From NCBI GenBank assembly GCA_013314715.1, contig JABUFC010000004.1, positions 6,777 to 70,776 on the forward strand: a stretch of DNA of 64,000 nt, in the 5' to 3' direction. Shown here one piece after another: positions 1 through 64,000 of the stretch (positions within the stretch are counted from its first letter, which is position 1; each line of letters starts with the position of its first letter). Origin of the DNA: Bacteroidales bacterium (GTDB lineage: Bacteria > Bacteroidota > Bacteroidia > Bacteroidales > GWA2-32-17). The notes beneath the pieces are model-generated. The model was not told the origin of the DNA. It saw only the letters and a list, made by a program, of their open reading frames with translations, and did not search any database. A program made the translations under genes and the position numbers.

Positions 1-439
1 CCAAATGAAAAGTACCATATTTAAAAATTAAACTATCAATAACATCGGTGGGTGATTGAATCTGTAATATCTGTTGAATAGTTTTTGTTACGACAACTGG
101 ACTTGTAGTAGGGAAACCCTGAGTAGTAAAATCGTTGGCAGAAAAGTTTTGAGAAAGCGATTGATTGGGAATGGATACATATTGAGATGCAGGTAACGAA
201 AAAACTTGCTTATTATATATAAGGTATAAAAAATGCGAGGTGTCTTCAACAAACAAATGTTGAACATCATAGTCTTGAAGTAAGTCGCGAAGTGTTAATT
301 TGCTATGAACAGCCGGTGCTGCCACATTAGGGTTCCAGTCTACATGATTGGATACTTTGTCGAAATCGAAATAATCTTTAACACACGAAGTAAGAAATGA
401 TATTAACAAAATACTTGTAAGAAATCGAGAATATTTCAT
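1..439 (-). CDS. hypothetical lipoprotein, partial (3' end runs off the window start)
   Basis: Absent from the ORF track because it has no stop inside the window. Hand translation of the minus strand from ATG at 439-437 gives MKYSRFLTSILLISFLTSCVKDYFDFDKVSNHVDWNPN... and stays open to position 1. It has a signal peptide with a lipobox-like LTSC. Track ORF 88..270 is a different frame of the same stretch. Confidence 0.5.
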   Translation of the reverse strand, partial: MKYSRFLTSILLISFLTSCVKDYFDFDKVSNHVDWNPNVAAPAVHSKLTLRDLLQDYDVQHLFVEDTSHFLYLIYNKQVFSLPASQYVSIPNQSLSQNFSANDFTTQGFPTTSPVVVTKTIQQILQIQSPTDVIDSLIFKYGTFHL

Positions 440-605
440 AGATATTTATTTTTTAATTATACATTACCAATGTTTTATAAGCGATAAAAAAAATTAAACT
501 AATTTTGCAAAATTAACCAAATTTTTCTGATGGAAAAATGTATTTTTGAATTCATAATTATTTTTTCTTTTAGACGAGTTTTTATTAAAAAAGGTTGATT
601 TAAAA

Positions 606-1691
606 TTATGATAATTCATGATAAAATAGGTCTCGTTCAATAGGAATAAAATTTTCAGATTTAATCAGTGCTTTTAATTCTTCAACTGTTATCATCGGTT
701 TTTGTTCTTCACTTCCTGCCATGGTGTATATTTTAGTACTATCATATATAGTTCCATCAATATCGTCAGCTCCTGCGTGTAGCAACAAAGCTGCTTTTTC
801 TCTGCCTATCATGGGCCAATAGGCTTTTATGTGTAAAATGTTGTCGAAAAAAATACGACTTAATGCAAATACTTTCAAATCGTCAACTAATGGAAGTTCT
901 TGAATATGCGATAAGAAATTTTGTTGATGTCTGAATTTTAAAGGAATAAAGCAGTTAAAGCCTTGAGTTTCGTCTTGCAAAAGTCTAATGGTATGCATAT
1001 GTTCTATTCTATCATGAATGGTTTCAATATGACCGTATAACATAGTGGCATTCGAAACAATTTTTAAATGGTGTGCTTGTTCATGTACATTTAACCATAT
1101 TTTTGCATCTCCCTTTTCGGGGCATAATTGTTTTCGAACGTTATCATTGAAAATTTCGGCGCCTCCTCCGGCGAGTGCATCTAATCCGGCCTTTTTAAGT
1201 AGTTGCAACGTCTCAGATATACTTTTTCCAGATTTTTTTGCCATAAATTGAATTTCGATGGCTGTAAAAGCTTTAATTTGTAAGGATGGTCGAATGTTTT
1301 TTATGTCATGTAATAAGTTTAAATACCATTCTAAACCTCTTTGTGGATGAACCCCTCCTGTTATATGTATCTCCTTAATGGAGCCGGGTAAGTTATTTAT
1401 TCTATTTATAATGGTATGAATATCATCTTCCCAAAACATTGGTTCGTGCGGATCTTTATGAAAAGAACAAAATTTACATTTATATATGCAATAATTGGAG
1501 GGTTCTACATGTACATTTTGAATGTAATAAACCTTTTTACCAAACAATTTAAATTTAATACTATGAGCTATTTTTATAAGTAGCGACAACGGAGCATTTT
1601 GATATAAGAAAAATGCTTCTTTAGTAGAAATTCTGCCGCCTTCAAGTCGGCGATTAAGAATAGTTTGTACTTTTTTTTCGATGTTAGCCAT
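606..1691 (-). CDS. radical SAM enzyme of the MqnE/MqnC/CofH family (menaquinone via futalosine pathway)
   Basis: 361 aa. CxxxCxxC radical SAM motif lies within EPSNYCIYKCKFCSF, and size and layout are typical of aminofutalosine synthase or cyclic dehypoxanthinyl-futalosine synthase. MqnE and MqnC cannot be separated by eye. Confidence 0.7.
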   Translation of the reverse strand: MANIEKKVQTILNRRLEGGRISTKEAFFLYQNAPLSLLIKIAHSIKFKLFGKKVYYIQNVHVEPSNYCIYKCKFCSFHKDPHEPMFWEDDIHTIINRINNLPGSIKEIHITGGVHPQRGLEWYLNLLHDIKNIRPSLQIKAFTAIEIQFMAKKSGKSISETLQLLKKAGLDALAGGGAEIFNDNVRKQLCPEKGDAKIWLNVHEQAHHLKIVSNATMLYGHIETIHDRIEHMHTIRLLQDETQGFNCFIPLKFRHQQNFLSHIQELPLVDDLKVFALSRIFFDNILHIKAYWPMIGREKAALLLHAGADDIDGTIYDSTKIYTMAGSEEQKPMITVEELKALIKSENFIPIERDLFYHELS

Positions 1692-1758
1692 ATAAACAAA
1701 AAAGTAAAGAGTACAAATGTACCCTTTACTTTTTTGCTATACAAGGATTTTTAAAAAA

Positions 1759-1914
1759 TTATTTTCCTTTTAACTCGTCACTAACGGTTAATTTTTTACG
1801 TCCTTTTGCACGGCGAGCAGCTAAAACTCTACGTCCATTGTGAGTTGACATACGTTCGCGAAAGCCATGTTTATTTTTACGACGACGATTCGAAGGTTGA
1901 AATGTTCTTTTCAT
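1759..1914 (-). CDS. rpmH: 50S ribosomal protein L34
   Basis: Below the ORF-track size cutoff. Hand translation gives [51 protein letters not shown] (51 aa), the canonical L34 sequence. Confidence 0.92.
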
Positions 1915-1940
1915 AAAGCCAAGTCTTTAAAAATGGAATG

Positions 1941-1948
1941 CAAAGGTA
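1941..1948 (-). promoter_or_regulatory. Bacteroidota sigma-A type -7 box (TACCTTTG) upstream of rpmH
   Basis: Reverse complement of caaaggta matches the TAnnTTTG consensus, about 27 nt upstream of the rpmH ATG. Confidence 0.45.
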
Positions 1949-1978
1949 CAATATTTATTTTTAATTGGCAAAAGATTT

Positions 1979-4576
1979 TTAACGTTTTATGATAAAAGTT
2001 TTAGAATAAATATTTTCATCGCTAGTCATTCGTAACAGATAAACGCCTTCTAACCATTTTGAAGTTTGAATATTAATTTCAGTATCTTCGCTTAATAATG
2101 TTTTTTCAAAAACTAATTGACCTGCTGAATTATAAACTTCAATGTTTTGATAAAAATTTTCTTCAGTATTGATGAATATATGTATATAATCATTAGCAGG
2201 ATTGGGAAATACAGAGATATTGATGTCAGTTGGTTCTTCCATAGATGACTTACTGCAATTTAATATTCTTATATTTGGATATGTTTTAGTACAATTATTT
2301 ACATCTGTTACTGTAACAATATAGCCAAGTGAACTATAGCAAAGACCAACAGCTCTTTGTGTTGTTTGGTGCGCAGGGTCATTCCATAAGTAAGTATAAG
2401 GTGGATCGCCATCGGTTACATCAATTTGAGCCCATCCAGTACATTGTCCTTGCTGAGTACAATTAGTCGAAGGTGTTAGGGTAAAGGCTTTTTTACCAAC
2501 TCCGACAGAACCTGTTTTAGTGGCATTACAGCCATCGGTTACAGAAGCATAGTATGTAGCAGGACCTAAGTTATTAACGGTTTGTGTATAACCAACAATA
2601 GTGCCACTTAATGAACTTTTTCTCCATATATAAGTATATGGAGTTTTGCCACCAGAAGGAACTACTGTTACTGAACCCGATTGTGTAACGGTACAGTAAC
2701 TCGATTTTGTAGAACTTAATGATAATGATAATGCAGGTGGGTTTGTTAATGTAACTGTAATAACTACGGTTGCTGGACAAGCATCACGTATGGTACAATA
2801 ATAAGTATTGGCAGGTATGCCCGAAATGGTTTGAGTCGTTTTACTCTGATAAGACCATAAATAGGTATAAGGTGGATTGCCGTTTTGAGGTATAGCTGTT
2901 GCAATACCATCGGTACCACCTGGACAAGGATCGGTCTTGGTATATGTAGCTGTTAGTGGTGGGTTTTCTTCTAAAACATATGTTTTTGTTAGACTACAAT
3001 TATTACTACCCGTAACGGTAACTGTATAATTACCAGCTACAAGATTACTAATAGTTTGGGTTGTAGCTCCGGTATTCCATAAATAAGTATAGGGTTCATT
3101 TCCGGGGGTAGGTGTAGCGGTGATACTTCCATTGTTTCCACCGGGACAAGAAACTTTAGATGCTGTAAAATTAATATCGTCAAAACAACCTATTTTAGCT
3201 AAGAAACCATCCCGATAGTTTATTTTAGGGTTTATTAAAGAATCGTTACCTATATATAATTTGCTTGAATTGAATTCGCCCATGTAATGATAACTTCTTC
3301 CAGTTGAGCTTATTAAGCAGTTCCATGCAGATTCATTTAATGTTCCTTTTGATGCTAGTGTAGAATTTATTTGTCCTGTTGTTGCATCGCCTAAGAGAAT
3401 GCAGGCATCTATTCCGCCTTTTAATGTTAATCCTAAACTGCTAATATTACCACCGTATGAACCAACGGCTGCAAAATTCGATGTTGATGCTACTATGTTA
3501 TACAATTTGTCATCTCCGGTGCTTCCTTTTGTTTTTATCCATTGTAAGGTGCCATCAGAATTATATTTTGCTAAAAGCATATCATTGTATGAACTAGTAT
3601 TCGTTGGATGTAAGTTAGACAAAACACCGTCGGTAGAATCTATAGTTAATTGGTTACAATTAAAATATCCAGCAATATAAACGTTTTCATCAGCATCTAG
3701 ACTGTGTCTAAAAACATAGATGTCATTGCCTATACCCATTATTTTTCGAACCCAAAGGTCTTCACCGTTGCTATTAAGTTTTGCAATTATACCATCTCTC
3801 TTATTATTAGAACTATTAACTGTTTGATTAACAAAAGTTAATGAATTTGAAAAAGTTCCAGAAATAAAAATATCTGTACCATAAGTCGTTACTGTTCGCA
3901 GATAGGATAAAGAAGAGGTTGTTTCGAACATACGATGCCAGATATAATTTCCCCATTCGTCGGTTTTTACAAGAACGTTTTGTCTGGTAGAATATTCATT
4001 GGCAAAACATTTTTGAATACCACCAGCAATATCCGCTTGATTAGAAAAGTTAACTAGAACAAGCACATTATTATCAGCATCTATAGAAAGGTTTCCATTA
4101 ATTTGATGGTCGGCACCTGTTGCTATGGGAAACAGCATGTCTAATTCGCCAACATTAGAAAATTTAGCTACTGCAACATCATTTCCTTCTGCGGTTAATT
4201 GCCATCCATCAATATTGGTGGTGCCGTTAAATGTAAATCCAATGTAAACATATTTTTGATCAGGACTTAAAGCAATGCCATAAACATTTTCGGTACCTGC
4301 ACCGCCAAGTTGTTTAATCCAAATAATTGACCCTGTTGAAGAGTATTTAGCCAAAAACATGTCTTGTAAGCCATTGGTTGTAAAATTATAGGAATCGTGT
4401 GTAATGGTCCCATTAAAATTTCCTGCAATGTAAATATAGCCATTGTTATCAGAAATCATAAATAAGGGGACATTTTGTCCTGGACCTGTAAAATGTTTTT
4501 TCCATAAATAAGTTTGCGAAAATGCAACACTTAAATTTATGGTTAGAACTGCCAAGAGAAAGTATAGCTTTTTCAT
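1979..4576 (-). CDS. secreted T9SS cargo protein with beta-propeller-like repeats, SprB-type PYTYLW repeat modules and a C-terminal sorting domain
   Basis: 865 aa with signal peptide MKKLYFLLAVLTINLSVAFSQ. The N-terminal half has repeated ...YIAG.F.G...DAFLAKY...G...W motifs (SBBP-like). There are four modules containing PYTYLW/PYTYIW. The C-terminus ISVFPNPANDYIHIF...GVYLLRMTSDENIYSKTFIIKR looks like a T9SS CTD. The gene starts 11 nt after the stop of the lasso cyclase gene. Confidence 0.75.
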   Translation of the reverse strand: MKKLYFLLAVLTINLSVAFSQTYLWKKHFTGPGQNVPLFMISDNNGYIYIAGNFNGTITHDSYNFTTNGLQDMFLAKYSSTGSIIWIKQLGGAGTENVYGIALSPDQKYVYIGFTFNGTTNIDGWQLTAEGNDVAVAKFSNVGELDMLFPIATGADHQINGNLSIDADNNVLVLVNFSNQADIAGGIQKCFANEYSTRQNVLVKTDEWGNYIWHRMFETTSSLSYLRTVTTYGTDIFISGTFSNSLTFVNQTVNSSNNKRDGIIAKLNSNGEDLWVRKIMGIGNDIYVFRHSLDADENVYIAGYFNCNQLTIDSTDGVLSNLHPTNTSSYNDMLLAKYNSDGTLQWIKTKGSTGDDKLYNIVASTSNFAAVGSYGGNISSLGLTLKGGIDACILLGDATTGQINSTLASKGTLNESAWNCLISSTGRSYHYMGEFNSSKLYIGNDSLINPKINYRDGFLAKIGCFDDINFTASKVSCPGGNNGSITATPTPGNEPYTYLWNTGATTQTISNLVAGNYTVTVTGSNNCSLTKTYVLEENPPLTATYTKTDPCPGGTDGIATAIPQNGNPPYTYLWSYQSKTTQTISGIPANTYYCTIRDACPATVVITVTLTNPPALSLSLSSTKSSYCTVTQSGSVTVVPSGGKTPYTYIWRKSSLSGTIVGYTQTVNNLGPATYYASVTDGCNATKTGSVGVGKKAFTLTPSTNCTQQGQCTGWAQIDVTDGDPPYTYLWNDPAHQTTQRAVGLCYSSLGYIVTVTDVNNCTKTYPNIRILNCSKSSMEEPTDINISVFPNPANDYIHIFINTEENFYQNIEVYNSAGQLVFEKTLLSEDTEINIQTSKWLEGVYLLRMTSDENIYSKTFIIKR
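2269..3169 (-). repeat. four tandem ~75-80 aa SprB-like repeat modules inside the 865-aa CDS (approximate bounds)
   Basis: Repeated GN.PYTYLWN..(A/S)..TQTISN/G..AG.Y.VTVTD...C peptide units. The PYTYLW codons are visible at about 3085-3100 and 2385-2400. Confidence 0.5.
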
Positions 4577-4587
4577 ATGCTTATATT

Positions 4588-6378
4588 TTAACTTTTTTTA
4601 CGAAAATCGTTTTTATTTGTTGCAAAGTAAATAAATAAACTTATCAACAGTGAACGTAAAATTACTTGAGTTGAAAACTTTTTATCATTAATATGATTTA
4701 TTATTTTTTGGGTTTGAAAGATTTGTTGAATAGAATCTAATTTAAGTGATGATAGTATGATGTTTTCATATGATTGATAGTTTTCTAAAAAACGCTCAAA
4801 TACATCGGCTGATTGAATGGCTTTTTGAGGATTTTGAATAATAGCAGAGGGTAAAATGTTTAGAGATGCCTTACGAATAAGCATCCTATTTCCTAGTTTG
4901 TTAATAAATACATGATTAGGTAGTGAAAAGCAAAATTCTATTAACCTGACATCGGCAGTAGGATCAATAATATTGATACCATATTGGTTTGCTTTTTCGT
5001 TCCAATTAGCGTATCCTGTAGAATGTATTTGTTTAAAAAAATATTGACGACTTAAAATTAAATTTTTAGATTGAAAAGTTGGGTTATAATTTAGTTTGTT
5101 TAAATACGACAAGAAACGATGTTGTTTTATAAATGAGTTATTTAAATAACTGTTTTTAATATAAAAAGGTTGATAAAATGGAAAAATATTTTTAAGCTTT
5201 TGTAACCAAGGAGGTTGTTGGTTCGGCTTTGGATTGAAAAATGGCCATGAATAAGTGAGGTTACCCATTTGACCAATGAGTAAGGTTTGTACATTTTGCT
5301 TGGCAAGTTGTTCAAACATAGAGAAAAGCCAATATTGATTACTTGCATTTCTAACTGGCAGATGATGGGTTTCTATGGTTTTAATTAAGCCTTCAAAAGG
5401 GTTTGTTTTTTCTGCCTTATCGATTATATGAATTATATTGGGGTATTGGTTAGCTACTAATTGTGCAAAGGGAGCTTCGTCGGCATAACGATAAGTAGAT
5501 TTGATTTGTGTTTTAGGATTTTTTACAGTAGCGGTAATAGCAATTAGATTGCGATTTTGCTTTAAAAGTTCAGATGCTGTTATTGCTGTAACAAACGAAG
5601 AGTCGAGCCCACTGCTTAATGTAGAGGCAATGATATGATTGTTGTTAGTATGTTCTTTAATAATGTTTCTGAATAAACAAAGGAAATGTTGAATATAATC
5701 TTCTTCTTTTTTATATTGTATAACTTGATTGAATGGGGGATCCCAATATTTTTGGCTTTGTTTTTGGTTATTCTGAAATTTTATGATGTGTGCCGGATTT
5801 ACTTTAAAAATATTTTGGTATGCAGTTTCGTCTGCTGTTCCATTAAAACCAACTGCTAAGCCAGCAAGATGTAAATAATTTAATTCAAATGTAGAGTTGC
5901 TAATTTTCTTTAATAATTCAATATTTGTTGAAAACGAAAATGAGTTATTAACAAAATGATAATAATAATTAAACATGCCCATATGGTCGCGAGCAACGGA
6001 AATTTCTTTTGTTGTTGTGTTTAATGTTAAAAACATCCATTTGCCAAGACATTTTTTTAATCCTTTTTCTTGCCATTTCTTGTATGCTTCGAATATAATT
6101 TTACTGTCGTGATATTGTCGAGGTAAGGATAATTCTTGACATAATTCATTACGATTATGCAAATGGGCAATAATAAAAATAATTTCGTTTTGATTTTCGA
6201 ATAAAAAGCTTTGATTTTTTTGATATTTTTCAGGTAATTGAGCGTATATTATTACTTCAATAAAAGATTCTTTTATTAAAATTTTATTGGTAAAAGCGTA
6301 TATAGAAGGTTGCTTCCATATTGATATGAGTGGAGAAGGGGTATTAGAAAACCTTATTTGCCCTGCAACGATATACAT
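4588..6378 (-). CDS. asparagine synthetase-like lasso peptide cyclase (C protein)
   Basis: 596 aa with PP-loop ATP pyrophosphatase motif SSGLDSS. The N-terminus MYIVAGQ lacks the Cys2 glutaminase nucleophile of true AsnB. It lies 1 nt downstream of the B2 gene. Confidence 0.8.
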   Translation of the reverse strand: MYIVAGQIRFSNTPSPLISIWKQPSIYAFTNKILIKESFIEVIIYAQLPEKYQKNQSFLFENQNEIIFIIAHLHNRNELCQELSLPRQYHDSKIIFEAYKKWQEKGLKKCLGKWMFLTLNTTTKEISVARDHMGMFNYYYHFVNNSFSFSTNIELLKKISNSTFELNYLHLAGLAVGFNGTADETAYQNIFKVNPAHIIKFQNNQKQSQKYWDPPFNQVIQYKKEEDYIQHFLCLFRNIIKEHTNNNHIIASTLSSGLDSSFVTAITASELLKQNRNLIAITATVKNPKTQIKSTYRYADEAPFAQLVANQYPNIIHIIDKAEKTNPFEGLIKTIETHHLPVRNASNQYWLFSMFEQLAKQNVQTLLIGQMGNLTYSWPFFNPKPNQQPPWLQKLKNIFPFYQPFYIKNSYLNNSFIKQHRFLSYLNKLNYNPTFQSKNLILSRQYFFKQIHSTGYANWNEKANQYGINIIDPTADVRLIEFCFSLPNHVFINKLGNRMLIRKASLNILPSAIIQNPQKAIQSADVFERFLENYQSYENIILSSLKLDSIQQIFQTQKIINHINDKKFSTQVILRSLLISLFIYFATNKNDFRKKS

Positions 6379-6379
6379 T

Positions 6380-6817
6380 TTATGGGAAATAATAAGTGGC
6401 TAATGTAACAAAATCTTTTCCTCCTTTTTCTACTAAAAAATATCCGTTGCTTTCTATCCAGACGTGTGCAATGAGTTTTTGGTTTTCTTTTGTGAGACCC
6501 ATGTATAAATGGTATGGAATTTTGTATTTGCGAAGAAAATAAGCAGCGGTTAACGATTGTTCAAAACATTTGTTACGCCAAATGCTTAATCGGGCAGCGC
6601 GTAAGATAGATTTTTTAATAATAACAAGTTTTTCTTTATCATATTTGAAAAAATATGACAATGTAGTGTTTTGTTGTTTATTGCCCATTTTTTTTTCAAT
6701 AATTTTAAAGGGCATCCATAAAATATACCAGCGAATATAAAAGGAATATATAAGTGCCATTATAAGCAAATATTTTTCAAACGTTGGTAATAATATAAAC
6801 TTTTTAAGTGAATACAA
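6380..6817 (-). CDS. lasso peptide biosynthesis B2 protein (transglutaminase-like cysteine protease)
   Basis: 145 aa with a hydrophobic N-terminal segment. The catalytic-type motifs NKCFEQSLTAAYFL and LIAHVWIESNG fit the Cys...His arrangement of McjB-type leader peptidases. Confidence 0.8.
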   Translation of the reverse strand: MYSLKKFILLPTFEKYLLIMALIYSFYIRWYILWMPFKIIEKKMGNKQQNTTLSYFFKYDKEKLVIIKKSILRAARLSIWRNKCFEQSLTAAYFLRKYKIPYHLYMGLTKENQKLIAHVWIESNGYFLVEKGGKDFVTLATYYFP

Positions 6818-6820
6818 TTT

Positions 6821-7114
6821 TTATGCTTTTAATTGTATAATAATCATTTTTTTTTGGTAAAGTAAATTCAGAAATTGAAGTGTATCTTTTTCGCACTTAT
6901 TTTTCTCGACTTCAAATTTTAACATTAAATGATGTATAAGAACTTCGAATGCAATAGGTTCGGCTATCAATTCCCAAATGTATGCTCCTACTTTGTTGAA
7001 TGAGTAATATTGACCTGTATCTGGATTTAATAACATTACTTCTTTGTCTAAATAAGTAAAAGCAATATTTGGATTACGCCTTATTATGGAATGTTGACTA
7101 ATTTCTTGGCTCAT
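6821..7114 (-). CDS. PqqD family protein, lasso B1 / RiPP recognition element
   Basis: 97 aa. LLNPDTGQYYSFNKVGAYIWELI... is the typical PqqD-like pattern, and the gene sits directly upstream of B2 (split-B layout). Confidence 0.7.
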   Translation of the reverse strand: MSQEISQHSIIRRNPNIAFTYLDKEVMLLNPDTGQYYSFNKVGAYIWELIAEPIAFEVLIHHLMLKFEVEKNKCEKDTLQFLNLLYQKKMIIIQLKA

Positions 7115-7934
7115 AGTTAAAATATTTAATCATTGAATTATGATTTTCAAAAATAGTATTTATTTGATTTCTGTTGAGTATGGTTTTGTAATATTCACTT
7201 TTACCGGTATGAAAAAATACTTGTTGATAAAGCGATTTTTCTTCGAAGCCAAATTGTTGTTCTTGTTTTGAAAGATTTTCGAAGGAGGCAAAATGTATGG
7301 CATCCGATAGCTTTTCTGTTGTATAATTTTTACCTATAAATGTAAGAATTTTAGCAAATGTTTCATATGGACGATGAAGCATTTCTTCATATTTTACAAT
7401 TATTAGAGGTATTTCGTTTTGCGATAACCAGCTTTCTATATGTTTAGACCAGCTACCAATGATTTGTGGCAATTGATTCAAATATTTTTTTTTCGGAACC
7501 GAAAGCTGATAATGATCTTGATTCATTATGTCAATAGTTTTGTCGATACTAATACCTAAATGTCGAGAAAAAGAAATGGCTACATCAAACGGATTCCGTA
7601 CAAGATAAATTACAGCTTTTGAGTTTTGAGTTGGTAAAAAGGGCATTCCGAAAAGTTGTTTTTGGTACATGTCGTGAATCTTAACTGGAAAAAGGGATTC
7701 ATTACAATAATTCGAAAATTTCTGTAGTCTTAGTTCATGCAATTCTTTATAGGTTAGTTCACTTACATCAATATCGGCTTCATCTTCTAAAAAGCTTTTA
7801 GAGCTATAAATAGGAATAGCAATTTGGTTTATATTGGTTATTCCAAACAAAAAACGCGCTAAAAAAATTCTACACCATGTATTACCCGATTTGGGATAAG
7901 ACGCTATCCATATAATGGATTGGTTCATTGTCAT
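7098..7934 (-). CDS. PAPS-dependent sulfotransferase
   Basis: 5'-phosphosulfate binding loop SYPKSGNTW and 3'-phosphate binding motif LVRNPFDVAISFS are present. The start was trimmed from the track start at 7973 to the ATG at 7934, which forms an ATGA overlap with the kinase stop (7931-7933). The ATG at 7928 is an alternative. Confidence 0.8.
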   Translation of the reverse strand: MTMNQSIIWIASYPKSGNTWCRIFLARFLFGITNINQIAIPIYSSKSFLEDEADIDVSELTYKELHELRLQKFSNYCNESLFPVKIHDMYQKQLFGMPFLPTQNSKAVIYLVRNPFDVAISFSRHLGISIDKTIDIMNQDHYQLSVPKKKYLNQLPQIIGSWSKHIESWLSQNEIPLIIVKYEEMLHRPYETFAKILTFIGKNYTTEKLSDAIHFASFENLSKQEQQFGFEEKSLYQQVFFHTGKSEYYKTILNRNQINTIFENHNSMIKYFNYEPRN

Positions 7935-8872
7935 TTGACAAGTTTTAAACATTCCATTATAAATGAATCCCATTTTTCTGAAGTGATGCTGTGCGAACGA
8001 TGAATGATATATATATCGGTTTGATTAGCTAAGGTGGTTAACGTTTCAAATACATTTTGACGAAACATTGATTCAACTATGTTTCTACGATAAATATATT
8101 TCGATAATAGAATAAATTTTTTAACTCCATGAATTTGTTCTATAAAAGTATTGGGAGTAACATGGTTTTGTAATATAAAAATAGTGGAAGGACTTTGAAT
8201 TTGAGTGTTAAAAAAGGAATGACAGTTAATTAAATATTTGTTAATATCAGGATGAACTTGCTTATTTATAGATGCATGATAGCGTTCGATTGCATCGAGC
8301 CAGAGCTTGATATCAGGAAATGCAGGTAAGGCTTTAATGAGCTGCTGTTCTTTTCTGACAGCAACAATATCATCTGCAAAAAAACGAGCTTGATGTTTTT
8401 GAATAAAATGATATAATAACGTGGATTTTCCACTACCAGAGTTCCCAAGTAAGAGTAAGCTTTTATCATTATATACAACACCTGATGCGTGAATTGGAAT
8501 TTGGTTATAATAGGCGCATATAATAGCCATAATTGGGCCATATAGATATTGTTCAAATTGATGTTTATTAGTAAATGAGGTAAATAAGGTTTGTCTTGTT
8601 TTATCAAAAAAGAATTGAGTAAATTTTGTTCGAAGTTCAAAAGCTGTTTTGTTTGCTTTAATGTGTATTTTATCTATAATAGGTTTTTCAATATCATAGG
8701 ATGCAGCTTTTTTCTTTATATATAAATCAGCTTGCTCGAACGATGTAGCTAAAAATTTTGATAGCTCTATCTCCGACGAAATTCTGAATCCAAATGCTAA
8801 ATAAGTGTACAATGACAATTTTTTTATTCTTAGAATTTTATGCAAATTTACGTTAAAAATATCAATATTCAT
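7931..8872 (-). CDS. HprK-related serine kinase of lasso/RiPP clusters
   Basis: 313 aa with P-loop LLLGNSGSGKSTLL, as in HPr kinase/phosphorylase. The N-terminal YLAFGFRISSEIELSKF region is typical of HprK-related kinases. It is the first gene of the operon. Confidence 0.7.
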   Translation of the reverse strand: MNIDIFNVNLHKILRIKKLSLYTYLAFGFRISSEIELSKFLATSFEQADLYIKKKAASYDIEKPIIDKIHIKANKTAFELRTKFTQFFFDKTRQTLFTSFTNKHQFEQYLYGPIMAIICAYYNQIPIHASGVVYNDKSLLLLGNSGSGKSTLLYHFIQKHQARFFADDIVAVRKEQQLIKALPAFPDIKLWLDAIERYHASINKQVHPDINKYLINCHSFFNTQIQSPSTIFILQNHVTPNTFIEQIHGVKKFILLSKYIYRRNIVESMFRQNVFETLTTLANQTDIYIIHRSHSITSEKWDSFIMECLKLVK

Positions 8873-8967
8873 AGGTAATATAATAGAAGCTTTATATTTA
8901 TACTTTTAATTTTTTAGAAAAAACGATTTATTTTTTTCAAGTTTTCAAAATTTATTAACATTTTGTT

Positions 8968-8975
8968 CAAAATTA
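8968..8975 (-). promoter_or_regulatory. candidate -7 box (TAATTTTG) for the lasso operon
   Basis: Reverse complement of caaaatta matches TAnnTTTG, about 95 nt upstream of the kinase ATG. Confidence 0.35.
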
Positions 8976-8988
8976 AGAACCTTATACT

Positions 8989-8996
8989 TATTTTTG
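8989..8996 (+). promoter_or_regulatory. candidate -7 box (TATTTTTG) for the MORN-repeat gene
   Basis: Matches TAnnTTTG 18 nt upstream of the ATG at 9014. It shares a divergent promoter region with the lasso operon. Confidence 0.4.
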
Positions 8997-9013
8997 TGCA
9001 AATATATTAGATT

Positions 9014-11479
9014 ATGATACGATATATTCTTTTGGTTTTCTTAACTTTAATGATAAGTGATGCTATAGCTCAAGAAGTATCATTAGAACAATTAGAAGAA
9101 CGCGACAATAATACTTACTATTTAAAACAGACGGGTGAGCCTTATACAGGGCAATGTATTGGAAGATGGCCTAATGGCAAAAAGAAATATGAGGGAAATT
9201 TTAAAAAAGGATTAAAAGATAAAGTTTGGCGTGAATTCGACGAAGACGAATTAAAAATATTTGAGGGGAATTATAAAGATGGAACATTAAATGGAATAGG
9301 TACTTTTTATTATCCTTATGGACAAATTAAAGAGCAAGGACAATATAAAAACGATCGTAGGGTAGGCAAGTGGATAGAATGGGATCAATTTGGAAAAAAT
9401 AGTAAAGAGGTTATTTATCAAACTCAAAATGAGTGGTATTCTAAAACACAAATTAAAAGTGAATATACACTCAAAAATGGGAAAAAACACGATAAATATA
9501 TTGAGTATTTTGAAGATGGTAAGCCTAAGTTAATTATTAACTATGCAGATGGTAAGAAAAACGGACAAGAAATTTCCTTTTATTCAAATGGATACAAACA
9601 ATACATAAAGACTTATGCTAATGATACTCTTCATGGTTACTATGCCGAATTTTTTGAAAATGGTAAAGCAAAATTGAAGGGCAATATGAATAAGGGTTAT
9701 AAAGAAGGTAAATGGATTACATACGATGAACAAGGGAATGTTCTTGCCGAAGATGAATATAAAACAACAATAAAATATTTTCCTAATGGAGATAAAGCAG
9801 AAATAGCTACTTATAAAAATAATAAAAAAGAAGCTGAGTGGCTATGGTGGTTCGAAAACGGACAGCTTAAGTATAAAGAAAATTACAAAAATGGAGTAGC
9901 GGATGGATTATGGGCAGCGTGGTACGAGAATGGAGAGAAAAAATTTGAAGGCGAAATGAAAAATGGAAAAAAGCATGGTAAATGGTTAGAATATTATTCA
10001 AATGGTAAAGTAATGTCCGAAGAGGTATATACAGATGGCGTTTTGAATGGACCCAAAATACTATACCATAAAAATGGACAGAAAAAACTCGAAGTTACTT
10101 ACGAAAATGGTAAAAAAATTGGAACACAAATCGAATATCATGAAAATGGAGTTAAATCATTTGAAGGTGTTTGTAAAGACGGAAAATTAAATGGAGCCGC
10201 TGTTTATTACCATGATAATGGTAAAAAGGCTCAAGAAGGTAACTTTGTAAACGATCGTCGTGAAGGCATATGGAAAAGCTGGGATAAAAATGGTCAATCC
10301 TCTGCCGATTTGATTTTTAAGACCGTTAAAGAAACTTATAACAATGGTAAACCTAAGCTTGAAGGAACTACATGCAACGATAAAAAAGATGGTTTGTGGA
10401 TGTGGTGGTACGAAACGGGACAGCCCAAAGCAATGGAAACATATGTTATGGGTAAACTTCATGGCGAAAGCAAATCATGGTACGAAGATGGTCGCGAAGC
10501 CTTTATTGGCAATTATGTTAATGGAAAGAAAGATGGACTCATACAGGCTTGGTACCAAAATCGTCAGCCCCTGTTAATCGAAACTTGGGAAAAAGGTGTT
10601 CAAGTTGGAGAATATAAAGAATGGTACGAAAATGGGCAAATAAAAACAGAAGGGAATTTTATTGATGGATTAAAAGATGGTGTTTTCAGAACCTATTATG
10701 AAAATGGTCAAAAAGCATCGGAAGTAACTTACAATAAAGATAAAGAAGACGGAAATTATACAGAATGGTTTAAAAATGGACAAAAGAAAGTTGAAGGAAC
10801 ATCAAAATTAGGGAAGCGTCAAGGAACATGGACCGAGTGGTTCGATAATCAACAAAAAAAATCAGAAGGAGTCTATTTAAATGGTCAGAAAGAAGGTAAA
10901 TGGCAATATTTTTTCGAGGACGGAAAAACTCAATGCGAAGAAAATTATAAAGATGGAAAACTTACCGGGAAACGTGTTACTTATTATGCTAATGGCAAAA
11001 AAGAAAGCGAAGAATATTATTCCATGGGGCTAAAAAATGGACAATGTTTAACATGGTACGAAAATGGTAATCGTAAGTCTGTTGAAACATGGCTCAATGG
11101 AAAATTAAACGGACAAGCATCTTATTATTACGAATCGGGTAAAGATAAAATGACCGGAACGTTTAAAGATGACAAACAAGAAGGACGTTGGATAGAATAT
11201 CATGAATCAACAGGTAAAAAAGCTTCAGAAGGGAGTTATTTAAAAGGTATGAAAAATGGTTTATGGGTAGAATATTATTCTTCGGGCGCTAAAGCTTGTG
11301 AAGGGCAATATAAAAACGATAAACGACAAGGCATGTGGACTTGTTTTTACGAAAATGGAACTAAGCAAATTGAGGGAGCATATAATCAAGATTTGAAAGA
11401 AGGTGCCTGGATTGAATTTGATGAGGGTGGCAATAAAACCAATCAATATATTTTTAAAGCAGGAAATGTGGTGAAATAA
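9014..11479 (+). CDS. secreted MORN-variant (YwqK-like) repeat protein
   Basis: 821 aa with signal peptide MIRYILLVFLTLMISDAIAQ. The rest is about 30+ tandem 23-aa units of the form G.W..(W/Y)YENGQ.K.EG.Y.NGKK.G. Confidence 0.75.
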   Translation: MIRYILLVFLTLMISDAIAQEVSLEQLEERDNNTYYLKQTGEPYTGQCIGRWPNGKKKYEGNFKKGLKDKVWREFDEDELKIFEGNYKDGTLNGIGTFYYPYGQIKEQGQYKNDRRVGKWIEWDQFGKNSKEVIYQTQNEWYSKTQIKSEYTLKNGKKHDKYIEYFEDGKPKLIINYADGKKNGQEISFYSNGYKQYIKTYANDTLHGYYAEFFENGKAKLKGNMNKGYKEGKWITYDEQGNVLAEDEYKTTIKYFPNGDKAEIATYKNNKKEAEWLWWFENGQLKYKENYKNGVADGLWAAWYENGEKKFEGEMKNGKKHGKWLEYYSNGKVMSEEVYTDGVLNGPKILYHKNGQKKLEVTYENGKKIGTQIEYHENGVKSFEGVCKDGKLNGAAVYYHDNGKKAQEGNFVNDRREGIWKSWDKNGQSSADLIFKTVKETYNNGKPKLEGTTCNDKKDGLWMWWYETGQPKAMETYVMGKLHGESKSWYEDGREAFIGNYVNGKKDGLIQAWYQNRQPLLIETWEKGVQVGEYKEWYENGQIKTEGNFIDGLKDGVFRTYYENGQKASEVTYNKDKEDGNYTEWFKNGQKKVEGTSKLGKRQGTWTEWFDNQQKKSEGVYLNGQKEGKWQYFFEDGKTQCEENYKDGKLTGKRVTYYANGKKESEEYYSMGLKNGQCLTWYENGNRKSVETWLNGKLNGQASYYYESGKDKMTGTFKDDKQEGRWIEYHESTGKKASEGSYLKGMKNGLWVEYYSSGAKACEGQYKNDKRQGMWTCFYENGTKQIEGAYNQDLKEGAWIEFDEGGNKTNQYIFKAGNVVK

Positions 11480-11518
11480 TTTTCAATTTTCAAATAAACA
11501 CTTTATTAACTTAATGCT

Positions 11519-11526
11519 TACCTTTG
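11519..11526 (+). promoter_or_regulatory. -7 box TACCTTTG
   Basis: Matches TAnnTTTG(C) 24 nt upstream of the ATG at 11550. Confidence 0.45.
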
Positions 11527-11549
11527 CAAAAAATTAAATTCTTAGTATC

Positions 11550-12803
11550 ATGGATATTTTTGAAAAAATTAAAAAACAAAAAGGTCCTTTAGGACAATAT
11601 CAATCCATTGCACATGGGTATTTTGCATTTCCAAAGCTCGAAGGCGAAATAGCACCTCGTATGATGTTTAGAGGTAAAGAAGTCCTTACATGGAGCTTGA
11701 ATAATTATTTAGGATTAGCCAATCATCCCGAAGTTCGAAAAGCTGATGCCGAAGGAGCTCAAAAATACGGCTTGGCTTATCCGATGGGGGCACGTATGAT
11801 GTCGGGACATACTTCACTACACGAGGAATTAGAGCAAAAACTTGCTGCATTTGAAAAGAAAGAAGATGCATACTTGCTCAATTATGGTTACCAAGGTATG
11901 GTTAGCATTATCGATGCATTAGTAAATCGCAACGATGTTATTGTTTACGATAGCGAAGCACATGCATGTATTCTTGATGGATTGCGACTTCATATGGGAA
12001 AACGTTTTGTTTATCCTCACAACAATATCGAAAAACTAAAAGTGCAGTTAAAACATGCTCAAGCTATAGTTGAAAAAACAGGTGGTGGAATTTTAGTTAT
12101 AACCGAAGGGGTATATGGAATGGCTGGGGATCTTGGAAAGTTAGATGAAATAGTGAAGCTAAAAAAAGAGTTTAACTTTAGATTTATGATTGATGATGCT
12201 CATGGCTTTGGAACCATGGGAAATACCGGTGCCGGCACATCTGAACATTTTGGTGTCATGGATGAAGTAGATATTTATTTTGCTACATTTGCTAAGGCGA
12301 TGGCTGGTATTGGTGGATTTGTCGCTTCAACCCAAGAAGTTATTGACTATTTGCGTTACAACTTACGTTCGCAAATCTTTGCAAAATCTTTACCCATGCC
12401 TATGGTATATGGTGCACTTAAACGTCTTGAATTATTACAGACTCAACCTCAACTTCGAGAGAAACTTTGGACAATTGTAAAAGCATTACAAAATGGGTTA
12501 AAAGAAAAAGGATTTAATATAGGAAATACTCAATCGCCTGTTACACCTGTTTTCTTGCAAGGTGGCGTAGTTGAGGCAACCAATATTGTTTTTGAATTAA
12601 GAGAAGTATATAATATTTTCTGTTCTATTGTTGTTTATCCTGTAGTACCTAAAGATGTTATAATGTTGCGTATTATTCCTACAGCTGTTCATACCTTAGA
12701 CGATGTTAAATATACAATCGATGCATTTAGTGAAATTCAGGAAAATTTAAAAGCAGGGAAATACAAAAAAGAAAATGTTCCATTTTTTTCTATAAATAAT
12801 TAA
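11550..12803 (+). CDS. PLP-dependent alpha-oxoamine synthase family acyltransferase (Kbl / serine palmitoyltransferase / BioF-like)
   Basis: 417 aa with NYLGLANHPEV, DDAHGFG and the PLP-lysine context ATFAKAMAG. Substrate (glycine, serine, cysteate or alanine) cannot be assigned by eye. Confidence 0.85.
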   Translation: MDIFEKIKKQKGPLGQYQSIAHGYFAFPKLEGEIAPRMMFRGKEVLTWSLNNYLGLANHPEVRKADAEGAQKYGLAYPMGARMMSGHTSLHEELEQKLAAFEKKEDAYLLNYGYQGMVSIIDALVNRNDVIVYDSEAHACILDGLRLHMGKRFVYPHNNIEKLKVQLKHAQAIVEKTGGGILVITEGVYGMAGDLGKLDEIVKLKKEFNFRFMIDDAHGFGTMGNTGAGTSEHFGVMDEVDIYFATFAKAMAGIGGFVASTQEVIDYLRYNLRSQIFAKSLPMPMVYGALKRLELLQTQPQLREKLWTIVKALQNGLKEKGFNIGNTQSPVTPVFLQGGVVEATNIVFELREVYNIFCSIVVYPVVPKDVIMLRIIPTAVHTLDDVKYTIDAFSEIQENLKAGKYKKENVPFFSINN

Positions 12804-12806
12804 ATG

Positions 12807-12844
12807 AAAAAAGGGCTATTTAATCTTCAAAATAGCCCTTTTAT
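12807..12844. terminator. bidirectional rho-independent terminator between convergent genes
   Basis: Perfect 10-bp stem AAGGGCTATT / AATAGCCCTT (12811-12820 and 12831-12840) with a 10-nt loop. It is flanked by an A-run upstream and TT downstream. Confidence 0.6.
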
Positions 12845-12867
12845 ATTATATAAATGAGTATTTGAGC

Positions 12868-14046
12868 CTATTCAACTTTAAGCACAAAACCTTTTAGGTA
12901 TTCACCTTCAGGGTGAAAAATGCTAATAGGATGATCGGCCGGTTGATGTAATTGATATAAAATAGAAACATTGCGTTTTTCATTGGCTGCGGCAACAAAA
13001 ATTGCCTGACGCAAATCATTAGCCGATATAGCTTGCGAACAACTAAAAGTAAAAAGAAAGCCGCCTTTAGACAAGAGTTTTAATCCTTTAATATTAAGAT
13101 TTTTATATGCCAATAAGGCTTTTTCACGATGTTTATGATGCTTAGCAAATGCAGGAGGATCGAGAATTACAATATCGTAATGCTCTTGGCAAGCTTTAAA
13201 GAAATCGTTTACATCGGAGCAAATGTTTTTTATTTGAGTGAACTTGTTGAGTTGATAATTATTTGTTGCCATTTCTAAGGCTTTAGCTGAACTATCTACA
13301 TTTATTACTTCGGACGCTCCGTAATGGGCAGCATATATGGCAAAGCCACCGGTGTAGCCAAATAAGTTTGCTACTTTTTTATTTTTGCTTAATGAGCCTA
13401 ATAGCATTCTGTTTTCGCGTTGATCAATAAAAAAGCCTGTTTTTTGTCCTTCAATAAAATCAATGTTAAAACGTAAATTGTTTTCAATAATTTCGATTGG
13501 AGTAGAATGTTCGCCCCACAAAAAACCATCGGCTTCTTTATTATTAAATAAAGGAGGTAATGTTAAAAAACTTTTATTGTATATGGCTTTTATTTCTGGA
13601 AAAACATTTTTTATAGCTTGTGCAATAGCATTTCGTTGTAAATACATACCGGCACTATGGCATTGTATTACTACGATACCATTATAATAATCGGCAATTA
13701 ATCCTGGTAGCTCATCGCCTTCGCCGTGAATTAGCCTAAAAACATTGGTAGAAGGATTATCGATGAGTCCTAAATTTTTTCTTTTAATATAGGCAGTCTC
13801 GATTTTTTTATTCCAAAATGCTTGATTAATAGGCTCGTTATTAAAACTAAGTATTCTTACAGCAATAGAATCGGGTTGGTAATGTCCAATTCCTAAGAAA
13901 TTACGATGATAGTCGAGAACTTCAACTAAATCGCCTTCATAAATATGGAAAGGTAATTGATCGATTGCACCTGAAAAAACCCAAGGATGCCTCCTTTTGA
14001 GTGATTGTTCTTTACTTTTTTTGAGTATTATCTGAGGGTAGTTCAT
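12868..14046 (-). CDS. rlmI: class I SAM-dependent rRNA (cytosine-C5) methyltransferase, RlmI-like
   Basis: 392 aa. PUA-like N-terminus (LKRRHPWVFSGAI), SAM-binding FGYTGGFAIYAA, and catalytic region ILDPPAFAK. Confidence 0.75.
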   Translation of the reverse strand: MNYPQIILKKSKEQSLKRRHPWVFSGAIDQLPFHIYEGDLVEVLDYHRNFLGIGHYQPDSIAVRILSFNNEPINQAFWNKKIETAYIKRKNLGLIDNPSTNVFRLIHGEGDELPGLIADYYNGIVVIQCHSAGMYLQRNAIAQAIKNVFPEIKAIYNKSFLTLPPLFNNKEADGFLWGEHSTPIEIIENNLRFNIDFIEGQKTGFFIDQRENRMLLGSLSKNKKVANLFGYTGGFAIYAAHYGASEVINVDSSAKALEMATNNYQLNKFTQIKNICSDVNDFFKACQEHYDIVILDPPAFAKHHKHREKALLAYKNLNIKGLKLLSKGGFLFTFSCSQAISANDLRQAIFVAAANEKRNVSILYQLHQPADHPISIFHPEGEYLKGFVLKVE

Positions 14047-14590
14047 ACAGCAGTTTTTGGTAAATTAATAATGCAGCATAAGCGTCGGTTGCAGCATAGC
14101 GAATTTGTGCTTCGGTAAGCTCTTTCGATTCCCAGTTAGATAATTGTTGACGTTTACTTATTTTTTTATTAAATAGTTTTTCGCTAAGCTTCCGTAAGCT
14201 CAAAACATCTATCCCTTTGCTTTTAGCTATGGTTTGAATATCGATAAAACCTTTAGCAGAAAATTTTTTAAGTTTTTGAAGTTGTTGAATATCTTGAGAA
14301 CAACCAACCCCAACTTTTAATATATTGGGATTTTCAAAAATTGGAATAAGGTCGTTTGGTATTTGATGTTTTATAAGGCGAAATAAAATTGCGGTGTCGT
14401 TTGTGGCAAATTGAATAAGAGTAGTTTTATTGCTAACTCCCTTTTTAAAAGAGGGACGTGTTTCGGTATCAAAACCAACAAGAGTTTGTTTTTTAAGAAA
14501 GTTGATGGCTTCATCGAAATGAGGATTTTCTTCACTAACAATAATGATCTTACCATTAAAAATTAAATAATCTTCCGTTGGCGATTGCAT
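14012..14590 (-). CDS. 3'-5' exonuclease domain protein (RNase D / WRN-exo like)
   Basis: 192 aa with LVGFDTETRP (ExoI DxE) and YAATDAYA (ExoIII) motifs. Confidence 0.7.
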   Translation of the reverse strand: MQSPTEDYLIFNGKIIIVSEENPHFDEAINFLKKQTLVGFDTETRPSFKKGVSNKTTLIQFATNDTAILFRLIKHQIPNDLIPIFENPNILKVGVGCSQDIQQLQKLKKFSAKGFIDIQTIAKSKGIDVLSLRKLSEKLFNKKISKRQQLSNWESKELTEAQIRYAATDAYAALLIYQKLLYELPSDNTQKK

Positions 14591-14594
14591 AGTA

Positions 14595-15200
14595 TTATTT
14601 TGTTGAAGAATTTTTCCTACGTTGGTTTATAATCCACTGCGATGTATCGATTTCATCTATGCTTTGATGTTTTTTTGCTTTTAGTTCATGCCACCATTCT
14701 CCTTTTAAGTAAAGTAATGAATGAAGAATTTGCATAGCGGTAATGAGGCGTTGCCCCCAAAATAGTTCAAAATTTTGCTTACAAATATATAGTGCCGATT
14801 CCATAATATTTTCGTCGGAGCTTTGATAGTTATTAAGAACGTTTTTAAGGTCTTGATATATGTCTGTGATAATTTCAGAGAGCGGAGCTGTGTTTTTTTC
14901 GTAATTTGTTTGGTTGACTTCGAAAATTTCACCCTCTAAGTCCATTTCTCCAAATTTTTCTTGAAAAGAATGGGCGATAAGATTATAAATGTCTTCGCTA
15001 ACAGCTTCTTCAAGAAAGTTATCTTGTAACTCAAAGGTTGGTAATAAGCTTGCTTTTAAATAGATGAGTGGGAATAGACGGTGTAAAATGGTTGTTGTTT
15101 TTAATGGATCGTAAGGCGAATGGTCTTCACAAAAAGCAACGAATTCTTTGCAAACAGTAATAAATTCGATAGTGTTTTTATGGAAGACATGTGAGTTCAT
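14595..15200 (-). CDS. hypothetical cytoplasmic protein (DUF5063-like, conserved next to the exonuclease)
   Basis: 201-aa acidic ORF with no recognisable catalytic motif. The coding call rests on length and tight packing. Confidence 0.5.
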   Translation of the reverse strand: MNSHVFHKNTIEFITVCKEFVAFCEDHSPYDPLKTTTILHRLFPLIYLKASLLPTFELQDNFLEEAVSEDIYNLIAHSFQEKFGEMDLEGEIFEVNQTNYEKNTAPLSEIITDIYQDLKNVLNNYQSSDENIMESALYICKQNFELFWGQRLITAMQILHSLLYLKGEWWHELKAKKHQSIDEIDTSQWIINQRRKNSSTK

Positions 15201-15203
15201 AGT

Positions 15204-15590
15204 TTATCTTTTTACAGCAATGGCTTCAATTTCGACCATTGCGCCCATAGGTAAACGAACAACGCCGTAAGCAGCACGTGCAGGAGCTTCGCTATCAAAA
15301 AACTTTGCATACACTTCGTTCATAAGTTTAAAATTATCAAGGTCGTCTAGTAAAACCGTACATTTAACCACATCCTTATAGGAACATCCAGCTGCTTTAA
15401 GTATTTCGCCTAAATTTTTAAGTGCTTGCTCGGTTTGTTTTTCTATACCTTCTACCAACATTCCGGTTTGTGGATTTAAACCCAATTGACCTGAAATAAA
15501 AATAAAACCATTGGCTTCTACTGCTTGGCTATAAGGACCAATTGCTTTGGGAGCGTTTTCGCTAAAAATTATATTCTTCATATCTTTCAT
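15204..15590 (-). CDS. ridA: RidA/YjgF family enamine/imine deaminase
   Basis: 128 aa. AIGPYSQAV...FISGQLGL......RAAY.V..LP.GA.VEIEAIA is the canonical family pattern. Confidence 0.85.
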   Translation of the reverse strand: MKDMKNIIFSENAPKAIGPYSQAVEANGFIFISGQLGLNPQTGMLVEGIEKQTEQALKNLGEILKAAGCSYKDVVKCTVLLDDLDNFKLMNEVYAKFFDSEAPARAAYGVVRLPMGAMVEIEAIAVKR

Positions 15591-15635
15591 ATTTTTTCGA
15601 CAAAGATAGGTATTTTTGTGCTACAAAGTTGAATT

Positions 15636-16232
15636 ATGTTTGCTGAAATTAACATCTTGATAATAGACAATTTTGACTCGTTTACCTATAATTTGGTTCA
15701 TTATTTTGAACCATTAGTAAATAAGGTAAATATAAAACGAACCGATGTGGTGTCTTTATTAGATGTTGAAAATGCTGATGCTATTGTTATTTCGCCAGGT
15801 CCAGGATTGCCTTCTGATTATCCTATATTAAAAGAAATTATTTTAAATTATGCAGCACAGAAACCTATATTTGGCGTTTGTTTGGGGCAACAGGTTATAG
15901 CGGAGGCATTGGGCGGAAAGCTTTTTAATTTGAAAGAAGTTTGGCATGGCATTGCTCGTGAAACCATTGTTGTTCAAGACGATATTTTGTTTTATGATAT
16001 ACCAAAACAGTTTAAATCTGCTCGATATCATTCTTGGGTCGTTGATGAACAAATGTTGCCCGACGAATTACTTATTACTTCGCGCGATGTTGATGGGTTT
16101 ATTATGTCGTTGTCACACAAAGTGTATCCACTAAAATCGGTTCAATTTCATCCGGAATCAGTTTTAACTCCATATGGAAAAAAAATTATTAAGAATTGGG
16201 TAACATGGTTAAAAGAAATAAAGATTCGTTGA
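15636..16232 (+). CDS. anthranilate/aminodeoxychorismate synthase glutamine amidotransferase component II
   Basis: 198 aa with ILIIDNFDSFTYNLV, catalytic GVCLGQQ, and FHPES. PabA and TrpG cannot be resolved. Confidence 0.85.
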   Translation: MFAEINILIIDNFDSFTYNLVHYFEPLVNKVNIKRTDVVSLLDVENADAIVISPGPGLPSDYPILKEIILNYAAQKPIFGVCLGQQVIAEALGGKLFNLKEVWHGIARETIVVQDDILFYDIPKQFKSARYHSWVVDEQMLPDELLITSRDVDGFIMSLSHKVYPLKSVQFHPESVLTPYGKKIIKNWVTWLKEIKIR

Positions 16233-16288
16233 TGTAGAAGTCGGTATATTAAAGAAAAACTATTTACTTTGTGATATAAAAAAATGAG

Positions 16289-18325
16289 GTGAATCTCCAT
16301 TCAAAAAATGCAATAGTTTTATTAATAGTAGCTGTTGGGGCGATTTTTGCTCAAACGCTTAGATTTGGTTTTACCAATTGGGACGATCCAGATTATGTAA
16401 CTCGTAATGAATTAATACGATCATTTGATTTTCATTTTATTCAGACCATATTTACTACACCCATGCATGGGCACTATCATCCATTTACTTGGTTATCGCT
16501 TGCATTCGATTATCAGTTGTTTCAACTCAATGCATGGGGGTATCATTTGCACAATCTAATTTTACATCTCATCAATGTAATTTTAGTGTTTTTATTAACC
16601 AAACATTGGTCGTCGAATGTTAAAATAGCTTTTTTTACCGCCCTGTTATTTGGTATTCATCCTTTTGTAAATGAATCTGTGTCGTGGATTACTGAAAGAA
16701 AAAATTTATTGTTTGTTTTGTATTATTTAGGATCATTGATTTATTATGTAAAGTATCTCGAAAATCGTAAATGGACCTATTGGGGGCTAAGCTTTTTAAT
16801 TTTCATATTTTCTTTGTTGTCAAAGGGGTCGGCAATTACTTTGCCATTGATTTTATTAGTCATGTTATATGTAAAAGATAAGTTCAATAAAATTGAATTT
16901 ATGCGATGGTTGCCTTTTGGTATTTTAGCCGTTGTTTTCGCTGTTGTGGCTATAAAAGCTCAACAATTAATTATACCCAATGAGTCATTTATACCATTTC
17001 ATATATCATTAGCTTATTCTTCATGGGCATTTTTTAATTATATTTTAAAGGCATTTATCCCTTTTCAGATGTCAACTTTTCATCCCATTGTTTTAAAAGC
17101 AATCCCTATTTATTACTATTTAGGTTTTATATTTTTCTTTTTGTGTATTTATGGGCTTTATCGATTTTATCGATTGAAAAAGAAATTCATGTTTTTAGGT
17201 CTATTTTTCTTTATTATCCAGTTAATCATGTTTCTTAAAGTATTTAATGCATATGCGAGCTCATATTTTATGGCCGAGCGATATACTTATTTAGCATATG
17301 TAGGGTTATATTTTGCTTTTTTTACATGGTTTTTTAGTTTTTCATCTAAATATAAAATTAAAAATTGGTATTTAGTTATATGGATTTTGTTTTTGTCTTT
17401 TTCTTCGTATTCTTATGCTAAAGCTTGGAACAATAGTGAATCGTTGTGGCAAAAAGTATTAAATGTATATCCCAATAGCGATGTAGCAAAACTCAATTAT
17501 GGGAATGCTCTTCGTCAAAACGGAAAATATCAACAAGCCATTTCGATCTATAATAAAGTTTTACCGGAAAGCAGTTTATACTCGAAAATGTTGGAAAACA
17601 GGGCTTTTGTTTATTATCAATTAAAACAATATGGAAATGCTATAAACGATTATTCAATATTGCTTCAATTAAATCCTCATCGCAAAGAAATTAAGCAAAC
17701 AATTGCTACTATTTTATTGCAAAATGGTAATATTCAGGTGGCATATAATCAATTGCTATACCTTATAAAAGAAGATTCAACCTTATGTGATGCTTGGAAT
17801 CTATTAGGAAATATCTATACTAGCCGCTCCCATTTAGATTCTGCAATATTGGCATATGATAAAGCATTGAAGTGTGGCGAAAAACCTTTATATTATTATA
17901 ACAGAGCAACCATGTATTCAATGAATAATCGATTAAATGAAGCATTAAACGATTTTAACAAAGCCATATTATTGGATAGTATGGTCTCCGATTACTATTC
18001 GAATCGCGGAATAACTTATTTTAAAGCAAAGAATTATAAAGCTGCTATAAAAGATTTTAAACATGCCATTTTATTAAATGAAAATAATATTGACTACCAT
18101 TTAAATCTTTGTAATGTTTATGTTGCTATTGAAGATTGGCAGCATGCTTTAATTGTTTTAAACAGAGTAATAGAATTATCGCCAAACGATGGCGAAATAT
18201 TGGCTCGTAGGAGTTTTGTATACGAAAAGCTTGGTTTTAATGAAAAAGCCTGCAACGATATAAAAAAAGCCATTCATTTAGGAAAAACTCAATATGAATC
18301 ATGGGCTCAAAAAATTTGTAAATAA
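16289..18325 (+). CDS. polytopic membrane GT-C/TMTC-like domain fused to C-terminal TPR repeats
   Basis: 678 aa with a GTG start. The N-terminal half is about 10 hydrophobic helices with a FTNWDDPDYVTRN loop (DD motif as in PMT/TMTC-type glycosyltransferases). The C-terminal ~280 aa are 34-aa TPR units (A...Y..AL.L.P). Confidence 0.55.
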   Translation: MNLHSKNAIVLLIVAVGAIFAQTLRFGFTNWDDPDYVTRNELIRSFDFHFIQTIFTTPMHGHYHPFTWLSLAFDYQLFQLNAWGYHLHNLILHLINVILVFLLTKHWSSNVKIAFFTALLFGIHPFVNESVSWITERKNLLFVLYYLGSLIYYVKYLENRKWTYWGLSFLIFIFSLLSKGSAITLPLILLVMLYVKDKFNKIEFMRWLPFGILAVVFAVVAIKAQQLIIPNESFIPFHISLAYSSWAFFNYILKAFIPFQMSTFHPIVLKAIPIYYYLGFIFFFLCIYGLYRFYRLKKKFMFLGLFFFIIQLIMFLKVFNAYASSYFMAERYTYLAYVGLYFAFFTWFFSFSSKYKIKNWYLVIWILFLSFSSYSYAKAWNNSESLWQKVLNVYPNSDVAKLNYGNALRQNGKYQQAISIYNKVLPESSLYSKMLENRAFVYYQLKQYGNAINDYSILLQLNPHRKEIKQTIATILLQNGNIQVAYNQLLYLIKEDSTLCDAWNLLGNIYTSRSHLDSAILAYDKALKCGEKPLYYYNRATMYSMNNRLNEALNDFNKAILLDSMVSDYYSNRGITYFKAKNYKAAIKDFKHAILLNENNIDYHLNLCNVYVAIEDWQHALIVLNRVIELSPNDGEILARRSFVYEKLGFNEKACNDIKKAIHLGKTQYESWAQKICK

Positions 18326-18439
18326 AATTCCTTTTCAAATAAAGTTTTTGTGTCGATAGCAAGAACTTTATTATTTTTCAGAACGTTTCATTTCATTGAT
18401 ATTGAAAATATATTAACTTGCAATCAAAATCAAAAGACT

Positions 18440-18886
18440 ATGCGTGTAAAAAAGTTAGCAGAAAATAAGACACTTACTTTTTATTCGTCCGATATTCATA
18501 CAACTCTCGAAGTTCCTATGATTGAAACAATTAAAGCAGGATTTCCTTCGCCAGCCGATGATTTTATAGAAGTACCACTCGATCTAAATAAAGCTTTGAT
18601 TAAAAATCCATCTGCTACTTTTTTTGCAAGAGTGTCGGGCAATTCTATGGAAGATGCAAATATTTCTGATGGAGATTTACTCATTATAGATAGAAGTATT
18701 ATTCCACAAGATGGTAAAATTGCCGTTTGTTTTATAGATGGAGAATTTACGGTAAAGCGATTACAATTTAAAGGTGATGAATGTTTTCTTCTACCGGCAA
18801 ATGAAAAATATAAACCTATTAAGGTAAGCAAAGAAAATGAATTTATTATTTGGGGTATTGTAACACATGTTATTAAAGCGATGTAA
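18440..18886 (+). CDS. umuD: S24 peptidase, UmuD-like translesion polymerase accessory subunit
   Basis: [11 protein letters not shown], Ser nucleophile in [21 protein letters not shown], Lys in FTVKRL, and C-terminal VTHVIKAM as in E. coli UmuD. The track start (GTG 18350) was trimmed to the ATG at 18440. Confidence 0.75.
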
Positions 18887-18887
18887 C

Positions 18888-20150
18888 ATGTTTGCTTTGA
18901 TTGATTGCAATAACTTTTATGTTTCGTGCGAACGAATTTTTCGTCCAGATTTAAACGGTAAACCCGTTGTGGTTTTGTCGAATAACGATGGATGTGTTAT
19001 TTCGCGGAGCAACGAAGCAAAGGCATTGGGGTTACCCATGGGGGCTCCTATTTTTGAATATCGCGAGATGTTCGAAAAATATAATATTCAGTATTTTTCG
19101 GCTAACTTTTCACTTTATGGCGATATTAGTAGAAGAATAATGACACTATTATCTGAGTTTTGCCCCGATATTGAAGTTTATAGCATAGACGAAGCATTTC
19201 TCGATTTCTCTAAAATGTTACAAATGGACGATTATAAGAAACTTGGAATAAAAATAAAGGATTATATTTATAGATGTACAGGAATACCGGTTAGTATTGG
19301 CTTTGCGTCAACCAAAGTGTTATCCAAAATAGCCAACAGGGTTGCTAAAAAATATCCAACACAAACGTTGGGTGTACATGTAATTGATAGCGATGAGAAA
19401 AAAATTAAAGCACTTAAATGGATTGATGTAGAAGATATTTGGGGTATCGGAAGGCAATATAGTAGAAAACTCAAAGCAATAAATGTTGTAAAAGGCTACG
19501 ACTTTATTCAAGTTCCCGATGGTTGGATTAAAAAAAACATGTCTGTCGTAGGTTTAAGATTAAAAAAAGAATTATTGGGTGAATCGTGCTTAAAACTAGA
19601 AGATATTAAAGATAAACAAAATATTTCTGTAAGCCGATCGTTTCAAAATGAATTATATAAAAAATCCGATTTGCAAGAACGAATCGCTGCTTTTGCTGCA
19701 AAATGTGCAGAAAAACTCCGGAAACAACATAGTGTTTGTGGTACAGTGCTTGTATATATACATAGCAATTTTTTTAAAAAAGAAAAACTACCTTTTTACC
19801 GACAAATATTCTTTAAGTTACCATTCAAAACAAATTCTAGTATCGAAATTGTAAAGTATTGTAAACTGGCTTTAGAAAAAATATATTCACCCGAATATGG
19901 CATAAAAAAAGCCGGAGTTGTTTTAAGTGATATAAGTCCCGATAAAGTAATAGACTTGAATTTGTTTGAGCAACGCAAAAAAGAACACGAACAACTTATG
20001 AAAACCATAGATCAATTAAACTTAAAAATGGGAGAATTTACTATTCATCTTGCATCGCACGAAAAATCTCTTAAATATAAAACATTACAGCAACATTTGT
20101 CACCACGTTATACCACACAATGGTCCGATATACTTAAAGTAAAAGTCTGA
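18888..20150 (+). CDS. umuC: Y-family DNA polymerase, UmuC-like
   Basis: [40 protein letters not shown] and SIDEAFLD motifs. The ATG at 18888 lies 1 nt after the umuD stop, and the track start at 18867 overlaps umuD. Confidence 0.85.
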
Positions 20151-20229
20151 AAAAGAATGAATTATTAATAATGAAAAAAAAATTATCTATAAAGTCTATA
20201 AAGTATATAGATTATATATAAAAAATGTT

Positions 20230-20237
20230 TACTTTTG
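20230..20237 (+). promoter_or_regulatory. -7 box TACTTTTG immediately upstream of the DUF2061 gene
   Basis: Matches TAnnTTTG and ends 4 nt before the ATG at 20242. This implies a leaderless or near-leaderless transcript, or a downstream true start. Confidence 0.4.
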
Positions 20238-20241
20238 CAAC

Positions 20242-20679
20242 ATGATTTATGATAGTCCGATAAGAAGCCTTGTAAAGGGAATTAGTTGGCGATTATTTGC
20301 TAGTATTGATACTTTTATTTTAGCATTCATTCTTACGAGTAATGTTTTAATAGCTGCTCCTATTGCGTTTTCTGAAATATTGACAAAGTTATTTTTATAT
20401 TTTTTACATGAACGTATATGGAATGTAACTTCGTGGGGACGAAAAGACGATAAACCCACTCCCATTCGAAGTTTGGTTAAAAGTATAAGTTGGCGAATAT
20501 GGGGAACAATAGATACCACCTTGTTGAGTTTTTTTATTTCGGGTAATATGCATTTTGCATTGACAATTGGTATTTTTGAGGTATTTACCAAAATTTTATT
20601 TTTCTTTGTACACGAAAGAATTTGGGCACAAATAAAATGGGGCCGAAACGTTTTAAATACAACCAATAGTAAATATTAA
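20242..20679 (+). CDS. membrane protein with two tandem DUF2061 domains
   Basis: 145 aa. An internal duplication is visible: PIRSLVKGISWRLFASIDTFILAFIL...HERIWNVTSWGRK and PIRSLVKSISWRIWGTIDTTLLSFFI...HERIWAQIKWGRN. Confidence 0.6.
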   Translation: MIYDSPIRSLVKGISWRLFASIDTFILAFILTSNVLIAAPIAFSEILTKLFLYFLHERIWNVTSWGRKDDKPTPIRSLVKSISWRIWGTIDTTLLSFFISGNMHFALTIGIFEVFTKILFFFVHERIWAQIKWGRNVLNTTNSKY

Positions 20680-20703
20680 CCTGCAAGCTTATAAATACCA
20701 AAT

Positions 20704-21300
20704 ATGACAAATAATATAGTGCCAATATTCGATAAAATGCTTAATCGTGAACAGAAACAATTTCTTTTACATCAAAAATCTCTTTGTATATGGTTTACAG
20801 GGCTGTCGGGCAGTGGTAAATCTACACTTGCATTGGCTTTAGAAAATTTCTTATTTAAACAGGGCTATAAAACAGCTTTACTCGATGGAGATAATGTACG
20901 ACATGGCATAAACAACGATTTAGGATTTTCTGAAAAAGATAGAATCGAAAACATTCGCCGAATAGCTGAGATTAATAAGTTGTTTATTCAAAATGGAATT
21001 ATTACTATTAACACTTTTGTAAGTCCCACCAATACTATACGACGTATGGCAAAAGAAATTATTGGGTCTAACGATTTTTATTTGATATATACTAAAGCAA
21101 GCATAGAAACATGCGAAAATCGCGATGTTAAAGGTCTATATCAAAAAGCTCGTCAAGGCGAGATTCAAAACTTTACAGGTATTTCAAGCGTTTTTGAGGA
21201 ACCTATAGATGCCAGTTTAGTTGTGGATACCGATAGTCAAACTGAATTAGAATGTTTGAATACAATAATTGAACATATTTTACCAAAAATTAAATTGTAA
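20704..21300 (+). CDS. cysC: adenylyl-sulfate (APS) kinase
   Basis: 198 aa with Walker A WFTGLSGSGKSTLA, followed by LDGDNVRHG. Confidence 0.9.
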   Translation: MTNNIVPIFDKMLNREQKQFLLHQKSLCIWFTGLSGSGKSTLALALENFLFKQGYKTALLDGDNVRHGINNDLGFSEKDRIENIRRIAEINKLFIQNGIITINTFVSPTNTIRRMAKEIIGSNDFYLIYTKASIETCENRDVKGLYQKARQGEIQNFTGISSVFEEPIDASLVVDTDSQTELECLNTIIEHILPKIKL

Positions 21301-21306
21301 TTACTT

Positions 21307-22212
21307 ATGATATATCAGCGAATGACTCATTTGCGTGAATTAGAAAACGAAGCTATTTATGTTATACGTGAGGCAGCTGCACAGTTTGAACGACCTGCAA
21401 TGCTTTTTTCGGGAGGTAAGGACAGCATTGTTATGTTTCATCTTGCTCGAAAGGCATTTTGGCCGTCAAAAGTTCCTTTCCCTTTATTACATATCGATAC
21501 AGGGCATAATTTTATCGAAACTCTTGAGTTTAGAGACGAATTGATGAAAAAAACAGGAGCAACCTGTATTGTTCGTTATGTTCAAGATACCATAGACCAA
21601 GGAAAAGTTATAGAAGAAAAAGGCTATAATGCAAGTCGAAATGTTTTGCAAACAGTAACATTGCTCGATGCTATTGAAGAATTTAAATTCGACTGTGCTT
21701 TTGGTGGTGGACGTCGAGACGAAGAAAAAGCACGTGCTAAAGAACGCTTTTTTTCACATCGCGATGAATTTGGGCAATGGGATCCAAAAAACCAACGTCC
21801 CGAACTTTGGAATATTTTTAACGGCAAGAAAAAAATGGGCGAACATTTTCGTGTATTCCCACTTAGTAATTGGACAGAACTCGATGTTTGGCTTTATATT
21901 TTATTGGAAAAAATTGAAATACCATCTATTTATTTTTCTCATGAACGCGAAGTATTTAATCGCGATGGCGTATGGCTAGCAACGGCTCCTTTTATGTTGA
22001 TGAAACCAAACGAAAAAGCCGAAATAAAACGGGTGCGTTGTCGCACTATTGGCGACATAACATGTACGGGACTTGTTTTATCCGAAGCCAATACGGTTGA
22101 AGATATTGTGGCAGAAATAGCAGCTACACGCGTTACCGAACGTGGGGGACGTTATGACGATAGACGAAGCGATACGGCTATGGAAGATCGTAAAAAAGAA
22201 GGATATTTCTAA
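21307..22212 (+). CDS. cysD: sulfate adenylyltransferase subunit 2
   Basis: 301 aa with PP-loop LFSGGKDSIVM and conserved C-terminal RGGRYDDRRSDTAMEDRKKEGYF. Confidence 0.9.
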   Translation: MIYQRMTHLRELENEAIYVIREAAAQFERPAMLFSGGKDSIVMFHLARKAFWPSKVPFPLLHIDTGHNFIETLEFRDELMKKTGATCIVRYVQDTIDQGKVIEEKGYNASRNVLQTVTLLDAIEEFKFDCAFGGGRRDEEKARAKERFFSHRDEFGQWDPKNQRPELWNIFNGKKKMGEHFRVFPLSNWTELDVWLYILLEKIEIPSIYFSHEREVFNRDGVWLATAPFMLMKPNEKAEIKRVRCRTIGDITCTGLVLSEANTVEDIVAEIAATRVTERGGRYDDRRSDTAMEDRKKEGYF

Positions 22213-22267
22213 TTTTTATATGAAAAAATCGATAAATAAACTATAAACTAAATATAGCAAACAAAAT

Positions 22268-23539
22268 ATGAACGAACTCGTAAACGGATATTTAAATATG
22301 GAGTTGCTTCGCTTTACTACAGCAGGAAGTGTTGACGATGGTAAGAGCACGCTTATTGGACGATTGTTATACGACAGTAAAGCAATATTCGAAGATCAGT
22401 TAAAGGCATTAGAAAAAGCAAGTTTATTAAAAGGAGAAGAAAGCATAAATTTAGCATTACTAACGGATGGCTTAAAAGCCGAACGCGAACAAGGTATTAC
22501 TATCGATGTTGCTTATCGTTATTTTGCCACACCAAAACGAAAATTTATTATTGCCGATACACCAGGACATATTCAATATACACGCAACATGGTAACGGGA
22601 GCATCTACAGCAAATTTAGCCTTAATTTTAGTGGATGCTCGCAATGGTGTTGTTGAGCAAACTATACGACATGCATTTATCGCTAGTTTATTGCAGATAC
22701 CGCATATAGTGGTGTGTATTAATAAAATGGACTTGGTGGGATATAGCGAACAACGCTATCAGGAGATTACACAACAATTTTTACAAATGGCAACTAAACT
22801 CGATGTTAAAGATATTCGTTTTATTCCCATTAGTGCTTTAAAAGGTGATAATATTGTAAACAGAAGTAAGGCAATGAACTGGTACGAAGGTCCAACATTA
22901 ATGTGGTTGTTAGAAACGATTTACATAAGTAGCGATACAAATTACATCGATGCTCGTTTCCCAGTACAGTACATTATACGCCCTCAATCAGAACAATTTC
23001 ATGATTATCGTGGTTATGCCGGACGCGTAGCAAGTGGAATTTTTCGTAAAGGAGACAAAGTGAAAGTATTGCCAGGTGGTTTTAGCTCAGAGATTCAAAG
23101 TATTGATACATTCGAACAAAGCCACGACGTCGCTTACGCTATGCAATCGATAAGTATTACACTTAAAGATGATATAGATATTAGTCGTGGTGATATGATT
23201 GTAAAGGAAAATAATTTACCCAATGTCTCACAAGACATAGAAATGATGTTTTGTTGGTTTAACGAGCGTCCTATGCAAATGCGTGGTAAATATTTATTAC
23301 GTCATACTACAAACGAAGTAAAATGTATTGTGAACGATGTGCGATATAAAATAGATATGCACGATTTGCACCGTGTAGAAAATGATAAGTTAATTCAAAT
23401 GAACGATATTGGACGAGTTTCGTTGCGACTACAAAAACCTATTTTTTATGATTCATACAGAAAAAATAGAGTTACAGGAAGTGTTATTTTAATTGATGAA
23501 AATACTAACGAAACAGTTGCTGCAGGGATGATTATTTAA
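22268..23539 (+). CDS. cysN: sulfate adenylyltransferase subunit 1 (GTPase)
   Basis: 423 aa with GTPase motifs GSVDDGKST, DTPGH and NKMD. There is no fused APS kinase domain. Confidence 0.9.
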   Translation: MNELVNGYLNMELLRFTTAGSVDDGKSTLIGRLLYDSKAIFEDQLKALEKASLLKGEESINLALLTDGLKAEREQGITIDVAYRYFATPKRKFIIADTPGHIQYTRNMVTGASTANLALILVDARNGVVEQTIRHAFIASLLQIPHIVVCINKMDLVGYSEQRYQEITQQFLQMATKLDVKDIRFIPISALKGDNIVNRSKAMNWYEGPTLMWLLETIYISSDTNYIDARFPVQYIIRPQSEQFHDYRGYAGRVASGIFRKGDKVKVLPGGFSSEIQSIDTFEQSHDVAYAMQSISITLKDDIDISRGDMIVKENNLPNVSQDIEMMFCWFNERPMQMRGKYLLRHTTNEVKCIVNDVRYKIDMHDLHRVENDKLIQMNDIGRVSLRLQKPIFYDSYRKNRVTGSVILIDENTNETVAAGMII

Positions 23540-23618
23540 TAAAATAAAAGCAAATTTGTAATGATTTTCAATATTATATTTTTGAAAATAAAAAATCATA
23601 AATAGATATAATACCCTT

Positions 23619-24296
23619 TTATTCTACTTTATTTTTAAGTTTTATAATTTCATCAAGCTTGGCTTTTTCTGTATCGACTTCTTTTTGTTTTGATGCTTGG
23701 TCGTCGAGGTTTTTCTTAATGTCTTCTTCTGCTTTTTTTATTTTTTCTTTATAGTTTTCGATGTCTTTTTCGAGCTTTTCTTTATCTTTTTTTAAGTTTT
23801 CCATCTCTTTTGTACGTTTATCAAAAACTTTTTGTTGATCGTTTATTTTATTATCAATGCCTTCGAGCGTAGTTTGTTTGGCGAAATTTTTAACTATTTT
23901 TTCCATAGTGTTGAATTGAGCACTATGGTCGCTTGAATTCATAAAGGCTCCACCTAAATCTACGGCTACCAAAAATTCAATTTCATTTTCATTTTTAGGT
24001 ATGCATTTAGCATAAACATCAATCGTATTGTTTGAAATATCTTTAATAAGTACATTATCGGCAAAGATTTCTTTTTTAGAAGATATTTTACCGTCATATG
24101 ATTTCATTAGTTTTTCCCACGATTTTTCGATGGCATCGGTAGTGGTTTCATAAATGGCAACACTTAAACACGAGTGTGAGCCATTACCAATATTCTCTTT
24201 TGATTCACGAACTTTTATCGTGTGTTGAGCATAAGTAATTGTAATTAGAATCAAAGAACTGCAAATGATGGACATAAATTTTTTCATAATGATCAT
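23619..24296 (-). CDS. hypothetical secreted protein with C-terminal coiled coil
   Basis: 225 aa with a signal peptide (KKFMSIICSSLILITITYAQ). The C-terminal 80 aa are K/E-rich heptad-like sequence. Confidence 0.5.
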   Translation of the reverse strand: MIIMKKFMSIICSSLILITITYAQHTIKVRESKENIGNGSHSCLSVAIYETTTDAIEKSWEKLMKSYDGKISSKKEIFADNVLIKDISNNTIDVYAKCIPKNENEIEFLVAVDLGGAFMNSSDHSAQFNTMEKIVKNFAKQTTLEGIDNKINDQQKVFDKRTKEMENLKKDKEKLEKDIENYKEKIKKAEEDIKKNLDDQASKQKEVDTEKAKLDEIIKLKNKVE

Positions 24297-24301
24297 AATT
24301 T

Positions 24302-24877
24302 TTAATCGTTTTCATTAAATGTTTTGATAGCTCCCCCTGAAAGTATAAATTTCATAGCAATCGAAGAAGGAATATCTAAAGGGATTACATTTTCTGATGG
24401 TACAATATAGAGCTCACCTGAGAATGCGTATGAGTGAGGAAAATAAACACTTACATATTTTTTTTCAATGCCAAGTTCTGTTAAATCAGACTGAGTAATA
24501 AAGCCAATTTTGTTAATATCTGATTGAATGTTTATTTTAACTAAAACCGGACGATTAAATTTTCTTTCTTTTCCGACAATCGCAGCAAAAAATTCTTTAA
24601 GAGGATTGTATAAGTCGCGAATAACGGGCATGTGCGAAATAATGTTATTAAAAAATGAAATAATTGGTTGAGCTAGAAAAGAATTGGCTAAAAATCCTAA
24701 AAATGTTAGTCCAACTAACATAATTATGATGCCTATACCTGGAAAAGAAAAATGAAAAAAATCGAGAAAAATGTTATCAATAAATATAACAATTTTGTAT
24801 ATAATAAAAGTAGTTACAAAAATTGGAGCAATGTAAAATAATCCTTGTAAAAAGTATCCAGTTAATTTATTCCACAT
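24302..24877 (-). CDS. DUF502 family membrane protein
   Basis: 191 aa with two N-terminal TM helices followed by a conserved soluble domain (PVIRDLYNPLKEF...). The family assignment is from memory. Confidence 0.55.
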   Translation of the reverse strand: MWNKLTGYFLQGLFYIAPIFVTTFIIYKIVIFIDNIFLDFFHFSFPGIGIIIMLVGLTFLGFLANSFLAQPIISFFNNIISHMPVIRDLYNPLKEFFAAIVGKERKFNRPVLVKINIQSDINKIGFITQSDLTELGIEKKYVSVYFPHSYAFSGELYIVPSENVIPLDIPSSIAMKFILSGGAIKTFNEND

Positions 24878-25215
24878 AGCTCTTGATATTTTTTAGGTAA
24901 AGACTTTACTACTAATCGATACGAATTCAATATCATTTCACAAATAAAATGATCATTTAAATGACAATCTAAATAAACGGTATTCCAATGTTTTTTATTC
25001 ATGTGATAACCCGGAATAATCGCATCATAAGTGAATCTATATTTTTCAGCTAATTCAGGATCGCATTTTAAGTTAATGGTATTTCCTGAATTTAAATCTA
25101 ATATGGCAAATATTTTTCCAAATACTTTAAAAACAAGTGTTTCTTCGTCAAAAGGGAAGGTCTCTTCTGCAAAAGGTAATGATAAACAATATTGATATAC
25201 AGCTTCAATGTTCAT
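24862..25215 (-). CDS. MmcQ/YjbR family protein
   Basis: 117 aa. Y..SLP...E.FPFDE..LVFKV.GKIFA......N.I.LKCDPE pattern. Confidence 0.6.
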   Translation of the reverse strand: MNIEAVYQYCLSLPFAEETFPFDEETLVFKVFGKIFAILDLNSGNTINLKCDPELAEKYRFTYDAIIPGYHMNKKHWNTVYLDCHLNDHFICEMILNSYRLVVKSLPKKYQELCGIN

Positions 25216-25336
25216 AATAGTGATTTCAAAGATAATAAAAAATCTGCATTTTTTATTTTTGTAAAATAAAAATTATCTATATATTGCAAGCAATAATTTG
25301 AACGTAAAAATATATTAAAAACTTAATATTAATTAT

Positions 25337-28087
25337 ATGAAAAACAGGTGGTTAACTTTTTCTGCATGGATTTTAATGGTGTTCATTTTGAACACATCTA
25401 TAGATGCTCAAAGAAGCTTAAGCAATAATGCTATTTTTACAAAAAGCGATAAAACGAACATGGAATGGATAGAAATGGGACCTTCTAACCAAGGTGGTCG
25501 AACAAGAGCCATGTTAATAGATAAAGACAATCCAAATTTATTATATGCAGGGGCAATTGCAGGTGGATTATGGAAATCAACATTAGGTGGGAGTTCGTGG
25601 ACAAAAGTAGCCAACACTGATAATTTAGATAATATTGCTATTAGTTGCTTATATCAAAGTCCTAACGGTGATTTATATTTTGGCACCGGCGAATATTTTG
25701 GTCTTCCAAATAATTTAGGTTTACAAGGTAAAGGGATCTGGAAATCGACCGATAATGGTAGCACGTGGAATTATTTAAACTCTACTAATGATGAGGCATT
25801 TAAGTATGTTACCAAAATAACAGGAACAGCCAACAAACTTTATGTAGCAACATATAAAGGCTTACGTATTTCTACTGATGGTGGTCAAACATGGAGCAAT
25901 CCTATTCCCAATACTGATTCAAATTTTGATCAACCAGCAACCGATGTAGAAGTTTCAAGTGACGGTTCCTTAGTTGTTGCTTCTATAAACAATAAAGCTT
26001 ATGTATGCAATACTGGCGATGATAATTTTGTGTTAAAATCAGATGCTAATAATATTCCAACTGATGTAATTCGACTTGAGTTTGCTATTGCACCCACAAA
26101 TATTAATCATGTTTATTGTTTGGCTGTTAATAACGAAGGTAAACTTAAGAATATTTATGAGTCGGTTGATAAAGGTAATACATGGATGGCTATTTTAGAC
26201 AATGTAACTAGTCAATTTCAGCCTTTTGGTACATCAAAAAATCAACAAGGTAAATATCATTGTGCTTTAGCTGTTTCGCCTACAAATGATTCTATTATTT
26301 ACATAGGTGGAGTTGATTTATATCGTTATCATCCCAATACTTCTTTTGAGCAATTAACGGTATATGCACTTCCTACTTATAGTTCTTCTTATGTTCATCA
26401 AAATATTTTCGATATCAAATTTAGCCCCAATTACGCTACCGATAATACTATTTATGTGGCTACTGATGGTGGACTTTTTAAATCAACTACAAATGGAACC
26501 ACTTGGGCTGGAATTAATAAAAATTTAAATATTGGTTTCTTTAATAGTATGGGTTTATATCCTAATAATCAGGTTATTGGTGGTACTCAACACAATGGCT
26601 TTTTATATAACAATTTAATGGGAACTACTTCATACGATTTTCAAAAATTATTAAATGGTGTCTGTGGAAATATAGAAGTATCTAGCTTTAATCCAGAATG
26701 CATGATAGCAACTACTACTTATGGTACTTTATACAGAACTTCAGACGGAGGGACCGACATTACTAACACAGGTGTGTCAGACTCTATTTTAAGCCAGAAT
26801 CTTGGAACTTATAAAGAACCATTTTTAGCCCCATTGCGTGTATTCGAAAACTTTTATGATACCAATAGTGTTCAAATGCTCGAAATAATTGCCGGTAAAG
26901 ACCTACATATAGGCGATACGGTTTTTGCTACCAATGGATTTGGAAAAAATATTTATCATATTGTATCGGCAGCCGATTTAAATGGTAATACTGTTATACC
27001 TAAAGGAGATACTCTTTATACAAAAGATACTTATACTTCATTAGTTGCCCTTGGTTTAAATAATAGAGTTTGGATTTCGTGGGAAGCCTTGAACCCTTCA
27101 AAAATTCCACCTGCATGGTATCCTGCTACCTATAGTTCTAGTATTAAACGTGTTCAGACACTTGAATTTTCGAACGATGGTGATAATATTTACTTTGCTG
27201 ACTATGATAGTGCTACTGCAGTTAGTAAAGTTTATCGCTTATCTAATATTCAGGCAGCACGTACAAGAGCATTAGCAAATTGTTCACTTTCTACATGTGT
27301 TGTTACACGTCAATTATTGGGAACATTTAATGGAAAAGTAAGTGCTATTGCTGTTGATCCTCAAAACAAAAACAATCTTATTGTTGTTCTTTCTGATTAT
27401 AATACTAATCCTCATATTTATTATTCTACTGTAGCTGCTACTACAACCGACGACACAACCTCGCATAATTTTGTTGAAAAACAAGGCAATCTTGAAGCTA
27501 TGCCTGTTTATACTGCTATTATTTTATGGAACAACAGCCAACAGGTTATTTTAGGAACTGAAAAAGGTATATATGTTACTGAAGACATAACAGCAACTTC
27601 ACCTTCGTGGGTTGAACAGAATAATGGAATGGCAAAAGTTCCAGTAGCTCAACTACGTCAGCAATTGCATCGCAATGGATGGTTGCCTGTTAATGGTTTA
27701 TTGGGCAATGGTATCCAAACGGGTATCGAAAATCATGGAGTAATATATGCAGCAACTAAAGGACGTGGTATTTTCCGTTGCGAAACATTCAGAGGCCCTG
27801 TTAGTGTTCCCGAAAATACATATATTGAAAATAACTCCATATTAAATATTTATCCCAATCCTGCTGTTGAGTATGTAACGGTATCGTTTAACCAAAGTCA
27901 GAAATCAAATGTAGAAATAAATATTATGACTCTTAATGGACAAAATGTTTACACGAAGCAAGTTAAAAATGCCAATAAGGGTGAACAAAATATTGAATTG
28001 CCTATTGCTAGTTTAGCCTCTGGCGTATATATGGTAACCGTTAAAAATGCCGATGGTAAGTACATCGGAAAACTTATTAAGAAATAA
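25337..28087 (+). CDS. secreted BNR/Asp-box repeat protein (sortilin/xyloglucanase-like beta-propellers) with T9SS C-terminal domain
   Basis: 916 aa with a signal peptide. Asp-box motifs are STDNGSTW, STDGGQTW, SVDKGNTW, STTNGTTW and TSDGGTD. The C-terminus is LNIYPNPAVEYVTVSF...GVYMVTVKNADGKYIGKLIKK. Confidence 0.75.
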   Translation: MKNRWLTFSAWILMVFILNTSIDAQRSLSNNAIFTKSDKTNMEWIEMGPSNQGGRTRAMLIDKDNPNLLYAGAIAGGLWKSTLGGSSWTKVANTDNLDNIAISCLYQSPNGDLYFGTGEYFGLPNNLGLQGKGIWKSTDNGSTWNYLNSTNDEAFKYVTKITGTANKLYVATYKGLRISTDGGQTWSNPIPNTDSNFDQPATDVEVSSDGSLVVASINNKAYVCNTGDDNFVLKSDANNIPTDVIRLEFAIAPTNINHVYCLAVNNEGKLKNIYESVDKGNTWMAILDNVTSQFQPFGTSKNQQGKYHCALAVSPTNDSIIYIGGVDLYRYHPNTSFEQLTVYALPTYSSSYVHQNIFDIKFSPNYATDNTIYVATDGGLFKSTTNGTTWAGINKNLNIGFFNSMGLYPNNQVIGGTQHNGFLYNNLMGTTSYDFQKLLNGVCGNIEVSSFNPECMIATTTYGTLYRTSDGGTDITNTGVSDSILSQNLGTYKEPFLAPLRVFENFYDTNSVQMLEIIAGKDLHIGDTVFATNGFGKNIYHIVSAADLNGNTVIPKGDTLYTKDTYTSLVALGLNNRVWISWEALNPSKIPPAWYPATYSSSIKRVQTLEFSNDGDNIYFADYDSATAVSKVYRLSNIQAARTRALANCSLSTCVVTRQLLGTFNGKVSAIAVDPQNKNNLIVVLSDYNTNPHIYYSTVAATTTDDTTSHNFVEKQGNLEAMPVYTAIILWNNSQQVILGTEKGIYVTEDITATSPSWVEQNNGMAKVPVAQLRQQLHRNGWLPVNGLLGNGIQTGIENHGVIYAATKGRGIFRCETFRGPVSVPENTYIENNSILNIYPNPAVEYVTVSFNQSQKSNVEINIMTLNGQNVYTKQVKNANKGEQNIELPIASLASGVYMVTVKNADGKYIGKLIKK

Positions 28088-28110
28088 TTTTTAGGATATA
28101 AACCTTTTAA

Positions 28111-28152
28111 AAAAAAGAGGCTGTCTATTATTAGGTAGCCTCTTTTTATTTT
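28111..28152. terminator. bidirectional rho-independent terminator
   Basis: Stem AAGAGGCT (28115-28122) / AGCCTCTT (28137-28144). An A-run precedes it and TTTATTTT follows. It lies between convergent genes. Confidence 0.65.
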
Positions 28153-28201
28153 AAACGCTCACAAAAATTATTACTAATATTTTGAGATAAAATAATAATT
28201 G

Positions 28202-28999
28202 TTAAAGTTTTATATGGTTTTGTATGGCAATAAAATTAGGATTTTCTAAATTTTCTTTATTATATTTAATTTCTTGTAAAGTTTCTATATCGTATATATT
28301 GGCTTTAGCATATTTTAAAATGGCATGACCAGCAGCAGTGTCCCATTCCATAGTCCGTCCAAATCGAGGATAAAGGTGTGCGAGACCTTCGGCAACTTTA
28401 CACATCTTGATTGAGCTTCCGGCTACAATTGTTTCCATTTTAGGATGTTCAGTTTTTAAGGCCTCAATAAAGGCTTGAGTTTGTTCGTTTGCATGGCTTC
28501 GACTAATAGCTATTTTTAGAGGGTTTTTAGTTGTTGAAGTTGGTAATGATACAATCGACGTTTCGTCTATTTGATGATTGTGAACTTTTGCTTTATACGA
28601 ACCAAGTTCTTTTGTCGCAAAATATAGATCGCCGCTAACAGGGCTATATATAACTCCTATTATAGGCTCTTGATTTTCGATTAGTGCTATATTAACAGTA
28701 AATTCTCCATTTTTATTGATAAATTCTTTTGTCCCATCGAGTGGATCGACAATCCAACAGAAATTCCAATTTTTACGAGCATTGTAATCTTTGTTTTCAA
28801 GCTCTTCGCTAATAATAGGTAAGTTAGATTCTTTTAATATTTGAATAATGGTTGCTTGCGATTGTTGATCGGCTATGGTTACAGGTGAAGAGTCGGATTT
28901 TATAGTTATATCATAAGGATTTTGATAATACAATAAAATTGTTTTTCCTGCTTTGATCGCTGCTTTAATAGCAAGCATCAGGTTGTCGTTATAGTTCAT
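28202..28999 (-). CDS. cysQ: 3'(2'),5'-bisphosphate nucleotidase (PAP phosphatase)
   Basis: 265 aa of the inositol monophosphatase fold, with SEE, WIVDPLDGTKEF and WDTAAG motifs. Confidence 0.85.
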   Translation of the reverse strand: MNYNDNLMLAIKAAIKAGKTILLYYQNPYDITIKSDSSPVTIADQQSQATIIQILKESNLPIISEELENKDYNARKNWNFCWIVDPLDGTKEFINKNGEFTVNIALIENQEPIIGVIYSPVSGDLYFATKELGSYKAKVHNHQIDETSIVSLPTSTTKNPLKIAISRSHANEQTQAFIEALKTEHPKMETIVAGSSIKMCKVAEGLAHLYPRFGRTMEWDTAAGHAILKYAKANIYDIETLQEIKYNKENLENPNFIAIQNHIKL

Positions 29000-29024
29000 T
29001 AAAAGTTAGTAATTAAAAAAAAAG

Positions 29025-29097
29025 TGACTCCGGAGGGACTCGAACCCTCAACCCTCAGAACCGGAATCTGATATTCTATCCATTGAACTACGGAGCC
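29025..29097 (-). tRNA. tRNA-Arg (anticodon CCG)
   Basis: Reverse complement GGCTCCGTAGTTCAATGGATAGAATATCAGATTCCGGTTCTGAGGGTTGAGGGTTCGAGTCCCTCCGGAGTCA folds by hand into a cloverleaf. Acceptor is GGCTCCG/CGGAGTC, anticodon stem TCAGA/TCTGA, loop TTCCGGT, and T-arm GAGGG-TTCGAGT-CCCTC. No CCA is encoded. Confidence 0.9.
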
Positions 29098-29142
29098 AAA
29101 ATACAAAATTACATCATTTTTTTCTATAATAGAACAAAGACT

Positions 29143-30324
29143 CTATATATATTCTAAAGTTACTGTTTTTAACCATTTTTCTTCTAATTCATTGGCAATT
29201 TGACGTATGACGGTACGTCGTATTTCAATATCTATTGGCAAATTAGGATCTTGGTGTGCTTCGTTAATTTTAGTTCCAATAATAAAATGAATATAATCGC
29301 TATCGAGCAACATTTTAACAATTAAATTAGCAGGTCCTTTTAAAAATAAATATTCTTGTTTAAAATGTTTAAGCAAGTCTAAGACTTTGGTAAGTGTTAA
29401 AATGCCTTCAGTTATTAAATCCACTCCGGGCATATATGAAACGGGTGGGAGGTCGGGATCGATCATATCGAATGTGTCTGTAATGGTTTGTTTTAGTTCG
29501 CGTGCAAAAATATCGGCAGTAGTTGCTCCGCAAATTATTTTTTTGCCTTCAAAATTTAATAGTTTTTGTGCATATGTTTTATCATTTTGTTTATCGAATG
29601 GAGGACCTGTGCATATAAGCAATGAGCGAGGCTCTCTAAAATAAACAACACAAGCCGAAGTGTCGTCGCCAGGCATAAATGAGTCGTGTTTTACTGCTTT
29701 TTTTACTATTTTGTCAGCTAGTTCTTCAGATGATATGGTTGGATTTTTTTGAATATTAGCAGCAATATAATTTTCGATATTATCTATGCCCCATCCAAAA
29801 GGCATTTCGTTTGTTCCCATTCCTGCTTGTACAACACCATCGCTCATAAAAATAATTCTATCTTCTTTTTGTGATTGGAAGGTACAAGTAAGAATTTCTT
29901 TACCTTTGAATTTATCGTTATTTAGCCACATGCATTGCCAACCTACGTCGAGTACTTTATGTCCTCTAAAAACGAGGGTTTTAGGGTTATCATATTCCAC
30001 AATATGAACAGTTCCATCTGATTCAATATCGACAATGGTAAATGTAGCATAACTCATTTTTCGCACGCTACAGACTGGAAGGGTGTTTAATAGAATTTCG
30101 GCTATTTTGTAATGATCGCGATGATTTTTAGTAAAACTCATAGCCATAGTAGCCGTAAGTGTCGCTAAAATGTTTGCTTTAACGCCATGTCCCATGCCGT
30201 CCGAAAGGACTAAAATTGCTCGCTTTTCTTCTTTTATGCGTTGACTAAGAAAAACATCGCCACAAATGCGTTGATTATGTTTATATTGTTGCCTGCAAAA
30301 AACATCTATGTAAAAACGGTTCAT
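29143..30324 (-). CDS. PP2C-type SpoIIE/RsbU family serine phosphatase with extra C-terminal domain
   Basis: 393 aa with ICGDVF...AILVLSDGMGHGVKANILA and SDGV motifs. Its ATG overlaps the upstream stop in an ATGA (30321-30324). Confidence 0.8.
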   Translation of the reverse strand: MNRFYIDVFCRQQYKHNQRICGDVFLSQRIKEEKRAILVLSDGMGHGVKANILATLTATMAMSFTKNHRDHYKIAEILLNTLPVCSVRKMSYATFTIVDIESDGTVHIVEYDNPKTLVFRGHKVLDVGWQCMWLNNDKFKGKEILTCTFQSQKEDRIIFMSDGVVQAGMGTNEMPFGWGIDNIENYIAANIQKNPTISSEELADKIVKKAVKHDSFMPGDDTSACVVYFREPRSLLICTGPPFDKQNDKTYAQKLLNFEGKKIICGATTADIFARELKQTITDTFDMIDPDLPPVSYMPGVDLITEGILTLTKVLDLLKHFKQEYLFLKGPANLIVKMLLDSDYIHFIIGTKINEAHQDPNLPIDIEIRRTVIRQIANELEEKWLKTVTLEYI

Positions 30325-32180
30325 TTTTTACCAGTTTTATAAGACTGAATAACAGAATAAAGCATTTGTTCGGTAGCAGCAGCTTCTTCGCCTAATAAAA
30401 ATCCTATTTTTTGAACCATTTGCAGATTTCTGTCGATAACTTCGTTTAAGCGATTGATAACTTCTTCGTCGCGAATTTCAGGTGTAAATAAATCGCGCAA
30501 TACTGCACCAACAATTTTGTTTTTCTTTATCGAAAAAATAGTGAGATTAATAAGTTTATCGTTAAATTGTATGTCTTTGTTAGTAATGGGTTCGTCGTTT
30601 TCGAGAACGTATGAAAAGAATTGAACTAAATTGGGAGGTAATAAAGTTTTTAAATCGGCACCTGTGAGTTCAGGTATAATTTCGCTTATTTCAATGGCAT
30701 CTTTTCCGAGCAATGTAATAAAACTTTGATTGCTGCGGATTATTTTAAGGTTGAAATCGACAATTACTACTGCTGCTGGAAGTTTTTGTAGCGTAGCATT
30801 GAGTATTTCCATTGCTTGTTGAGCTTGCTCTTTGTCTTTTGTAATTTGTTCCTGAGTTTTTTTTATTTCTTCGTGCGATTTTTGCATTTCTTCGATTTTC
30901 TTTTGAAGGCTGGTAATATAACGATTTCTGTTGTCGAGCGAATTATGAAGGCACATATCGCTTTTGGCTAGTCCTGCAGCCACATAAGTTGCAAAATCTT
31001 TACACGATTTATAACCACAAACTTGGCAGCCTTTGTCGTAATTATCTTCGTGTTTTTTTAATATTTTGAGTGTTTGCAATATTTTTTCTTCAGAAATATT
31101 TAGTCGCTGATCGTTTTCTTCAAATATTGTTTTTATAGCCAACGATTTATATTTATTAACATCCTCTTGCCAATTTTTAAGTTTTATAGCTTGAGCGCGT
31201 TTTTTTGTGTATTCTGATACGAGAGTCGTTTTTTGTAAAATATCTTCATTGCGACTCATACCTGGACCATTAAGGCAACCTTTACAATAAAACAAGTTTA
31301 AATGTTTTTGAACTTGAACGATTTTATTCGAAAACTCTTCTAAAGCATTAATAACATTATTTTTATCTGAAAACGTAATAATTTCACTATTAATATTGCT
31401 TTGGTCGAGGTCGGTTAGTTCAATCCATCCGTTGGGAATGGGAAATAAGCTTCCCATTCTGCTTTGTGGACCATCAAAGTCGCTGTATTCTAATTGTGCT
31501 TCGTTTATGTTAAGTTGAGAAAATAATTCTCTTAATTCTTGAAAAGTTAGTACACAGTTGATATGTTCTTCTGCATGGGGTTTAAAAAAGGCTTTTTTAG
31601 TTGCTGTACACGACGTTATAAAAATTATTTCTGTATCTTGCCCCAATTGTTTGCGAGCAATTTTTGCCATAATTTGCGATGGCGTAAGAATGGGAATTAA
31701 ATTCGAAATTAGTTCCGGAAAGTATTTACAAATAATATCATTAATTACCGGACAAGCAGAAGTTATATAATGTTTGCCTTTAAAATCGCGAATAATTTGT
31801 TGATATTGAATAGACATTAAGTCAACTCCAAACGAAACGTCAAAAATATATTTACCGCCAATTTGTCTGAGCATTTGTGCAAATTTACGATAATCGCTAA
31901 TGTCTGGAAATTCGGCAGCAATTGCAGGGTCAATAAGTATAACATTGTGTTCTTTTTTCAAAATTTGCATGGCTGTTGGAATCCAATGTTGGTATTGAAT
32001 GGCTTCGGTAGGACAAGAAGGAACACAGCTGCCACAATTAACACATCGATTATCGACAATGCGTGCAAAACTTTGACTGGTTTTTACTTCTATTGCTTTA
32101 ACAGGACAGGTTCTAACACAAGAATAGCATAAGATACACTTTGAAGCATCGATGTCATAGATTGCTTTTGTGTTTTCCAT
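30321..32180 (-). CDS. putative sensory [FeFe]-hydrogenase (HydS-like) with C-terminal PAS domain
   Basis: 619 aa with an N-terminal 2x[4Fe-4S] ferredoxin (CILCYSCVRTCP, CVNCGSCVPSCP). H-domain motifs are ITSACPV (L1, Ala at the relay-Cys position), ITSCTATKKA (L2) and FYCKGCLNGPG (L3). An extra Cys cluster GCQVCGYKSCKDF...DMC is followed by a coiled coil and a PAS-like ~110 aa. Confidence 0.8.
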   Translation of the reverse strand: MENTKAIYDIDASKCILCYSCVRTCPVKAIEVKTSQSFARIVDNRCVNCGSCVPSCPTEAIQYQHWIPTAMQILKKEHNVILIDPAIAAEFPDISDYRKFAQMLRQIGGKYIFDVSFGVDLMSIQYQQIIRDFKGKHYITSACPVINDIICKYFPELISNLIPILTPSQIMAKIARKQLGQDTEIIFITSCTATKKAFFKPHAEEHINCVLTFQELRELFSQLNINEAQLEYSDFDGPQSRMGSLFPIPNGWIELTDLDQSNINSEIITFSDKNNVINALEEFSNKIVQVQKHLNLFYCKGCLNGPGMSRNEDILQKTTLVSEYTKKRAQAIKLKNWQEDVNKYKSLAIKTIFEENDQRLNISEEKILQTLKILKKHEDNYDKGCQVCGYKSCKDFATYVAAGLAKSDMCLHNSLDNRNRYITSLQKKIEEMQKSHEEIKKTQEQITKDKEQAQQAMEILNATLQKLPAAVVIVDFNLKIIRSNQSFITLLGKDAIEISEIIPELTGADLKTLLPPNLVQFFSYVLENDEPITNKDIQFNDKLINLTIFSIKKNKIVGAVLRDLFTPEIRDEEVINRLNEVIDRNLQMVQKIGFLLGEEAAATEQMLYSVIQSYKTGKK

Positions 32181-32183
32181 ATT

Positions 32184-32447
32184 TTACTTTATTTTAAGTT
32201 GAGGATAGTGAGTTTTTAAATATTCAATGACTTCATGAAGTGAATGAAATGTTTTTAATGTGTCATCTATTTTACAAAAAGGACCATCTTTACATTCACC
32301 AAAACAGCGTGTGCCTTTAAAATCGATAATATGTTCTAGATGATTTTGATGAAGGTATTCATTTATTTCTTTTACTAAATATTTATTCCCTCGTGCAAAA
32401 CAAGAACTACCTAAGCAAATATTTATTTTTATCTTTTCAATCGACAT
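32184..32447 (-). CDS. small thioredoxin-like [2Fe-2S] ferredoxin
   Basis: 87 aa with the Cx4C...Cx3C pattern (CLGSSCFARG ... RCFGECKDGP), as in NuoE-type clusters. It is the first gene of the minus-strand sensor operon. Confidence 0.7.
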   Translation of the reverse strand: MSIEKIKINICLGSSCFARGNKYLVKEINEYLHQNHLEHIIDFKGTRCFGECKDGPFCKIDDTLKTFHSLHEVIEYLKTHYPQLKIK

Positions 32448-32523
32448 GTGAATAAAAATTTTTTCAAAGGTAAATAAAGTTTCGTTAAAAAGTTGTTTAA
32501 AAACATTTGTTAAAAAAATAACA

Positions 32524-32541
32524 TTGTTTGTGTGTTCACAA
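32524..32541. promoter_or_regulatory. candidate Rex operator
   Basis: TTGTTTGTGTGTTCACAA compared with the consensus TTGTGAAnnnnTTCACAA. The right half-site is perfect and the left half matches 4 of 7. It lies in the divergent promoter region just upstream of the -7 box of hydC. Confidence 0.35.
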
Positions 32542-32549
32542 AAAAGTAT

Positions 32550-32557
32550 TAAATTTG
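32550..32557 (+). promoter_or_regulatory. -7 box TAAATTTG for the hydCBA-sensor operon
   Basis: Matches TAnnTTTG 23 nt upstream of the ATG at 32580. Confidence 0.45.
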
Positions 32558-32579
32558 CCGTATCTATAAATCAATTAAA

Positions 32580-33032
32580 ATGAGCACATTTTCTGATATT
32601 TTATCTTCATATTCTTCTAATAATTATACGCAAATATTGGCTGTTTTTCAGTCTTTGCAGCAACAAAATGGTTATATTACCCATGCAGATATTATTCAGG
32701 TTTCGCAATATTTTAATTTAGCCAGCGAAGAAGTTTATAGTCTTTTGTCGTTTTATCCTCAATTTCGTTTTAAACCCAAAGGTAAATATCATATTGAAGT
32801 TTGTAAGCAATCGGTATGTAGAATGCATAAAAACGATGAAATTGTTTTTTTTATTCAGAATATAATTGGTATAGAACCGGGAGAAATAAGTAGCGATGCT
32901 TTGTTTAGTTTCGATTTTGGTTTGTGTACAGGCATTTGTAAGCCACATATACGTATAAACGATGATATTTTTATTTTTCAATCGCTTGATGAATTAAAGA
33001 AAATTCTTGAACAATATATTAAACTTCGTTAA
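32580..33032 (+). CDS. hydC: NuoE-like [2Fe-2S] subunit of trimeric [FeFe]-hydrogenase
   Basis: 150 aa with Cx4C (VCKQSVCRMH) and Cx3C (GLCTGICKPH) in the thioredoxin-like fold order. Confidence 0.75.
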   Translation: MSTFSDILSSYSSNNYTQILAVFQSLQQQNGYITHADIIQVSQYFNLASEEVYSLLSFYPQFRFKPKGKYHIEVCKQSVCRMHKNDEIVFFIQNIIGIEPGEISSDALFSFDFGLCTGICKPHIRINDDIFIFQSLDELKKILEQYIKLR

Positions 33033-33033
33033 G

Positions 33034-34950
33034 ATGACACTTGTTTCTACTATAAGCGAAATTATAGATAAAGTTATAAATAATGATTTTTCATTTAAAT
33101 GGAAACAACATTTGTTATTCGAAAGTGTAAATAAACCGACTTGCTTTATTTCTGTTACTTCTGCATGTCCAGTTCATACTATTCTTGGAATAAAAAGCGA
33201 AATTCAACGTTATGCTAATGAACGACATATAGAAATTGAGGTATATGAAACGGGGTCGATAGGTATTCTTTCTTTTGAACCGGTTTTGGCTATTCAGTTG
33301 CCGGGCAAAGCAAGACTTTTTTATGCAGAAATAAATGCCGAAGATATATTTGCTTTGTTAGAAGCAGTTTTTTCTTCGTGGGTTCAACATGTTCATTTAA
33401 TAGGTCAATTAGTATTTGAAGGAAGTGAGCCTTGGGCGGGTGTGCAAGTTTTATCTGAAAAATCATGGTTTTGTTTTCCAACGCGTTTTATTACCGAAGC
33501 TTGCGGTTTTGTTTTGCCCGATTCGTTACGATCTGCATTAGCATGTAATCGTTGGACTACTTTCTTAACTTCACTTCGAAACATGTCGCCTGGCGATATC
33601 GTTTTAACCATAATTGAAAGCGAATTGAAAGGGCGGAGTGGTAGTGGTTTTAATACAGGAAAAAAGTGGAAGCTTGCATCTGAAAGAAAAACGGAACAAT
33701 GTTACCTTATTTGCAACGCATTTGAGAGTAATCCGGCATCGGCAATTGGTAGATTATTATTAGAAAGCGACCCACATTTAGTACTCGAATCAATAGCCAT
33801 TAGTGCTTATGCAAACCAATGCAATAAAGCTTATTTAGTTGTTCCTTATTATTATTCATTGGCTATAAAGCGTATTCAAAAAGCTTTGGATGATGCCTAT
33901 GAAAATGGATTATTAGGATTTGATATACAAAAAAGTGGTTTTTCGTTAGATATTATATTGTTTGTCGCTCCCGGTTCATATATCATGGGCGAAGAAACGG
34001 CTATTATTCAAGCTATAGAAGGCAAAAAGGCAATGCCCATAGAAAAACCACCCTATCCAATACAAAAAGGGTTATTTGGAAAACCTACCATTATTAACAA
34101 TATCGAAACGCTTTGCCATGTAACTTATATTGTACGATATGGTGTTCAATGGTTTAAGTCGTATGGTAATTCGCATGGTTATGGTACAAAATTGTTTTCT
34201 GTTTCAGGTGCAAACGTATTAAGGGGTGTTTTTGAACTGCCGTTAGGTACCAGTATGAAAGATATTTATGAGCTTACAAAATGGTCTGATAACGATTCTG
34301 TTAAAGCAATACACATAGGAGGTCCTATCGGTCGCATTTTTAGTCATACTTCATTAAATGAAATGAATTGCAATTACGCCGATTCTATGCAGAATTCATT
34401 TTTAGGTGATGGAACGATTTTGTTTTTAGACAATTCGAACTGTATGGTCGATTATGTTAAAAACGAAATACAATTTATTTGTAGCGAAAGTTGTGGCAAA
34501 TGCTTACCATGTCGCGAAGGGAGTAAAAAAATTGAAGACATTTTAAATTTGTTAACCCATCGCCCTGAAAACGAAAAAAATAAAGAAACGCTTGAGCGTA
34601 TAAAACAAGTAATGCAATTAAACGAATTAGCTACTACTATAGCTGAAACTTCATTGTGTGGATTAGGTAAGCACTTTCCGCTTTTAGTCAGCGATTTAAT
34701 ACAACATTTTAAAGAAGAACTTGAAGAACATTTGTATGAACGACATTGTAGAGCTGGAGTTTGTAAAAATTTGCGACGTTATTATATAAATGTCGAAAAA
34801 TGCATTGGATGCCATGTTTGTTTTAATCGTTGTCCTCAGAATGCAATTGTTGGCGTTATTCAACATCCGCATTTTATTATACAAGAAAAATGCAATTCAT
34901 GTGGAATTTGTTATGGAGCGTGCAAGTTTAGTGCTATAGAAATTAAATAA
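33034..34950 (+). CDS. hydB: NuoF-like NAD(P)H/FMN-binding subunit of trimeric [FeFe]-hydrogenase with C-terminal 2x[4Fe-4S]
   Basis: GRSGSGFNTGKKW (nucleotide site), GEETAIIQAIEG (FMN), SCGKCLPCREG plus SLCGLGKHFP (N3-type cluster), and CIGCHVCFNRCP / CNSCGICYGACK. The start was trimmed from TTG 33007 to the ATG at 33034, 1 nt after the hydC stop. Confidence 0.85.
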   Translation: MTLVSTISEIIDKVINNDFSFKWKQHLLFESVNKPTCFISVTSACPVHTILGIKSEIQRYANERHIEIEVYETGSIGILSFEPVLAIQLPGKARLFYAEINAEDIFALLEAVFSSWVQHVHLIGQLVFEGSEPWAGVQVLSEKSWFCFPTRFITEACGFVLPDSLRSALACNRWTTFLTSLRNMSPGDIVLTIIESELKGRSGSGFNTGKKWKLASERKTEQCYLICNAFESNPASAIGRLLLESDPHLVLESIAISAYANQCNKAYLVVPYYYSLAIKRIQKALDDAYENGLLGFDIQKSGFSLDIILFVAPGSYIMGEETAIIQAIEGKKAMPIEKPPYPIQKGLFGKPTIINNIETLCHVTYIVRYGVQWFKSYGNSHGYGTKLFSVSGANVLRGVFELPLGTSMKDIYELTKWSDNDSVKAIHIGGPIGRIFSHTSLNEMNCNYADSMQNSFLGDGTILFLDNSNCMVDYVKNEIQFICSESCGKCLPCREGSKKIEDILNLLTHRPENEKNKETLERIKQVMQLNELATTIAETSLCGLGKHFPLLVSDLIQHFKEELEEHLYERHCRAGVCKNLRRYYINVEKCIGCHVCFNRCPQNAIVGVIQHPHFIIQEKCNSCGICYGACKFSAIEIK

Positions 34951-35017
34951 AAACAAAGTATGTTAAAAGTTTATAATAGTTTTAGCAGGTTTTTAAAGCC
35001 TAATAAAAAATGATAAC

Positions 35018-36682
35018 ATGAGAAATAATTCTACAATATCAATTACTATAAATGGGATAAAAGTTAAAGCATCGAATGGGGATATATTATTAAATGTTTT
35101 AAACGAAAATGGCATTAAAATACCTACACTTTGTCACTTAAAAGGGCATATCCCACAATATCCATGTCGTATTTGTCTTGTGTATAACGAAATAGATCAG
35201 ACGTATATTCCTTCGTGTAGTACTATAGTTAGCAATGGCATGAGTATTCTAACTCATACACCGAGTTTAATTAAAAAACGGCAACAAATATTAGAAATGT
35301 TGTTGAGTAGCCATCCCGATGATTGTTTATATTGTGTAAAAAATGATGCATGCCATTTACGTATGTTGGCGAGCGAACTTAGTATTGACCAGCGGCGATT
35401 TTATGTAAAAAACATTAAACAAAATAATGATAAATCATCGGCTGCTATTGTTCGCGAATATGCCAAATGTGTTTTATGTGGTAAGTGTATAGAAATATGT
35501 AATCAGCAACAGTGCCATATCTTGCAATTCAACTACAAAGGTATAGAATCGAGGGTAGAGCCTGTATTGGGTAAATTATTAAACCAATCGAATTGTGTTT
35601 ATTGTGGTCAGTGTATAATGGTTTGTCCTACTGCCTCGCTTTACGAAAAAGAAAATATTTCAGCTTATTATACTTCACTTGATACTGTTAATAACAGTAC
35701 TTTTGCTATAATTTCGCCGTTATTAGAATTCGATTTCTCTATCAATTTATTGAATAAATCGCCTCGGGTAAGAGAAAATCAGGCTATTTCTATTATTAAA
35801 AATTCTGGAGCTAATAAAATTTTTAACCTCAATGCCGGAATAGATTTATATTTAAACGAATTGCTCCATGAATTCATTAAAACTAAAAATAAAGGGAATA
35901 CTTTAATCTCTGGTTTCTGTCCATCAGCAGAGTGGTATTTAAAAAAAATGTCATTACCAGACCATTATAAGATTTCAAAAATTCAAAAACCCATACAAAT
36001 TCTTCAACAATTGCTTTTAACGATTTTTCCTAATCAAATATTTCAAATTCATAGTTTCACTACTTGTTTAGCCGAAAAGCAACTTTTTTCGAATCAGGTT
36101 TTAAAAAATAAAGCGTTTGCATATACTGTTCGAGAGTTATTAAAAATAAAAAATGCCACAAGTACATCGTCTATTCGCAACAACTTTAAAACCGATGAGC
36201 CTTTTCATTTATATAGTGGATTGTCATTTTTGCCTTTTATTCCAGGTGGTTTGAGTGAAGCATTGGCTCGTATGATATACCAAATAAAAACACAAAAAGA
36301 TTTAGAAAAAGATAAATTAGAAAGCTTTAGAAATATTGAACAATTTTCGATTCAAACTATTGTAATTGAAAAACAAACTTATATTTTTGGAATTATAAAT
36401 GGCATTGGCAATGTTAAAAAGGCTTTAGAAAATTGGAAAGATAAATCAATTGATTTCATAGAAATATTAGCCTGCCCTAATGGTTGTGTTATGGGTGGAG
36501 GTTCTTCTTTTGAGCACATGCAGAATTTCGATTTAAAGTCTTTTGAAAAGCAGTGGTACGAAAATGTAGAACGAGCACTTATACGCTATCCTCAACGTAA
36601 TTTGCAGCTCATGTCTATGTTGGAGGAGGCTAAGAATAAAACAAATGGAGAAAAAAATTTATTAATAAACGAAGACGAATGA
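35018..36682 (+). CDS. hydA: [FeFe]-hydrogenase large subunit homologue with intact F-clusters but divergent H-cluster pocket
   Basis: 554 aa. N-terminal [2Fe-2S] (LCH...PCRICLV...SCS), His-ligated cluster HPDDCLYCVKNDAC, and CVLCGKCIEIC / CVYCGQCIMVCP. H-domain motifs are SGFCPSAEW (canonical TSCCPxW), FTTCLAEKQL (canonical MPCxxKKxE) and EILACPNGCVMGGG (canonical ExMACxGGCxxGGG). Confidence 0.8.
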   Translation: MRNNSTISITINGIKVKASNGDILLNVLNENGIKIPTLCHLKGHIPQYPCRICLVYNEIDQTYIPSCSTIVSNGMSILTHTPSLIKKRQQILEMLLSSHPDDCLYCVKNDACHLRMLASELSIDQRRFYVKNIKQNNDKSSAAIVREYAKCVLCGKCIEICNQQQCHILQFNYKGIESRVEPVLGKLLNQSNCVYCGQCIMVCPTASLYEKENISAYYTSLDTVNNSTFAIISPLLEFDFSINLLNKSPRVRENQAISIIKNSGANKIFNLNAGIDLYLNELLHEFIKTKNKGNTLISGFCPSAEWYLKKMSLPDHYKISKIQKPIQILQQLLLTIFPNQIFQIHSFTTCLAEKQLFSNQVLKNKAFAYTVRELLKIKNATSTSSIRNNFKTDEPFHLYSGLSFLPFIPGGLSEALARMIYQIKTQKDLEKDKLESFRNIEQFSIQTIVIEKQTYIFGIINGIGNVKKALENWKDKSIDFIEILACPNGCVMGGGSSFEHMQNFDLKSFEKQWYENVERALIRYPQRNLQLMSMLEEAKNKTNGEKNLLINEDE

Positions 36683-38661
36683 ATAAAAATACAAACCATA
36701 AACTGGTATATACCATAAAAGAGCGTTGTAGGGTTTGCTATACTTGTGTAAGAGAATGCCCTGCCAAAGCTATTCGCATCAATAATGGACAAGCCGAAGT
36801 TATACATGAACGTTGTATTGGTTGTGGAAATTGTATTAAAGTTTGTAGTCAAAATGCCAAGACATTTGTACGAAATGATGCCGATGTTTTGGAGCTTTTA
36901 AATGGCTCTAATCAAGTTTTTGCTCTTTTAGCTCCAAGCTTTCCAGTTGAGTTTTGCGAAGTTGATAATTATAAAAAAGTACTCGGAGCAATTAAAAAAC
37001 TTGGTTTTTCTAAAATTATAGAAGTCGCATTTGGGGCTGAACTGGTTGCTCGTAAATACAAAGAATTATATCAAAATGAAAATTCGTTTTATATTACATC
37101 CGATTGTCCGGCTGTTACTTTTTTTGTACGCCAATATTATCCGGAGTTAACGGTTAATTTAGCTCCTATTGTTTCGCCCATGGTTGCTACTGCTAGAGCA
37201 GTAAAAAAATATTACGGACAAGATGTGAAGTTGGTTTTTATTGGTCCTTGTATATCTAAAAAAGTGGAGAGCAACGAAGTAGATGTAGCAATAACCTATA
37301 AAGAGCTACGTAGCTTGTTTAATCAAAAACACATTGTCGAAGACGAATGTCCAGAATCTGATTTTGATTATCCAAAAGCATATAAAGCAACTGTTTTTCC
37401 TATAAATTTTGGACTATCGCAAACGATGGGACGTTATTATGACTTGTTCGAAAATAAATTTTTAGTTGCTCAAGGAAAAGAAGACATGCAGCAGGCTATA
37501 AAATGGTTTTCGGACGAAAGTCACGAAAAAAAGAATCTTGAATTATTGTGTTGCGAAGGTTGTATTATGGGACCTGGCATTACCAATCCTATTGTTAGTA
37601 AATTTGTAAAACAAAATTTACTTATAAGCTATGCACGTCAAAGGTTAAACGAAACGACTACCGAAGAGTTTGAGCAAACGATACAAGCTTTTAGCGGCAT
37701 AGATTTATCCACGAAATTTACTCCACAAGATAGAAGAATTGCTATCCCATCGTACGATGAAATAGATAAGGTTTTAAGAAAAATGGAAAAAAAAACAGCA
37801 TCCGATATGCTTAATTGTGGAGCGTGTGGTTATGCAACCTGTATCGATCATGCCATTGCCATTATTGAAGGAATTGCCGAAACAGAAATGTGCTTACCCT
37901 ATACCATTGAGAGTCTGCATAAATCAGTAAAAGATTTAGCACTTACCAACGATAAGCTTAGTTCGGCACAAATAGCCTTGCGACAAGCCGAAAAGCTTGC
38001 ACACATGGGACAACTGTCGGCAGGTATCGCTCACGAATTGAATAACCCCCTTGGTGTTATTATTATGTATTGTAATTTGTTGCTCGAAGAGTGTCCACCC
38101 GACTCTCCTATGCGTAAAGACCTTGAATTAATAGTAGAACAAGGGAACCGATGCAAAAAAATTGTTAGCGGATTATTAAATTTTGCTCGAAGAAATCAAG
38201 TGAATGCCACTGAAACAGATTTGTATGCATTAACCGAAAAAGCCTTAGAAGCAGTTCTTATACCCGATTTTATTAAAACGAATATTCAAGCAGACAGAAA
38301 ACCAATGTTGGCAATAATTGATGCGGATCAAATATTGCAAGTATTAATTAATCTTATTAGAAATGCAGCCGATGCTATAACTCATAAATCTGGCATTATT
38401 GATATTTTTTTAACAGAAGAACCCAATTATTTTGTTATTAAAGTTAAAGACAATGGAACAGGTATTGCCGAAGAAAATAAAGCAAAACTTTTTGAACCCT
38501 TTTTTACAACTAAACCCATTGGGGTTGGAAATGGTTTGGGCTTGCCAATTGTTTATGGAATTGTTAAAATGCATAAAGGTATTATCGAAGTAGAAACCAA
38601 CGATGATGTTAAAAAAGGACCAACAGGAACAACATTTATTGTAAAACTACCTAAAAATTAA
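36679..38661 (+). CDS. putative sensory [FeFe]-hydrogenase domain fused to a histidine kinase
   Basis: 660 aa with 2x[4Fe-4S] (CRVCYTCVRECP, CIGCGNCIKVCS). H-domain motifs are ITSDCPAV, GPCISKKVE and LLCCEGCIMGPG, with an extra cluster NCGACGYATCIDH...EMC. A coiled coil follows, then H-box SAGIAHELNNPLG and an ATPase with N (LIRNAADA), DNGTGI and GLGLPIV. ATGA overlap with the hydA stop. Confidence 0.8.
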   Translation: MNKNTNHKLVYTIKERCRVCYTCVRECPAKAIRINNGQAEVIHERCIGCGNCIKVCSQNAKTFVRNDADVLELLNGSNQVFALLAPSFPVEFCEVDNYKKVLGAIKKLGFSKIIEVAFGAELVARKYKELYQNENSFYITSDCPAVTFFVRQYYPELTVNLAPIVSPMVATARAVKKYYGQDVKLVFIGPCISKKVESNEVDVAITYKELRSLFNQKHIVEDECPESDFDYPKAYKATVFPINFGLSQTMGRYYDLFENKFLVAQGKEDMQQAIKWFSDESHEKKNLELLCCEGCIMGPGITNPIVSKFVKQNLLISYARQRLNETTTEEFEQTIQAFSGIDLSTKFTPQDRRIAIPSYDEIDKVLRKMEKKTASDMLNCGACGYATCIDHAIAIIEGIAETEMCLPYTIESLHKSVKDLALTNDKLSSAQIALRQAEKLAHMGQLSAGIAHELNNPLGVIIMYCNLLLEECPPDSPMRKDLELIVEQGNRCKKIVSGLLNFARRNQVNATETDLYALTEKALEAVLIPDFIKTNIQADRKPMLAIIDADQILQVLINLIRNAADAITHKSGIIDIFLTEEPNYFVIKVKDNGTGIAEENKAKLFEPFFTTKPIGVGNGLGLPIVYGIVKMHKGIIEVETNDDVKKGPTGTTFIVKLPKN

Positions 38662-38664
38662 AAT

Positions 38665-39042
38665 ATGGCAACAATACTATTAGTGGACGACGATTACGAC
38701 TTTTTATATCAGTCGAAAATCTGGTTTTCGCAAGCTAATTTTAAAGTAATAACATGCAATGCTAGCACTGAAGCAGCTAAGATTATAGAACAAATAAAAC
38801 CCGATATAGCACTCATCGATTTAATGATGGAAACTCACGATGCTGGATTTGTTTTGGCACGAAAAATAAAACAGCTCTATCCCAATTTGCCCGTTATTAT
38901 GCTAACAGCTGTTAGTTCAGAGTTAGGAATTTCGTTCGATACCAACGATCATAATTCAAAAAATTGGCTTCATGTTGATGCTATTATTGATAAAGGGAAA
39001 GATTTTAAATATATACAAAAAATTATTGAACAATATATTTAG
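38665..39042 (+). CDS. single-domain response regulator (receiver only)
   Basis: 125 aa with ILLVDDD, phospho-acceptor context IALIDLMM, and VIMLTA. There is no output domain. Confidence 0.85.
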   Translation: MATILLVDDDYDFLYQSKIWFSQANFKVITCNASTEAAKIIEQIKPDIALIDLMMETHDAGFVLARKIKQLYPNLPVIMLTAVSSELGISFDTNDHNSKNWLHVDAIIDKGKDFKYIQKIIEQYI

Positions 39043-39044
39043 TT

Positions 39045-40175
39045 ATGGAAGTACTTAAAATTTTAGTTATAGACGATGAAGTCGGAATACGTAGTGGGGT
39101 CAATAGAATATTGAACAACTATAAAGTTAATTTTCCTTTTTTAGATGACGAAATTGTATTTGAAGTAAAAGAAGCAGCTTCGGGCGAGGAAGGTATTGAA
39201 ATTATCAATGCCGATAATCCTCAGGTTATTTTGCTTGATAATAAGCTGCCAGGAATGCAAGGATTAGAAGTGCTTGAATATATTCAAAGAGAGAAAATAG
39301 ATGCCTTAGTAGTAATGATAACCAGTTATGCTTCGTTAGAAGTAGCTGTGCAGGCAACACGAAAAGGTGCTTACGATTTTATTCCAAAACCTTTTACACC
39401 ACAAGAACTTAGAACAACTATGGAAACTGTTGCTCGTCATGTCTTTTTAAGAGGTTTAACAAAACAATTAAACACTCAAGGAAAAGTGGTTCGTTTCAGG
39501 TTCTTATCCGTATTATCGCATGAACTTAAAACCCCTCTTAATATTATTGAAGGTTATTTAAAAATGATGAAAGAACGACAAGCAGGCAACGATCTTAGTG
39601 CATACGAAGAAGTAATTGATCGTTCTTTGTTTCGCATACAAAATATGCGGAATTTAATTTTTGACTTACTCGATTTAACCCGTATTGAAACAGGACAAAA
39701 AGAGCGAAAATTATTGCCTGTTAATTTAGCTAAAATAGCAGCTTTATCTATCGATACTTTTACACCTTTAGCCATTCAAAAATCGGTAAAGATCATATAC
39801 GAAGGTCCATCAGAAGTGTTTTTAGATGCTATGGAAGAAGAAATTGAAATTGTATTCAATAATCTTCTTTCTAATGCCATAAAATACAATAAAAACGAAG
39901 GAGAGGTACGATTAATTATTGAGCCTAAAGTAGATCATATTATCGTTATGGTTAAAGATACTGGTATTGGCATGAACGAGGAGGAGGTAAAACGCGTTTT
40001 TGAGGAGTTTGTTAGAATTAAAAATGCAAAAACACAAAATATTTCGGGAAGCGGATTAGGGCTTTCCATTGTTAAAAAAATATGTGAATATTATAATGCT
40101 GAAATTAAAGTAAGTAGCAAAGAAAATCAAGGTACAACGATAATTATTAAATTTAATAAAACCAAATATGAATAA
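39045..40175 (+). CDS. hybrid receiver-histidine kinase
   Basis: 376 aa. N-terminal REC (ILVIDDE, VILLDNKLPGM, KPF), then H-box LSVLSHELKTPLN and HATPase (NLLSNAIKY, DTGIGM, GSGLGLSIV). Confidence 0.85.
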   Translation: MEVLKILVIDDEVGIRSGVNRILNNYKVNFPFLDDEIVFEVKEAASGEEGIEIINADNPQVILLDNKLPGMQGLEVLEYIQREKIDALVVMITSYASLEVAVQATRKGAYDFIPKPFTPQELRTTMETVARHVFLRGLTKQLNTQGKVVRFRFLSVLSHELKTPLNIIEGYLKMMKERQAGNDLSAYEEVIDRSLFRIQNMRNLIFDLLDLTRIETGQKERKLLPVNLAKIAALSIDTFTPLAIQKSVKIIYEGPSEVFLDAMEEEIEIVFNNLLSNAIKYNKNEGEVRLIIEPKVDHIIVMVKDTGIGMNEEEVKRVFEEFVRIKNAKTQNISGSGLGLSIVKKICEYYNAEIKVSSKENQGTTIIIKFNKTKYE

Positions 40176-40785
40176 TATTCCTGAAAAAACAGTAGAAAGA
40201 CTTAGTTTGTATCGAAGAGTACTAATAGATGTTTTACCTACGCAAGATTACATATATTCTCATGAATTAGCATCATTGCTTCATTTAACACCTGTACAAG
40301 TTAGACGCGATTTAATGTTAATTGGTTATAATGGTACTTTACGCAAAGGATATAATATTCAAGACCTTTTGCAACGCTTATCTGATATTTTAGATAGCAA
40401 TACTCCCACCCATATTTGTATTGTAGGCATGGGAAATCTTGGTAGAGCTATCACAGGATATTTTAATGGTCGTCGATCGAAACTTAGAATTGTTGCTGCT
40501 TTTGATAACGATGTTACAAAAACTAACCGAATTATTAGTGGAATTCAATGCTATTCATCGAACGAAATGTACCAAGTTATAAAAAAAGAAAATATTAGTA
40601 TTGGTATTATAACTACACCACCAGAAGTTGCAGCAACGGTATGCGAACAATTAGTAGCTTCTGGAATTAAAGGAATTATGAATTATACACCGGCACGTTT
40701 AAAAGTTCCCGAATCGGTGTTTTTAGAAGAATATGATATGATAACCTCACTCGAAAAACTGGCTTTTTATATTTATCACGCATAG
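40168..40785 (+). CDS. rex: redox-sensing transcriptional repressor Rex
   Basis: 205 aa with winged-helix N-terminus ERLSLYRRVL and Rossmann motif IVGMGNLGRA. It overlaps the upstream kinase gene by 8 nt. Confidence 0.85.
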   Translation: MNNIPEKTVERLSLYRRVLIDVLPTQDYIYSHELASLLHLTPVQVRRDLMLIGYNGTLRKGYNIQDLLQRLSDILDSNTPTHICIVGMGNLGRAITGYFNGRRSKLRIVAAFDNDVTKTNRIISGIQCYSSNEMYQVIKKENISIGIITTPPEVAATVCEQLVASGIKGIMNYTPARLKVPESVFLEEYDMITSLEKLAFYIYHA

Positions 40786-40789
40786 CAAA

Positions 40790-41686
40790 ATGAATGTTTA
40801 TCATAGCTTTGATGATTTTATTGAGATAAAGAATCCAGTAGTAACTACCGGTAGTTTCGATGGAGTTCATCTGGGGCATAAAAGTATTATTCAGCGTTTG
40901 AATCATATAGCGAGGCAGATTGACGGAGAATCGGTTCTGATTACGTTTCATCCGCATCCGCGAAAGGTGCTTTATCCCGATACGGTTGGCAAAGAGCTGT
41001 TTCTTATTTATTCGCAAGAAGAAAAGATTTTAGCACTCGAAAAAGCCGGATTGCAACATTTATTTATTATTGAATTTACAAAAGATTTTGCTCAAACATC
41101 TTCCATCGATTATGCACGAAAAATTTTACATCAAAAACTAAAAGCCAAAGTGGTAGTAGTAGGATTTAATCACAATTTTGGACACAACCGCGAAGGTAAT
41201 TACCAAATGCTTTTCGAACTTGGACAAGCGTTAGGCTTTTGGGTAGAACAGTTGCCCGCCTTAGAAATTGAGCACGAATCGGTAAGCAGTACCCGCATAC
41301 GCAAAGCCATTATGAACGGCGAAATTCAAAAAGCCAATGCTTGCCTCGATGACAACTATTTATTGATTGGGAAAATTGAAAAAATAAATGATTTCTACCA
41401 TATTGCTGTTGAAGAAGATTGCAAATTGCTACCTCCATGCGGTATATATGCAGTAAAAGTATCATTACGTCATCAACAAGAAAAAGCTCTTGCCATCATC
41501 GAGAAATTCGAAAACAATCAAAACAGAACGTTAAAATTACTCACCGGCAAAGAATTGCAATGGCTGAATGAAAAGGCAGTTGTGCTTTTTTATAAAGAAC
41601 TATCTATCTGGAGCGAAAATACGCCTCAACCCGATTTATTGGAGCTATACGAAATATTGAATAAAATTGAAGAATGGATATATTAA
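40790..41686 (+). CDS. ribF: bifunctional riboflavin kinase / FMN adenylyltransferase
   Basis: 298 aa with TGSFDGVHLGH and SSTRIR motifs. Confidence 0.88.
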   Translation: MNVYHSFDDFIEIKNPVVTTGSFDGVHLGHKSIIQRLNHIARQIDGESVLITFHPHPRKVLYPDTVGKELFLIYSQEEKILALEKAGLQHLFIIEFTKDFAQTSSIDYARKILHQKLKAKVVVVGFNHNFGHNREGNYQMLFELGQALGFWVEQLPALEIEHESVSSTRIRKAIMNGEIQKANACLDDNYLLIGKIEKINDFYHIAVEEDCKLLPPCGIYAVKVSLRHQQEKALAIIEKFENNQNRTLKLLTGKELQWLNEKAVVLFYKELSIWSENTPQPDLLELYEILNKIEEWIY

Positions 41687-41688
41687 TT

Positions 41689-44600
41689 TTATCGAAAAGT
41701 TATTATTTTCTTAATCACTAGTTCTTTACTGTCGCTTACTTTTAACAAATATAATCCTTGATTTATATTCAAATCAAAACGAAAAGGACTTGATTCGTTG
41801 ATTTTTAATTGCTGTTGAGCTATTACATTCCCACTTAAATCGGTTAATTCAACCCAAAGTCTATCACCAACCGAATGATATACTTCAATCTGAACCTTAT
41901 TGCCCAATCCTTGCCCAACCTGAACGGTTAATTTGTTATTATTTACGGTACTAAGCAAAGCTACTATTCCAAGCTCTTTCTGATAACCATCGTTGTCTAT
42001 TTCAATCAATTTATAATAAATATAACCGATGGGGACATCCTTATCTTCAAGTGTATAAGAAGTAAATTCGTTTGTATTGCCTTTTGACAAAACCATCCCG
42101 ATAGGAATAAAATGTTCTAAATCGTTTACAGAGCGTTCAATAGCGTAATGACTACAATTTATTTCCGAAGCTGTATTCCATTGTAGATAAGCCGTATTGT
42201 TTTTATACTCGGCTTTAAAATCAATCAATTCAACTGGTAGAGGTCCAATATTCGATTTGGCTATGGCAAAGTCTGAAAAAGCTGTTAATGCTTTTCTTTG
42301 GGCAGTTACCCAGCCACTTCCCATCGATTGATCGCTATTGTTATGTGTTCCTTCTGAAACCCAATCAAAACTACTGTTGGGGCGTTTAATAACCGCATGC
42401 GAGCTGGCAATAGGACCAGGATTGGTGTGTCCACGCGATGTTAAGCTAATATCGTAATTAAACGTACCTGCGTTGGGAGTAAAAGTCCAAAAACCATAAT
42501 CGAGTAATTCGGTAAGTAGGCTCCCCGATATTAATAAGTTCAACGAAGCAATGTTGGTAGAAGTAACATGTGGATTAGTAAATTTTCCATCTATGTATGT
42601 TAAACCGGAAGAGCTATTAAGCTTGATAGTTCCCAATTCGTAATAGCTGCTGGAGCCTAATGGAAAATCGTAGGTGCCGGTAGAAGCTACATAACGACGT
42701 AAATTACCTGAAATGTAACTATTGGTGCTATGTCCTAATATACTTGTAGTGGAGGTATTGTTTACAATAACTTTATTGCTACCGGTAACAACTAAACCCT
42801 TTGTAAGGCTTAAAATATTGCTTACTGTAATATCGTTATTGAGCGAAAATGTATGGGTTGCGGTTGACTTATTAAGGGTGAGATTATAAAAATTGGCATT
42901 ACCACTCCCAGAAAAGCTAGTATTTGCAGACCCTACAAGATTTACTAAACCATTTGTAAAACTAATAGTGCCGTTTTGAGTAATATTGCCATAGACATCC
43001 AAACGGCTGTTAGCGTGGTTCATGGTAAGTGTACGACCGCTTTGAATTTCAATATTGTTGCATTCGGCAGTGGTATATCCATAGGTTGATGGATTTCCTA
43101 TGGTGGGTTCATTGGTAACACCTGATGTTGGAATTAACACATCTACAGATGAAGTAGGAATTTTAAAAGTGTTCCAGTTTTCGCAGTTGAACCAATTAAT
43201 GTCAGATTGACCTGTCCATTTGCCATCCACATAAGTGCCAGCATCAATAATCATTTGTGGACAAGAAGTATTACCTTTATAATCAAAGCCTCCCGTAGCA
43301 TAAGCTGTATTATCGGCATATGTATCCCAATTGGCAGTCCCGTCGTTGATTAAGGCAATCCAATCAAGACGGTTACGGGTGGTGCTTGAAAAATCAATAG
43401 CGTCAGGGTCATCAAACTTTACTTTTGCATTTCCAACTACATTGGTAGTAAAACAGTTCATATTTGGATATAGATTGCAAAATGTAGTGCCTCGATCGCT
43501 ACCTGTTGGCGATGAAGCATTCCATCCACTTTCAGTCCAACCATACAAAACATTGCCGTTATAGGTGCTATGATGAGAAGTGGAATTGGTCCATGTACCA
43601 CCTTGCATAATCCACATATCATCATCTGAATTAAGGTTAAATCCACCAATACTGCCACCAGATAAAGCACTTTTTGTCCAGTTGGCATCGATGGATCCAC
43701 ATGTCCAAATGTCGAAATGAGAACTTGAAGTTACATTTCCACCAGACACTGTCGATTCAAAAACAATAATAGTACCTTTAGGTAATGTTGTCCCGGTGCG
43801 AGTAATGGTTATAACTCCTTCGGTTCCGCCCCATTCACCTGCATATTGTCGTTCGTAACCATTATCGGTTATATATATTTGAGTTCCGGGTAAAATATCT
43901 TTAAAACAAACAAAAGCTATTTGATCGCAACCCGAGGTAGGCAAGTTGGTATTTACTGCAAGAATAGCTAAGTCACCAGGTTCGAGTATAGTAACATTAC
44001 TAATATCGAAATTACTGCTGTTTACATCAGAATATCCCGATGAAGAAGCCGTCAAATAAAAGTTAGTACCAGAAACGGTGTGAATGATGCTTGAAAAAGT
44101 TGCTACACCGCTTGAGGCAATGACGCTAAGTGGCGAGCCGGTCATTGTGCCTGTGCTAATCAACGAAACAGAACCCGTAAAATTAATATCGACATTCCCA
44201 TTTGCATCGGTTAACCCAACTTTAACGGCCGGGGTCATGGTTGCACTAACACCCGTGGTTGTTGGCTGTGTAATAAAACGTAATTCTGTACCAACAACGG
44301 TAAAAACATTTTGTCCATTGGTAGAGCTAATAGCTGTAAATGCCGCACATTGAGAGCCAGAAGCATCGGTAGTAACATTGGTGTTGGAAATAGTAAATAC
44401 AAAATCATCGCCATCGTTATTGCTACCACTGTTGTTGGGGCTTGTTTGAACCGATAGTCTTAGTGTTAGTGTTTTTGATGTTCCATCGGCAATAGAAATA
44501 AGCGGTGAACCTGAAAATTGAATTTGATTTGTAGTAATTACAGCATCCGCAAGTTTTGTTGTGCCATCAAATAAAGCACAAGCTTGAATAGCGTCTGACC

Positions 44601-45684
44601 AGTCGTTCATGGCATTGCCTGCTGCTTGCGTGATGGTTATATTATTAATAATGGTAGCAAGGGCATCGGCATCGGTCAGGTCGCTTCCACCTTCGCGTAT
44701 GGTAAATTGCCAAACCTGAACTCCATCGGAGGTAGTGTTTATACTGGCATCGTTTTCTAACGAAGAAACTGTTGTTGCTTCTCCATCTGCTGTAATAAAA
44801 TCGGTTTCGATTGAAAGTGTTCCAGTACCTTGAATGCTAAAGTTGTATGGATTTTCGTCGGCATCGCTATTGGCAATGCTTATGGTTGCTGTTCGTAATC
44901 CGGCGGCGCTTGGATCAAAAGTAACTTGAAAAGTTGTGCTGCCCGATGCTGCAATGCTGTTTGACGGGATGGCTGTTACTGAAAAATCGGATGCATGCGT
45001 ACCGCCAATTACCACATAGGGGCTTGCTCCTGTTAAATTCAATGCAGCAGTTCCTGTATTCTGAATAGTAAATGTGCGAACAACACTTCCGCTCGAAACG
45101 TTGACACTTCCGAAATCGGTATGGTCAGCGGTAGAGGGTGTGGCATCACCATTGGCAATGGAAATTCCATTCCCTTGGATATTAATTTCGGGAGCGGAGA
45201 CGGCGTTCAGAGTAACAATAATATCATGTACATAAACTGCTTCGCTTGGAGATGATAAACGAAGCTTTGTAGAAGAGCTTGTGTTATAGGAATATGTGTA
45301 TGTAGCACCTATGGTGCCAATTGCGCTGAATGTTGTAAGATCTTGCCATGAACTTCCATCATAATACTGTAATTTTAAGGTTCTTCCGGCAGCTCCGGCA
45401 GCTAAATGAACTTCAACTGTACCAACAGAGCTTAAAGTTGGTAATTCAACAATACCCGACGAAGATTTCATCTGTATTCTTCCAGCACTACATGTACCAG
45501 TAGCAGCTGCAGCATTTGCAACAATGCACTCTGTCATTGAAACGGTTCCAGCAGTAATAACTTGTGTGTAAGATCCATAACTAACATGATTTGTCCAGCT
45601 CTGAATATTTTCATTAATTTGACCTTTCCCAATAAAAAAGCCAAATAATAAAATAATTAATATTTTATACTTTAACATATTCAT
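41689..45684 (-). CDS. very large secreted surface protein, T9SS cargo
   Basis: About 1331 aa from the ATG at 45684 ([17 protein letters not shown]); the track start is TTG 45720. It is Thr/Ser/Asn/Gly-rich with beta-rich repeats. A segment [28 protein letters not shown] resembles choice-of-anchor-D/ASH-type Ig domains. The C-terminus ...[22 protein letters not shown] is T9SS CTD-like. Confidence 0.7.
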
Positions 45685-45786
45685 GTTTATACTACTACTA
45701 AAACGTTTAAAACTACACAAAGGTTGCTTTGTTATAGTTAAATAATTGTTAATAAATAAGGAAAACTATTTACTGTTTTCGGTTGT

Positions 45787-46416
45787 TTATTGTTTTTGGC
45801 TGGTAATTGGCATTAGGTCGGTCAATTCTTCTTTCAGCCAGTGGGTTTTAATATTTAACATTTTTGCTGTATCAATGTTTTCGATGCTGTCGTCAATAAA
45901 CAAGGTTTCTTCGGGTATTAAACCTTGGTCGTTTAACACATGCTTGTAAATCTCAATGCTGGGTTTACGCATTTTGATTTCAAACGAAAAATATGCTTTA
46001 TTAAAAAATTCATTGAATTTTAAACCACCGGTTGCTTTTTCGAAATCAATTACATAGTGGGTGTAATGAAGGTGGTTGGTATTGCTCAATAAGTAAATGC
46101 GGTAGTGGTTACGAAGATTTTTAAGGAGTTTTATTCGATGATAAGGTATATCGAGCAGCATAGCATTCCAAGCTTGAACAATTTGGTGAGTTTGAGTTTC
46201 GGGAGCACAATTTTGCTTAATATACATAATAAACTCACTATCGGAAATAAGTCCTAATTCGAATTGGTGTAATAAATGGGTGGTGTTTAAATCGGTGAAA
46301 AGTTTTTCGGGATGATGTAATTTTAGTTCTTTTAATGCATTTATAGTTCGTTTAGGGTCGATGTTAATGATAACGCCGCCAAAATCGAAAATGATATTTT
46401 TAACTCCGGTTAACAT
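45787..46416 (-). CDS. HAD superfamily hydrolase (subfamily IA-like)
   Basis: 209 aa with motif I IIFDFGGVI, motif II LLSNTN, and motif IV FIDDS. Confidence 0.75.
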   Translation of the reverse strand: MLTGVKNIIFDFGGVIINIDPKRTINALKELKLHHPEKLFTDLNTTHLLHQFELGLISDSEFIMYIKQNCAPETQTHQIVQAWNAMLLDIPYHRIKLLKNLRNHYRIYLLSNTNHLHYTHYVIDFEKATGGLKFNEFFNKAYFSFEIKMRKPSIEIYKHVLNDQGLIPEETLFIDDSIENIDTAKMLNIKTHWLKEELTDLMPITSQKQ

Positions 46417-46424
46417 GATGTAGG

Positions 46425-46838
46425 TTAAAAATACTTGGGTTTAACGACATCAGATAAAATAACCGCTTTTTTTAAATCATCGTAATTAATTTTAAAGTTT
46501 GGTTCATTGTTTTCTTTAGTTTCGTTAAGATGTTTCTTGTTTTTGATAATTCTGTGATCGGAAATAATTTCATCTTCTATCATTTCAAGGTTTTCTGATG
46601 TTGTTTCTAATGAACTTGTCATGGTGGTAAAGGTTGTTTTTTCTATTTTGCTGGTTGAATTGCTTATGGGTTTTGTATAATTTTTTTGATCTGGGGTTTG
46701 AATGGTAGACTCTGTGTTTTTATTAGGTGTGGTTTGCGATGCCTGTGTTTTTGCTTTTTTCTTGTTGAAAACTACAAAAAGCACTATTCCTATAATAATA
46801 TATACTATTCGTTGGATGATTTCTTCGTCCATGGCCAA
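46425..46838 (-). CDS. hypothetical single-pass membrane protein
   Basis: 137 aa with one TM helix (IVYIIIGIVLFVVF) followed by a low-complexity T/S/N/K-rich tail. Confidence 0.4.
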   Translation of the reverse strand: MAMDEEIIQRIVYIIIGIVLFVVFNKKKAKTQASQTTPNKNTESTIQTPDQKNYTKPISNSTSKIEKTTFTTMTSSLETTSENLEMIEDEIISDHRIIKNKKHLNETKENNEPNFKINYDDLKKAVILSDVVKPKYF

Positions 46839-47248
46839 TGAATTTTTTTTATTGAAATGTGAGGCAATTTAATCTTTTTTCTTGACATTCTTACAATAAA
46901 ATTGTCAGTATGTTTATTTTTATTGATTCTTTCAGCTTTTTTAAGATTTTTTCGCATTCTTCGATGAACTTTTTTATCGGTAGCAAGTTCTTTAGGTCTA
47001 TCTACTTTTTTCCAAAAACGTTTTTTGGTTTTTATTTCGTTGTAGCTAGCAGCTTTTTCTTTTTTTCGTTGTTCTTTTTTAGCTTTGCGAACTTCTTTAG
47101 GTTCACGTTGAAAAATTTTTTTTATTGAAAAATGTGATTTATGCTTGGGTTTTATATCAATAGAATGAGGTTGTGCAATGGATTGCAAAGAAAAAAAAGT
47201 GATGCTTGCAAAAATAATAAATATGAGTCGTTTATAGTGGGGTTGCAT
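46805..47248 (-). CDS. hypothetical Lys/Arg-rich secreted or membrane-anchored protein
   Basis: Trimmed to the ATG at 47248 (MQPHYKRLIFIIFASITFFSLQSIAQ). The remainder is extremely basic (KKEQRKKEK, RRMRKNLKK). The antisense track ORF 46910..47128 is a poly-Phe artefact of this. Confidence 0.4.
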   Translation of the reverse strand: MQPHYKRLIFIIFASITFFSLQSIAQPHSIDIKPKHKSHFSIKKIFQREPKEVRKAKKEQRKKEKAASYNEIKTKKRFWKKVDRPKELATDKKVHRRMRKNLKKAERINKNKHTDNFIVRMSRKKIKLPHISIKKIHWPWTKKSSNE

Positions 47249-47289
47249 GTTAATGTCTTTTGCGATATCTTTACTCAAAAAATTGAATC

Positions 47290-47724
47290 ATGAATTTTTC
47301 AAAAATAATCATTTTTTTTATTATTTCAGCTGTTATTTTAACCAATGATAGTTGTCGTAAAAAGGACGATGTTGTTCCTTATGTAAGGGTAAATTTTACC
47401 ATATTTTTAAGTGATCCTGATTTTAATACTCTCCAAACGGTTGGTAATAGTGTTTATGTTACGGGTGGTGTTTGTGGAATTATTATTTATCGAAGATCGC
47501 AAGATGAATTTTCTGCTATCGAGCGTTGTTGTTCTTATCATCCTTCCGATAGGTGTGCCGTTTTAGTGGATAGTACAAATACCAATGTACTTCAATGCAA
47601 ATGTTGTAATTCTAAATTTTCGATATGGGATGGATCTGTATTGTCGGGTGTGGCAACTCGTTCGCTTACAACGTATCAAACTCTATATGATTCAGAATAT
47701 AATTCGCTTAGGGTTTTTAATTAG
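47290..47724 (+). CDS. small lipoprotein with Rieske-like Cys/His pattern
   Basis: 144 aa with lipobox LTNDSC and the motif pair CCSYH ... CKCCNSKF...DG.V..G.A...L..Y, laid out like Rieske box I and box II. Confidence 0.45.
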   Translation: MNFSKIIIFFIISAVILTNDSCRKKDDVVPYVRVNFTIFLSDPDFNTLQTVGNSVYVTGGVCGIIIYRRSQDEFSAIERCCSYHPSDRCAVLVDSTNTNVLQCKCCNSKFSIWDGSVLSGVATRSLTTYQTLYDSEYNSLRVFN

Positions 47725-48745
47725 CTTCTAAAATTTTAAATAATTCGTCTAACTTTGGTGTTAAAATTATTTCGGTACGACGATTTTTTGCCCTTGCTTC
47801 AGCCGTTTTTGCATTTTCTAAAGGAAGATATTCGCCTCTCCCCACGGCCGATAATCGTTTAGGATCTATTTTTGAGTTATTTAATAAGATTTTTAAAACA
47901 GCTGTTGCACGTTTTGTACTTAAATCCCAATTATCTTCAACAGCTCCATTGCCTTTAAAAGGGACATCGTCGGTATGTCCTTCTATCATTATATTAACAT
48001 CGTTATTTTTTTCTAAAACAGCAGCCAAGTCTTTAATGGCTTTTTGACCTTTGGCATCAACTTCCCATTTGCCCGATTGGAAAAGTAATTTTTCTTCCAT
48101 CGAAACATAAACTTTGCCGTTTTTGTTTGTAACGGTTAAGCCATTGCCCTCATATCCTTTTAAGGCTTTAGCAACTTTTTCTTTAAGTGTTAAAACGGCG
48201 GAGTCTTTTTTATTCAAAATACCTTCGAGCTCAATGAGTCGTGCATTTTTCTTTTCGAGAAGTTCAGTTTTTGAATTTAATTCTGCTAAAAGCGAATCGA
48301 CATTGTATTTCTTTTTATTTATTTCTCTTTCCATAGCTTTTAGTTCATCTTCTTTCTTTAGGAGCGATTCCTGCAATTGTTGTAACTGTGTCAACAACTT
48401 TTGATTTTCGCTGGTATTTTCGAAATTTTTCTTTTTCAGCAAATTATTCAGTTCTTCGTTCAATTTAGTCATTCGGGTTAATTGCTCTGTTTGAGTTCTC
48501 ATGGCATAGCCTTTAGACGCTGTATCGAGGTTTAATTCGTTGATTTGTTTATTAAGTTTATCGATAAGAGTTTGCAATTCTGTTATTTTTTCGCTTAATT
48601 CTTTGTTCTGATTTTTTAAATATCCACGTTCGTCTTCGCATTGTTCGTTTTTCGATTTTAAGTCTTTATATTGTTTTAAAGGAACGCATGAGAATAAGCT
48701 TATAGTAGAAATAAAGATTAAGATAATAAATAAATTTTTTGTCAT
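47717..48745 (-). CDS. OmpA-family peptidoglycan-binding lipoprotein with long coiled coil
   Basis: 342 aa with lipobox SLFSC and about 170 aa of coiled coil. The C-terminal OmpA_C motifs are GHTDDVP, NWDLSTKRA and NRRTEII. Confidence 0.8.
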   Translation of the reverse strand: MTKNLFIILIFISTISLFSCVPLKQYKDLKSKNEQCEDERGYLKNQNKELSEKITELQTLIDKLNKQINELNLDTASKGYAMRTQTEQLTRMTKLNEELNNLLKKKNFENTSENQKLLTQLQQLQESLLKKEDELKAMEREINKKKYNVDSLLAELNSKTELLEKKNARLIELEGILNKKDSAVLTLKEKVAKALKGYEGNGLTVTNKNGKVYVSMEEKLLFQSGKWEVDAKGQKAIKDLAAVLEKNNDVNIMIEGHTDDVPFKGNGAVEDNWDLSTKRATAVLKILLNNSKIDPKRLSAVGRGEYLPLENAKTAEARAKNRRTEIILTPKLDELFKILEAN

Positions 48746-48838
48746 AATACAGCAGTTTTTGACAAAATTAACGTTTGTTCTTTATGAATAAAGAAAGCTA
48801 TGTAAAAACATTTCAACAATAAAATGTTAAAAAGAAAA

Positions 48839-49435
48839 TTAGTTTAATGATGGGTTAATAGGCACATTGAGCCAAAAATGATATTTTCGGTCGAGTTGAA
48901 TTACACTTCTTTTCCATAGCATACTTGGATCTTCTTCGAAAATATGGCTTATAGGAAAATGACTAACTAACCAATAGCCTTTTTGAAGTTCTTGGTTAAG
49001 TTGATTTTTGCTCCAGCCAGAATATCCAACAAAAAATCGGACGTTTGATTCGTTAATTTTATTATTTTTCATTAAGGTTAGTAATTCTTTTATGTCGCCT
49101 CCCCAGAAAAGTTCATTATTAATGGATTTTGAATTTTTGATAGGATATGATGAGCGGTATATGAAATGTACTGTATTAGTAGCAACGGGACCACCAATGT
49201 AAACGGGTGTAGAAAAACCTTTGAACATAGGTAGTAGTTGCGAAATTATGAATCCAGAAGCTTTATTTAAAACATATCCGATGGTGCCTTCTTCGTTGTG
49301 TTCAGTTAAAAGTACCACCGAGCGTCCAAAAATTCCGTCGTTTAGTAAGGGTTCAGAGATTAGGAACTTACCAACCGAAGGTTCAATATTGTGCTTAATA
49401 CTAAATATATTAGGAACCTTATTCATAGTTAGCAA
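48839..49435 (-). CDS. YqgE/AlgH family protein (UPF0301)
   Basis: 198 aa with F.RSVVLL.EHNEEGT.G.VLNK and GYSGW...QL..E. Confidence 0.8.
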   Translation of the reverse strand: MLTMNKVPNIFSIKHNIEPSVGKFLISEPLLNDGIFGRSVVLLTEHNEEGTIGYVLNKASGFIISQLLPMFKGFSTPVYIGGPVATNTVHFIYRSSYPIKNSKSINNELFWGGDIKELLTLMKNNKINESNVRFFVGYSGWSKNQLNQELQKGYWLVSHFPISHIFEEDPSMLWKRSVIQLDRKYHFWLNVPINPSLN

Positions 49436-49463
49436 TTTTAAGTTATTATTTGTAAGAATTTCG

Positions 49464-49471
49464 TATTTTTG
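49464..49471 (+). promoter_or_regulatory. -7 box TATTTTTG upstream of the polysaccharide export operon
   Basis: Matches TAnnTTTG 27 nt upstream of the ATG at 49498. Confidence 0.4.
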
Positions 49472-49497
49472 AAAATTATTTTAAACATTCTCTTTAT

Positions 49498-50283
49498 ATG
49501 CAATTATTTTGCCATAAATTAAATTTCTGTATTTTTGTCATAAGTGCAGTATTTTTATTTTCATGTACTTCGCAGAAAAAAATGATATATTTACAACATT
49601 TAAGCGAAACGGACAGTTTACTCCATAATTCTTATGGCGAAGAAACATACAGAATTCAACCTGGAGATGTGATATTTGTCCGCATATCAAGTTTAAATAA
49701 AGAGATTAACGAAATTTTTAATTCTTCCGATTTTGTAACTAGTTCATATATTAACGAAATTTCCTTGTATTACAAGGGCTATTTAGTTAGTGATGAAGGT
49801 AAAATAGAAATGCCTGTTTTAGGAAAAATTGATGTTGCCAATAAAACATTAAATGAGATTCAGCAATTGATTCAATATAAAACCATGGAGTATTTTAAAG
49901 AAGTATATGTAACAGTTAAATATGGTGGGTTTAAAGTTACTGTTTTAGGTGAAGTAAGACATCCCGGTGTTTTTTATTTTTACAATAACAAAATAACTTT
50001 ACTCGAAGCCTTAGGTCAAGCAGGCGATTTAAATGAGTTTGGAAATCGAGAAAACATTTTACTATTAAGAACAAGTAATAAAGGCATTGAAAATAAACGC
50101 ATCAATTTATTAGATAAAAATATTATTAAAAGTCCATATTTTTATTTACAACCTAACGATGTTATTTATGTTGAACCTATAAAAACTAAAGCCTGGAAAT
50201 TGAATTCGGCAAACGTTTCTATTATTCTTTCGTCAATAAGTACGCTTATATTAGTTATTAGTTTTGTTTTAAAAATTCAGTAA
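49498..50283 (+). CDS. polysaccharide export outer membrane protein (Wza-like)
   Basis: 261 aa with lipobox LFSC, a Poly_export motif YRIQPGDVIFV, and an SLBB-like VTVLGEVRHPG. Confidence 0.8.
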   Translation: MQLFCHKLNFCIFVISAVFLFSCTSQKKMIYLQHLSETDSLLHNSYGEETYRIQPGDVIFVRISSLNKEINEIFNSSDFVTSSYINEISLYYKGYLVSDEGKIEMPVLGKIDVANKTLNEIQQLIQYKTMEYFKEVYVTVKYGGFKVTVLGEVRHPGVFYFYNNKITLLEALGQAGDLNEFGNRENILLLRTSNKGIENKRINLLDKNIIKSPYFYLQPNDVIYVEPIKTKAWKLNSANVSIILSSISTLILVISFVLKIQ

Positions 50284-50286
50284 TTC

Positions 50287-52755
50287 ATGGATCCAAATAT
50301 TACACAACTGCAGCAACAGAATAATGAGAATATAGATATTCAGAAGTTCTTATTAAAAGTGCTGGCAAATTGGTATTGGTTTGCATTAACAGTTTTTATT
50401 GCCATTAGTATTGCCTATTTTGTAAATCGTTATTCCGATCCTGTATATAAGCAAAGTGCTTATGTTATGGTACAAGACAAAGAAAATACATTGTCGGGTG
50501 GTATTGAAAATATTTTAGAAGAACAAGGCATTATTCGCCGAACACGCAAAAAAGTTGTTGAAAACGAAATAGCTGTTATAAAGTCATATAAATTAGTTTA
50601 CGAAACCATAAAACAATTACCCGAATTTCAAATAAACTATTACTCTGTAGGACGTATTAGAACAGTAGAACGATATAAAAGTTGTCCATTTACTGTAATT
50701 ACAGATACTTCAAAAAATAATTTATATGGTGTTCCCATTTATGTTAAGTTGCTTAACAATAATGAATACATATTACAAATTGATAAAGATAAGATTTTAA
50801 ATAAAAAAATGAAGTATGGAGAATGGTATCGAAGTGAAAATTTTACTTTTTGTTTATTACTCAACGAAGGAATTGATTTAAAAACAGTCAACGAAAATCA
50901 ACGACAATACTTTTTTGTAATAAATGATATTAAAGAAGTAGTTAAAAATTATCGCAACAAAATATCAATTGCAACAACCGATAAAAAATCGACAGTTTTA
51001 GAAATATCGACTAATGGTTTAGTGCCGCAAAAAGAAGTAGATTTTATTAATAAGCTATTAGATGTTTATATTCAAAGTGGGCTTGCCGAAAAAAATCAGA
51101 TAGCTCAAAATACTATCAATTTTATTGATCAGCAGTTGCTCGAAATAACCGATTCGCTGCAAGTAAACGAAAATAATTTAAAGAATTTTCGTCAAAGCAA
51201 TAATTTAATAGATATATCTAAGGAAGGTAGTGCTTTATACGAACGTTTAACCGATATACAAAAGCAAAAAAGCAATTTGTTGGTAAAAAAAAGTTATTTA
51301 GAATATTTAAAAAAATATTTAAGCAGTAATTCTGATTTATCGCAAATTGTAATACCTTCATCGCTTGGTATAGACGATCCGGCACTGATGGAATTGATAA
51401 AGCAACTTATTAGCCTTTATCAGGAAAAAAATACATTTTTGATTACTGCAACTGAAAAAAATCCGGCATACGAAGCTGTAATGAACAAAATAGCTCAGAC
51501 TAAGAAGCTGCTATTGGAGAATAACGCTATGTTGCTTCGCTCCACAGAAATTAGCCTTACGGAAATAGATAATAATATTGCTAAAATAGAAGAAGGTTTT
51601 AAGCAATTGCCTGCAACCGAAAAAGAACTTATAAATATTCAACGAAAATACAAACTAAACGATCAGATTTATACATATTTGCTTACAAAAAGAGCCGAAG
51701 CAGGAATAGCTAAGGCTTCTAATATTCCAGACAATAAAATATTAGACTATGCTAATATAGATACAAAAGTACAAATATCTCCGAAGTATTCGCTTAATTA
51801 CATGATTGCCATAGTGTTAGGCATTTTATTTCCATTAATCGTGTTAGTTTTAATTGATTTTTTTAATACCACCATTACTGATATTAGCGAAATAGAATCG
51901 AAAATTAAAATTCCTATTATCGGTTTAATAGGTCATAATCATAAAAATCAAGATTTTGTGGTATTTCAATCGCCAAAATCAACCATAGCCGAATCGTTTA
52001 GAACCATTCGAACCAATATTCAATACCTTCATCCCGATAAAGAAATGTCGTCGCATGTAATTGCTATTACCTCTACCGTGAGCGAAGAGGGTAAAACATT
52101 TTGCGCTTTAAATATAGCTTCTGCACATGCACTTTTAGGTAAAAAAACCGTAATTTTGGGATTAGACCTCAGAAGACCAAGAATTCATGAAACCGTTAAT
52201 GTTAGCAATGTTATAGGTGTAAGTACATATTTACTCGGCTCAACTTCATTAGAAGAAATTATTATACAAACCACTCAAGATCATCTTTATTTTATCCCAA
52301 CAGGTCCAATTCCCCCTAATCCAGCCGAATTGCTTGAAAGTAAAAAAATGCAACAACTTATTGAAACGCTTCGTGGAATGTTTGAAATAATTGTTATAGA
52401 CACCCCACCTGTGGCTCTTGTTACCGATGCCTTATTAATATCGAGATATGCCGATACAAACATCTTTGTTATTAGACAAAACTATAGTAAAAAGAATGTT
52501 GTAGGATTCTTAAATACAATTAGCAAAAGTTATAGTCACACTTTACTAACCTTGTTGATAAATGACGTAAAAATAAATTCATATTATGGAAGAGGCTATA
52601 ATTATTATAGTTCATATGGATACGGATACGGATATGGTTATGGCTATAAAAAAACAGGCTATTACGACGATGAAGAAGATTTTGAACCTAAATTTACCTT
52701 AAAACGATTATGGACTATTTTGTTTCCATTTAAAATAACAACTAGAAAAAAATAA
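50287..52755 (+). CDS. polysaccharide co-polymerase / tyrosine autokinase (Wzc-like)
   Basis: 822 aa with an N-terminal Wzz-type domain carrying two TM helices and a periplasmic coiled coil. Kinase Walker A is TSTVSEEGKTF and Walker B is IIVIDTPP. It has a C-terminal Tyr cluster YYGRGYNYYSSYGYGYGYGYGYKKTGYY. Confidence 0.85.
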   Translation: MDPNITQLQQQNNENIDIQKFLLKVLANWYWFALTVFIAISIAYFVNRYSDPVYKQSAYVMVQDKENTLSGGIENILEEQGIIRRTRKKVVENEIAVIKSYKLVYETIKQLPEFQINYYSVGRIRTVERYKSCPFTVITDTSKNNLYGVPIYVKLLNNNEYILQIDKDKILNKKMKYGEWYRSENFTFCLLLNEGIDLKTVNENQRQYFFVINDIKEVVKNYRNKISIATTDKKSTVLEISTNGLVPQKEVDFINKLLDVYIQSGLAEKNQIAQNTINFIDQQLLEITDSLQVNENNLKNFRQSNNLIDISKEGSALYERLTDIQKQKSNLLVKKSYLEYLKKYLSSNSDLSQIVIPSSLGIDDPALMELIKQLISLYQEKNTFLITATEKNPAYEAVMNKIAQTKKLLLENNAMLLRSTEISLTEIDNNIAKIEEGFKQLPATEKELINIQRKYKLNDQIYTYLLTKRAEAGIAKASNIPDNKILDYANIDTKVQISPKYSLNYMIAIVLGILFPLIVLVLIDFFNTTITDISEIESKIKIPIIGLIGHNHKNQDFVVFQSPKSTIAESFRTIRTNIQYLHPDKEMSSHVIAITSTVSEEGKTFCALNIASAHALLGKKTVILGLDLRRPRIHETVNVSNVIGVSTYLLGSTSLEEIIIQTTQDHLYFIPTGPIPPNPAELLESKKMQQLIETLRGMFEIIVIDTPPVALVTDALLISRYADTNIFVIRQNYSKKNVVGFLNTISKSYSHTLLTLLINDVKINSYYGRGYNYYSSYGYGYGYGYGYKKTGYYDDEEDFEPKFTLKRLWTILFPFKITTRKK

Positions 52756-52782
52756 TTATATTTGTACCAAATATCGCTATCT

Positions 52783-53439
52783 ATGAATACTATTAACGTA
52801 TATCTGGTTGATGACCACGAAATATTTAGAAAAGGTTTAAAGTTACTCCTACAAGAAGTATCTTTTGTAAATATTATTGGAGAAGCTGCTTATGGTGATC
52901 AGTTTTTAATAGAACTTCAAAAAGTTCAGCCAGATGTAGTATTTATGGATATAAAAATGCCGGGTTTAAATGGAATAGAAACTACAAAAAAAGCATTAGA
53001 AAAATATCCGGATCTTAAAATTGTGGCTTTGAGTATGTATGGCGACGAAGAACATTTACAGGCAATGCTTGATGCTGGTGCTAAGGGATTCTTACTCAAA
53101 AATGCCTCAAAAGAAGATTTAGAGCGTGCTATTATTACCGTCATGAATGGTAAAAATTATTTTTCAGAAGATTTAATTTCATTGCTAGCAAGTTTATATA
53201 TTACACAAAAGCAATTAAAGGATACCGAAAAAGAAATACCTAAGTTTTCCGAACGAGAACTTGAGGTTTTAGAACTTATTTGTAAAGGCTATACGAGCGT
53301 TGAAATTGGTGAAATGCTTGGATTAAGCAACCGTACGGTAGATGGACATCGTGCTATTATGATGGAAAAAATTGGGGCAAAAAATACAGTACAATTGGTT
53401 ACGTTTGCTATAAAGAATAAACTAGTTAATATTTACTAG
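52783..53439 (+). CDS. NarL/LuxR-family response regulator
   Basis: REC (VYLVDDHEIF, VVFMDIKMPG) plus HTH (LSERELEVLELICKGYTSVEIGEMLGLSNRTVDGHR). The track TTG start at 52762 was trimmed to the ATG at 52783. Confidence 0.85.
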   Translation: MNTINVYLVDDHEIFRKGLKLLLQEVSFVNIIGEAAYGDQFLIELQKVQPDVVFMDIKMPGLNGIETTKKALEKYPDLKIVALSMYGDEEHLQAMLDAGAKGFLLKNASKEDLERAIITVMNGKNYFSEDLISLLASLYITQKQLKDTEKEIPKFSERELEVLELICKGYTSVEIGEMLGLSNRTVDGHRAIMMEKIGAKNTVQLVTFAIKNKLVNIY

Positions 53440-55091
53440 TTTGAAAGAACTTTCTTGTAAGCATCAGGATTGTTTAGAATTTCTTTGGCTTTAAACATAA
53501 CAGGATCGTTTCGTAACATGGCTAATATTCTTCCTTTTTGAAAGTAATAACGTTCGGCAATTTCTTCAAAAAGTAATTGTTTAATTTCTGTTTCAAATAA
53601 CTTAAAATCGTTTTGTTTGGTGAGTTCTATTTCTTTTTTTAAATGTTCTACGTCAGTTTTTGCAATATCGTAATATTTGTCTTTTCTGAGCGATTCTGCT
53701 AATTCTTCAATCAGTTCTTCGCTTTGAGTGGTATAACTAAATTTTTTTAACGACGCAAAAGCAATAAAATCTTGGTATATTTTATCATTAATAATAATGT
53801 TATTTAATCCATTCATGGAGGGATAAGTAGCATAAAATTGATTAGCAAAGTCGAAAATAATATGGTTTTCGATTAATGCCATTGCAATAGGACTAAGTTC
53901 TTCGGGTTGTACTTCTTTGTCGGGTGCAATACCACCGCCATCAAAAACCGTTCGGCCAATTTTTGTTTTAAATGGGTGCATAAGTGAATCGGGTATTTTT
54001 CCAACGCTTCCATCGGGATTGCGATGCGAATAATCAATGGCCTGAATACATCTGCCTGAGGGTGTATAGTATTTTGCAGTGGTTATTTTAAGTTTTGCGT
54101 TGTAGCTTAAATCGCGTGTAGTTTGTACAAGCCCTTTACCAAATGTGCGTTGGCCTATTACCACACCACGATCGAGGTCTTGCATTGCACCAGCTATAAT
54201 TTCTGAAGCAGAGGCAGAGCCACTATTGGTTAATATGGCAATAGGAATTTCGATGTCGAGCGGTTGAATAGTTGAATAATAGTCTTTGTCCCAATCTTTA
54301 ACACGACCTTTGGTGCTAACAATGAGTGTACCTTTAGGAACAAACAGACTCATAAGGTTTACAGCTTCCATTAATAAGCCACCCGGATTGCCGCGTAAGT
54401 CAAGTATGAGTTTTTTTGCCCCTTTTTCTTTTAGTTCTTTAAATGCATTTGCTACTTCAGTAGATGCATTTTCGGTGAAATTTGCTAAATAAATATACCC
54501 TATGTTGTCGTCTATTAGACCATAATAAGGGACATTCTTTATTTTAATTTCTTCTCGTTTAATTTTTTTAATTTCGATGATATTAGAAACAGCTTTTTTT
54601 ACTTTAATGGTTATTTCAGAATTGGGTTGTCCTTTGAGCCATTCGCTTATTTCGCTAACATTTTTTCCTTGTACACTTTTGCCATCTATTTCAAGAATAA
54701 CATCGCCGGGTGATAAATTACTTTTTTGAGCTGGATAACCTTCGTAGGTTTCCGAAATCATAATCTCTTTATCGCGTTGCATAATGATAGCACCAACGCC
54801 TCCGTATTGACCTGTAGTCATAAAACGAAAATCTTCAATTTGCGATTCGGGTATGTATATGGTATAGGGGTCGAGGGTGCTGAGCATGGCATCGATACTT
54901 TTTTTTATGACTTCAGAAGGTTTAATTTCATCGACATAATAAACATTTAATTCACGGAATAATGAGTAATAAATGTCAAGATTTTTTACTATTTCAAAAT
55001 CGACATCATCGTTAAAAGCGAAAAAAACAGGAAATGATAAGACAATAAAGCTACCAATAATCCATTTTTTAATTTTACTTATTTTTTTCAT
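53436..55091 (-). CDS. S41 family C-terminal processing peptidase with PDZ domain
   Basis: PDZ (GDVILEIDG), LDLRGNPGG, catalytic SASASEI and GQRTFGKG. The track GTG start at 55127 was trimmed to the ATG at 55091 (MKKISKIKKW, signal anchor). Confidence 0.85.
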   Translation of the reverse strand: MKKISKIKKWIIGSFIVLSFPVFFAFNDDVDFEIVKNLDIYYSLFRELNVYYVDEIKPSEVIKKSIDAMLSTLDPYTIYIPESQIEDFRFMTTGQYGGVGAIIMQRDKEIMISETYEGYPAQKSNLSPGDVILEIDGKSVQGKNVSEISEWLKGQPNSEITIKVKKAVSNIIEIKKIKREEIKIKNVPYYGLIDDNIGYIYLANFTENASTEVANAFKELKEKGAKKLILDLRGNPGGLLMEAVNLMSLFVPKGTLIVSTKGRVKDWDKDYYSTIQPLDIEIPIAILTNSGSASASEIIAGAMQDLDRGVVIGQRTFGKGLVQTTRDLSYNAKLKITTAKYYTPSGRCIQAIDYSHRNPDGSVGKIPDSLMHPFKTKIGRTVFDGGGIAPDKEVQPEELSPIAMALIENHIIFDFANQFYATYPSMNGLNNIIINDKIYQDFIAFASLKKFSYTTQSEELIEELAESLRKDKYYDIAKTDVEHLKKEIELTKQNDFKLFETEIKQLLFEEIAERYYFQKGRILAMLRNDPVMFKAKEILNNPDAYKKVLSN

Positions 55092-55104
55092 ATTTTGGTA
55101 TATT

Positions 55105-55323
55105 TTATGGTACGGGGTCGTAGCCACTACCGCCCCATGGGTTACAGCTAATAATTCTTTTTAAAGCAAGCCATCCACCTTTTAAAGGTCCGTGTTTTTG
55201 TATCGCTTCAATGGCATATGTTGAACAGCTTGGAGTGTATCGGCAAGAGTTTGGAAGAATGGGTGAAATGAAAAGTTTATAAAACTTTACCATGCCAATA
55301 AATATGAAACTTAATATTTTCAT
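55105..55323 (-). CDS. yidD: membrane protein insertion efficiency factor
   Basis: 72 aa with [19 protein letters not shown] and NPWGG motifs. It overlaps the rnpA stop by 4 nt. Confidence 0.88.
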
Positions 55324-55712
55324 GGAAGCGTCGGTAAGTGGTTGGTATATTTTTCTTGAATTTGTTGTAAAAGTACTAATAAAACTGACTCCATTTGCTT
55401 ATAGGTAACCATTTCATTTGTTAAAAAAACAAAAGTAATATAAATGCTTTGTTCAGAAAGTGATTGATGTAATAGATATTTGTTTTTTCTATAAATTTCG
55501 CGCATTATGCGTTTGAGATAGTTACGTTTTACTGCTTTTTTATGTTTCTTAGCAGGAACCGTAAAAGCAACTTTTATTTCAGGTTTTTCTGAATTTATGA
55601 ATAAATATTGTGCTTTTAAGAACGAATAATGAAGTGCTTTACCTTTAGTAAAAATTAAATCAAATTCTTTTTTTTTACAAAGACGTTCTTTTTTAGGAAA
55701 AGAAGCATCCAT
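55320..55712 (-). CDS. rnpA: ribonuclease P protein component
   Basis: 130 aa and basic, with the RNR-like region [13 protein letters not shown]. It is directly upstream of yidD. Confidence 0.8.
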
Positions 55713-55725
55713 ACAAAGGTGCTCC

Positions 55726-56487
55726 TTATTTACTTTGTTTTAAACATTTTTTTATAAAAGCATCGATTGCCGCTGTTATGGAAGGAAATTCTTTTGTGGG
55801 CGATTCTATTTGAACATTTAATCCTTTTTCGCGAGCATACTGAGAAGTTACAACACCAGAAGTTCCAATAATAATATCGCCTTGCTTAAAATCAGGAAAA
55901 TTTTCGAACAATGAATTGATGCCGGCAGGAGTAAAGAATACAATAATTTGATAATCGTTTAAATTAACTTGTTTCATATCGCTACTAACAGTTCGAGATA
56001 GAACTACCGTAGTGTAGTTAATATTAAAGTTTTTTAGAGCATCGAGTGTAGAAGCTTTATGAGGCTCTGTTATGGGTATAATAAAATTACAATCTTTATT
56101 TTTTAAAAAAGCATCTTTTAGATCTTCGAAAGTATTATTGCCATAAAAAATTTTGCGTTTTCTAAACACAACATACTTTTGTAAGTAAAAAGCAGTAGCT
56201 TCGTTGATGCAGAAATATTTTGTTGTTTCGGGAATCGTGATTCGCATTTCTTCGCTCATTTTGAAGAAATTATCGACATGTAGTTTGCTTGTAAAAATAA
56301 CTGCATTGTAATCGTTAAGGTTAATGTGTTGTTGACGAAATTCACGAGGAGTAATCGGCTCAACATGAATGAATGGTTTAAAGTCGATTTTAACATTATA
56401 TTTATTTACAAGTTCCGAATATGGAGACTTGTCATTTTGAGGCTGAGGTTGCGAAATAAGAATTTTTTGTATTTTCAAGGCAGCCAA
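55726..56487 (-). CDS. hemD: uroporphyrinogen-III synthase
   Basis: 253 aa. ILISQPQP...SPY..L...Y.VKIDF.PFI.VE and VIFTS patterns are typical of Bacteroidota HemD. Confidence 0.7.
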   Translation of the reverse strand: MAALKIQKILISQPQPQNDKSPYSELVNKYNVKIDFKPFIHVEPITPREFRQQHINLNDYNAVIFTSKLHVDNFFKMSEEMRITIPETTKYFCINEATAFYLQKYVVFRKRKIFYGNNTFEDLKDAFLKNKDCNFIIPITEPHKASTLDALKNFNINYTTVVLSRTVSSDMKQVNLNDYQIIVFFTPAGINSLFENFPDFKQGDIIIGTSGVVTSQYAREKGLNVQIESPTKEFPSITAAIDAFIKKCLKQSK

Positions 56488-56505
56488 ATTTTAGTTTATA
56501 AATCA

Positions 56506-57342
56506 TTATACCAACATTATCAGTACTTTAAGACTGTATAATAATGGTATAATTTCAACGGTGCAAAGGTACAAAAAAATATATAAATATGAAAATCTCA
56601 TTTGACGACTTAAAAAAAGTCCCCTATATATTCTCATGAGAGTAAGTAAAATGAAAACTATCCACATAAAAATGAATAAGTATTTTAGAGCATACACTTG
56701 TATAAAAAATAATACGATGCTTAAGGGGGTAAATATCAAAGAAATATTTCTATAAAAAACGGAAAAATGTGAGAGAATTAGTTTTGTTTCGGTAATGGTG
56801 TCGGTTAGATAACCTAAAAACAAAAATAGGGCAACTTTTATCGTGTAAAATAATGCTACAAATATAAAAATATATAAATACAATAATGTATGAATGTTAG
56901 CAGGTGATATGTAAAAAATAAAAGCGGTAAGAAATAAAGAAAAGCTAAACAAAAATAAAATGAGTAAAAACCAAGACGATTTTTGCATAATACCGCTTTT
57001 TTTATCAACTAGTTGTCGAGCATATTGAAAATTATAAATTGAAGTTAAAAGTCTTTTTATTACTTGTGGAAATTGTACTCTAATGTAAGTAAGCCATATA
57101 AGCATTGTAAGCCCTAAAAAAAATACTCCATTATGATGGAAAAGTGTATGACTGTTTTCGGCATTATTGTAATGAGGCAATAAAGTATGAGCTTGTGGAT
57201 AATGTTCGGTATATTGTTTTGGGTTTATTTTTAAAATGTTTTGAGCAAATAGATTAGGTATAGTTTGTGAGGGAGTATTAATAAGCGAATCGTAATTATA
57301 TAAAGGTTTTATGTAACTATTGTAAAGCATTACAACATTCAA
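56506..57342 (-). CDS. DUF4271-like polytopic membrane protein
   Basis: 278 aa with about 6 TM helices. Its position next to hemD is conserved in Bacteroidota; the family call is from memory. Confidence 0.5.
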   Translation of the reverse strand: MNVVMLYNSYIKPLYNYDSLINTPSQTIPNLFAQNILKINPKQYTEHYPQAHTLLPHYNNAENSHTLFHHNGVFFLGLTMLIWLTYIRVQFPQVIKRLLTSIYNFQYARQLVDKKSGIMQKSSWFLLILFLFSFSLFLTAFIFYISPANIHTLLYLYIFIFVALFYTIKVALFLFLGYLTDTITETKLILSHFSVFYRNISLIFTPLSIVLFFIQVYALKYLFIFMWIVFILLTLMRIYRGLFLSRQMRFSYLYIFLYLCTVEIIPLLYSLKVLIMLV

Positions 57343-57432
57343 TTTGTGATTACAAAGTTAATTATTAAATAGGTATGTTTTGCCTTGTTTAAAAAAATAT
57401 TGACTATAATTGTATAGTTGTAAAAAAATATT

Positions 57433-57440
57433 TAACTTTG
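57433..57440 (+). promoter_or_regulatory. -7 box TAACTTTG for tRNA-Cys
   Basis: Matches TAnnTTTG and ends 10 nt before the first tRNA nucleotide. Confidence 0.5.
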
Positions 57441-57450
57441 CAGTCGTTAA

Positions 57451-57521
57451 GGTCTCTTGGCCGAGTGGTTAGGCATCGGTCTGCAAAACCGGCTACAGCG
57501 GTTCGAATCCGCTAGAGACCT
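57451..57521 (+). tRNA. tRNA-Cys (anticodon GCA)
   Basis: GGTCTCTTGGCCGAGTGGTTAGGCATCGGTCTGCAAAACCGGCTACAGCGGTTCGAATCCGCTAGAGACCT. Acceptor is GGTCTCT/AGAGACC, anticodon stem TCGGT/ACCGG, loop CTGCAAA, and T-arm AGCGG-TTCGAAT-CCGCT. No CCA is encoded. Confidence 0.9.
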
Positions 57522-57528
57522 CTTAAAA

Positions 57529-57556
57529 GCATCTCAGTTTTAGGGATGTTTTTTTT
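57529..57556 (+). terminator. rho-independent terminator after tRNA-Cys
   Basis: Stem GCATCTC / GGGATGT with a 7-nt loop followed by a run of T. It abuts the stop of the convergent radical SAM gene. Confidence 0.5.
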
Positions 57557-58523
57557 ATTCGGGGCAGTTATTACACATCTTTATTGTGTGTTTACTTTTT
57601 AATATTTTTAGGCGAAAATCGTTAAATGCTTTCGAATGCCAAAGTTCTTTCAACGACTTTTCTTTAATGTTTCCCATATAAAAAATACCTTCTTTATCGT
57701 AGCAACACGGCAATAGACTTCCATCGTATCGAATAACACATTGACTCCATATTCTAAAACAACGATTTTTCTTAATTTTCTTTAATTGCCAACGGTTTTC
57801 TTTTAATTCATAACGACTATAACGAGCTTTGGTTGGAACAAAGCTAAAGTCATTATATATTTGCATTGTTTTTAATTCTGCTATTATGTTTAATGGGCGA
57901 GCCCATTGTTTAAAAGTTTTAATTTCGTGTTCATTAAAACGATGCACTAAAAATTGAACGATAATTTTTGGGTTGTTGAGTTCAAGTTCTTTTTTTACTC
58001 TTATTAAAGTTTCGACAGCTGTTTTAACTTTGTCAATATTTCCGCCAATTCTGTATTTATTATAGGTATTTGCTGTCATTCCGTCCATAGAAATTATGAT
58101 TTTAGATAAACCGCTTTTAACTATACGTTGGGCTAAAGGTTCATCTAAGTTTTGTGCATTGGTTGATAAAACAGTATAAATTCGATATTTTTTTGCAATA
58201 CTTATCATCTGGGTTATTTGATTATGTAGCAATGGCTCTCCTTGGAAATATAAATTTAGATAAAATGTTTGATGATGTATTTCTTTGATGATTTTTTCGA
58301 ACAATTCAAGCGATATATCACCTTTTTTTATCTCGATGCTATGATTATGAGTTGGGCATTCTATACATGCTAATTGGCAACGATTGGTGGGCTCTATGCT
58401 TATAGCAAAAGGCATGGGAGCAATCCAAATTTTTTTAGAAAGCAATGAAAATAAATAGGAAATAGCAATTAAAATTAAATTGACGCTTCTAGTTACAAGT
58501 ATTTTTAAGTTTGAAAATATCAT
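57555..58523 (-). CDS. radical SAM / SPASM-domain protein with N-terminal membrane anchor
   Basis: 322 aa with TM segment LILIAISYLFSLL and radical SAM motif EPTNRCQLACIECP. C-terminal auxiliary-cluster cysteines are CFRIWSQCVIRYDGSLLPCCYD and CNNCPE. Confidence 0.75.
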   Translation of the reverse strand: MIFSNLKILVTRSVNLILIAISYLFSLLSKKIWIAPMPFAISIEPTNRCQLACIECPTHNHSIEIKKGDISLELFEKIIKEIHHQTFYLNLYFQGEPLLHNQITQMISIAKKYRIYTVLSTNAQNLDEPLAQRIVKSGLSKIIISMDGMTANTYNKYRIGGNIDKVKTAVETLIRVKKELELNNPKIIVQFLVHRFNEHEIKTFKQWARPLNIIAELKTMQIYNDFSFVPTKARYSRYELKENRWQLKKIKKNRCFRIWSQCVIRYDGSLLPCCYDKEGIFYMGNIKEKSLKELWHSKAFNDFRLKILKSKHTIKMCNNCPE

Positions 58524-59707
58524 TTTTGAAGGGGTTGAACTTTTGAGTTAATTAAGATAAAATAAACAAATACAAGCGCCGAAATCGATGCAGTTAATAA
58601 AAAGGTAATTTGTGAGCCAAAGTTGGTCCAAATAATTCCTGCAAAAATACTAGCTAAAAGTGCAGCTATGCTTTGTAAAGCGGTGTAAGAACCAATGGCA
58701 CTTGCTACCTCGTTTTTCTCAACAAGATTACTAATCCACGCCTTGGCTATACCTTCGGTGGCCGCTGCATAAAAGCCATAAATTGTAAACAAAAAAATAA
58801 GCATATAAAGGCTCGAAGCAAAAGCAAAGCCAGCATATACCAAGCTAAAGACGATTACGCCCATTAAAAAAACACGATTTAATCCAATCTTATCTGCCAA
58901 TATGCCAGCAGGTAGTGACAAAAGTGCATATGCTAAGTTATATCCTATATAGAGTGCTATGGTTTGTGTGTCGGTAAGTTGGAGTTCTTTTGCTTTTAAA
59001 AGTAAAAACATATCGGAACTATTAAATAGTGCAAAAGTAAGCAAGCCTACCAATAAAAAACGATACGATTGGGGGCTCTGTTTGATGTATTTAAAAAAAG
59101 AAAAAAATGAAACTTTTTGAGTAGAATTAACCATTTTGCTTCTTTTTTCTTTTAATTGAAATAAGAAAAAAAATGTAACTAAACCTGGTATTAAAGCTGC
59201 AAAAAATAACCATTTGTATTGACTCGGATAAAGCCATAAAAATACTAGTGCAATAGTAGGACCAATGGCGGCACCCAATGTATCCATAGAACGGTGAAAG
59301 CCAAATACTCTGCCTTTAGTTTCGGGTGTAGCCTCAGCTGAAAGCATGGCATCGCGTGAGGCGGTGCGAATTCCTTTTCCAAAGCGGTCGAGTGTTCGAG
59401 TTAACAATACCCACCAGCCCGATGGAATTAATATCATCAATGGCTTAGCCAAAGCACTTAACATGTATCCGGTTTGTACAAAAGGTAATCGTCGTTGTAG
59501 TTTATCGGACAATAAACCAAAATAGCCTTTACTTAATCCGGCAATAAATTCGGCTATGCCCTCTAGTGTGCCTATAAAAGCAGCAGAGTAATGCATGGAT
59601 GCAAGAAAAATAGGAATAACAGGGTAAAGCATTTCGCTTGAAATATCGGTAAATAAGCTAACCCATGAGAGTAATAACACTGTTTTGGTTAAAATTTTAT
59701 TCTTCAT
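58520..59707 (-). CDS. MFS transporter
   Basis: 395 aa with about 12 TM helices and an MFS loop motif LSDKLQRRLPF. It overlaps the downstream radical SAM start by 4 nt. Confidence 0.8.
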   Translation of the reverse strand: MKNKILTKTVLLLSWVSLFTDISSEMLYPVIPIFLASMHYSAAFIGTLEGIAEFIAGLSKGYFGLLSDKLQRRLPFVQTGYMLSALAKPLMILIPSGWWVLLTRTLDRFGKGIRTASRDAMLSAEATPETKGRVFGFHRSMDTLGAAIGPTIALVFLWLYPSQYKWLFFAALIPGLVTFFFLFQLKEKRSKMVNSTQKVSFFSFFKYIKQSPQSYRFLLVGLLTFALFNSSDMFLLLKAKELQLTDTQTIALYIGYNLAYALLSLPAGILADKIGLNRVFLMGVIVFSLVYAGFAFASSLYMLIFLFTIYGFYAAATEGIAKAWISNLVEKNEVASAIGSYTALQSIAALLASIFAGIIWTNFGSQITFLLTASISALVFVYFILINSKVQPLQK

Positions 59708-59797
59708 TGCTAAATTTTGTTAAAATGTTAACATTTATTCAGTTAAGGAATTATTTTTGCAAAAAAAAACTCATGTAAACCAAAAAATAGATAAACT

Positions 59798-60385
59798 ATG
59801 AAAAACAGAGCAAAAGTACATTTGTTTTCGATAAAAAAATATGTTTTTTCGCTCATAATTTTATCGTTATTTAATTCATGTTCGTTTGCTCAAAAACAAG
59901 ATGATCCTCAGCCTAAAAATCAACCTAAAGTTCACATTGATGTTAATCGGGAATACGATCAGAACGGTAATATAATTCGTTACGATTCCACATACTCATG
60001 GACATGGAGCAATATAGATAGCTTAAATGAACATTTGAACGATTCGTTGATAAGCCAATTTTTTTCTCCCAAATCAATGTTGAGCTTTTCGCCATTTGAC
60101 GATGACTCGTTGTTTAATTTATTTCGTTTTCCATTGTTAAATGATAATTTTATTGATTTTGGTTTTGATATGGATAAGCAAATGGAAAGTATGTTAAAAC
60201 GACATCATGAAATGATGCTCCATCAACAAGAGCTTATGAATAGGTTTTTTAAAAATCCGCAAAGCATTGTTCAACCTCAACCCAACCTTCAGCCAAAGAT
60301 TTATTCAAATCCTCAAAAAAAATCACAATCCAATAATAAAACCAATTCTACTTCTTCTTCGCAGAACTCAGGAATTGATATGTGA
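59798..60385 (+). CDS. hypothetical lipoprotein
   Basis: 195 aa with lipobox LFNSC and a Q/P/N/S-rich C-terminal tail. Confidence 0.5.
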   Translation: MKNRAKVHLFSIKKYVFSLIILSLFNSCSFAQKQDDPQPKNQPKVHIDVNREYDQNGNIIRYDSTYSWTWSNIDSLNEHLNDSLISQFFSPKSMLSFSPFDDDSLFNLFRFPLLNDNFIDFGFDMDKQMESMLKRHHEMMLHQQELMNRFFKNPQSIVQPQPNLQPKIYSNPQKKSQSNNKTNSTSSSQNSGIDM

Positions 60386-60404
60386 AATCATAATTTTTAG
60401 ATAT

Positions 60405-60431
60405 AAGGCTCGCCCAAAGTGCGAGCTTTTT
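60405..60431 (+). terminator. rho-independent terminator
   Basis: Stem AAGGCTCGC / GCGAGCTTT with loop CCAAAGT and a trailing T-run, 20 nt after the stop at 60385. Confidence 0.65.
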
Positions 60432-60534
60432 TTATGTCTATAATAATATTTTAAGTGTGTATTTTGGTTTTAATAGTTAATGGTATTAAAATTTTAATGT
60501 AAATTTGTCAAAAATTTTGAACTTTATATAAGAA

Positions 60535-61044
60535 ATGAAAATAATTTTATTAATTTTAATGGCTTTTTACTGCAATTTAATTTTTTCGCAAACGATCAAC
60601 CATCGCATCACTGACGAAAAAACGGGCAATGAAATGCTTATTGGCAATTGCAATCGACAAGCCTTTTTGCAAAGTCCGTTTAACGAATGGTATGATGTTG
60701 AATATAAGACATACCAACCTAATCAAGAAATTATAAAACAGTTATCATTGTTAGTAAACGAAGGTTTGCACATTATAATTGTATTTGGTTCGTGGTGTGG
60801 CGATAGCAAAGAACAAGTGCCTCGTTTCTTGACGATTGCCGATCAGCTTGCAATAGATCCAGATATGATCGAATTTATTGCAGTAGATCGAAAGAAACAA
60901 GCTCCAAATATGAATATAGATGAATACAAAATTGAAAAAGTGCCTACCTTTATTTTTTATAAAAATGGAAAAGAATGTGGGCGTATAATTGAAACACCTG
61001 AAACTACTTTAGAAAATGATATGTTAAACCTATTAAAAAAATAA
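60535..61044 (+). CDS. thioredoxin-fold family protein (single-Cys WCGDS motif)
   Basis: 169 aa with a signal peptide. FGSWCGDSKEQVP sits where thioredoxins carry WCxxC, and KVPTFIFY is the cis-Pro region. Confidence 0.6.
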   Translation: MKIILLILMAFYCNLIFSQTINHRITDEKTGNEMLIGNCNRQAFLQSPFNEWYDVEYKTYQPNQEIIKQLSLLVNEGLHIIIVFGSWCGDSKEQVPRFLTIADQLAIDPDMIEFIAVDRKKQAPNMNIDEYKIEKVPTFIFYKNGKECGRIIETPETTLENDMLNLLKK

Positions 61045-61047
61045 ACA

Positions 61048-61419
61048 ATGAATACAGAAAAAACATCATCATCAGCAAAAGTACTTGGTATTATTTCTAT
61101 TATAATAGCCCTTGTCTCATTTGCTATCGCTTTTATTCCATTGGTTGGTATGATAGCTACCATTACTGGGGCTGTAGGAATTATACTGGCTGTAATTGCT
61201 TACTTTTTAGCGACAAAAGAGCAAAATAAAGGGCTTATACTTGCTGCTTTTATTATTTCTATTTTTAGCGTAATTTTTGCTTATTGGCAATTCAAAGATG
61301 TTGAGCAAAAAGCTAAAAACACCATTGAGAGCTACACAGACGAAATCAATCAAATGGAGTCGCTCGATAGTTTAGATAGCAATGTAGATGATATGGAACA
61401 ACGTTTAGATAGCTTATAA
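61048..61419 (+). CDS. hypothetical membrane protein (DUF4190-like, two TM helices)
   Basis: 123 aa with two hydrophobic helices and an acidic tail containing SLDSLDS. Confidence 0.45.
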   Translation: MNTEKTSSSAKVLGIISIIIALVSFAIAFIPLVGMIATITGAVGIILAVIAYFLATKEQNKGLILAAFIISIFSVIFAYWQFKDVEQKAKNTIESYTDEINQMESLDSLDSNVDDMEQRLDSL

Positions 61420-61430
61420 TAGTATGAGTT

Positions 61431-61880
61431 ATGGGAATAAACAAAATATATTTTATTCTATTTATTTTTATATTTGCTTGTAATCAAGTTGGAACAGTTA
61501 AAGTAACTGAAAAATATCCTGATGGAACAATAAAAAAAGAATATGTAATTGATACTACTCAGCACAGAAGCGATACATTAGAAATAACGGAGTATTATCC
61601 CAGTGGAAATATTCGATTAAAAGGAACTTATAAAAATAATCTTCGAAATGGAGAATGGCAGTATTTTCATAAAAATGGTCAATTGTGGAGCAAAGGGAAT
61701 TTTATAGATGGAAAAAGCGAAGGGATATTTACCATTTTCGAAGAAGATGGTAAATTATTTATGCAATCGTCGTATAAACAAGGTAAGCCCGATGGCACTT
61801 GGGTGTTTTACGAAAAAGGAAGAAAGAAAAAAGAAGTAGTATTTGTAAATGACAGTATTGTCAAAGAAACAGATTTTTAA
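61431..61880 (+). CDS. small MORN-variant (YwqK-like) repeat lipoprotein
   Basis: 149 aa with lipobox IFAC and three or four G.W..Y..NG......Y..GK..G units. Confidence 0.6.
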   Translation: MGINKIYFILFIFIFACNQVGTVKVTEKYPDGTIKKEYVIDTTQHRSDTLEITEYYPSGNIRLKGTYKNNLRNGEWQYFHKNGQLWSKGNFIDGKSEGIFTIFEEDGKLFMQSSYKQGKPDGTWVFYEKGRKKKEVVFVNDSIVKETDF

Positions 61881-61881
61881 T

Positions 61882-62739
61882 ATGATATTGCAAAGTTGGG
61901 TTTTATTATTGCTCATCTTTTGGTCGTGCAATATAGGTTTTGATGATGGTAAAAAGAATACACATTTTCCTAAAAAAATAGAGTGGCGTGAGCTTATGCA
62001 CGGATTGTTTTATGCAGAGCTAGAAAACCCCTATCGTTCAAAAATTAGTGATAACATTGTTACACTAGTAAAGGCAGACCCAAAGATTTTAGATATTGAT
62101 GTATATTCTAATACATCGTTTGATTCTGTTAAGCGAACAGCCATGTGTTGGAGTCAAGATTTCAACTTAAATGTTGTTGTTAACGCTGGAATGTATAATT
62201 TAAGTAATACATTTCAGGCAGAAGGTTATTTAAAATCTAAAAAAAAATTAAATAATGTTCGTTTTAAAGAGAGTTTTAAAATGTTTGCTTTATTTAAACC
62301 TTTTGATAGCCTTAATTATACGCCTTATGACATGTTAGATGCCGATATTGAATCTTTAGAAGGGCTTTTAGATAAATATCAATCGGCCTTTCAGTCAATT
62401 CGAATGATTGATTGCAATGGCAAACAAGTTGTATGGAAGCCAAGACGAACCATTTATAGCAGTATGTGTGTATTAGGTATAGATAGAGATAATATGCTTT
62501 TGTTGGCTTTTACTCGAAGCCCTATGTCGGCGAATCAAATGAGCACATTGTTGTTGCATTTGCCTATTCATATACGTTCTGCCATGTATTTAGAAGGTGG
62601 TCCCGAAGCCTGTTTATATATAAAAACACCCGATACCCTTATTTCAAAAAATGGTAGTTATGTCTCGTTAACATTTCCAACCGATACCAATAGCCGGTAC
62701 TGGAACTTACCCAATGTTATTGGTATAAAGGTAAAATAA
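61882..62739 (+). CDS. phosphodiester glycosidase family protein (DUF2233/NAGPA-like)
   Basis: Lipobox IFWSC. VVVNAGMY and AMYLEGGPEA resemble the conserved NAG.F and LDGGGS blocks of the family. The start was trimmed to the ATG at 61882, 1 nt after the upstream stop. Confidence 0.55.
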   Translation: MILQSWVLLLLIFWSCNIGFDDGKKNTHFPKKIEWRELMHGLFYAELENPYRSKISDNIVTLVKADPKILDIDVYSNTSFDSVKRTAMCWSQDFNLNVVVNAGMYNLSNTFQAEGYLKSKKKLNNVRFKESFKMFALFKPFDSLNYTPYDMLDADIESLEGLLDKYQSAFQSIRMIDCNGKQVVWKPRRTIYSSMCVLGIDRDNMLLLAFTRSPMSANQMSTLLLHLPIHIRSAMYLEGGPEACLYIKTPDTLISKNGSYVSLTFPTDTNSRYWNLPNVIGIKVK

Positions 62740-62745
62740 AACTTG

Positions 62746-64000
62746 TTATTGTACTATAAGTTTTTCAGTTTTAATAGCATTGCCACTTATGATTTTTACA
62801 ATATAGCAGCCTTTAATCCATTCTTGTGTATTTATGTTGATGGTATTTTGATTAGAGTTATGACTAAATATAAGTTTGCCCATTAAATCGTAAATTTCTA
62901 TAAAGAATTGATTAGTATTGGTGTAAATATAAAATAGGTTGTGAGTTGGATTAGGATAAAGCAAGGTTTCTATTTGCAAAACGTTGTTGTTGATATTAGT
63001 CAGATTGTGCCATTTATAAATTCCATTTGTGTTTGGAATGGTATTAAAGCCACCTGCCCAACCGGTATTATTGTCTAAAAATTTGCAGGATATATATTGT
63101 ACATTGGAATCAATAGTTATCCATGTTTGGCCAAAATCTTCGCTATAACTGCTACCAAATGTTCCACTAAGGTTTTTTCCAACGCTAACCCATTTGCCAG
63201 CAAATCCAGGAATTGCGTCAAAATCGGTTATGAATACATTCGATGGGAGTGTAAGCGTAGTCCATGTGTTGCCACCATCGGTAGTTTTGCGAACATAAAT
63301 GTCGGTAATGGTATTATTACTAATTATTTTTTGTGTAGCAATACCATTATTGGCATCGTTAAACGCTAAAGATGAAAAGTCGGTAAATCCACTTACTTGG
63401 CTTACTGTCCATGTTGCACCTTTATTGGTTGATTTAAATACTCGTCCTTTATTTGTTGCAAACCAAACCGTATTTCCATATACATCGTACATGCCAGTAT
63501 AGCCATATTCTCCAGAGAGAGGTGCGGGTATGTTCGATTGTGCTACTCTTGTCCATGTATTTCCTCCGTTAGAAGTAGTATAGATTTCGAAATATCCGCC
63601 ATTGGGGTCGCCCATGCAAAATCCTTCATTTTGGTTCCAGAAATGGACTACATTAGGAAAGGCCGTAGAACCGGCAAACGATGCTGTAGTTTGCTTAGTC
63701 CAGGTAGCCCCTCCATCGGAAGTCGTAAAAATACCACCTTCGCCTGCTGTTCCTGTACTTGCATACATGGCAATCCATGCTTTAGTTGCAGAAATGGCAC
63801 AAATATTAGAAACCCTGTTATTTGTGGGCACACCATTAATTGTGCCAATAGTCCAAGTATTACCACCATCTGTTGTTTTTGTAAACTCATTTACAAGATT
63901 GCCATTGCCGTCGATAGCGATGCCCCATGCCGTGTTGGCATCTACAATAGAAATATCGGTTACTCCTCTATATTGAGTGGTAAAGCCGCTGTACTGGGTT
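62746..64000 (-). CDS. BNR/Asp-box repeat (Ycf48-like beta-propeller) T9SS cargo protein, 5' end beyond window
   Basis: Asp-boxes TSDGGATW, TSNGGNTW, STNKGATW, TTDGGNTW and SEDFGQTW. CTD is LLYPNPTHNLFYIY...GCYIVKIISGNAIKTEKLIVQ. The track start at 63831 is a GTG. Hand translation shows the frame stays open to 64000 and adds another Asp-box (TKTTDGGNTWT), so the gene is truncated by the window edge. Confidence 0.7.
   Translation of the reverse strand, partial: TQYSGFTTQYRGVTDISIVDANTAWGIAIDGNGNLVNEFTKTTDGGNTWTIGTINGVPTNNRVSNICAISATKAWIAMYASTGTAGEGGIFTTSDGGATWTKQTTASFAGSTAFPNVVHFWNQNEGFCMGDPNGGYFEIYTTSNGGNTWTRVAQSNIPAPLSGEYGYTGMYDVYGNTVWFATNKGRVFKSTNKGATWTVSQVSGFTDFSSLAFNDANNGIATQKIISNNTITDIYVRKTTDGGNTWTTLTLPSNVFITDFDAIPGFAGKWVSVGKNLSGTFGSSYSEDFGQTWITIDSNVQYISCKFLDNNTGWAGGFNTIPNTNGIYKWHNLTNINNNVLQIETLLYPNPTHNLFYIYTNTNQFFIEIYDLMGKLIFSHNSNQNTININTQEWIKGCYIVKIISGNAIKTEKLIVQ

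What the first reader, a model, noticed from the sequence alone, without database searches (positions are those of the whole stretch)
4588..8872. Lasso-peptide-type RiPP operon carrying both an HprK-like kinase and a PAPS sulfotransferase
Five same-strand genes are packed with essentially no intergenic space: an ATGA overlap at 7931-7934, a 17-nt overlap at 7098-7114, and gaps of 3 and 1 nt. In transcription order they encode: (1) a P-loop HprK-related kinase (GNSGSGKST); (2) a sulfotransferase with both PAPS-binding motifs (YPKSGNTW, RNPFDVAISF); (3) a PqqD-like RRE (B1); (4) a transglutaminase-like B2 protease (CFEQS...AHVWIE); (5) an Asn-synthetase-like cyclase (SSGLDSS, no Cys2 glutaminase nucleophile). 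Split-B lasso machinery plus an HprK-like kinase is the paeninodin-type architecture, where the kinase O-phosphorylates the precursor's C-terminal Ser. A sulfotransferase translationally coupled to that kinase predicts a second or alternative ~+80 Da tailoring step. To my knowledge no O-sulfated lasso peptide has been characterised, and lasso products from Bacteroidota are essentially unexplored.
Basis: partly seen in the sequence, partly recalled or inferred. Interest (0 to 1): 0.85.

Follow-up and report, generated by a model that had tools for sequence, protein, structure and literature searches.

The report
Kinase–sulfotransferase lasso operon without a precursor
This is a real lasso-peptide maturation operon in a Bacteroidales genome that carries a kinase–sulfotransferase pair found in many bacterial phyla and chemically unstudied, but this copy has no precursor-peptide gene nearby and is instead followed by a conserved secreted surface protein.

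Summary
Five tightly packed minus-strand genes encode an HprK-like kinase (K), a PAPS-type sulfotransferase (ST), a PqqD-like leader-binding protein (B1), a lasso B2 protease and an Asn-synthetase-like cyclase (C). All catalytic motifs are intact.

1. The K–ST pair is not a novelty of this locus. Among 80 genomes with an ST homologue, 67 have K directly upstream and 61 have K plus lasso genes. They span about 11 phyla. The combination was noted in the literature in 2014 and 2016, but the ST was never characterised.

2. Related loci encode precursors with a WxxP leader. Of 39 candidates, 31 end in Ser, the residue that homologous kinases phosphorylate. No precursor gene exists in the 64-kb window or in any of about 10 loci of its own clade.

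3. A sixth gene was missed. An 865-aa surface protein exported by the type IX secretion system (T9SS), here called X, starts 11 nt after the cyclase. It has an SBBP β-propeller, SprB repeats and a T9SS sorting domain. X is conserved with the operon. In sister Bacteroidales clusters it directly follows the precursor gene.

Best reading: a paeninodin-like lasso pathway with a distal, unidentified precursor and an anionic phospho/sulfo C-terminal tail. Sulfation is inferred, not shown.

The parts
7931..8872 (-). K: HprK-related P-loop kinase (313 aa)
   Evidence: Pfam and NCBIfam hits are weak: Hpr_kinase_C at E 1.7e-4 and TIGR04352 HprK_rel_A at E 1.2e-8, both below curated cutoffs. A 42-sequence profile hits the HPr kinase catalytic domain in the PDB at E 6e-8, across LHA...GxSGxGKS...DD. 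The Walker A motif GNSGSGKST and the FFADD motif are conserved in the clade.
7098..7934 (-). ST: PAPS-dependent sulfotransferase (278 aa from the ATGA-overlap start; the longest ORF extends to 7973)
   Evidence: Sulfotransfer_1 scores 78 bits against a cutoff of 22. YPKSGNTW, KIHD, RNPFDVAISF and FFHTGK are invariant or near-invariant across 30 homologues. The best PDB profile hits are Teg12, Teg14 and StaL.
6821..7114 (-). B1: PqqD-like RiPP recognition element (97 aa)
   Evidence: PF05402 scores 60 bits against a cutoff of 23.4. The best NCBIfam model is the Bacillus-type lasso PqqD, NF033536, at 69 bits, below its cutoff of 80.
6380..6817 (-). B2: lasso leader peptidase, transglutaminase-like (145 aa, TTG start)
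   Evidence: NF033537 lasso_biosyn_B2 scores 66.7 bits against a cutoff of 33. The Cys (NKCFEQS) and His (AHVWIE) are conserved in the clade.
4588..6378 (-). C: Asn-synthetase-like lasso macrolactam synthetase (596 aa)
   Evidence: Asn_synthase and GATase_7 domains. The best NCBIfam model is lasso cyclase NF033535 at 180 bits, below its cutoff of 525. There is no Cys2. The PP-loop motif SSGLDS is conserved.
1979..4576 (-). X: T9SS-secreted surface protein (865 aa) made of a signal peptide, an SBBP β-propeller of about 460 aa, four SprB repeats and a Por_Secre_tail sorting domain
   Evidence: Pfam finds SprB x4 and Por_Secre_tail. Homologues of the N-terminal domain carry PF06739 SBBP. The gene starts 11 nt after the stop of C. 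It is conserved directly downstream of C in every window-clade locus that extends far enough. Orthologues sharing the N-terminal domain directly follow the precursor gene in 12 other Bacteroidales loci.
8873..9013 (.). 141-nt divergent intergenic region upstream of K, presumed to hold the operon promoter
   Evidence: It contains no credible ORF. Two minus-strand TAnnTTTG motifs lie at 8968-8975 and 8999-9006, but this motif is not enriched in the window (109 found, 113 expected). The evidence for a promoter is therefore weak.

Best explanation
The region is a six-gene operon, K–ST–B1–B2–C–X, of a Bacteroidales bacterium. It belongs to the paeninodin-like (kinase-bearing, split-B) branch of lasso-peptide biosynthesis.

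Inferred mechanism:
- B1 binds the WxxP leader of a ribosomal precursor.
[quoted passage not shown] This has been shown for homologous kinases.
- ST is translationally coupled to K. It transfers sulfate from PAPS to a hydroxyl of the same peptide. The target could be a second hydroxyl (Tyr, Ser or Thr in the tail) or the phospho-Ser itself.
- B2 removes the leader.
- C closes the ring of 8-9 residues, from residue 1 to a Glu or Asp, by ATP-dependent macrolactam formation.

The product would be a lasso peptide with a strongly anionic tail.

In this clade the precursor gene is not next to the enzymes. It must lie elsewhere in the genome, as it lies 4-7 kb away in some relatives. X is a cell-surface β-propeller and SprB-repeat protein exported by the type IX system. 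It is a conserved partner of these clusters in Bacteroidales. Its role is unknown; a receptor, a display partner or simple co-regulation are candidates.

Shown here: gene identities, intact catalytic motifs, conservation of the module, and precursor features in relatives. Inferred: every chemical step in this organism, the sulfation target, and the existence of a precursor in trans.
For: Domain and family hits for all five enzymes.

Junctions that allow translational coupling.

The same K–ST–B1–B2–C–X block occurs in divergent relatives. Protein identity to the window runs from 24% to 80%, depending on the gene and the locus. The flanks differ: NQR genes in L001, Cpn10 in L003, an aminotransferase downstream in L093. 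All ORFs and catalytic motifs are intact.

K sits directly upstream of ST in 67 of 80 GTDB loci. Sixty-one loci have K plus at least one of B1, B2 or C. A 4-nt overlap is possible at 33 of 75 K–ST junctions, and 70 of 75 lie within ±16 nt.

There are 39 precursor candidates in 32 related loci. In the Bacteroidota-centred subset that I aligned (A3, 14 sequences) W, P, the Thr two residues before the predicted cleavage site, and Gly2 are invariant. Of the 39 candidates, 31 end in Ser. Further weaker candidates with the same pattern turned up later.

WxxP is the hallmark of paeninodin-like leaders, and HprK-like kinases phosphorylate a Ser of the precursor (PMC13381572; PMC8498205).

Precursors lie 4-7 kb from the enzymes in L042 and L075. 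Distal precursors therefore occur in this family.
Against: No precursor gene was found in the 64-kb window, in L090 (2.9 kb beyond the left edge), or in any window-clade locus.

There is no ABC exporter, nucleotidyltransferase or deacetylase in the window, although many relatives have them.

The biosynthetic genes diverge faster than their neighbours. Against L001, K is 47%, C 51% and B2 52% identical, while X is 80%, CofH 68% and L34 100%. This could mean relaxed constraint.

K, B1 and C score below the curated NCBIfam cutoffs.

Nothing here shows which atom is sulfated, or that the peptide is the acceptor at all.
Confidence: 0.65

Rival explanations
1. Orphan or decaying cluster. The precursor gene was lost in the ancestor of this clade. 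The five enzymes are remnants with no product, retained only by chance or drifting towards loss.
For: No precursor was found in any of about 10 clade loci. The closest clade that has a precursor is L007, arranged K-ST-B1-B2-C-X1-A-X2. The window clade looks like that arrangement with A-X2 deleted. The enzymes diverge faster than the neighbouring genes.
Against: Five ORFs stay intact, with compact junctions and every catalytic motif conserved, in lineages as divergent as 24-46% identity (L006, L093), and in two different downstream contexts. Unselected genes would not survive that much divergence without frameshifts or stop codons.
Confidence: 0.12
2. Non-canonical substrate. In this clade the machinery, or only K and ST, modifies something other than a small lasso precursor. 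Candidates are the co-transcribed surface protein X or another protein's C-terminal Ser.
For: X is the only conserved neighbour and occupies the position next to where the precursor sits in sister clusters. The review PMC8498205 reports that homologous kinases need little beyond a C-terminal Ser.
Against: X has a Sec signal peptide and a T9SS sorting domain. It therefore leaves the cytoplasm, where the ATP- and PAPS-dependent enzymes work. X ends in ...FIIKR, not Ser. The precursor profile finds nothing inside X. B1, B2 and C retain lasso-type features. Homologues of X also occur without lasso genes (L101-L104).
Confidence: 0.07
3. The sulfotransferase does not tailor the peptide core. It might sulfate a sugar added to the phospho-Ser (as the hexose is added in pseudomycoidin-type products), provide self-protection, or act on an unrelated metabolite.
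For: An NTP_transf_5 nucleotidyltransferase is present in 29 of 80 K–ST loci. Eleven of the 80 ST loci lack K, and 7 of these have tandem ST paralogues. The family is therefore not exclusively linked to lasso clusters.
Against: Fifty-one of 80 loci, the window included, have K–ST without the nucleotidyltransferase within reach. The conserved partner of ST is K, with stop/start overlap. The nearest solved relatives sulfate peptide natural products directly.
Confidence: 0.12

Closest known systems
Paeninodin biosynthetic cluster (Paenibacillus dendritiformis C454) and paeninodin-like lasso clusters of Bacillota
   Same: Split B1/B2, an Asn-synthetase-like cyclase and an HprK-like kinase that phosphorylates the precursor's C-terminal Ser. 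Related loci here show the WxxP leader and a C-terminal Ser (PMC8498205, PMC13381572). A putative sulfotransferase at the cluster start was already noted in some Bacillota clusters (PMC8498205).
   Different: The host is Bacteroidales. There is no precursor and no ABC exporter in the locus. ST is translationally coupled to K. A T9SS surface protein is a conserved sixth gene.
Pseudomycoidin cluster (Bacillus pseudomycoides DSM 12442)
   Same: A kinase-bearing lasso cluster in which the phospho-Ser is further decorated (PMC8498205). The same nucleotidyltransferase family (NTP_transf_5) accompanies K–ST in 29 of 80 loci.
   Different: The window has no nucleotidyltransferase. The second tailoring enzyme here is a PAPS sulfotransferase, whose product is unknown.
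Proteobacterial kinase-bearing lasso clusters (for example Sphingobium yanoikuyae, with polyphosphorylated products)
   Same: A kinase acts on a C-terminal Ser, and the gene order differs from that in Bacillota (PMC8498205). Many K–ST loci found here are proteobacterial, for example the Shewanella locus L009 (A-B1-K-ST-C) and the Sphingorhabdus soli locus L041.
   Different: The role of ST was not addressed in that work, as far as the held literature shows.
Teg12, Teg14 and StaL glycopeptide sulfotransferases
   Same: These are the best solved-structure relatives of the ST profile (E 8e-27 to 3e-20). They share the PKxGNTW and RNPxD motifs and are PAPS-dependent O-sulfotransferases acting on peptide natural products.
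   Different: They act on non-ribosomal glycopeptide aglycones (phenolic hydroxyls) and are not coupled to a kinase.
LPP (linear polyphosphorylated peptide) clusters of Bacillota
   Same: An HprK-like kinase plus a discrete recognition element act on a ribosomal precursor. These clusters often sit next to paeninodin-like lasso clusters (PMC13381572).
   Different: LPP clusters use a YxxP leader and a signal-peptidase-like protease, and they lack B2 and C. The window has B2 and C, and its relatives use WxxP leaders.

Membership tests
Lasso peptide biosynthetic gene cluster (split-B type) | Asn-synthetase-like macrolactam synthetase without the glutaminase Cys2 | tested here: met
   Asn_synthase and GATase_7 domains. 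The best NCBIfam model is lasso cyclase NF033535 at 180 bits, against 115 for AsnB, though both are below the curated cutoffs. The N-terminus is MYIVAGQ, and the SSGLDS motif is conserved.
Lasso peptide biosynthetic gene cluster (split-B type) | B2 transglutaminase-like Cys protease | tested here: met
   NF033537 scores 66.7 bits against a cutoff of 33. The Cys and His are conserved in the clade.
Lasso peptide biosynthetic gene cluster (split-B type) | B1 PqqD-like recognition element | tested here: met
   PF05402 scores 60.2 bits against a cutoff of 23.4. The lasso-specific model NF033536 is the best NCBIfam hit but scores 69.4 bits, below its cutoff of 80.
Lasso peptide biosynthetic gene cluster (split-B type) | Precursor gene with a Y/WxxPxL leader, a Thr two residues before the cleavage site, and a core with Asp or Glu at position 7-9 | tested here: not met
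   None was found in the 64-kb window or in window-clade loci by regex or profile search. The feature is present in 32 or more related loci. The rest of the genome could not be searched.
Lasso peptide biosynthetic gene cluster (split-B type) | Threaded lasso product | not testable with these tools
   This requires isolation of the peptide and MS or NMR.
Paeninodin-like (kinase-bearing) lasso clusters | HprK-related kinase in the cluster | tested here: met
   The profile matches the HPr kinase catalytic domain at E 6e-8. The His, Walker A and DD motifs are conserved. Single-sequence Pfam and NCBIfam hits are below cutoff.
Paeninodin-like (kinase-bearing) lasso clusters | WxxP leader and a C-terminal Ser as phosphate acceptor | tested here: inconclusive
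   There is no precursor in the window. In relatives that share the K–ST module, W and P are invariant in the 14 aligned precursors, and 31 of 39 candidates end in Ser.
Paeninodin-like (kinase-bearing) lasso clusters | Dedicated ABC exporter (D) | tested here: not met
   No homologue is present in the window. One is present in 23 of 80 related loci.
PAPS-dependent sulfotransferases (Sulfotransfer_1) | 5'-phosphosulfate loop PKSGxTW, 3'-phosphate motif RNPxDxxxS, and a catalytic His | tested here: met
   PF00685 scores 78 bits against a cutoff of 22. The motifs are invariant across 30 homologues and in the clade.
PAPS-dependent sulfotransferases (Sulfotransfer_1) | Sulfate transfer to the lasso precursor or product | not testable with these tools
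   This needs an in vitro assay or high-resolution MS of the product.
Type IX secretion cargo (protein X) | N-terminal signal peptide plus a C-terminal Por_Secre_tail sorting domain | tested here: met
   PF18962 scores 57 bits against a cutoff of 27, at residues 789-863. The signal-peptide-like N-terminus, ending ...AFSQ, is conserved in all orthologues.

The most novel reading that the evidence does not exclude
K and ST act in sequence on the same C-terminal Ser, for example by capping the phosphate with sulfate to give a phosphosulfate, or by building a mixed phospho/sulfo tail. This would be a modification not described for any ribosomal peptide. In Bacteroidales the resulting anionic lasso peptide would work as a pair with the T9SS-exported β-propeller/SprB surface protein X, as ligand and receptor or as a displayed peptide. 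That would explain why X always follows the precursor or the cyclase. In the window's clade the system has become split, with the precursor encoded in trans.
Probability: 0.12. Interest if true: 0.8.

Novelty: new variant of a known kind. Interest (0 to 1): 0.5.

Why it matters
Lasso peptides are a well-studied scaffold, yet no paper in the library searched reports a sulfated one.

This analysis shows that the kinase–sulfotransferase pair is not a curiosity of one genome. It is a translationally coupled module in lasso clusters of about 11 phyla, almost always with a precursor whose tail ends in Ser. That makes the chemistry of the pair a well-defined open question. Are two competing +80 Da modifications made, or two sites modified, or a sulfate placed on the phosphate? 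Several cultured strains are available to test this.

The Bacteroidales-specific link to a type IX-secreted β-propeller/SprB protein is, as far as I could find, undescribed. It hints at a cell-surface role for these peptides.

The window itself is a poor exemplar because its precursor is missing from the locus.

Tried and rejected
- Small-ORF inventory of all intergenic gaps of the window. There are no credible precursors. The 60-aa ORF at 88-270 contains YPFP, but its would-be core has no acidic residue and it lies inside a gene that runs off the window.
- Leader-motif regex searches (strict, loose W..P) and profile searches built from 12 and then 39 precursors. There were no hits in the window clade. 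The one marginal hit (63149-63298, E 0.044) is antisense to a T9SS gene, has no start codon and no leader motif, and was rejected.
- Precursor fused to the C-terminus of C or the N-terminus of X. Rejected: there are no profile hits, the C-termini of C are not conserved, and X starts with a signal peptide.
- Looking for precursor–X pairs elsewhere, using the N-domain of X against metagenome contigs. Stand-alone X homologues (L101-L104) have no precursor upstream.
- Extending beyond the right end of the window by protein look-up. The protein was not on record.
- Single-sequence search of K against the PDB gave only P-loop noise. A profile was needed.
- Single-sequence AlphaFold model of K had pLDDT 35 and was unusable, so no fold search was run.
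- Sigma-70 promoter and terminator scan, and the Bacteroidetes TAnnTTTG motif. Neither exceeds chance.
- Zhu et al. 2016 (JBC) and Tietz et al. 2017 could not be read because they are not held. Their content is cited only through the review PMC8498205 and through PMC13381572.
- dN/dS was not attempted. The closest relatives are 47-62% identical in the enzymes, so synonymous sites are saturated.

Full report
OBSERVATION

The five minus-strand ORFs exist exactly where stated. K is at 7931-8872 (313 aa). ST is at 7098-7973 as the longest ORF. B1 is at 6821-7114 (97 aa), B2 at 6380-6817 (145 aa, TTG start) and C at 4588-6378 (596 aa). I read the junctions directly. The ATGA stop/start overlap of K and ST is at 7934-7931. 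ST and B1 overlap by 17 nt. The B1/B2 gap is 3 nt and the B2/C gap is 1 nt. With the ATGA start the ST is 278 aa, which is also how it was called on an independent contig (P0001; L090).

Pfam gives Sulfotransfer_1 (E 9e-22), PqqD (2.5e-16), Transglut_core3 (3.6e-15), and Asn_synthase plus GATase_7 (1.4e-19 and 2.4e-11). K gets only a weak Hpr_kinase_C hit (1.7e-4). NCBIfam places B2 in lasso_biosyn_B2 above its cutoff (66.7 bits against 33). For B1 the best model is the Bacillus-type lasso PqqD. For C the best model is the lasso isopeptide cyclase (180 bits, against 115 for glutamine-hydrolysing AsnB). Both of these are below their curated cutoffs. C begins MYIVAGQ, so it has no Cys2 nucleophile.

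K AND ST

A 42-sequence profile of K matches the catalytic domain of HPr kinase/phosphorylase in the PDB (E 6e-8). The match runs across the His, the GxSGxGKS P-loop and the DD motif. A single-sequence search had shown only P-loop noise.

A 30-sequence profile of ST has PKSGNTW, K..H and RNP.D...S as invariant columns. Its best solved relatives are Teg12, Teg14 and StaL, the PAPS-dependent sulfotransferases of glycopeptide antibiotics (E 8e-27 to 3e-20), followed by cytosolic aryl sulfotransferases. Both enzymes therefore look catalytically competent.

THE MODULE IS WIDESPREAD

Homologues of ST at 43-63% identity lie in the same K–ST–B1–B2–C arrangement on metagenomic and MAG contigs annotated as Bacteroidales. 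A Shewanella isolate has A–B1–K–ST–C together with a nucleotidyltransferase, B2 and an ABC exporter.

I then fetched 80 loci from GTDB species representatives using the ST alignment. I annotated them with HMMs built from the window and its relatives.
- 67 of 80 have K immediately upstream of ST on the same strand. Three more have K just downstream.
- 61 have K plus at least one of B1, B2 or C within the flanks held.
- A start codon giving a 4-nt overlap with the K stop exists at 33 of 75 junctions, and 70 of 75 lie within ±16 nt. I picked the start nearest the K stop, which biases the gaps downward. Even so, the excess at exactly -4 is not explained by that choice.
- No K–ST fusions were seen.

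Going by the record titles, the hosts span Bacteroidota (28 loci), Pseudomonadota, Acidobacteriota, Chloroflexota, Cyanobacteria, Gemmatimonadota, Verrucomicrobiota, Actinomycetota, Spirochaetota, Myxococcota/Desulfobacterota and Negativicutes. The 11 loci without adjacent K are mostly alphaproteobacterial, and 7 of them have tandem ST paralogues.

An NTP_transf_5 nucleotidyltransferase accompanies the module in 29 of 80 loci, an ABC exporter in 23 and a polysaccharide deacetylase in 13. The window has none of these.

PRECURSORS IN RELATIVES

A leader-motif regex and then an iterated profile found 39 candidates in 32 loci. In the 14 Bacteroidota-centred sequences that I aligned, W and P of a WxxP motif, a Thr two residues before the predicted cleavage site, and Gly at core position 2 are invariant. 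A Glu or Asp lies at core position 8-9. Of the 39 candidates, 31 end in Ser. The complete exceptions have Ser or Thr within the last five residues; one apparent exception (L022) is cut off at the end of its contig.

Weaker hits inspected by eye add more of the same pattern. Examples are seven precursors in Amylibacter marinus that all end in Ser, four in Lunatimonas salinarum, and an array of about a dozen in Aquirufa.

WxxP is reported as nearly invariant in paeninodin-like lasso leaders. HprK-like kinases of these systems phosphorylate, and can polyphosphorylate, a Ser of the linear precursor (PMC13381572; PMC8498205). The K–ST clusters are therefore a cross-phylum extension of the paeninodin-like family. 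The one universal feature of their cores is a hydroxyl at the C-terminal end.

Thirteen of the 14 aligned precursors also carry a Tyr in the core. In about 10 of them it lies two to five residues after the ring Glu or Asp, in an acidic context. That would suit an aryl-type sulfotransferase. Many non-Bacteroidota cores have no Tyr.

THE WINDOW HAS NO PRECURSOR

I found no precursor in any of these places:
- the intergenic gaps;
- six-frame regex searches, strict and loose;
- profile searches of every stop-to-stop ORF of at least 15 aa in the window and in L090, which extends 2.9 kb beyond the window's left edge.

The single marginal hit is antisense to another gene and lacks a start codon and a leader. 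The same negative result holds for every locus of the window's clade, each with up to ±10 kb of flank: L001, L003-L006, L091-L093, L096-L100 and L105. The absence is therefore a property of the clade and not an assembly accident.

Distal precursors do occur in this family, 4-7 kb from the enzymes in L042 and L075. I could not search the rest of the genome.

A SIXTH CONSERVED GENE

Eleven nt after the stop of C begins an 865-aa ORF, 1979-4576. It has a signal peptide, an N-terminal domain of about 460 aa whose homologues carry the SBBP β-propeller repeat PF06739, four SprB repeats, and a Por_Secre_tail type IX sorting domain. I call it X.

X follows C in every window-clade locus that extends far enough. 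This holds even where the next gene differs: L34 and CofH in most loci, an aminotransferase in L093.

In more distant Bacteroidales clusters (ST 33-39% identical) the order is C(reverse)–K–ST–B1–B2–A–X. There X starts about 10-12 nt after the precursor's stop codon (L018 and L125). The HMM match covers the N-terminal domain, not just the repeats or the sorting domain (L015, L018, L020, L027, L035, L036, L038, L048, L059, L069, L088). L125 shows the same pairing; its X carries a CHU_C sorting domain and is followed by a PorP/SprF gene. L007 is intermediate, with K–ST–B1–B2–C–X1–A–X2.

X-like proteins at 34-40% identity also occur without lasso genes or precursors (L101-L104). SBBP and T9SS proteins are common, with at least three T9SS cargos in this window alone. 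X is therefore not exclusive to lasso clusters. Even so, its same-strand adjacency in three different gene orders argues for a functional or regulatory link. I found no paper connecting lasso peptides and type IX secretion.

IS THE OPERON ALIVE?

Compared with L001, X is 80% identical, CofH 68% and L34 100%. By contrast K is 47%, B1 55%, B2 52%, C 51% and ST 62%. The enzymes evolve faster than their neighbours.

Even so, across seven loci down to 24-46% identity every ORF is intact. The Walker A and DD motifs of K, the three ST motifs, the Cys and His of B2 and the SSGxDS motif of C are all conserved. That pattern fits a functional, fast-evolving secondary-metabolite operon better than a pseudogene array. 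I give the orphan reading about 0.12.

MECHANISM

The best-supported reading is a paeninodin-like pathway.
- B1 binds a WxxP leader.
- K phosphorylates the tail Ser of the linear precursor. This is shown for homologues and inferred here.
- ST adds sulfate from PAPS (inferred).
- B2 cleaves the leader.
- C forms the macrolactam.

The acceptor of the sulfate is open. K–ST coupling is much tighter than ST–nucleotidyltransferase co-occurrence (67 loci against 29 of 80), so a sugar acceptor cannot be the general answer. The only universal hydroxyl is the tail Ser. This leaves three options: competing +80 Da modifications, a second and less conserved site (Tyr in Bacteroidales), or sulfation of the phosphate. 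None is tested.

Export is also unexplained, because the window has no ABC exporter.

COMPARISON WITH WHAT IS KNOWN, AND NOVELTY

An HPr kinase and a sulfotransferase in lasso clusters were noted in 2014 (PMC4289311). They were noted again for Bacillota clusters by Zhu et al. 2016, as summarised in PMC8498205, which says that work on these enzymes was in the pipeline. Searches for sulfated or sulfation together with lasso peptide returned nothing relevant through 2026. Subscription journals are not fully covered, so I cannot exclude a report there.

The architecture is therefore known. Apparently new are:
- its breadth and the translational coupling of K and ST;
- the link to Ser-terminal precursors across phyla;
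- the Bacteroidales association with a T9SS β-propeller/SprB protein;
- a clade, including this window, with no precursor in the locus.

I rate it a new variant of a known kind, with interest 0.5.

Noticed in passing
window 1979-4576 (-); also L018:11944-15641, L125:1876-6328, L007:13682-20864: A family of T9SS cargo proteins (SBBP β-propeller, SprB repeats and a sorting domain) lies directly downstream of the lasso precursor or cyclase in Bacteroidales K–ST clusters, in three different gene orders. In L125 the protein carries a CHU_C sorting domain and is followed by a PorP/SprF gene.
   Followed up: yes
window 606-8872 compared with L001: The lasso enzymes are much more diverged than their immediate neighbours. 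K is 47%, C 51%, B2 52%, B1 55% and ST 62% identical, against X 80%, CofH 68% and L34 100%. This points to fast evolution or relaxed constraint on the enzymes.
   Followed up: partly
L030:13525-14795; L045:8512-11048; L029 (seven ORFs between 8.8 and 18.4 kb); L086:14118-18268: Some K–ST clusters carry arrays of precursors. An Anaerolineales MAG has five tandem Cys-rich ones, all ending in Ser. A Bryobacterales MAG has three, Amylibacter marinus seven, and Aquirufa nivalisilvae about a dozen.
   Followed up: partly
P0126-P0138; L038, L059, L069: One predicted core, AAGNPGGGDDYVTFGFSES, is nearly identical across many independent Bacteroidales metagenome contigs although the leaders differ. This suggests strong selection on that product.
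   Followed up: no
L049:2594-6333 and 9060-12784; L037:8148-9993; L065, L075, L009: Some loci hold duplicated modules. L049 has two K–ST–C sets. Others (L037, L065, L075, L009) have a second K paralogue that is not coupled to an ST.
   Followed up: no
window 9014-11479 (+): An 821-aa MORN-repeat (MORN_2) protein is transcribed divergently from the operon. It is not conserved at this position in relatives, where NQR genes, Cpn10 or other genes sit instead.
   Followed up: partly
window 25337-28087 (+), 62746-63831 (-), 41689-45720 (-): The window holds two further T9SS cargo genes (916 aa; 361 aa with a BNR/Ycf48-like propeller). It also holds a 1343-aa protein with a HYDIN/VesB-like Ig domain. 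T9SS cargo is dense in this genome, which tempers arguments based on adjacency.
   Followed up: partly
window 29024-29097 (-) and 57451-57522 (+): tRNA-Arg(CCG) and tRNA-Cys(GCA) genes.
   Followed up: yes
window 32184-32447 (-): An 87-aa Cys-rich ORF (CxxxC...CxxxC pattern) lies in the largest intergenic gap of the window. It was not analysed.
   Followed up: no
L007:5274-9060; L018:4934-6744: Bacteroidales K–ST clusters often carry a polysaccharide deacetylase, and L007 also has a TMEM260-like glycosyltransferase just upstream of K. This hints at glycan-type decoration in those relatives. Both are absent from the window.
   Followed up: partly

Follow-up and report, generated by a model that had tools for sequence, protein, structure and literature searches.

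The question raised by this locus is whether a HydCBA-type hydrogenase trimer, bracketed by two sensory-hydrogenase branches and Rex, forms an unusual control circuit around a bifurcating-type enzyme, as a first-pass annotation of the window (the whole analysed stretch of 64,000 nucleotides) had proposed. The locus is an instance of a redox/H2 control arrangement that is conserved in Bacteroidota and has two divergent operons, ordered [2Fe-2S] ferredoxin-hydS(PAS)-PP2C on the minus strand and hydC-hydB-hydA-hydS(HK)-REC-REC/HK-rex-ribF on the plus strand, and separated by a shared promoter region of 132 bp (32448-32579). The ten genes first annotated, their domains, the overlaps and the common promoter region were all recovered (ORFs, Pfam/NCBIfam), as was the combination of Rex and a HydCBA-type trimer with two unlike HydS-type sensors, one in a PAS/PP2C branch and the other in a histidine-kinase branch; Pfam places Fe_hyd_lg_C in the 619-aa protein as well as in the 660-aa one. 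Junctions read directly comprised ATGA overlaps between the PP2C and HydS-PAS genes (30321-30324) and between the HydA and HydS-HK genes (36679-36682), and an 8-nt overlap between the REC-HK and Rex genes (40168-40175). The Bacteroidota host is also supported by a flanking gene with a T9SS sorting domain and by the nearest relatives, all of them Bacteroidales MAGs. The features of the locus are as follows:

29143..30324, minus strand: PP2C/SpoIIE-family Ser/Thr phosphatase, 393 aa (Pfam SpoIIE/PP2C, E 1e-15)
30321..32180, minus strand: HydS-PAS, sensory-type [FeFe]-hydrogenase paralogue, 619 aa (Pfam)
32184..32447, minus strand: thioredoxin-like [2Fe-2S] ferredoxin, first gene of the minus operon, 87 aa (Pfam 2Fe-2S_thioredx, 7.7e-8)
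32465..32472, minus strand: candidate Bacteroidetes-type -7 box of the minus operon, TACCTTTG on the minus strand, read from the sequence
32507..32524, no strand: putative Rex box 1, TTGTTAAAAAAATAACAT, matching the clostridial-type Rex consensus TTGTTAANNNNTTAACAA
32524..32541, no strand: putative Rex box 2, TTGTTTGTGTGTTCACAA, fitting TTGTGAANNNNTTCACAA with three mismatches
32550..32557, plus strand: candidate -7 box of the hydC operon promoter, TAAATTTG (TAnnTTTG), read from the sequence
32580..33032, plus strand: HydC, NuoE-like [2Fe-2S] subunit, 150 aa (Pfam 2Fe-2S_thioredx, 4e-30)
33034..34950, plus strand: HydB, NuoF-like flavoprotein with C-terminal 2x[4Fe-4S], derived form (Complex1_51K, NADH_4Fe-4S, 2xFer4)
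35018..36682, plus strand: HydA-like large subunit, M3-type N-terminus plus H-domain, 554 aa
36679..38661, plus strand: HydS-HK, sensory-type H-domain fused to HisKA-HATPase_c, 660 aa (Pfam)
38665..39042, plus strand: single-domain receiver (REC), 125 aa (Pfam Response_reg, 8.5e-14)
39045..40175, plus strand: REC-HisKA-HATPase_c (REC-HK), Rec-controlled histidine kinase of LvrB-like layout, 376 aa (Response_reg, HisKA, HATPase_c)
40168..40785, plus strand: Rex, NADH/NAD+-sensing repressor, 205 aa (NCBIfam NF003995, 201.8 bits, cut-off 126)
40790..41686, plus strand: RibF, riboflavin kinase/FAD synthetase (Pfam FAD_syn, 2e-45)

The layout is real but common among Bacteroidota. The same 11-gene order was present in about 30 species-representative genomes of this phylum (it is identical in L081, L082 and L085-L088), and a 2024 paper had already noted that bfuABC is flanked in Bacteroidota by two sensory hydrogenase genes (PMC11406978), so that its description as an unusually complete and compact example did not hold. 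Other phyla carried a Rex-first version without the phosphatase branch. Histidine-kinase-fused group C proteins beside a trimeric group A enzyme and Rex have been reported in Elusimicrobia (10.1101/765248) and Petrimonas (PMC7768429), this sensory type being labelled inconsistently (C1 in PMC7768429, C3 in PMC11406978). The locus resembles the BfuABC/HydABC 'sub-type V' clusters with bfuT of Hydrogenedentota and Caldithrix abyssi, and of Bacteroidota with two bfuT, in that hydC-hydB-hydA is followed by a kinase-fused sensory hydrogenase and, as in Bacteroidota, a second, PAS-type sensory gene lies upstream and divergent (PMC11406978), whereas Rex operators, the REC/REC-HK pair, PP2C and ribF were not described there as conserved parts. 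No functional characterisation of this architecture in this lineage was found in the literature.

In the minus operon, the 87-aa ferredoxin corresponded to the C-terminal half of the NuoE fold, with a Cx4C...Cx3C pattern, and it adjoins HydS-PAS in related loci too. HydS-PAS contained, in this order, 2x[4Fe-4S], the H-domain, a PF04060 Cys4 domain, a coiled coil and a divergent PAS domain (Pfam: 2xFer4, Fe_hyd_lg_C at 7e-34, PF04060 FeS, and a weak PAS_9 of 23 bits for a cut-off of 27); PAS-clan families matched the same position in 10 of 10 orthologues, most matches being below the gathering score. All four cluster cysteines were kept (motifs TSACP / TSCTATKK / FYCKGCLNGPG), and identity with HydS-HK was 27% across 480 aa. 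The phosphatase domain (residues ~1-228) carried the metal-binding motifs DGMGHG, SDG and DDTS (AF2 model pLDDT 85; Foldseek match to SpoIIE 5mqh, 6.6e-14) and was followed by a strongly conserved C-terminal alpha/beta domain (~230-393) with no match in Pfam or PDB sequence searches. This branch is similar to hfsABCD of Thermoanaerobacterium saccharolyticum and HydS of Ruminococcus albus in its small Fe-S protein, PAS-bearing HydS and downstream signalling genes; genetics there show a role in regulation, not catalysis, and a connection with Rex and adhE was discussed (PMC5707799). However, those systems belong to Firmicutes, and have another partner hydrogenase and no histidine-kinase branch described.

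In HydS-HK (Pfam: Fer4, Fe_hyd_lg_C at 4e-44, FeS, HisKA, HATPase_c; motifs TSDCP / GPCISKKVE / ELLCCEGCIMGPG) the four cysteines, Lys358 and Glu361 of the H-cluster-type site were kept, with Cys299 replaced by Asp. The H-domain is linked to the kinase through the PF04060 Cys4 domain and a coiled coil, two [4Fe-4S] clusters and the Cys4 domain adjoining a kinase whose H-box (AHELNNPL) and G2 box were conserved across 70 orthologues. Like TmHydS (PAS type) and TamHydS (M2e) (PMC10055695, PMC8163306), both sensors retain all cluster cysteines in the H-domain, have Cys299 (Ala in HydS-PAS), Met353 (Ser or Gly) and Met497 (Phe or Leu) replaced, and are encoded beside a trimeric group A enzyme; unlike them, two sensor types share one locus and one of these carries the histidine kinase in the same polypeptide, so that a PAS relay would not be needed. 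The single-domain receiver conserved DDD, the phospho-acceptor D in DLMME, T and K in 66 orthologues, and receiver and kinase boxes of REC-HK as well as the GxGxxG motif of Rex were conserved; no DNA-binding output regulator was found among the genes of the locus. The layout of REC-HK and its paired upstream kinase recall Leptospira LvrB, a Rec-controlled histidine kinase (PMC13269768). Judged by model scores, this resemblance is one of architecture only (HydS-HK against the NCBIfam LvrB model NF047466, 100 bits, cut-off 500; REC-HK against the LvrA model NF047465, 116.9 bits, cut-off 1200).

Newly recognised are two tandem putative Rex boxes (32507-32541) that overlap the hydC promoter. The core TGTTA-N6-TAACA occurred in 25 of 27 Fdx|HydC intergenic regions of related loci, at 1.39/kb upstream of hydC vs. 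0.010/kb elsewhere in the loci (~140-fold enrichment), and four copies were observed in the window vs. 0.29 expected. Most related loci have a second box directly after box 1; here box 2 is a weak match, with its three mismatches all in the left half, and overlaps the -33 TTTG (32527-32530). Candidate -7 boxes recurred at equal offset in related loci for hydC (TATATTTG or TTATTTTTG; we take TAnnTTTG to be the Bacteroides promoter consensus) and at the equivalent position of L081 and L085 for the minus operon (CAAAGATA). The integrated H2/NADH circuit suggested by the first-pass annotation is plausible, and gains support from the conservation of tandem Rex boxes in the promoter region that both operons share. 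The operator form TTGTTAANNNNTTAACAA is the documented consensus of clostridial Rex regulons, in which hydrogenase and fermentation genes are typical targets (e.g. PMC5367854, PMC8457756); in contrast with these, two tandem boxes lie here within a divergent promoter, and rex itself belongs to the operon that it would control, in a Bacteroidota genome.

The only unusual feature lies in the hydrogenase, whose subunits, rather than the sensors, depart strongly from the usual catalytic pattern. The trimer has the same three subunits as the bifurcating HydABC of Thermoanaerobacter kivui (8a6t), Thermotoga maritima (7p5h) and Acetobacterium woodii (7q4v), with their domains in the same order, a matching pattern of Fe-S ligands and full-length alignments of 235-382 bits (best PDB match of HydA, T. 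kivui HydA1, 235 bits; HydB vs. 7q4v_B, 382 bits). Unlike these enzymes, second-sphere H-cluster residues were replaced, HydA had no small-subunit-like C-terminal domain (PF02256), and in HydB (638 aa, the length also found in the close relative L088, from the most likely start, ATG 33034; TTG 33007 is less likely) the N-terminal [2Fe-2S] cysteines were replaced by A45, S76 and L80, every other cluster cysteine being kept, and the flavin motif was altered (CNADEGDPG to CNAFESNPA, GRGGGGF to GRSGSGF). The Asp change in CNADE carries little weight, since it also occurs in loci with canonical HydA. HydA (Pfam: Fer2_4, NADH-G_4Fe-4S_3, Fer4, Fe_hyd_lg_C at 1e-19) kept the four H-cluster cysteines with the substitutions C299F, M353T, K358E, E361L and M497L; its motifs (SGFCPSAEW / TTCLAEKQL / EILACPNGCVMGGGS) follow a pattern conserved across a 9-member clade, which makes up only 2 of at least 1245 HydA-like 50%-identity clusters. 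Canonical-invariant positions were retained at 32/56 in the H-domain vs. 50/60 in the N-terminal part. The trimer thus failed the canonical second-sphere test and scored below NCBIfam cut-offs (HydA, group A6, 322 for 765; HydC, nuoE_fam, 92 bits for 142), so that it is strongly derived and the label of a bifurcating-type enzyme was not upheld. Motif variation in BfuA has also been reported, but the present BfuA/BfuB are far more derived (K358E, C299F, HydB N-terminal cluster lost) than those described (PMC11406978).

Rates of divergence followed the same division. Identities with the sister lineage were 53% for HydC, 65% for HydB and 54% for HydA vs. 76–88% for the signalling proteins (HydS-HK 81%, PP2C 85%, REC-HK 88%), whereas in other Bacteroidales pairs HydA identity was about equal to that of the sensors. 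HydCBA presented dN/dS values of 0.10-0.11 (HydA 0.107) and the larger signalling proteins 0.02-0.07 (PP2C, 0.041; HydS-PAS; HydS-HK, 0.05; REC-HK, 0.024, the lowest of the locus), HydCBA diverging about twice as fast. We think that the signalling core is the part held constant by selection.

We therefore favour, as a reasonably probable reading, a conserved two-operon control locus with a Rex-repressed plus operon, two sensor branches and a remodelled HydCBA. Rex would bind the two tandem operators, recognised by sequence and conservation, over the -33 element of the hydC promoter, and would repress the plus operon, rex itself included, at low NADH/NAD+. HydS-HK may sense H2 or redox state through its H-cluster-type site and so set autophosphorylation of the conserved His, its kinase motifs being intact; the phosphate would then go to either or both of two receivers, the single-domain one and that of REC-HK. 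By analogy with the Firmicutes HfsB/HydS systems, HydS-PAS and its small [2Fe-2S] partner would control the PP2C phosphatase. HydCBA in this lineage would no longer be a canonical fast bifurcating hydrogenase: since Fe-S ligands (the HydB N-terminal cluster aside) and purifying selection are kept, but the [2Fe] pocket, flavin site and that N-terminal cluster are remodelled and evolution is faster, a slow, sensor-like or altered-chemistry redox module is suggested.

That the trimer is instead a working electron-bifurcating [FeFe]-hydrogenase (group A3), whose expression is tuned to H2 and NADH by the sensors and Rex, and whose H-cluster site tolerates the odd motifs and still functions, using another proton path, seems to us rather unlikely. 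The full HydC/HydB/HydA architecture with bifurcating HydABC enzymes as best PDB matches, the retention of all H-cluster cysteines and of the GC..GGG part of L3, and purifying selection would fit such an enzyme, and the two H2 sensors kept beside it suggest that H2 is still relevant. Moreover, a normal evolutionary rate is seen in a large Bacteroidales group whose HydA is non-canonical in another way (ISACP / TPCMAMKFE), so that a variant pocket can persist and presumably work. The proportions of canonical and non-canonical HydA are biased, the comparison loci having been picked by similarity to this HydA. Lys at C+4 (K354) was invariant in the 9-member clade, and PAS-type sensors of related loci also have Lys at +4, not +3; K354 might stand in for Lys358, so that the [2Fe] site need not be lost. 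Nevertheless, Lys358, Cys299, Met353, Glu361 and Met497 are all substituted, with Phe at the proton-relay position, and prototypical enzymes lose their activity or are severely impaired when Cys299 is replaced by anything except Asp (PMC10055695). The missing PF02256 domain, the low NCBIfam score of HydA, the accelerated divergence, and the loss of the HydB N-terminal cluster, the complete HydB set having been argued necessary for bifurcation (PMC11406978), also count against it.

These same motif losses would suit a HydCBA devoid of any hydrogenase chemistry, in which only electron transfer through [4Fe-4S], [2Fe-2S] and flavin centres is left and which acts as a redox relay linked to NAD(H)/ferredoxin or as a scaffold for the adjacent sensors, as would Fe-S ligands strictly retained (bar the N-terminal HydB cluster) while pocket residues drift, and signalling genes more constrained than the 'enzyme'. 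Eukaryotic Nar1/NARFL keeps the [FeFe]-hydrogenase fold and Fe-S cysteines in the absence of hydrogenase chemistry and the [2Fe] site, and serves here as an analogy only, its context (cytosolic Fe-S assembly) being unrelated. We consider this reading improbable: nothing points positively to another activity, the flavin motif too is altered, and L3 and several pocket residues (Pro231 and Pro324 equivalents) persist. Decaying pseudogenes carried along with conserved regulators might account for the low identity to all relatives and the vanished canonical motifs, but are hardly credible, since dN/dS is ~0.1, frames are intact with orthologous lengths in every clade member, and the clade-specific motifs are conserved in their own right. 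On balance, of the initial interpretation the domain architecture and the plausible integrated circuit stand, and the unusual layout and bifurcating-type enzyme do not.

The plus unit extends beyond rex. The ribF gene starts 4 nt after it and lies downstream of rex in most two-branch loci; it is the conserved last gene of this unit in Bacteroidota. The protein scored below the cut-offs of the NCBIfam ribF models.

The ten reading frames of the first-pass annotation were found at exactly the same positions in the window, and the claimed overlaps were present in the sequence (ATGA at 30321-30324 and 36679-36682, and 8 nt at 40168-40175). HydB most likely starts at the ATG at 33034, one base past the hydC stop, so that its length of 638 aa matches that of the closest relative, and ribF lies 4 nt downstream of rex.

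Genes of the two divergent operons
32447-32184, minus strand, ferredoxin-like gene, 87 aa
32180-30321, minus strand, HydS-PAS, 619 aa
30324-29143, minus strand, PP2C protein, 393 aa
32580-33032, plus strand, hydC
33034-34950, plus strand, hydB
35018-36682, plus strand, HydA-like gene, 554 aa
36679-38661, plus strand, HydS-HK, 660 aa
38665-39042, plus strand, REC, 125 aa
39045-40175, plus strand, REC-HK, 376 aa
40168-40785, plus strand, rex

All the domains proposed for these proteins were recovered by Pfam and NCBIfam searches. Fe_hyd_lg_C was detected in the two putative sensors (7e-34 in the 619-aa and 4e-44 in the 660-aa protein) and also in the 554-aa HydA-like protein (Pfam, E 1e-19); the 393-aa protein belonged to SpoIIE/PP2C, and HisKA, HATPase_c and Response_reg occurred where they had been placed. 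The PAS match of the 619-aa protein was weak (23 bits; threshold 27), but PAS-clan models matched the same position in 10 of 10 orthologues. The flanking genes and the nearest relatives of the window pointed to Bacteroidales, in agreement with the proposed Bacteroidota host.

The arrangement had been considered unusual, which proved wrong. One genome per species was scanned with an alignment of the clade HydA (that of the nine-member group sharing the derived HydA of the window), and six-frame ORFs of at least 80 loci were searched with the proteins of the window; the matches listed were relatives at 34% HydA identity or less, no clade member being among them. At least about 30 of the loci listed, nearly all labelled Bacteroidales or Bacteroidota and including Draconibacterium orientale, carried both branches in one order: the genes for PP2C, HydS-PAS and ferredoxin shared a strand, and the opposite strand encoded HydC, HydB, HydA, HydS-HK, REC, REC-HK, Rex and RibF. 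Loci from other phyla (Planctomycetota, Hydrogenedentota, Myxococcota, Lentisphaeria, Marinimicrobia and Latescibacterota among them) presented the order Rex-HydC-HydB-HydA-HydS-HK-REC-REC-HK, without the phosphatase branch. The same order in about 30 Bacteroidota loci, together with the Rex-first version elsewhere, indicated that the two-sensor locus with Rex is a standard unit, widely conserved in Bacteroidota.

Part of this has been published. In Perlabentimonas, Tenuifilum and Williamwhitmania (Bacteroidota) one sensory bfuT precedes bfuC and a second follows bfuA, the implications of the two genes being described as unclear (PMC11406978); in Elusimicrobia a HATPase-fused group C hydrogenase is a neighbour of Rex and of a trimeric group A enzyme (10.1101/765248), and an HK-linked group C1 protein lies near hnd genes in Petrimonas mucosa (PMC7768429). 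Our literature search found no functional work on the two-sensor system in Bacteroidota. The locus type is already known, and what is added here is the conserved tandem candidate Rex operators, the derived enzyme module and the faster evolution of the enzyme. Cultured carriers exist, namely Draconibacterium in this survey and, from published work, Perlabentimonas, Tenuifilum, Williamwhitmania and Petrimonas, so the signalling question is open to genetics. Among the individual loci, L001 (JBKHIH010000024.1), labelled as a Thiohalospira MAG, displayed a two-branch locus of Bacteroidales type whose scores nearly equalled those of locus L002, and is for this reason probably mis-binned. In the metagenome contig L083 the HydS-HK gene (2278-4257) was broken into two ORFs (340 and 291 aa), by a frameshift or an assembly error.

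Both HydS proteins followed one plan up to about residue 420, with two [4Fe-4S] motifs, the H-domain, the PF04060 Cys4 domain and a coiled coil. Their identity was 27% over 480 aa, and beyond the common part one ends in PAS and the other in HisKA-HATPase. HydS-HK (TSDCP, GPCISKKVE and ELLCCEGCIMGPG) presented all four cluster cysteines, Lys358 and Glu361 (canonical hydrogenase numbering), with Asp at the Cys299 position, and its H-cluster motifs and kinase boxes were conserved in 70 orthologues. The motifs of HydS-PAS were TSACP, TSCTATKK and FYCKGCLNGPG. The 619-aa and 660-aa proteins showed the features of HydS-type (group C) enzymes, namely the cluster cysteines, replacement of Cys299 and of two Met, a C-terminal Cys4 domain and a signalling domain, and both agreed with the replacement pattern of sensory enzymes (PMC10055695). 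HK-fused relatives have been assigned inconsistently, to C1 (PMC7768429) or to C3 (PMC11406978), and genetic work on hfsABCD in Firmicutes favours regulation as the role of the PAS-type protein (PMC5707799).

The relay was intact in its motifs and, like the two sensors, tightly conserved. The histidine kinase motifs AHELNNPL and SHELKTPL, along with the NA..A, DxGxG and GxGLGL boxes, were found in 66-70 orthologues, the kinase core of REC-HK was complete, and both receivers had the acidic pocket, the acceptor Asp, the Thr/Ser and the Lys. The PP2C protein was modelled (pLDDT 85) with a SpoIIE/RsbU-type phosphatase fold, whose Foldseek matches were 5mqh (6.6e-14), 5ucg and 3pu9 (E down to 6.6e-14 across the set), and it carried the PPM metal-binding residues, D42, G43, H46, D162, G163, D220 and D221 being invariant. 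Its C-terminal domain (residues ~230-393; 29143-29640), with an alpha/beta fold and the motifs GATTAD, DPDLPP, TEGILTL and AHQDP, was as conserved as the phosphatase domain; it gave no Pfam match at E<=1 and no PDB sequence match, and its Foldseek matches to flavodoxin-like UbiX folds were weak (E about 0.01). Neither a DNA-binding response regulator nor a STAS or anti-sigma protein was encoded within the locus.

Rex, with its winged helix and Rossmann NADH domain, scored 201.8 bits with NF003995 (cut-off 126) and contained the GxGxxG motif. When 27 loci were compared between the ferredoxin gene and hydC, their intergenic regions showed a common tandem element, tTGTTA-N6-TAACAaTGTT-N7-(T/C)(A/C)ACAa, whose core TGTTA-N6-TAACA was present in 25 of the 27 regions. 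Over all loci the core occurred at 1.39 per kb within 400 nt upstream of hydC vs. 0.010 per kb elsewhere (~140-fold), and the window held 4 copies vs. 0.29 expected. Each half of the element corresponds to the clostridial Rex box form TTGTTAANNNNTTAACAA (e.g. PMC5367854, PMC8457756). Two tandem candidate boxes of the pattern TTGT(G/T)AA-N4-TT(C/A)ACAA were predicted at 32507-32541 of the window.

Candidate Rex boxes upstream of hydC
32507-32524, candidate Rex box 1, TTGTTAAAAAAATAACAT
32524-32541, candidate Rex box 2, TTGTTTGTGTGTTCACAA

The TTTG at 32527-32530 lies inside box 2 and 19 nt upstream of TAAATTTG (32550-32557), a pair that we take to fit the -33/-7 promoter pattern of Bacteroides; the -7 box was found at the same offset in related loci. 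Rex bound to the tandem boxes would be expected to block the hydC promoter, and would regulate its own gene because rex belongs to the same operon. These candidate operators are the best direct support for the integrated H2/NADH circuit that had been proposed, and they provide a concrete, testable regulatory link. The TTGTTAA-type box was detected only through the comparison of intergenic regions. Sites of the classical form TGTGAA-N6-TTCACA, up to 3 mismatches being allowed, were not enriched in the window (43 found vs. 50 expected). A sigma-70 promoter and terminator scan, a model not applicable to Bacteroidota promoters, gave counts equal to those of shuffles. A third small palindrome, TGTTTAAAAACA (32494-32505), lies just left of box 1 and occurs also in the sister loci L081 and L085. 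Farther along the window, an MFS transporter gene (58520-59707, minus) diverges from an unknown 195-aa ORF (59798-60385, plus), after which comes a thioredoxin-like gene. The spacer between the two divergent genes contains a near-perfect Rex box, TTGTTAAAATGTTAACAT (59717-59734), followed by the -7-like box TATTTTTG (59752-59759); the 59717-59734 site may be a second Rex target.

The enzyme module departed from its ordinary relatives. A NuoE-like, a NuoF-like and an M3-type HydA subunit were encoded together, as in group A3, and the whole of the 554-aa HydA could be aligned with T. kivui HydA1 (8a6t; 235 bits), yet it missed both NCBIfam cut-offs (NF040763, group A6, 322 vs. 765; TIGR02512, group A, 174 vs. 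406) and had no small-subunit domain, which ordinary relatives have. Its H-cluster motifs, SGFCPSAEW, TTCLAEKQL and EILACPNGCVMGGGS, differed from the canonical TSCCPxW, MPCxxKxxE and ExMxCxxGCxxGGGxP, which include the proton-relay Cys299 and the CN-binding Lys358. The replacements were Cys299 to Phe, Met353 to Thr, Pro354 to Thr, Lys358 to Glu, Glu361 to Leu, Met497 to Leu and the SPQQ segment to KPIQ, whereas the H-cluster ligand cysteines (equivalents of Cys300, Cys355, Cys499 and Cys503) were kept as C301, C350, C486 and C490, invariant in the clade. Of the positions with at least 97% invariance among 53 canonical relatives, HydA kept 50 of 60 in the N-terminal Fe-S part and 32 of 56 in the H-domain. 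The other eight clade members, 44-56% identical, shared the substitution pattern; among the 1.84 billion representative proteins of a library, the clade formed two clusters, after which the score fell from 679 to 383 bits. A Lys at C+4, one position past the Lys358 equivalent, was invariant in clade HydA, and the PAS-type sensors of these loci likewise had Lys at +4 and not at +3, so the shifted Lys could still hold the distal cyanide, which is the main caveat to the reading of the enzyme module given below.

HydB (382 bits with A. woodii HydB) had the N3-type cluster, the C-terminal 2x[4Fe-4S] and all other cluster cysteines except those of the N-terminal [2Fe-2S] cluster, and read GRSGSGF for the canonical GRGGGGF and CNAFESNPA for the CNADEGDPG of the FMN/NADH site; the last change is not strong evidence since loci with canonical HydA vary there too. 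No HydE/F/G maturase gene was found within the 64-kb window.

Protein identities between the window and its sister lineage (L085, L086) were higher for the signalling proteins than for the enzyme subunits.

Identity of proteins of the window to the sister lineage
PP2C, 85%
HydS-PAS, 76%
HydS-HK, 81%
REC-HK, 88%
Rex, 83%
HydC, 53%
HydB, 65%
HydA, 54%

HydA identity tracked sensor identity in eleven other Bacteroidales pairs. Compared with the close relative L088, dN/dS was 0.107 for HydA, 0.103 for HydB and 0.110 for HydC vs. 0.050 for HydS-HK, 0.041 for PP2C and 0.024 for REC-HK. Values of ~0.1 indicated that the enzyme genes are under purifying selection, and a pseudogene reading of HydCBA was excluded (0.103-0.110). 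By these alignments the HydCBA genes are less constrained than the regulators; in the window's lineage, selection is tighter on the signalling proteins than on the enzyme that they were assumed to regulate.

Taking the comparisons together, the locus reads as a Rex-gated two-sensor control unit whose signalling core is its conserved part, with a HydCBA module that, in the window's lineage, seems to have shifted away from fast, bifurcating H2 catalysis and may now hold a slow, sensor-like site or one of different chemistry. The first-pass annotation had described a bifurcating-type enzyme: the parts list was right, but the H-cluster motifs were not canonical, the family scores lay below their cut-offs and HydB lacked the N-terminal cluster, which leaves that description doubtful for the window. 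A trimer that continues to function as a bifurcating hydrogenase is less probable than the reading above, though credible. Less probable still is that the HydABC-like complex of the clade is a hydrogenase no more and has become the third Fe-S/flavin input of an 11-gene redox/H2 sensory machine, with a conserved output elsewhere in the genome; the other parts of such a machine would be the two HydS sensors, the phosphorelay, PP2C and Rex. If true, this would be a natural experiment in which "sensory" [FeFe]-hydrogenases were retained for reasons beyond regulating an adjacent enzyme.

In the window's lineage the enzyme has lost the residues thought essential for H2 catalysis. Should the derived HydA still bind a [2Fe] cofactor, H-cluster environments would be more varied than is known at present; if it binds none, it would be a bacterial case of the hydrogenase fold put to another use. 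When metagenomes are annotated, derived HydA proteins of this kind should be left out of the tally of H2-producing group A3 enzymes.

HydA also varied elsewhere. Both Cys299 and Lys358 occurred in only about nine of the two-branch loci listed, a proportion that is biased because the comparison loci were picked by similarity to the HydA of the window. A large Bacteroidales two-sensor group (loci L009, L012, L014, L018-L021, L024-L028, L032, L037 and L041) presented ISACPAWVK, TPCMAMKFE and EVMTCPGGCVHGAGL, that is, Cys299 to Ala and Lys358 to Met, with CNAKESDPG in HydB and a normal evolutionary rate. Non-Bacteroidota HydA with TSCSPGW had Ser at the cluster-ligand Cys300 and EVMTCPGGC in L3 (loci L006, L015, L023, L026, L030, L035-L040 and others), a variant mentioned in PMC11406978.

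Regarding the neighbouring genes, the "inositol monophosphatase" at 28202-28999 was rejected as a member of the island, being CysQ (TIGR01331, 259 bits, above cut-off) and going with the sulfate-assimilation genes at about 20704-23539. On the other side, G+C is raised in a single stretch of the window (0.39-0.40 vs. about 0.32). This stretch contains a 1343-aa ORF with a HYDIN/VesB-like Ig domain (41689-45720, minus), whose position is taken by a different gene in the sister loci.

Follow-up and report, generated by a model that had tools for sequence, protein, structure and literature searches.

Does an [FeFe] hydrogenase-like large subunit still convert H2 when its iron-sulfur wiring is complete and the residues that surround its active site have been exchanged, and if not, in which capacity is it kept? 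The question is raised by a hydA homologue (35018..36682, + strand, 554 aa) in the window, the 64,000-nucleotide stretch of a Bacteroidales genome analyzed here, and it bears on the signal transfer and regulatory targets of putative H2-sensing [FeFe] hydrogenases. An earlier note on this DNA had concluded that the large subunit may be catalytically unusual, slow and sensor-like, or not a hydrogenase at all; the non-canonical pocket behind that conclusion stands, while sequence alone cannot choose among the three options. The answer that we put forward, with a probability of about 0.5, is that the hydC-hydB-hydA products of this locus represent an Fe-S relic of a bifurcating hydrogenase that is non-catalytic or non-canonical and is kept as a sensor-coupled redox module.

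The domain set of this HydA (PF13510, PF10588, Fer4 and PF02906 in Pfam) comprises an N-terminal part with a [2Fe-2S], a His-ligated [4Fe-4S] and two more [4Fe-4S] sites (aa 1–215) and a remodelled H-domain (aa 216–554). Its N-terminal Fe-S domains are of the M3 type and its gene adjoins a NuoE-like hydC and a NuoF-like hydB, as is characteristic of group A3. The N-terminal ligands (C39/C50/C53/C67, H99/C103/C106/C112, C151/C154/C157/C161 and C193/C196/C199/C203) are intact and invariant in the 45 sequences of our alignment A1, so that the description of the F-cluster part as canonical, given in the earlier note, is upheld. The H-domain scores 71.6 bits with PF02906, below both sensors of the same locus (151 and 118 bits), and the NCBIfam group A6 model yields 322 bits vs. 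a cut-off of 765. The best solved relative is the T. kivui chain 8a6t_A, which is also ranked first by Foldseek (E 4.7e-36, with CpI entries next); the AF2 model, in which H-domain pLDDT is mostly 85–97, indicates that the hydrogenase fold is kept. A sensory-type C-terminal Cys motif, PAS, kinase or other signalling domain was not found in this protein by Pfam, unlike in the neighbouring HydS-HK and HydS-PAS, both of which combine a C-terminal Cys motif with a signalling domain.

The protein was aligned by HMMER to the solved chains 8a6t_A (T. kivui), 7p5h_A (T. maritima), 7q4v_A (A. woodii) and 7qhf_A (CpI), and a second alignment (MAFFT L-INS-i, numbered on CpI) yielded the same substitutions. 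They fall within 35909-36502, i.e., codons 298–495 of the open reading frame 35018-36682, which begin with the Ser of SGFCPSAEW and end with the final Gly of EILACPNGCVMGGG. The L1 equivalent SGFCPSAEW (35909..35935, +; canonical TSCCPxW) has Phe for C299 and keeps C300; KPIQ takes the place of SPQQ (35987..35998, +; S323K, P324 kept, Q325I); the L2 equivalent FTTCLAEKQL (36056..36085, +; canonical MPCxxKKxE) combines M353T, P354T, K358E and E361L with the retained C355 and K359; and the L3 equivalent EILACPNGCVMGGG (36461..36502, +) keeps E495, both Cys (C499 and C503) and GGG and has Leu for M497, a residue also found in the active TamHydS (PMC8163306). The exchanges at C299, M353, K358, E361 (the trailing Glu of L2) and M497 and that of SPQQ had all been reported in the earlier note and are agreed on by both methods; against CpI and T. 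maritima HydA, the C299 and K358 substitutions stand and K359 is kept. A two-residue insertion proposed for L1 fared less well, being seen vs. CpI and absent both vs. T. kivui HydA1 and in the multiple alignment, and most relatives have Leu in place of the Trp on which it rests. The four Cys of the [4Fe-4S]H cubane (C300, C355, C499 and C503, or C301, C350, C486 and C490 in query numbering) are invariant, as had been claimed; the bridging Cys, previously counted in addition to them, is kept as well and is C503, one of the four rather than a fifth.

Other pocket positions are also changed (A230S, S232L, A272I, E279L, F417P and G418F), with P231, P324, G421-G422, E282 and S319 kept. The loss of E279 was considered as a diagnostic feature and dropped, because Q or L occupies this position also in Bacteroidales HydA that is canonical in other respects. 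S232, Q325, S323, F417 and A272, which we take to be positions in contact with the [2Fe] subcluster, have been exchanged, in most cases for bulkier residues (S323 for Lys in the main subclade). In the main clade, side-chain volume summed over 12 presumed pocket positions of CpI, a crude proxy, is changed by +210 to +270 cubic angstroms, as compared with -240 to +37 cubic angstroms in every other class of this operon. The residues that hold and service [2Fe] in working enzymes have given way to a set that is specific to the clade and for the most part bulkier and more hydrophobic. A relocated Lys is conceivable, because K359 does not vary among the 45 sequences of alignment A1 and a new Lys is present at 323: K359, one residue away from position 358 on a segment that is helical in the AF2 model, might replace K358 in its role, and Lys323 could provide a relocated positive charge for the CN ligand.

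The altered motifs are common to 10 protein clusters (42–56% identical); this pattern is not due to chance and is conserved across a clade that represents a rare group of Bacteroidales. MAGs with clade members include GCA_012797595.1 and GCA_964508675.1. A phmmer search with the H-domain against 1.84 billion representatives returned only two close ones, and identity of the H-domain with canonical relatives is only ~23%. The third-best match (P0122) was rejected as a clade relative, being a protein of 4122 aa that contains seven canonical HydA domains and owes its high rank solely to summed score. The GTDB species-genome matches listed for the N-terminal pattern included no clade member, the orthologues found there (30–34% identical) being used for comparison, and our literature searches yielded no description of the clade. 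Within it, position 299 is F or Y in every member, 353 is T or S, and 358 is E, Q, N or L; S233, F300 (~90%), P406 and L484 show no or almost no variation, and positions 358, 361 and 326, formerly in contact with ligands, are free to vary.

For one pair of clade loci (L001-L005), the estimated dN/dS is 0.093 for hydA (0.089 for its H-domain), 0.081 for hydB and 0.099 for hydC, with values of 0.05–0.066 for the signalling genes. The hydA gene is under purifying selection, and its dN/dS is only ~1.5 times that of neighbouring genes, which means strong constraint, as expected for an enzyme. The claim of a non-canonical pocket with retained [4Fe-4S]H Cys is borne out and, by the conservation across the clade and the purifying selection, strengthened. 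That the three subunit genes are functionless, decaying relics or pseudogenes in the making is already contradicted by this analysis (dN/dS ~0.09) and appears extremely improbable: HydA, HydB and HydC do evolve faster than the products of neighbouring genes, but HydA is full-length in 10/10 clusters and HydB and HydC are full-length wherever the contig covers their genes, no Fe-S ligand varies, and conservation extends to the upstream region and to the overlap (ATGA) with hydS-HK.

Strong purifying selection is also in line with a complete H-cluster in an unusual pocket, i.e., a very slow, sensor-like H2-binding site within a HydABC frame, where Phe299 would block the proton relay, so that binding of H2 would shift the redox state of the Fe-S chain without turnover. 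Supportive of this possibility are the retention of the four Cys (including the bridging one), P231, P324, G421-G422 and K359, the potential replacement charge of Lys323, the occurrence of Ser/Thr for M353 and Leu for M497 in the [2Fe]-binding TamHydS (PMC8163306), the loss of C299 typical of sensory groups C and D (PMC8163306, PMC10055695), and the dedication of the operon to H2 and redox signalling. We regard it as conceivable, if doubtful, since characterised sensors keep the CN-hydrogen-bonding residues (PMC10055695) and this HydA is devoid of K358, S232, Q325 and S323, the residue at position 358 has drifted (E, Q, N or L), and side-chain volume in the pocket is increased by roughly 250 cubic angstroms according to the above crude proxy. 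Besides, two apparently competent sensors are already encoded in the locus, and tuning of the H-cluster alone would not explain why HydB and HydC have diverged jointly with HydA.

The extent of this joint divergence was assessed using locus pairs at matched HydS-HK divergence (46–56% identity). Identities between the clade and other loci are 30.0% for HydA, 39.0% for HydB and 28.0% for HydC, vs. 47.0 +/- 4.7% (minimum 39.6), 51.4 +/- 3.1% (minimum 44.7) and 41.8 +/- 5.6%, respectively, for all other locus pairs, and the identities of RR-HK and Rex are unchanged. All three subunits have diverged far more than the signalling genes, and in this lineage only. NJ trees, with a different sister for each gene and long stems, do not resolve the sister group of the clade.

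The hydC gene (32580..33032, +) encodes a NuoE-like [2Fe-2S] subunit that keeps its four Cys and is fast-evolving in the clade. The NuoF-like subunit encoded by hydB (33034..34950, +; the listed frame starts at TTG 33007, the likely start being ATG 33034, two bases past the hydC stop) retains its N3-type [4Fe-4S] site as well as two [4Fe-4S] sites at the C-terminus, and its N-terminal Trx-like domain has lost the Cys pair. Its nucleotide/flavin loops are altered to GRSGSGFNTG, NAFESNPASAIGR and GSYIMGEET (vs. the reference FMN/NADH loops GRGGxGF/YxTG, NAxES(D/E)PGAFxDR and GAF/YVCGEET), and among ~80 operon orthologues compared, ESNP[AS]S..GR (vs. ES(D)PGAF.DR) and GSYIMGEET (vs. GAFVCGEET) occur in HydB of the clade alone, which has lost the conserved acidic/glycine loop. 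A part of this apparent degeneracy is not diagnostic, because the Asp94 equivalent varies (D/A/G/K) even beside canonical HydA; its loss was, thus, rejected as a sign of lost FMN binding.

Concerted change at both "ends" of an electron wire that is itself kept may also be expected of a neofunctionalised complex, an oxidoreductase of another substrate with a new ligand or metal in the HydA pocket and another nucleotide or flavin in HydB. Consistent with it, canonical residues are replaced by clade-specific invariant ones (e.g., H345, H397 and K323) rather than by drift, constraint has set in after a long stem branch, and the operon ends with a conserved RibF gene. This scenario nevertheless seems improbable to us, as no candidate substrate-handling gene has been added to the operon, the gene content of which is identical to that of the ordinary one, RibF is present in operons with canonical HydA as well, and the new pocket residues are mostly hydrophobic, suggesting packing rather than catalysis.

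The ordinary operon is common in Bacteroidales and comprises 11 genes: PP2C, HydS-PAS and Trx-like, divergent from HydC, HydB, HydA, HydS-HK, RR, RR-HK, Rex and RibF. The full layout is found in most of the 80 listed Bacteroidota species loci, and the hydA under study is the positional orthologue of hydA in this widely conserved operon. Its stop is overlapped by 4 bases (ATGA) by the start of hydS-HK (36679..38661, +), encoding a sensory-type [FeFe] hydrogenase domain, an FeS motif and HisKA/HATPase, with the signatures TSDCP, GPCISKKVES and ELLCCEGC; the kinase-fused paralogue does, therefore, keep PCxxKKxE, as the earlier note had stated. APS, [ST]SDCP, GPCxxKKxE and CCEGC are kept in HydS-HK of the clade as across the 67 HydS-HK sequences compared. 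Downstream, a block conserved by synteny (38665..41686, +) encodes a receiver-only response regulator (38665-39042, +), a hybrid receiver-histidine kinase (39045-40175, +), Rex (40168-40785, +) and the FAD synthetase RibF (40790-41686, +). The divergent unit (29143..32447, - strand), likewise conserved by synteny, consists of three genes, for a Trx-like [2Fe-2S] protein (32184-32447, -), the HydS-PAS sensory hydrogenase with TSACP (30321-32180, -) and a PP2C/SpoIIE phosphatase (29143-30324, -).

The region upstream of hydC is strongly conserved (mean column identity of 80% in a comparison of four clade loci) and contains a predicted Rex-box-like palindrome, TTGTTTGTGTGTTCACAA (32524..32541), followed by a TAnnTTTG-type promoter element. 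The conserved form is an 18-bp TTGTT..ACAA, and related TTGTTA-N6-TAACAA/TCACAA boxes precede hydC in 49/79 listed loci. The strict 20-bp Rex consensus TTGTGAA-N6-TTCACAA was rejected as performing no better than chance (8 found vs. 9.9 expected). A Pfam scan of 46 of the 47 window ORFs of at least 150 aa (all except 41689-45720, -, a 1343-aa surface-type protein) detected no HydE/HydF/HydG-type protein, in agreement with the earlier note, and neither a molybdopterin nor a formate dehydrogenase ORF; radical-SAM proteins number only two, one MqnC/CofH-like and one SPASM-type. A large sister class of the same operon, A299/M358, displays a milder loss of C299 and K358 and carries a HydB with NAKE; it accounts for 29/80 listed loci, about a third of the listed Bacteroidota species loci, was not found described in our literature searches, and is presumably functional in some way.

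Because the [2Fe]-holding residues are lost, despite the retained Fe-S wiring, this HydA is probably no ordinary hydrogenase. A complete electron wire, including the four cubane Cys of the H-site, is kept, and we propose that the complex is a derived, probably non-catalytic group A3 (HydABC/BfuABC) electron-bifurcating [FeFe] hydrogenase. To judge by residue volumes, its [2Fe] cavity would be largely filled, in which case the H-site would carry [4Fe-4S] alone, like apo-HydA or eukaryotic Nar1. Precedents for this reading are HylA, a HydA homologue without L1–L3 in the role of an electron-transfer subunit (PMC6085437), and the failure of an M497L variant to integrate [2Fe] properly (PMC10055695). 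The complex would no longer turn over H2 with NADH and would survive as a ferredoxin-facing Fe-S redox module, a scaffold or an electron sink/source, jointly with the two intact sensors (HydS-HK, HydS-PAS/PP2C), two-component proteins and Rex reporting on H2 and redox state. Retention of the four H-cluster Cys (including the bridging C503), P231, P324, G421-G422, E282 and S319 would be expected if [2Fe] were still attached, and argues against this proposal. Substitute charges at K359/K323, [2Fe] binding by TamHydS, the A299/M358 class and the strong constraint are further observations on that side.

A more specific version, which we consider rather unlikely, would make the complex a catalytically dead pseudoenzyme, the input module of an H2/redox signalling complex, with the intact Fe-S wire joining the co-translated HydS-histidine kinase, at its H-cluster, to the pool of ferredoxin and the kinase output integrating H2 pressure with cellular redox state. 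More generally, HydABC of the widespread Bacteroidales operon, including the A299/M358 class, may be a part of the sensor and not its regulatory target. In the locus studied here, the canonical HydABC active-site residues are gone, and the Fe-S chain, sensors, two-component proteins and Rex are kept under selection; the resulting prediction is that HydABC of this operon does more than turn over H2, i.e., that it is physically or electronically coupled to the sensors. Under their current annotation, the HydA proteins of the clade could be counted as bifurcating hydrogenases by domain-based surveys; H2 production by them is doubtful.

Among known systems, group A3 HydABC/BfuABC (T. kivui 8a6t, T. 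maritima 7p5h and A. woodii 7q4v) provides the best sequence and fold matches of HydA and has the same three subunits, order, domains and Fe-S ligands; unlike in that group, the non-Cys L1/L2/L3 signature, CN-contact and pocket residues of HydA are replaced, and the nucleotide loop and N-terminal Cys pair of HydB are lost. Eukaryotic Nar1/NARFL has the hydrogenase fold with H-site Cys that bind only [4Fe-4S] and no [2Fe] subcluster; it belongs to another lineage, has another set of domains, serves in cytosolic Fe-S assembly, and keeps more of L1–L3, including the Lys, than the HydA described here. With sensors of groups C and D, of which the loss of C299 is a hallmark (PMC8163306, PMC10055695), this HydA shares the loss of C299 and of the proton pathway, and its exchanges of M353 for Ser/Thr and of M497 for Leu resemble TamHydS, which has natural Ser at 353 and Leu at 497 and still binds [2Fe] (PMC8163306); in an M497L variant of a prototypical enzyme, [2Fe] is not properly integrated (PMC10055695). 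C299, M353 and M497 vary in sensors, and TmHydS keeps the CN-hydrogen-bonding residues (PMC10055695), which are replaced in our protein (K358, S232, S323 and Q325); the latter, unlike sensors, has no C-terminal Cx2Cx4Cx16C, PAS or kinase and has an M3-type N-terminus and HydBC partners, and its changes exceed those of known HydS sensors and characterised sensory hydrogenases. In the HylABC-FdhF2 formate dehydrogenase complex (Clostridium acidurici), the HydA homologue HylA does not conserve L1–L3, has NuoF/NuoE-like partners, is regarded as acting in electron transfer only, and is reported only in Firmicutes, linked to FdhF2, with HylB said to hold a flavin-binding motif (PMC6085437). In contrast, our HydA keeps all four H-site Cys with L1–L3 altered, our HydB is altered, and no formate dehydrogenase matching the fdhF2 link is present among the window ORFs scanned. 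The gene arrangement is that of BfuC-B-A-T clusters, in which a histidine-kinase-type BfuT lies downstream of bfuA, and specifically of the two-bfuT arrangement described in Perlabentimonas, Tenuifilum and Williamwhitmania, so that the operon as such has already been outlined (Zheng and Huang 2024, PMC11406978). BfuA was treated there as the H2-converting subunit, with only P1–P3 variation noted, e.g., Ser at the C299 position (PMC11406978); in HydA, HydB and HydC alike, the clade of the window lies outside the range of all BfuC-B-A-T-type orthologues compared.

The altered motifs of HydA* (the 554-aa HydA homologue encoded at 35018-36682, +) span codons 298-495 (35909-36502, +) and lie downstream of an N-terminal part in which Pfam recognizes three Fe-S units: a [2Fe-2S] domain, the His-ligated [4Fe-4S] motif of NuoG type and a ferredoxin domain for two clusters. 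PF02906, the model of the [FeFe]-hydrogenase H-domain, scores only 71.6 bits on HydA*, less than on the two sensor-type paralogues of the same locus (151 and 118 bits), and the NCBIfam group A6 model yields 322 bits vs. a cut-off of 765. The same substitutions emerge when HydA* is aligned by HMMER with HydA chains of known structure (T. kivui 8a6t_A, T. maritima 7p5h_A, A. woodii 7q4v_A and the CpI variant 7qhf_A) and by L-INS-i in CpI numbering: the changes listed in the earlier note (C299F, M353T, K358E, E361L, M497L, and SPQQ to KPIQ via S323K and Q325I) were all recovered, along with P354T, A230S, S232L, A272I, E279L, F417P and G418F. The H-cluster cysteines (C300, C355, C499, C503) are indeed kept in both alignments, as the note had stated; P231, P324, S319, E282, K359 and G421-G422 are also unchanged, and all sixteen ligands of the N-terminal clusters are there without variation. 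The proposed two-residue insertion in L1 appears vs. CpI only and finds no support from relatives, and the loss of E279 carries little meaning, since Q or L occurs there in otherwise canonical Bacteroidales HydA too. The AF2 model of the H-domain has pLDDT values mostly of 85-97, and Foldseek groups it with T. kivui HydA1 and CpI. Summed over twelve CpI positions that line the [2Fe] site, side-chain volume is changed by +210 to +270 cubic angstroms in the window clade (HydA* and relatives with the same motifs) vs. -240 to +37 in all other HydA classes, a crude proxy; on a rough estimate, the excess would be of the order of the volume of the [2Fe] subcluster itself. Knörzer et al. 2012 is part of the basis for the pocket-residue list and for the role given to K358.

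Eight further clusters with these odd motifs, at 44-56% identity, came out of a search of 5.8 billion proteins, after which the next matches fall to ~33%. The clade consensus reads S[TSG][FY]CPS, [FY][TS][TSG]C[ILV]A[EQNL]K and [EDI][IV]LAC[PTL][NDG]GC, with K/T/I-P in place of S-P-Q-Q; S233, F300, P406 and L484 of the pocket (query numbering) are invariant or nearly so, and drift is seen at the former ligand contacts 358, 361 and 326. In the closest pair of loci (dS 0.5-1.0), HydA* has a dN/dS of 0.093 (H-domain 0.089), against 0.05-0.066 in the signalling genes. These selection data exclude simple decay of HydA*; the Fe-S wire and the ligands of the H-site cubane are preserved under selection. 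The H-domain alone, searched against 1.84 billion representatives, has only two close representatives, remaining matches (P0122 excepted) scoring at most 90 bits. P0122 was rejected as a third, its high rank being due to the summed score of a multi-domain protein: this 4122-aa predicted protein, which looks eukaryotic, carries seven tandem, nearly identical canonical H-domains (TSCCASW, MPCTVKK, EIMMCEGGC) followed, by reading of the sequence, by apparent flavodoxin- and reductase-type regions, and may be either a polyprotein or an artefact of assembly.

Divergence of the clade extends to the partner subunits. Among locus pairs matched at 46-56% identity of HydS-HK (the kinase-fused sensory-type hydrogenase), identity between clade and other loci is 30.0% for HydA, 39.0% for HydB and 28.0% for HydC, vs. 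47.0 +/- 4.7% (minimum 39.6), 51.4 +/- 3.1% (minimum 44.7) and 41.8 +/- 5.6% for the other pairs listed; RR-HK and Rex show no such drop. Inside the clade, signalling proteins share 80-89% identity, HydA 54%, HydC 51-55% and HydB 65%. In HydB*, ESNP[AS]S..GR replaces ES(D)PGAF.DR and GSYIMGEET replaces GAFVCGEET, both unique among the orthologues listed, and Ser stands in the N-terminal Trx-like domain where other orthologues carry a Cys pair. The glycine-loop GRSG and the D94-equivalent are not diagnostic, since the former is shared with other non-canonical classes and the latter varies everywhere. Remodelling has affected the two reactive ends of HydABC together, at the [2Fe] pocket and in the nucleotide/flavin loop of HydB.

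The operon itself is common, and hydA* is the positional orthologue of its hydA. Zheng and Huang reported BfuC-B-A clusters in which bfuA is followed by a gene for a histidine-kinase-type BfuT and, in three Bacteroidota, a second bfuT lies upstream (PMC11406978). At least 80 loci with the operon were found in GTDB species genomes, the majority with an identical 11-gene layout; none of the 80 listed (L011-L090) belongs to the window clade. Classified by residues 299/353/358/497, the listed sequences comprise canonical CMKM (29, CpI reference included), ATMM plus ASMM (29/80 loci, e.g., L019, L027, L038, L055, L087), CTKM (6), DMKM (4) and several small classes, including S/T-x-A/G-S/T. Loss of C299 and K358 is therefore not unique to the window; in all the other listed classes, however, SPQQ/TPQQ and E361 persist and the pocket is small. 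The Ala299, Thr/Ser353, Met358 proteins retain SPQQ, E361 and M497, and wherever the contig includes hydB, it encodes GRSGGG and NA[KR]ESDPG (usually NAKESDPG), the Asp94-equivalent being Lys or Arg; no account of this large class turned up in the literature searched. Among the top 120 HydA homologues (Bacteroidota relatives), diversity at the relay position 299 is large (C ~60, a frequent D ~29, plus F, V, L, S, N, H, A, T). NJ trees settled no sister class for the window clade.

Every sufficiently long clade contig has one layout: one strand encodes PP2C, HydS-PAS (a PAS-type sensor) and a small Trx-like [2Fe-2S] protein, and the opposite one HydC, HydB, HydA*, HydS-HK, response regulator, hybrid receiver-kinase, Rex and RibF; the hydA* stop overlaps the hydS-HK start (ATGA). 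The strongly conserved intergenic stretch upstream of hydC (32448-32579; 80% mean column identity over four clade loci) contains an 18-bp palindrome TTGTT..TTCACAA, which in the window reads TTGTTTGTGTGTTCACAA and in many loci TTGTTAATAAAATAACAA. A TAnnTTTG promoter element and a pair of AACAT(N)TGTT repeats lie there too. Related boxes precede hydC in 49/79 loci among those listed; they resemble the Rex operator, and the palindrome region is probably the operator for the operon-encoded Rex. RibF (FAD synthetase, 40790-41686) is the last operon gene in nearly all loci listed, whatever the HydA class; beyond it flanks vary. Flavin supply may be linked to the operon.

A Pfam scan covering 46 of 47 ORFs of at least 150 aa in the window turned up no HydE/F/G-like protein, in keeping with the absence of maturase genes noted earlier; the ORF at 41689-45720 was assigned by reading the sequence. 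The only two radical-SAM proteins (606-1691, -; 57555-58523, -) are MqnC/CofH-like and SPASM-type, neither with HydE/HydG likeness. The window (~32% G+C) also encodes a sulfate-activation set (APS kinase, PAPS-reductase-family CysD-like protein, CysN-like GTPase; 20704-23539) and, apart from it, a sulfotransferase (7098-7973), a Peptidase_S24 (UmuD/LexA-like) gene followed by an overlapping Y-family polymerase (IMS/UmuC-like) gene (18350-20150), and several large proteins with type IX secretion C-terminal sorting domains (1979-4576, 25337-28087, 41689-45720, 62746-63831), as suits DNA from a member of the Bacteroidota.

HydS-HK (36679-38661) retains APS, [ST]SDCP, GPCxxKKxE and CCEGC like the other loci listed (66 loci plus the window, 67 sequences), bearing out the intact lysine motif ascribed to it; Asp at position 299 and Lys358 occur in all its most frequent motif variants. 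Asp was reported as the sole substitution at 299 not abolishing or severely reducing activity of prototypical enzymes (PMC10055695), and since Lys358 is also kept, HydS-HK may be more H2-reactive than Ala-type sensors. HydS-PAS (30321-32180, -) has TSACP, i.e., C299A, and aligns Thr/Ser with position 358 and Lys one residue on (TSCTATKK; TSCTASKS in relatives), a +4 register that may be general to several non-canonical classes. For HydA*, a very slow, sensor-like H-cluster site is the main rival explanation, supported by retention of the bridging Cys, by an invariant K359 and a new K323, and by the tolerance of Ser353 and Leu497 in TamHydS (PMC8163306). We consider it less likely than the reading given below; against it, HydA* has lost the CN-contact residues, which are retained in characterised sensors (PMC10055695). 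Neofunctionalization of HydA* to another chemistry seems less probable still.

Overall, the best-supported reading, with a probability of about one half, is that HydA* is a pseudoenzyme whose H-site would hold a [4Fe-4S] cluster only, the HydA*B*C* complex serving the sensors as a redox module or scaffold. Such a pseudoenzyme would resemble Nar1. It would likewise resemble HylA (PMC6085437).
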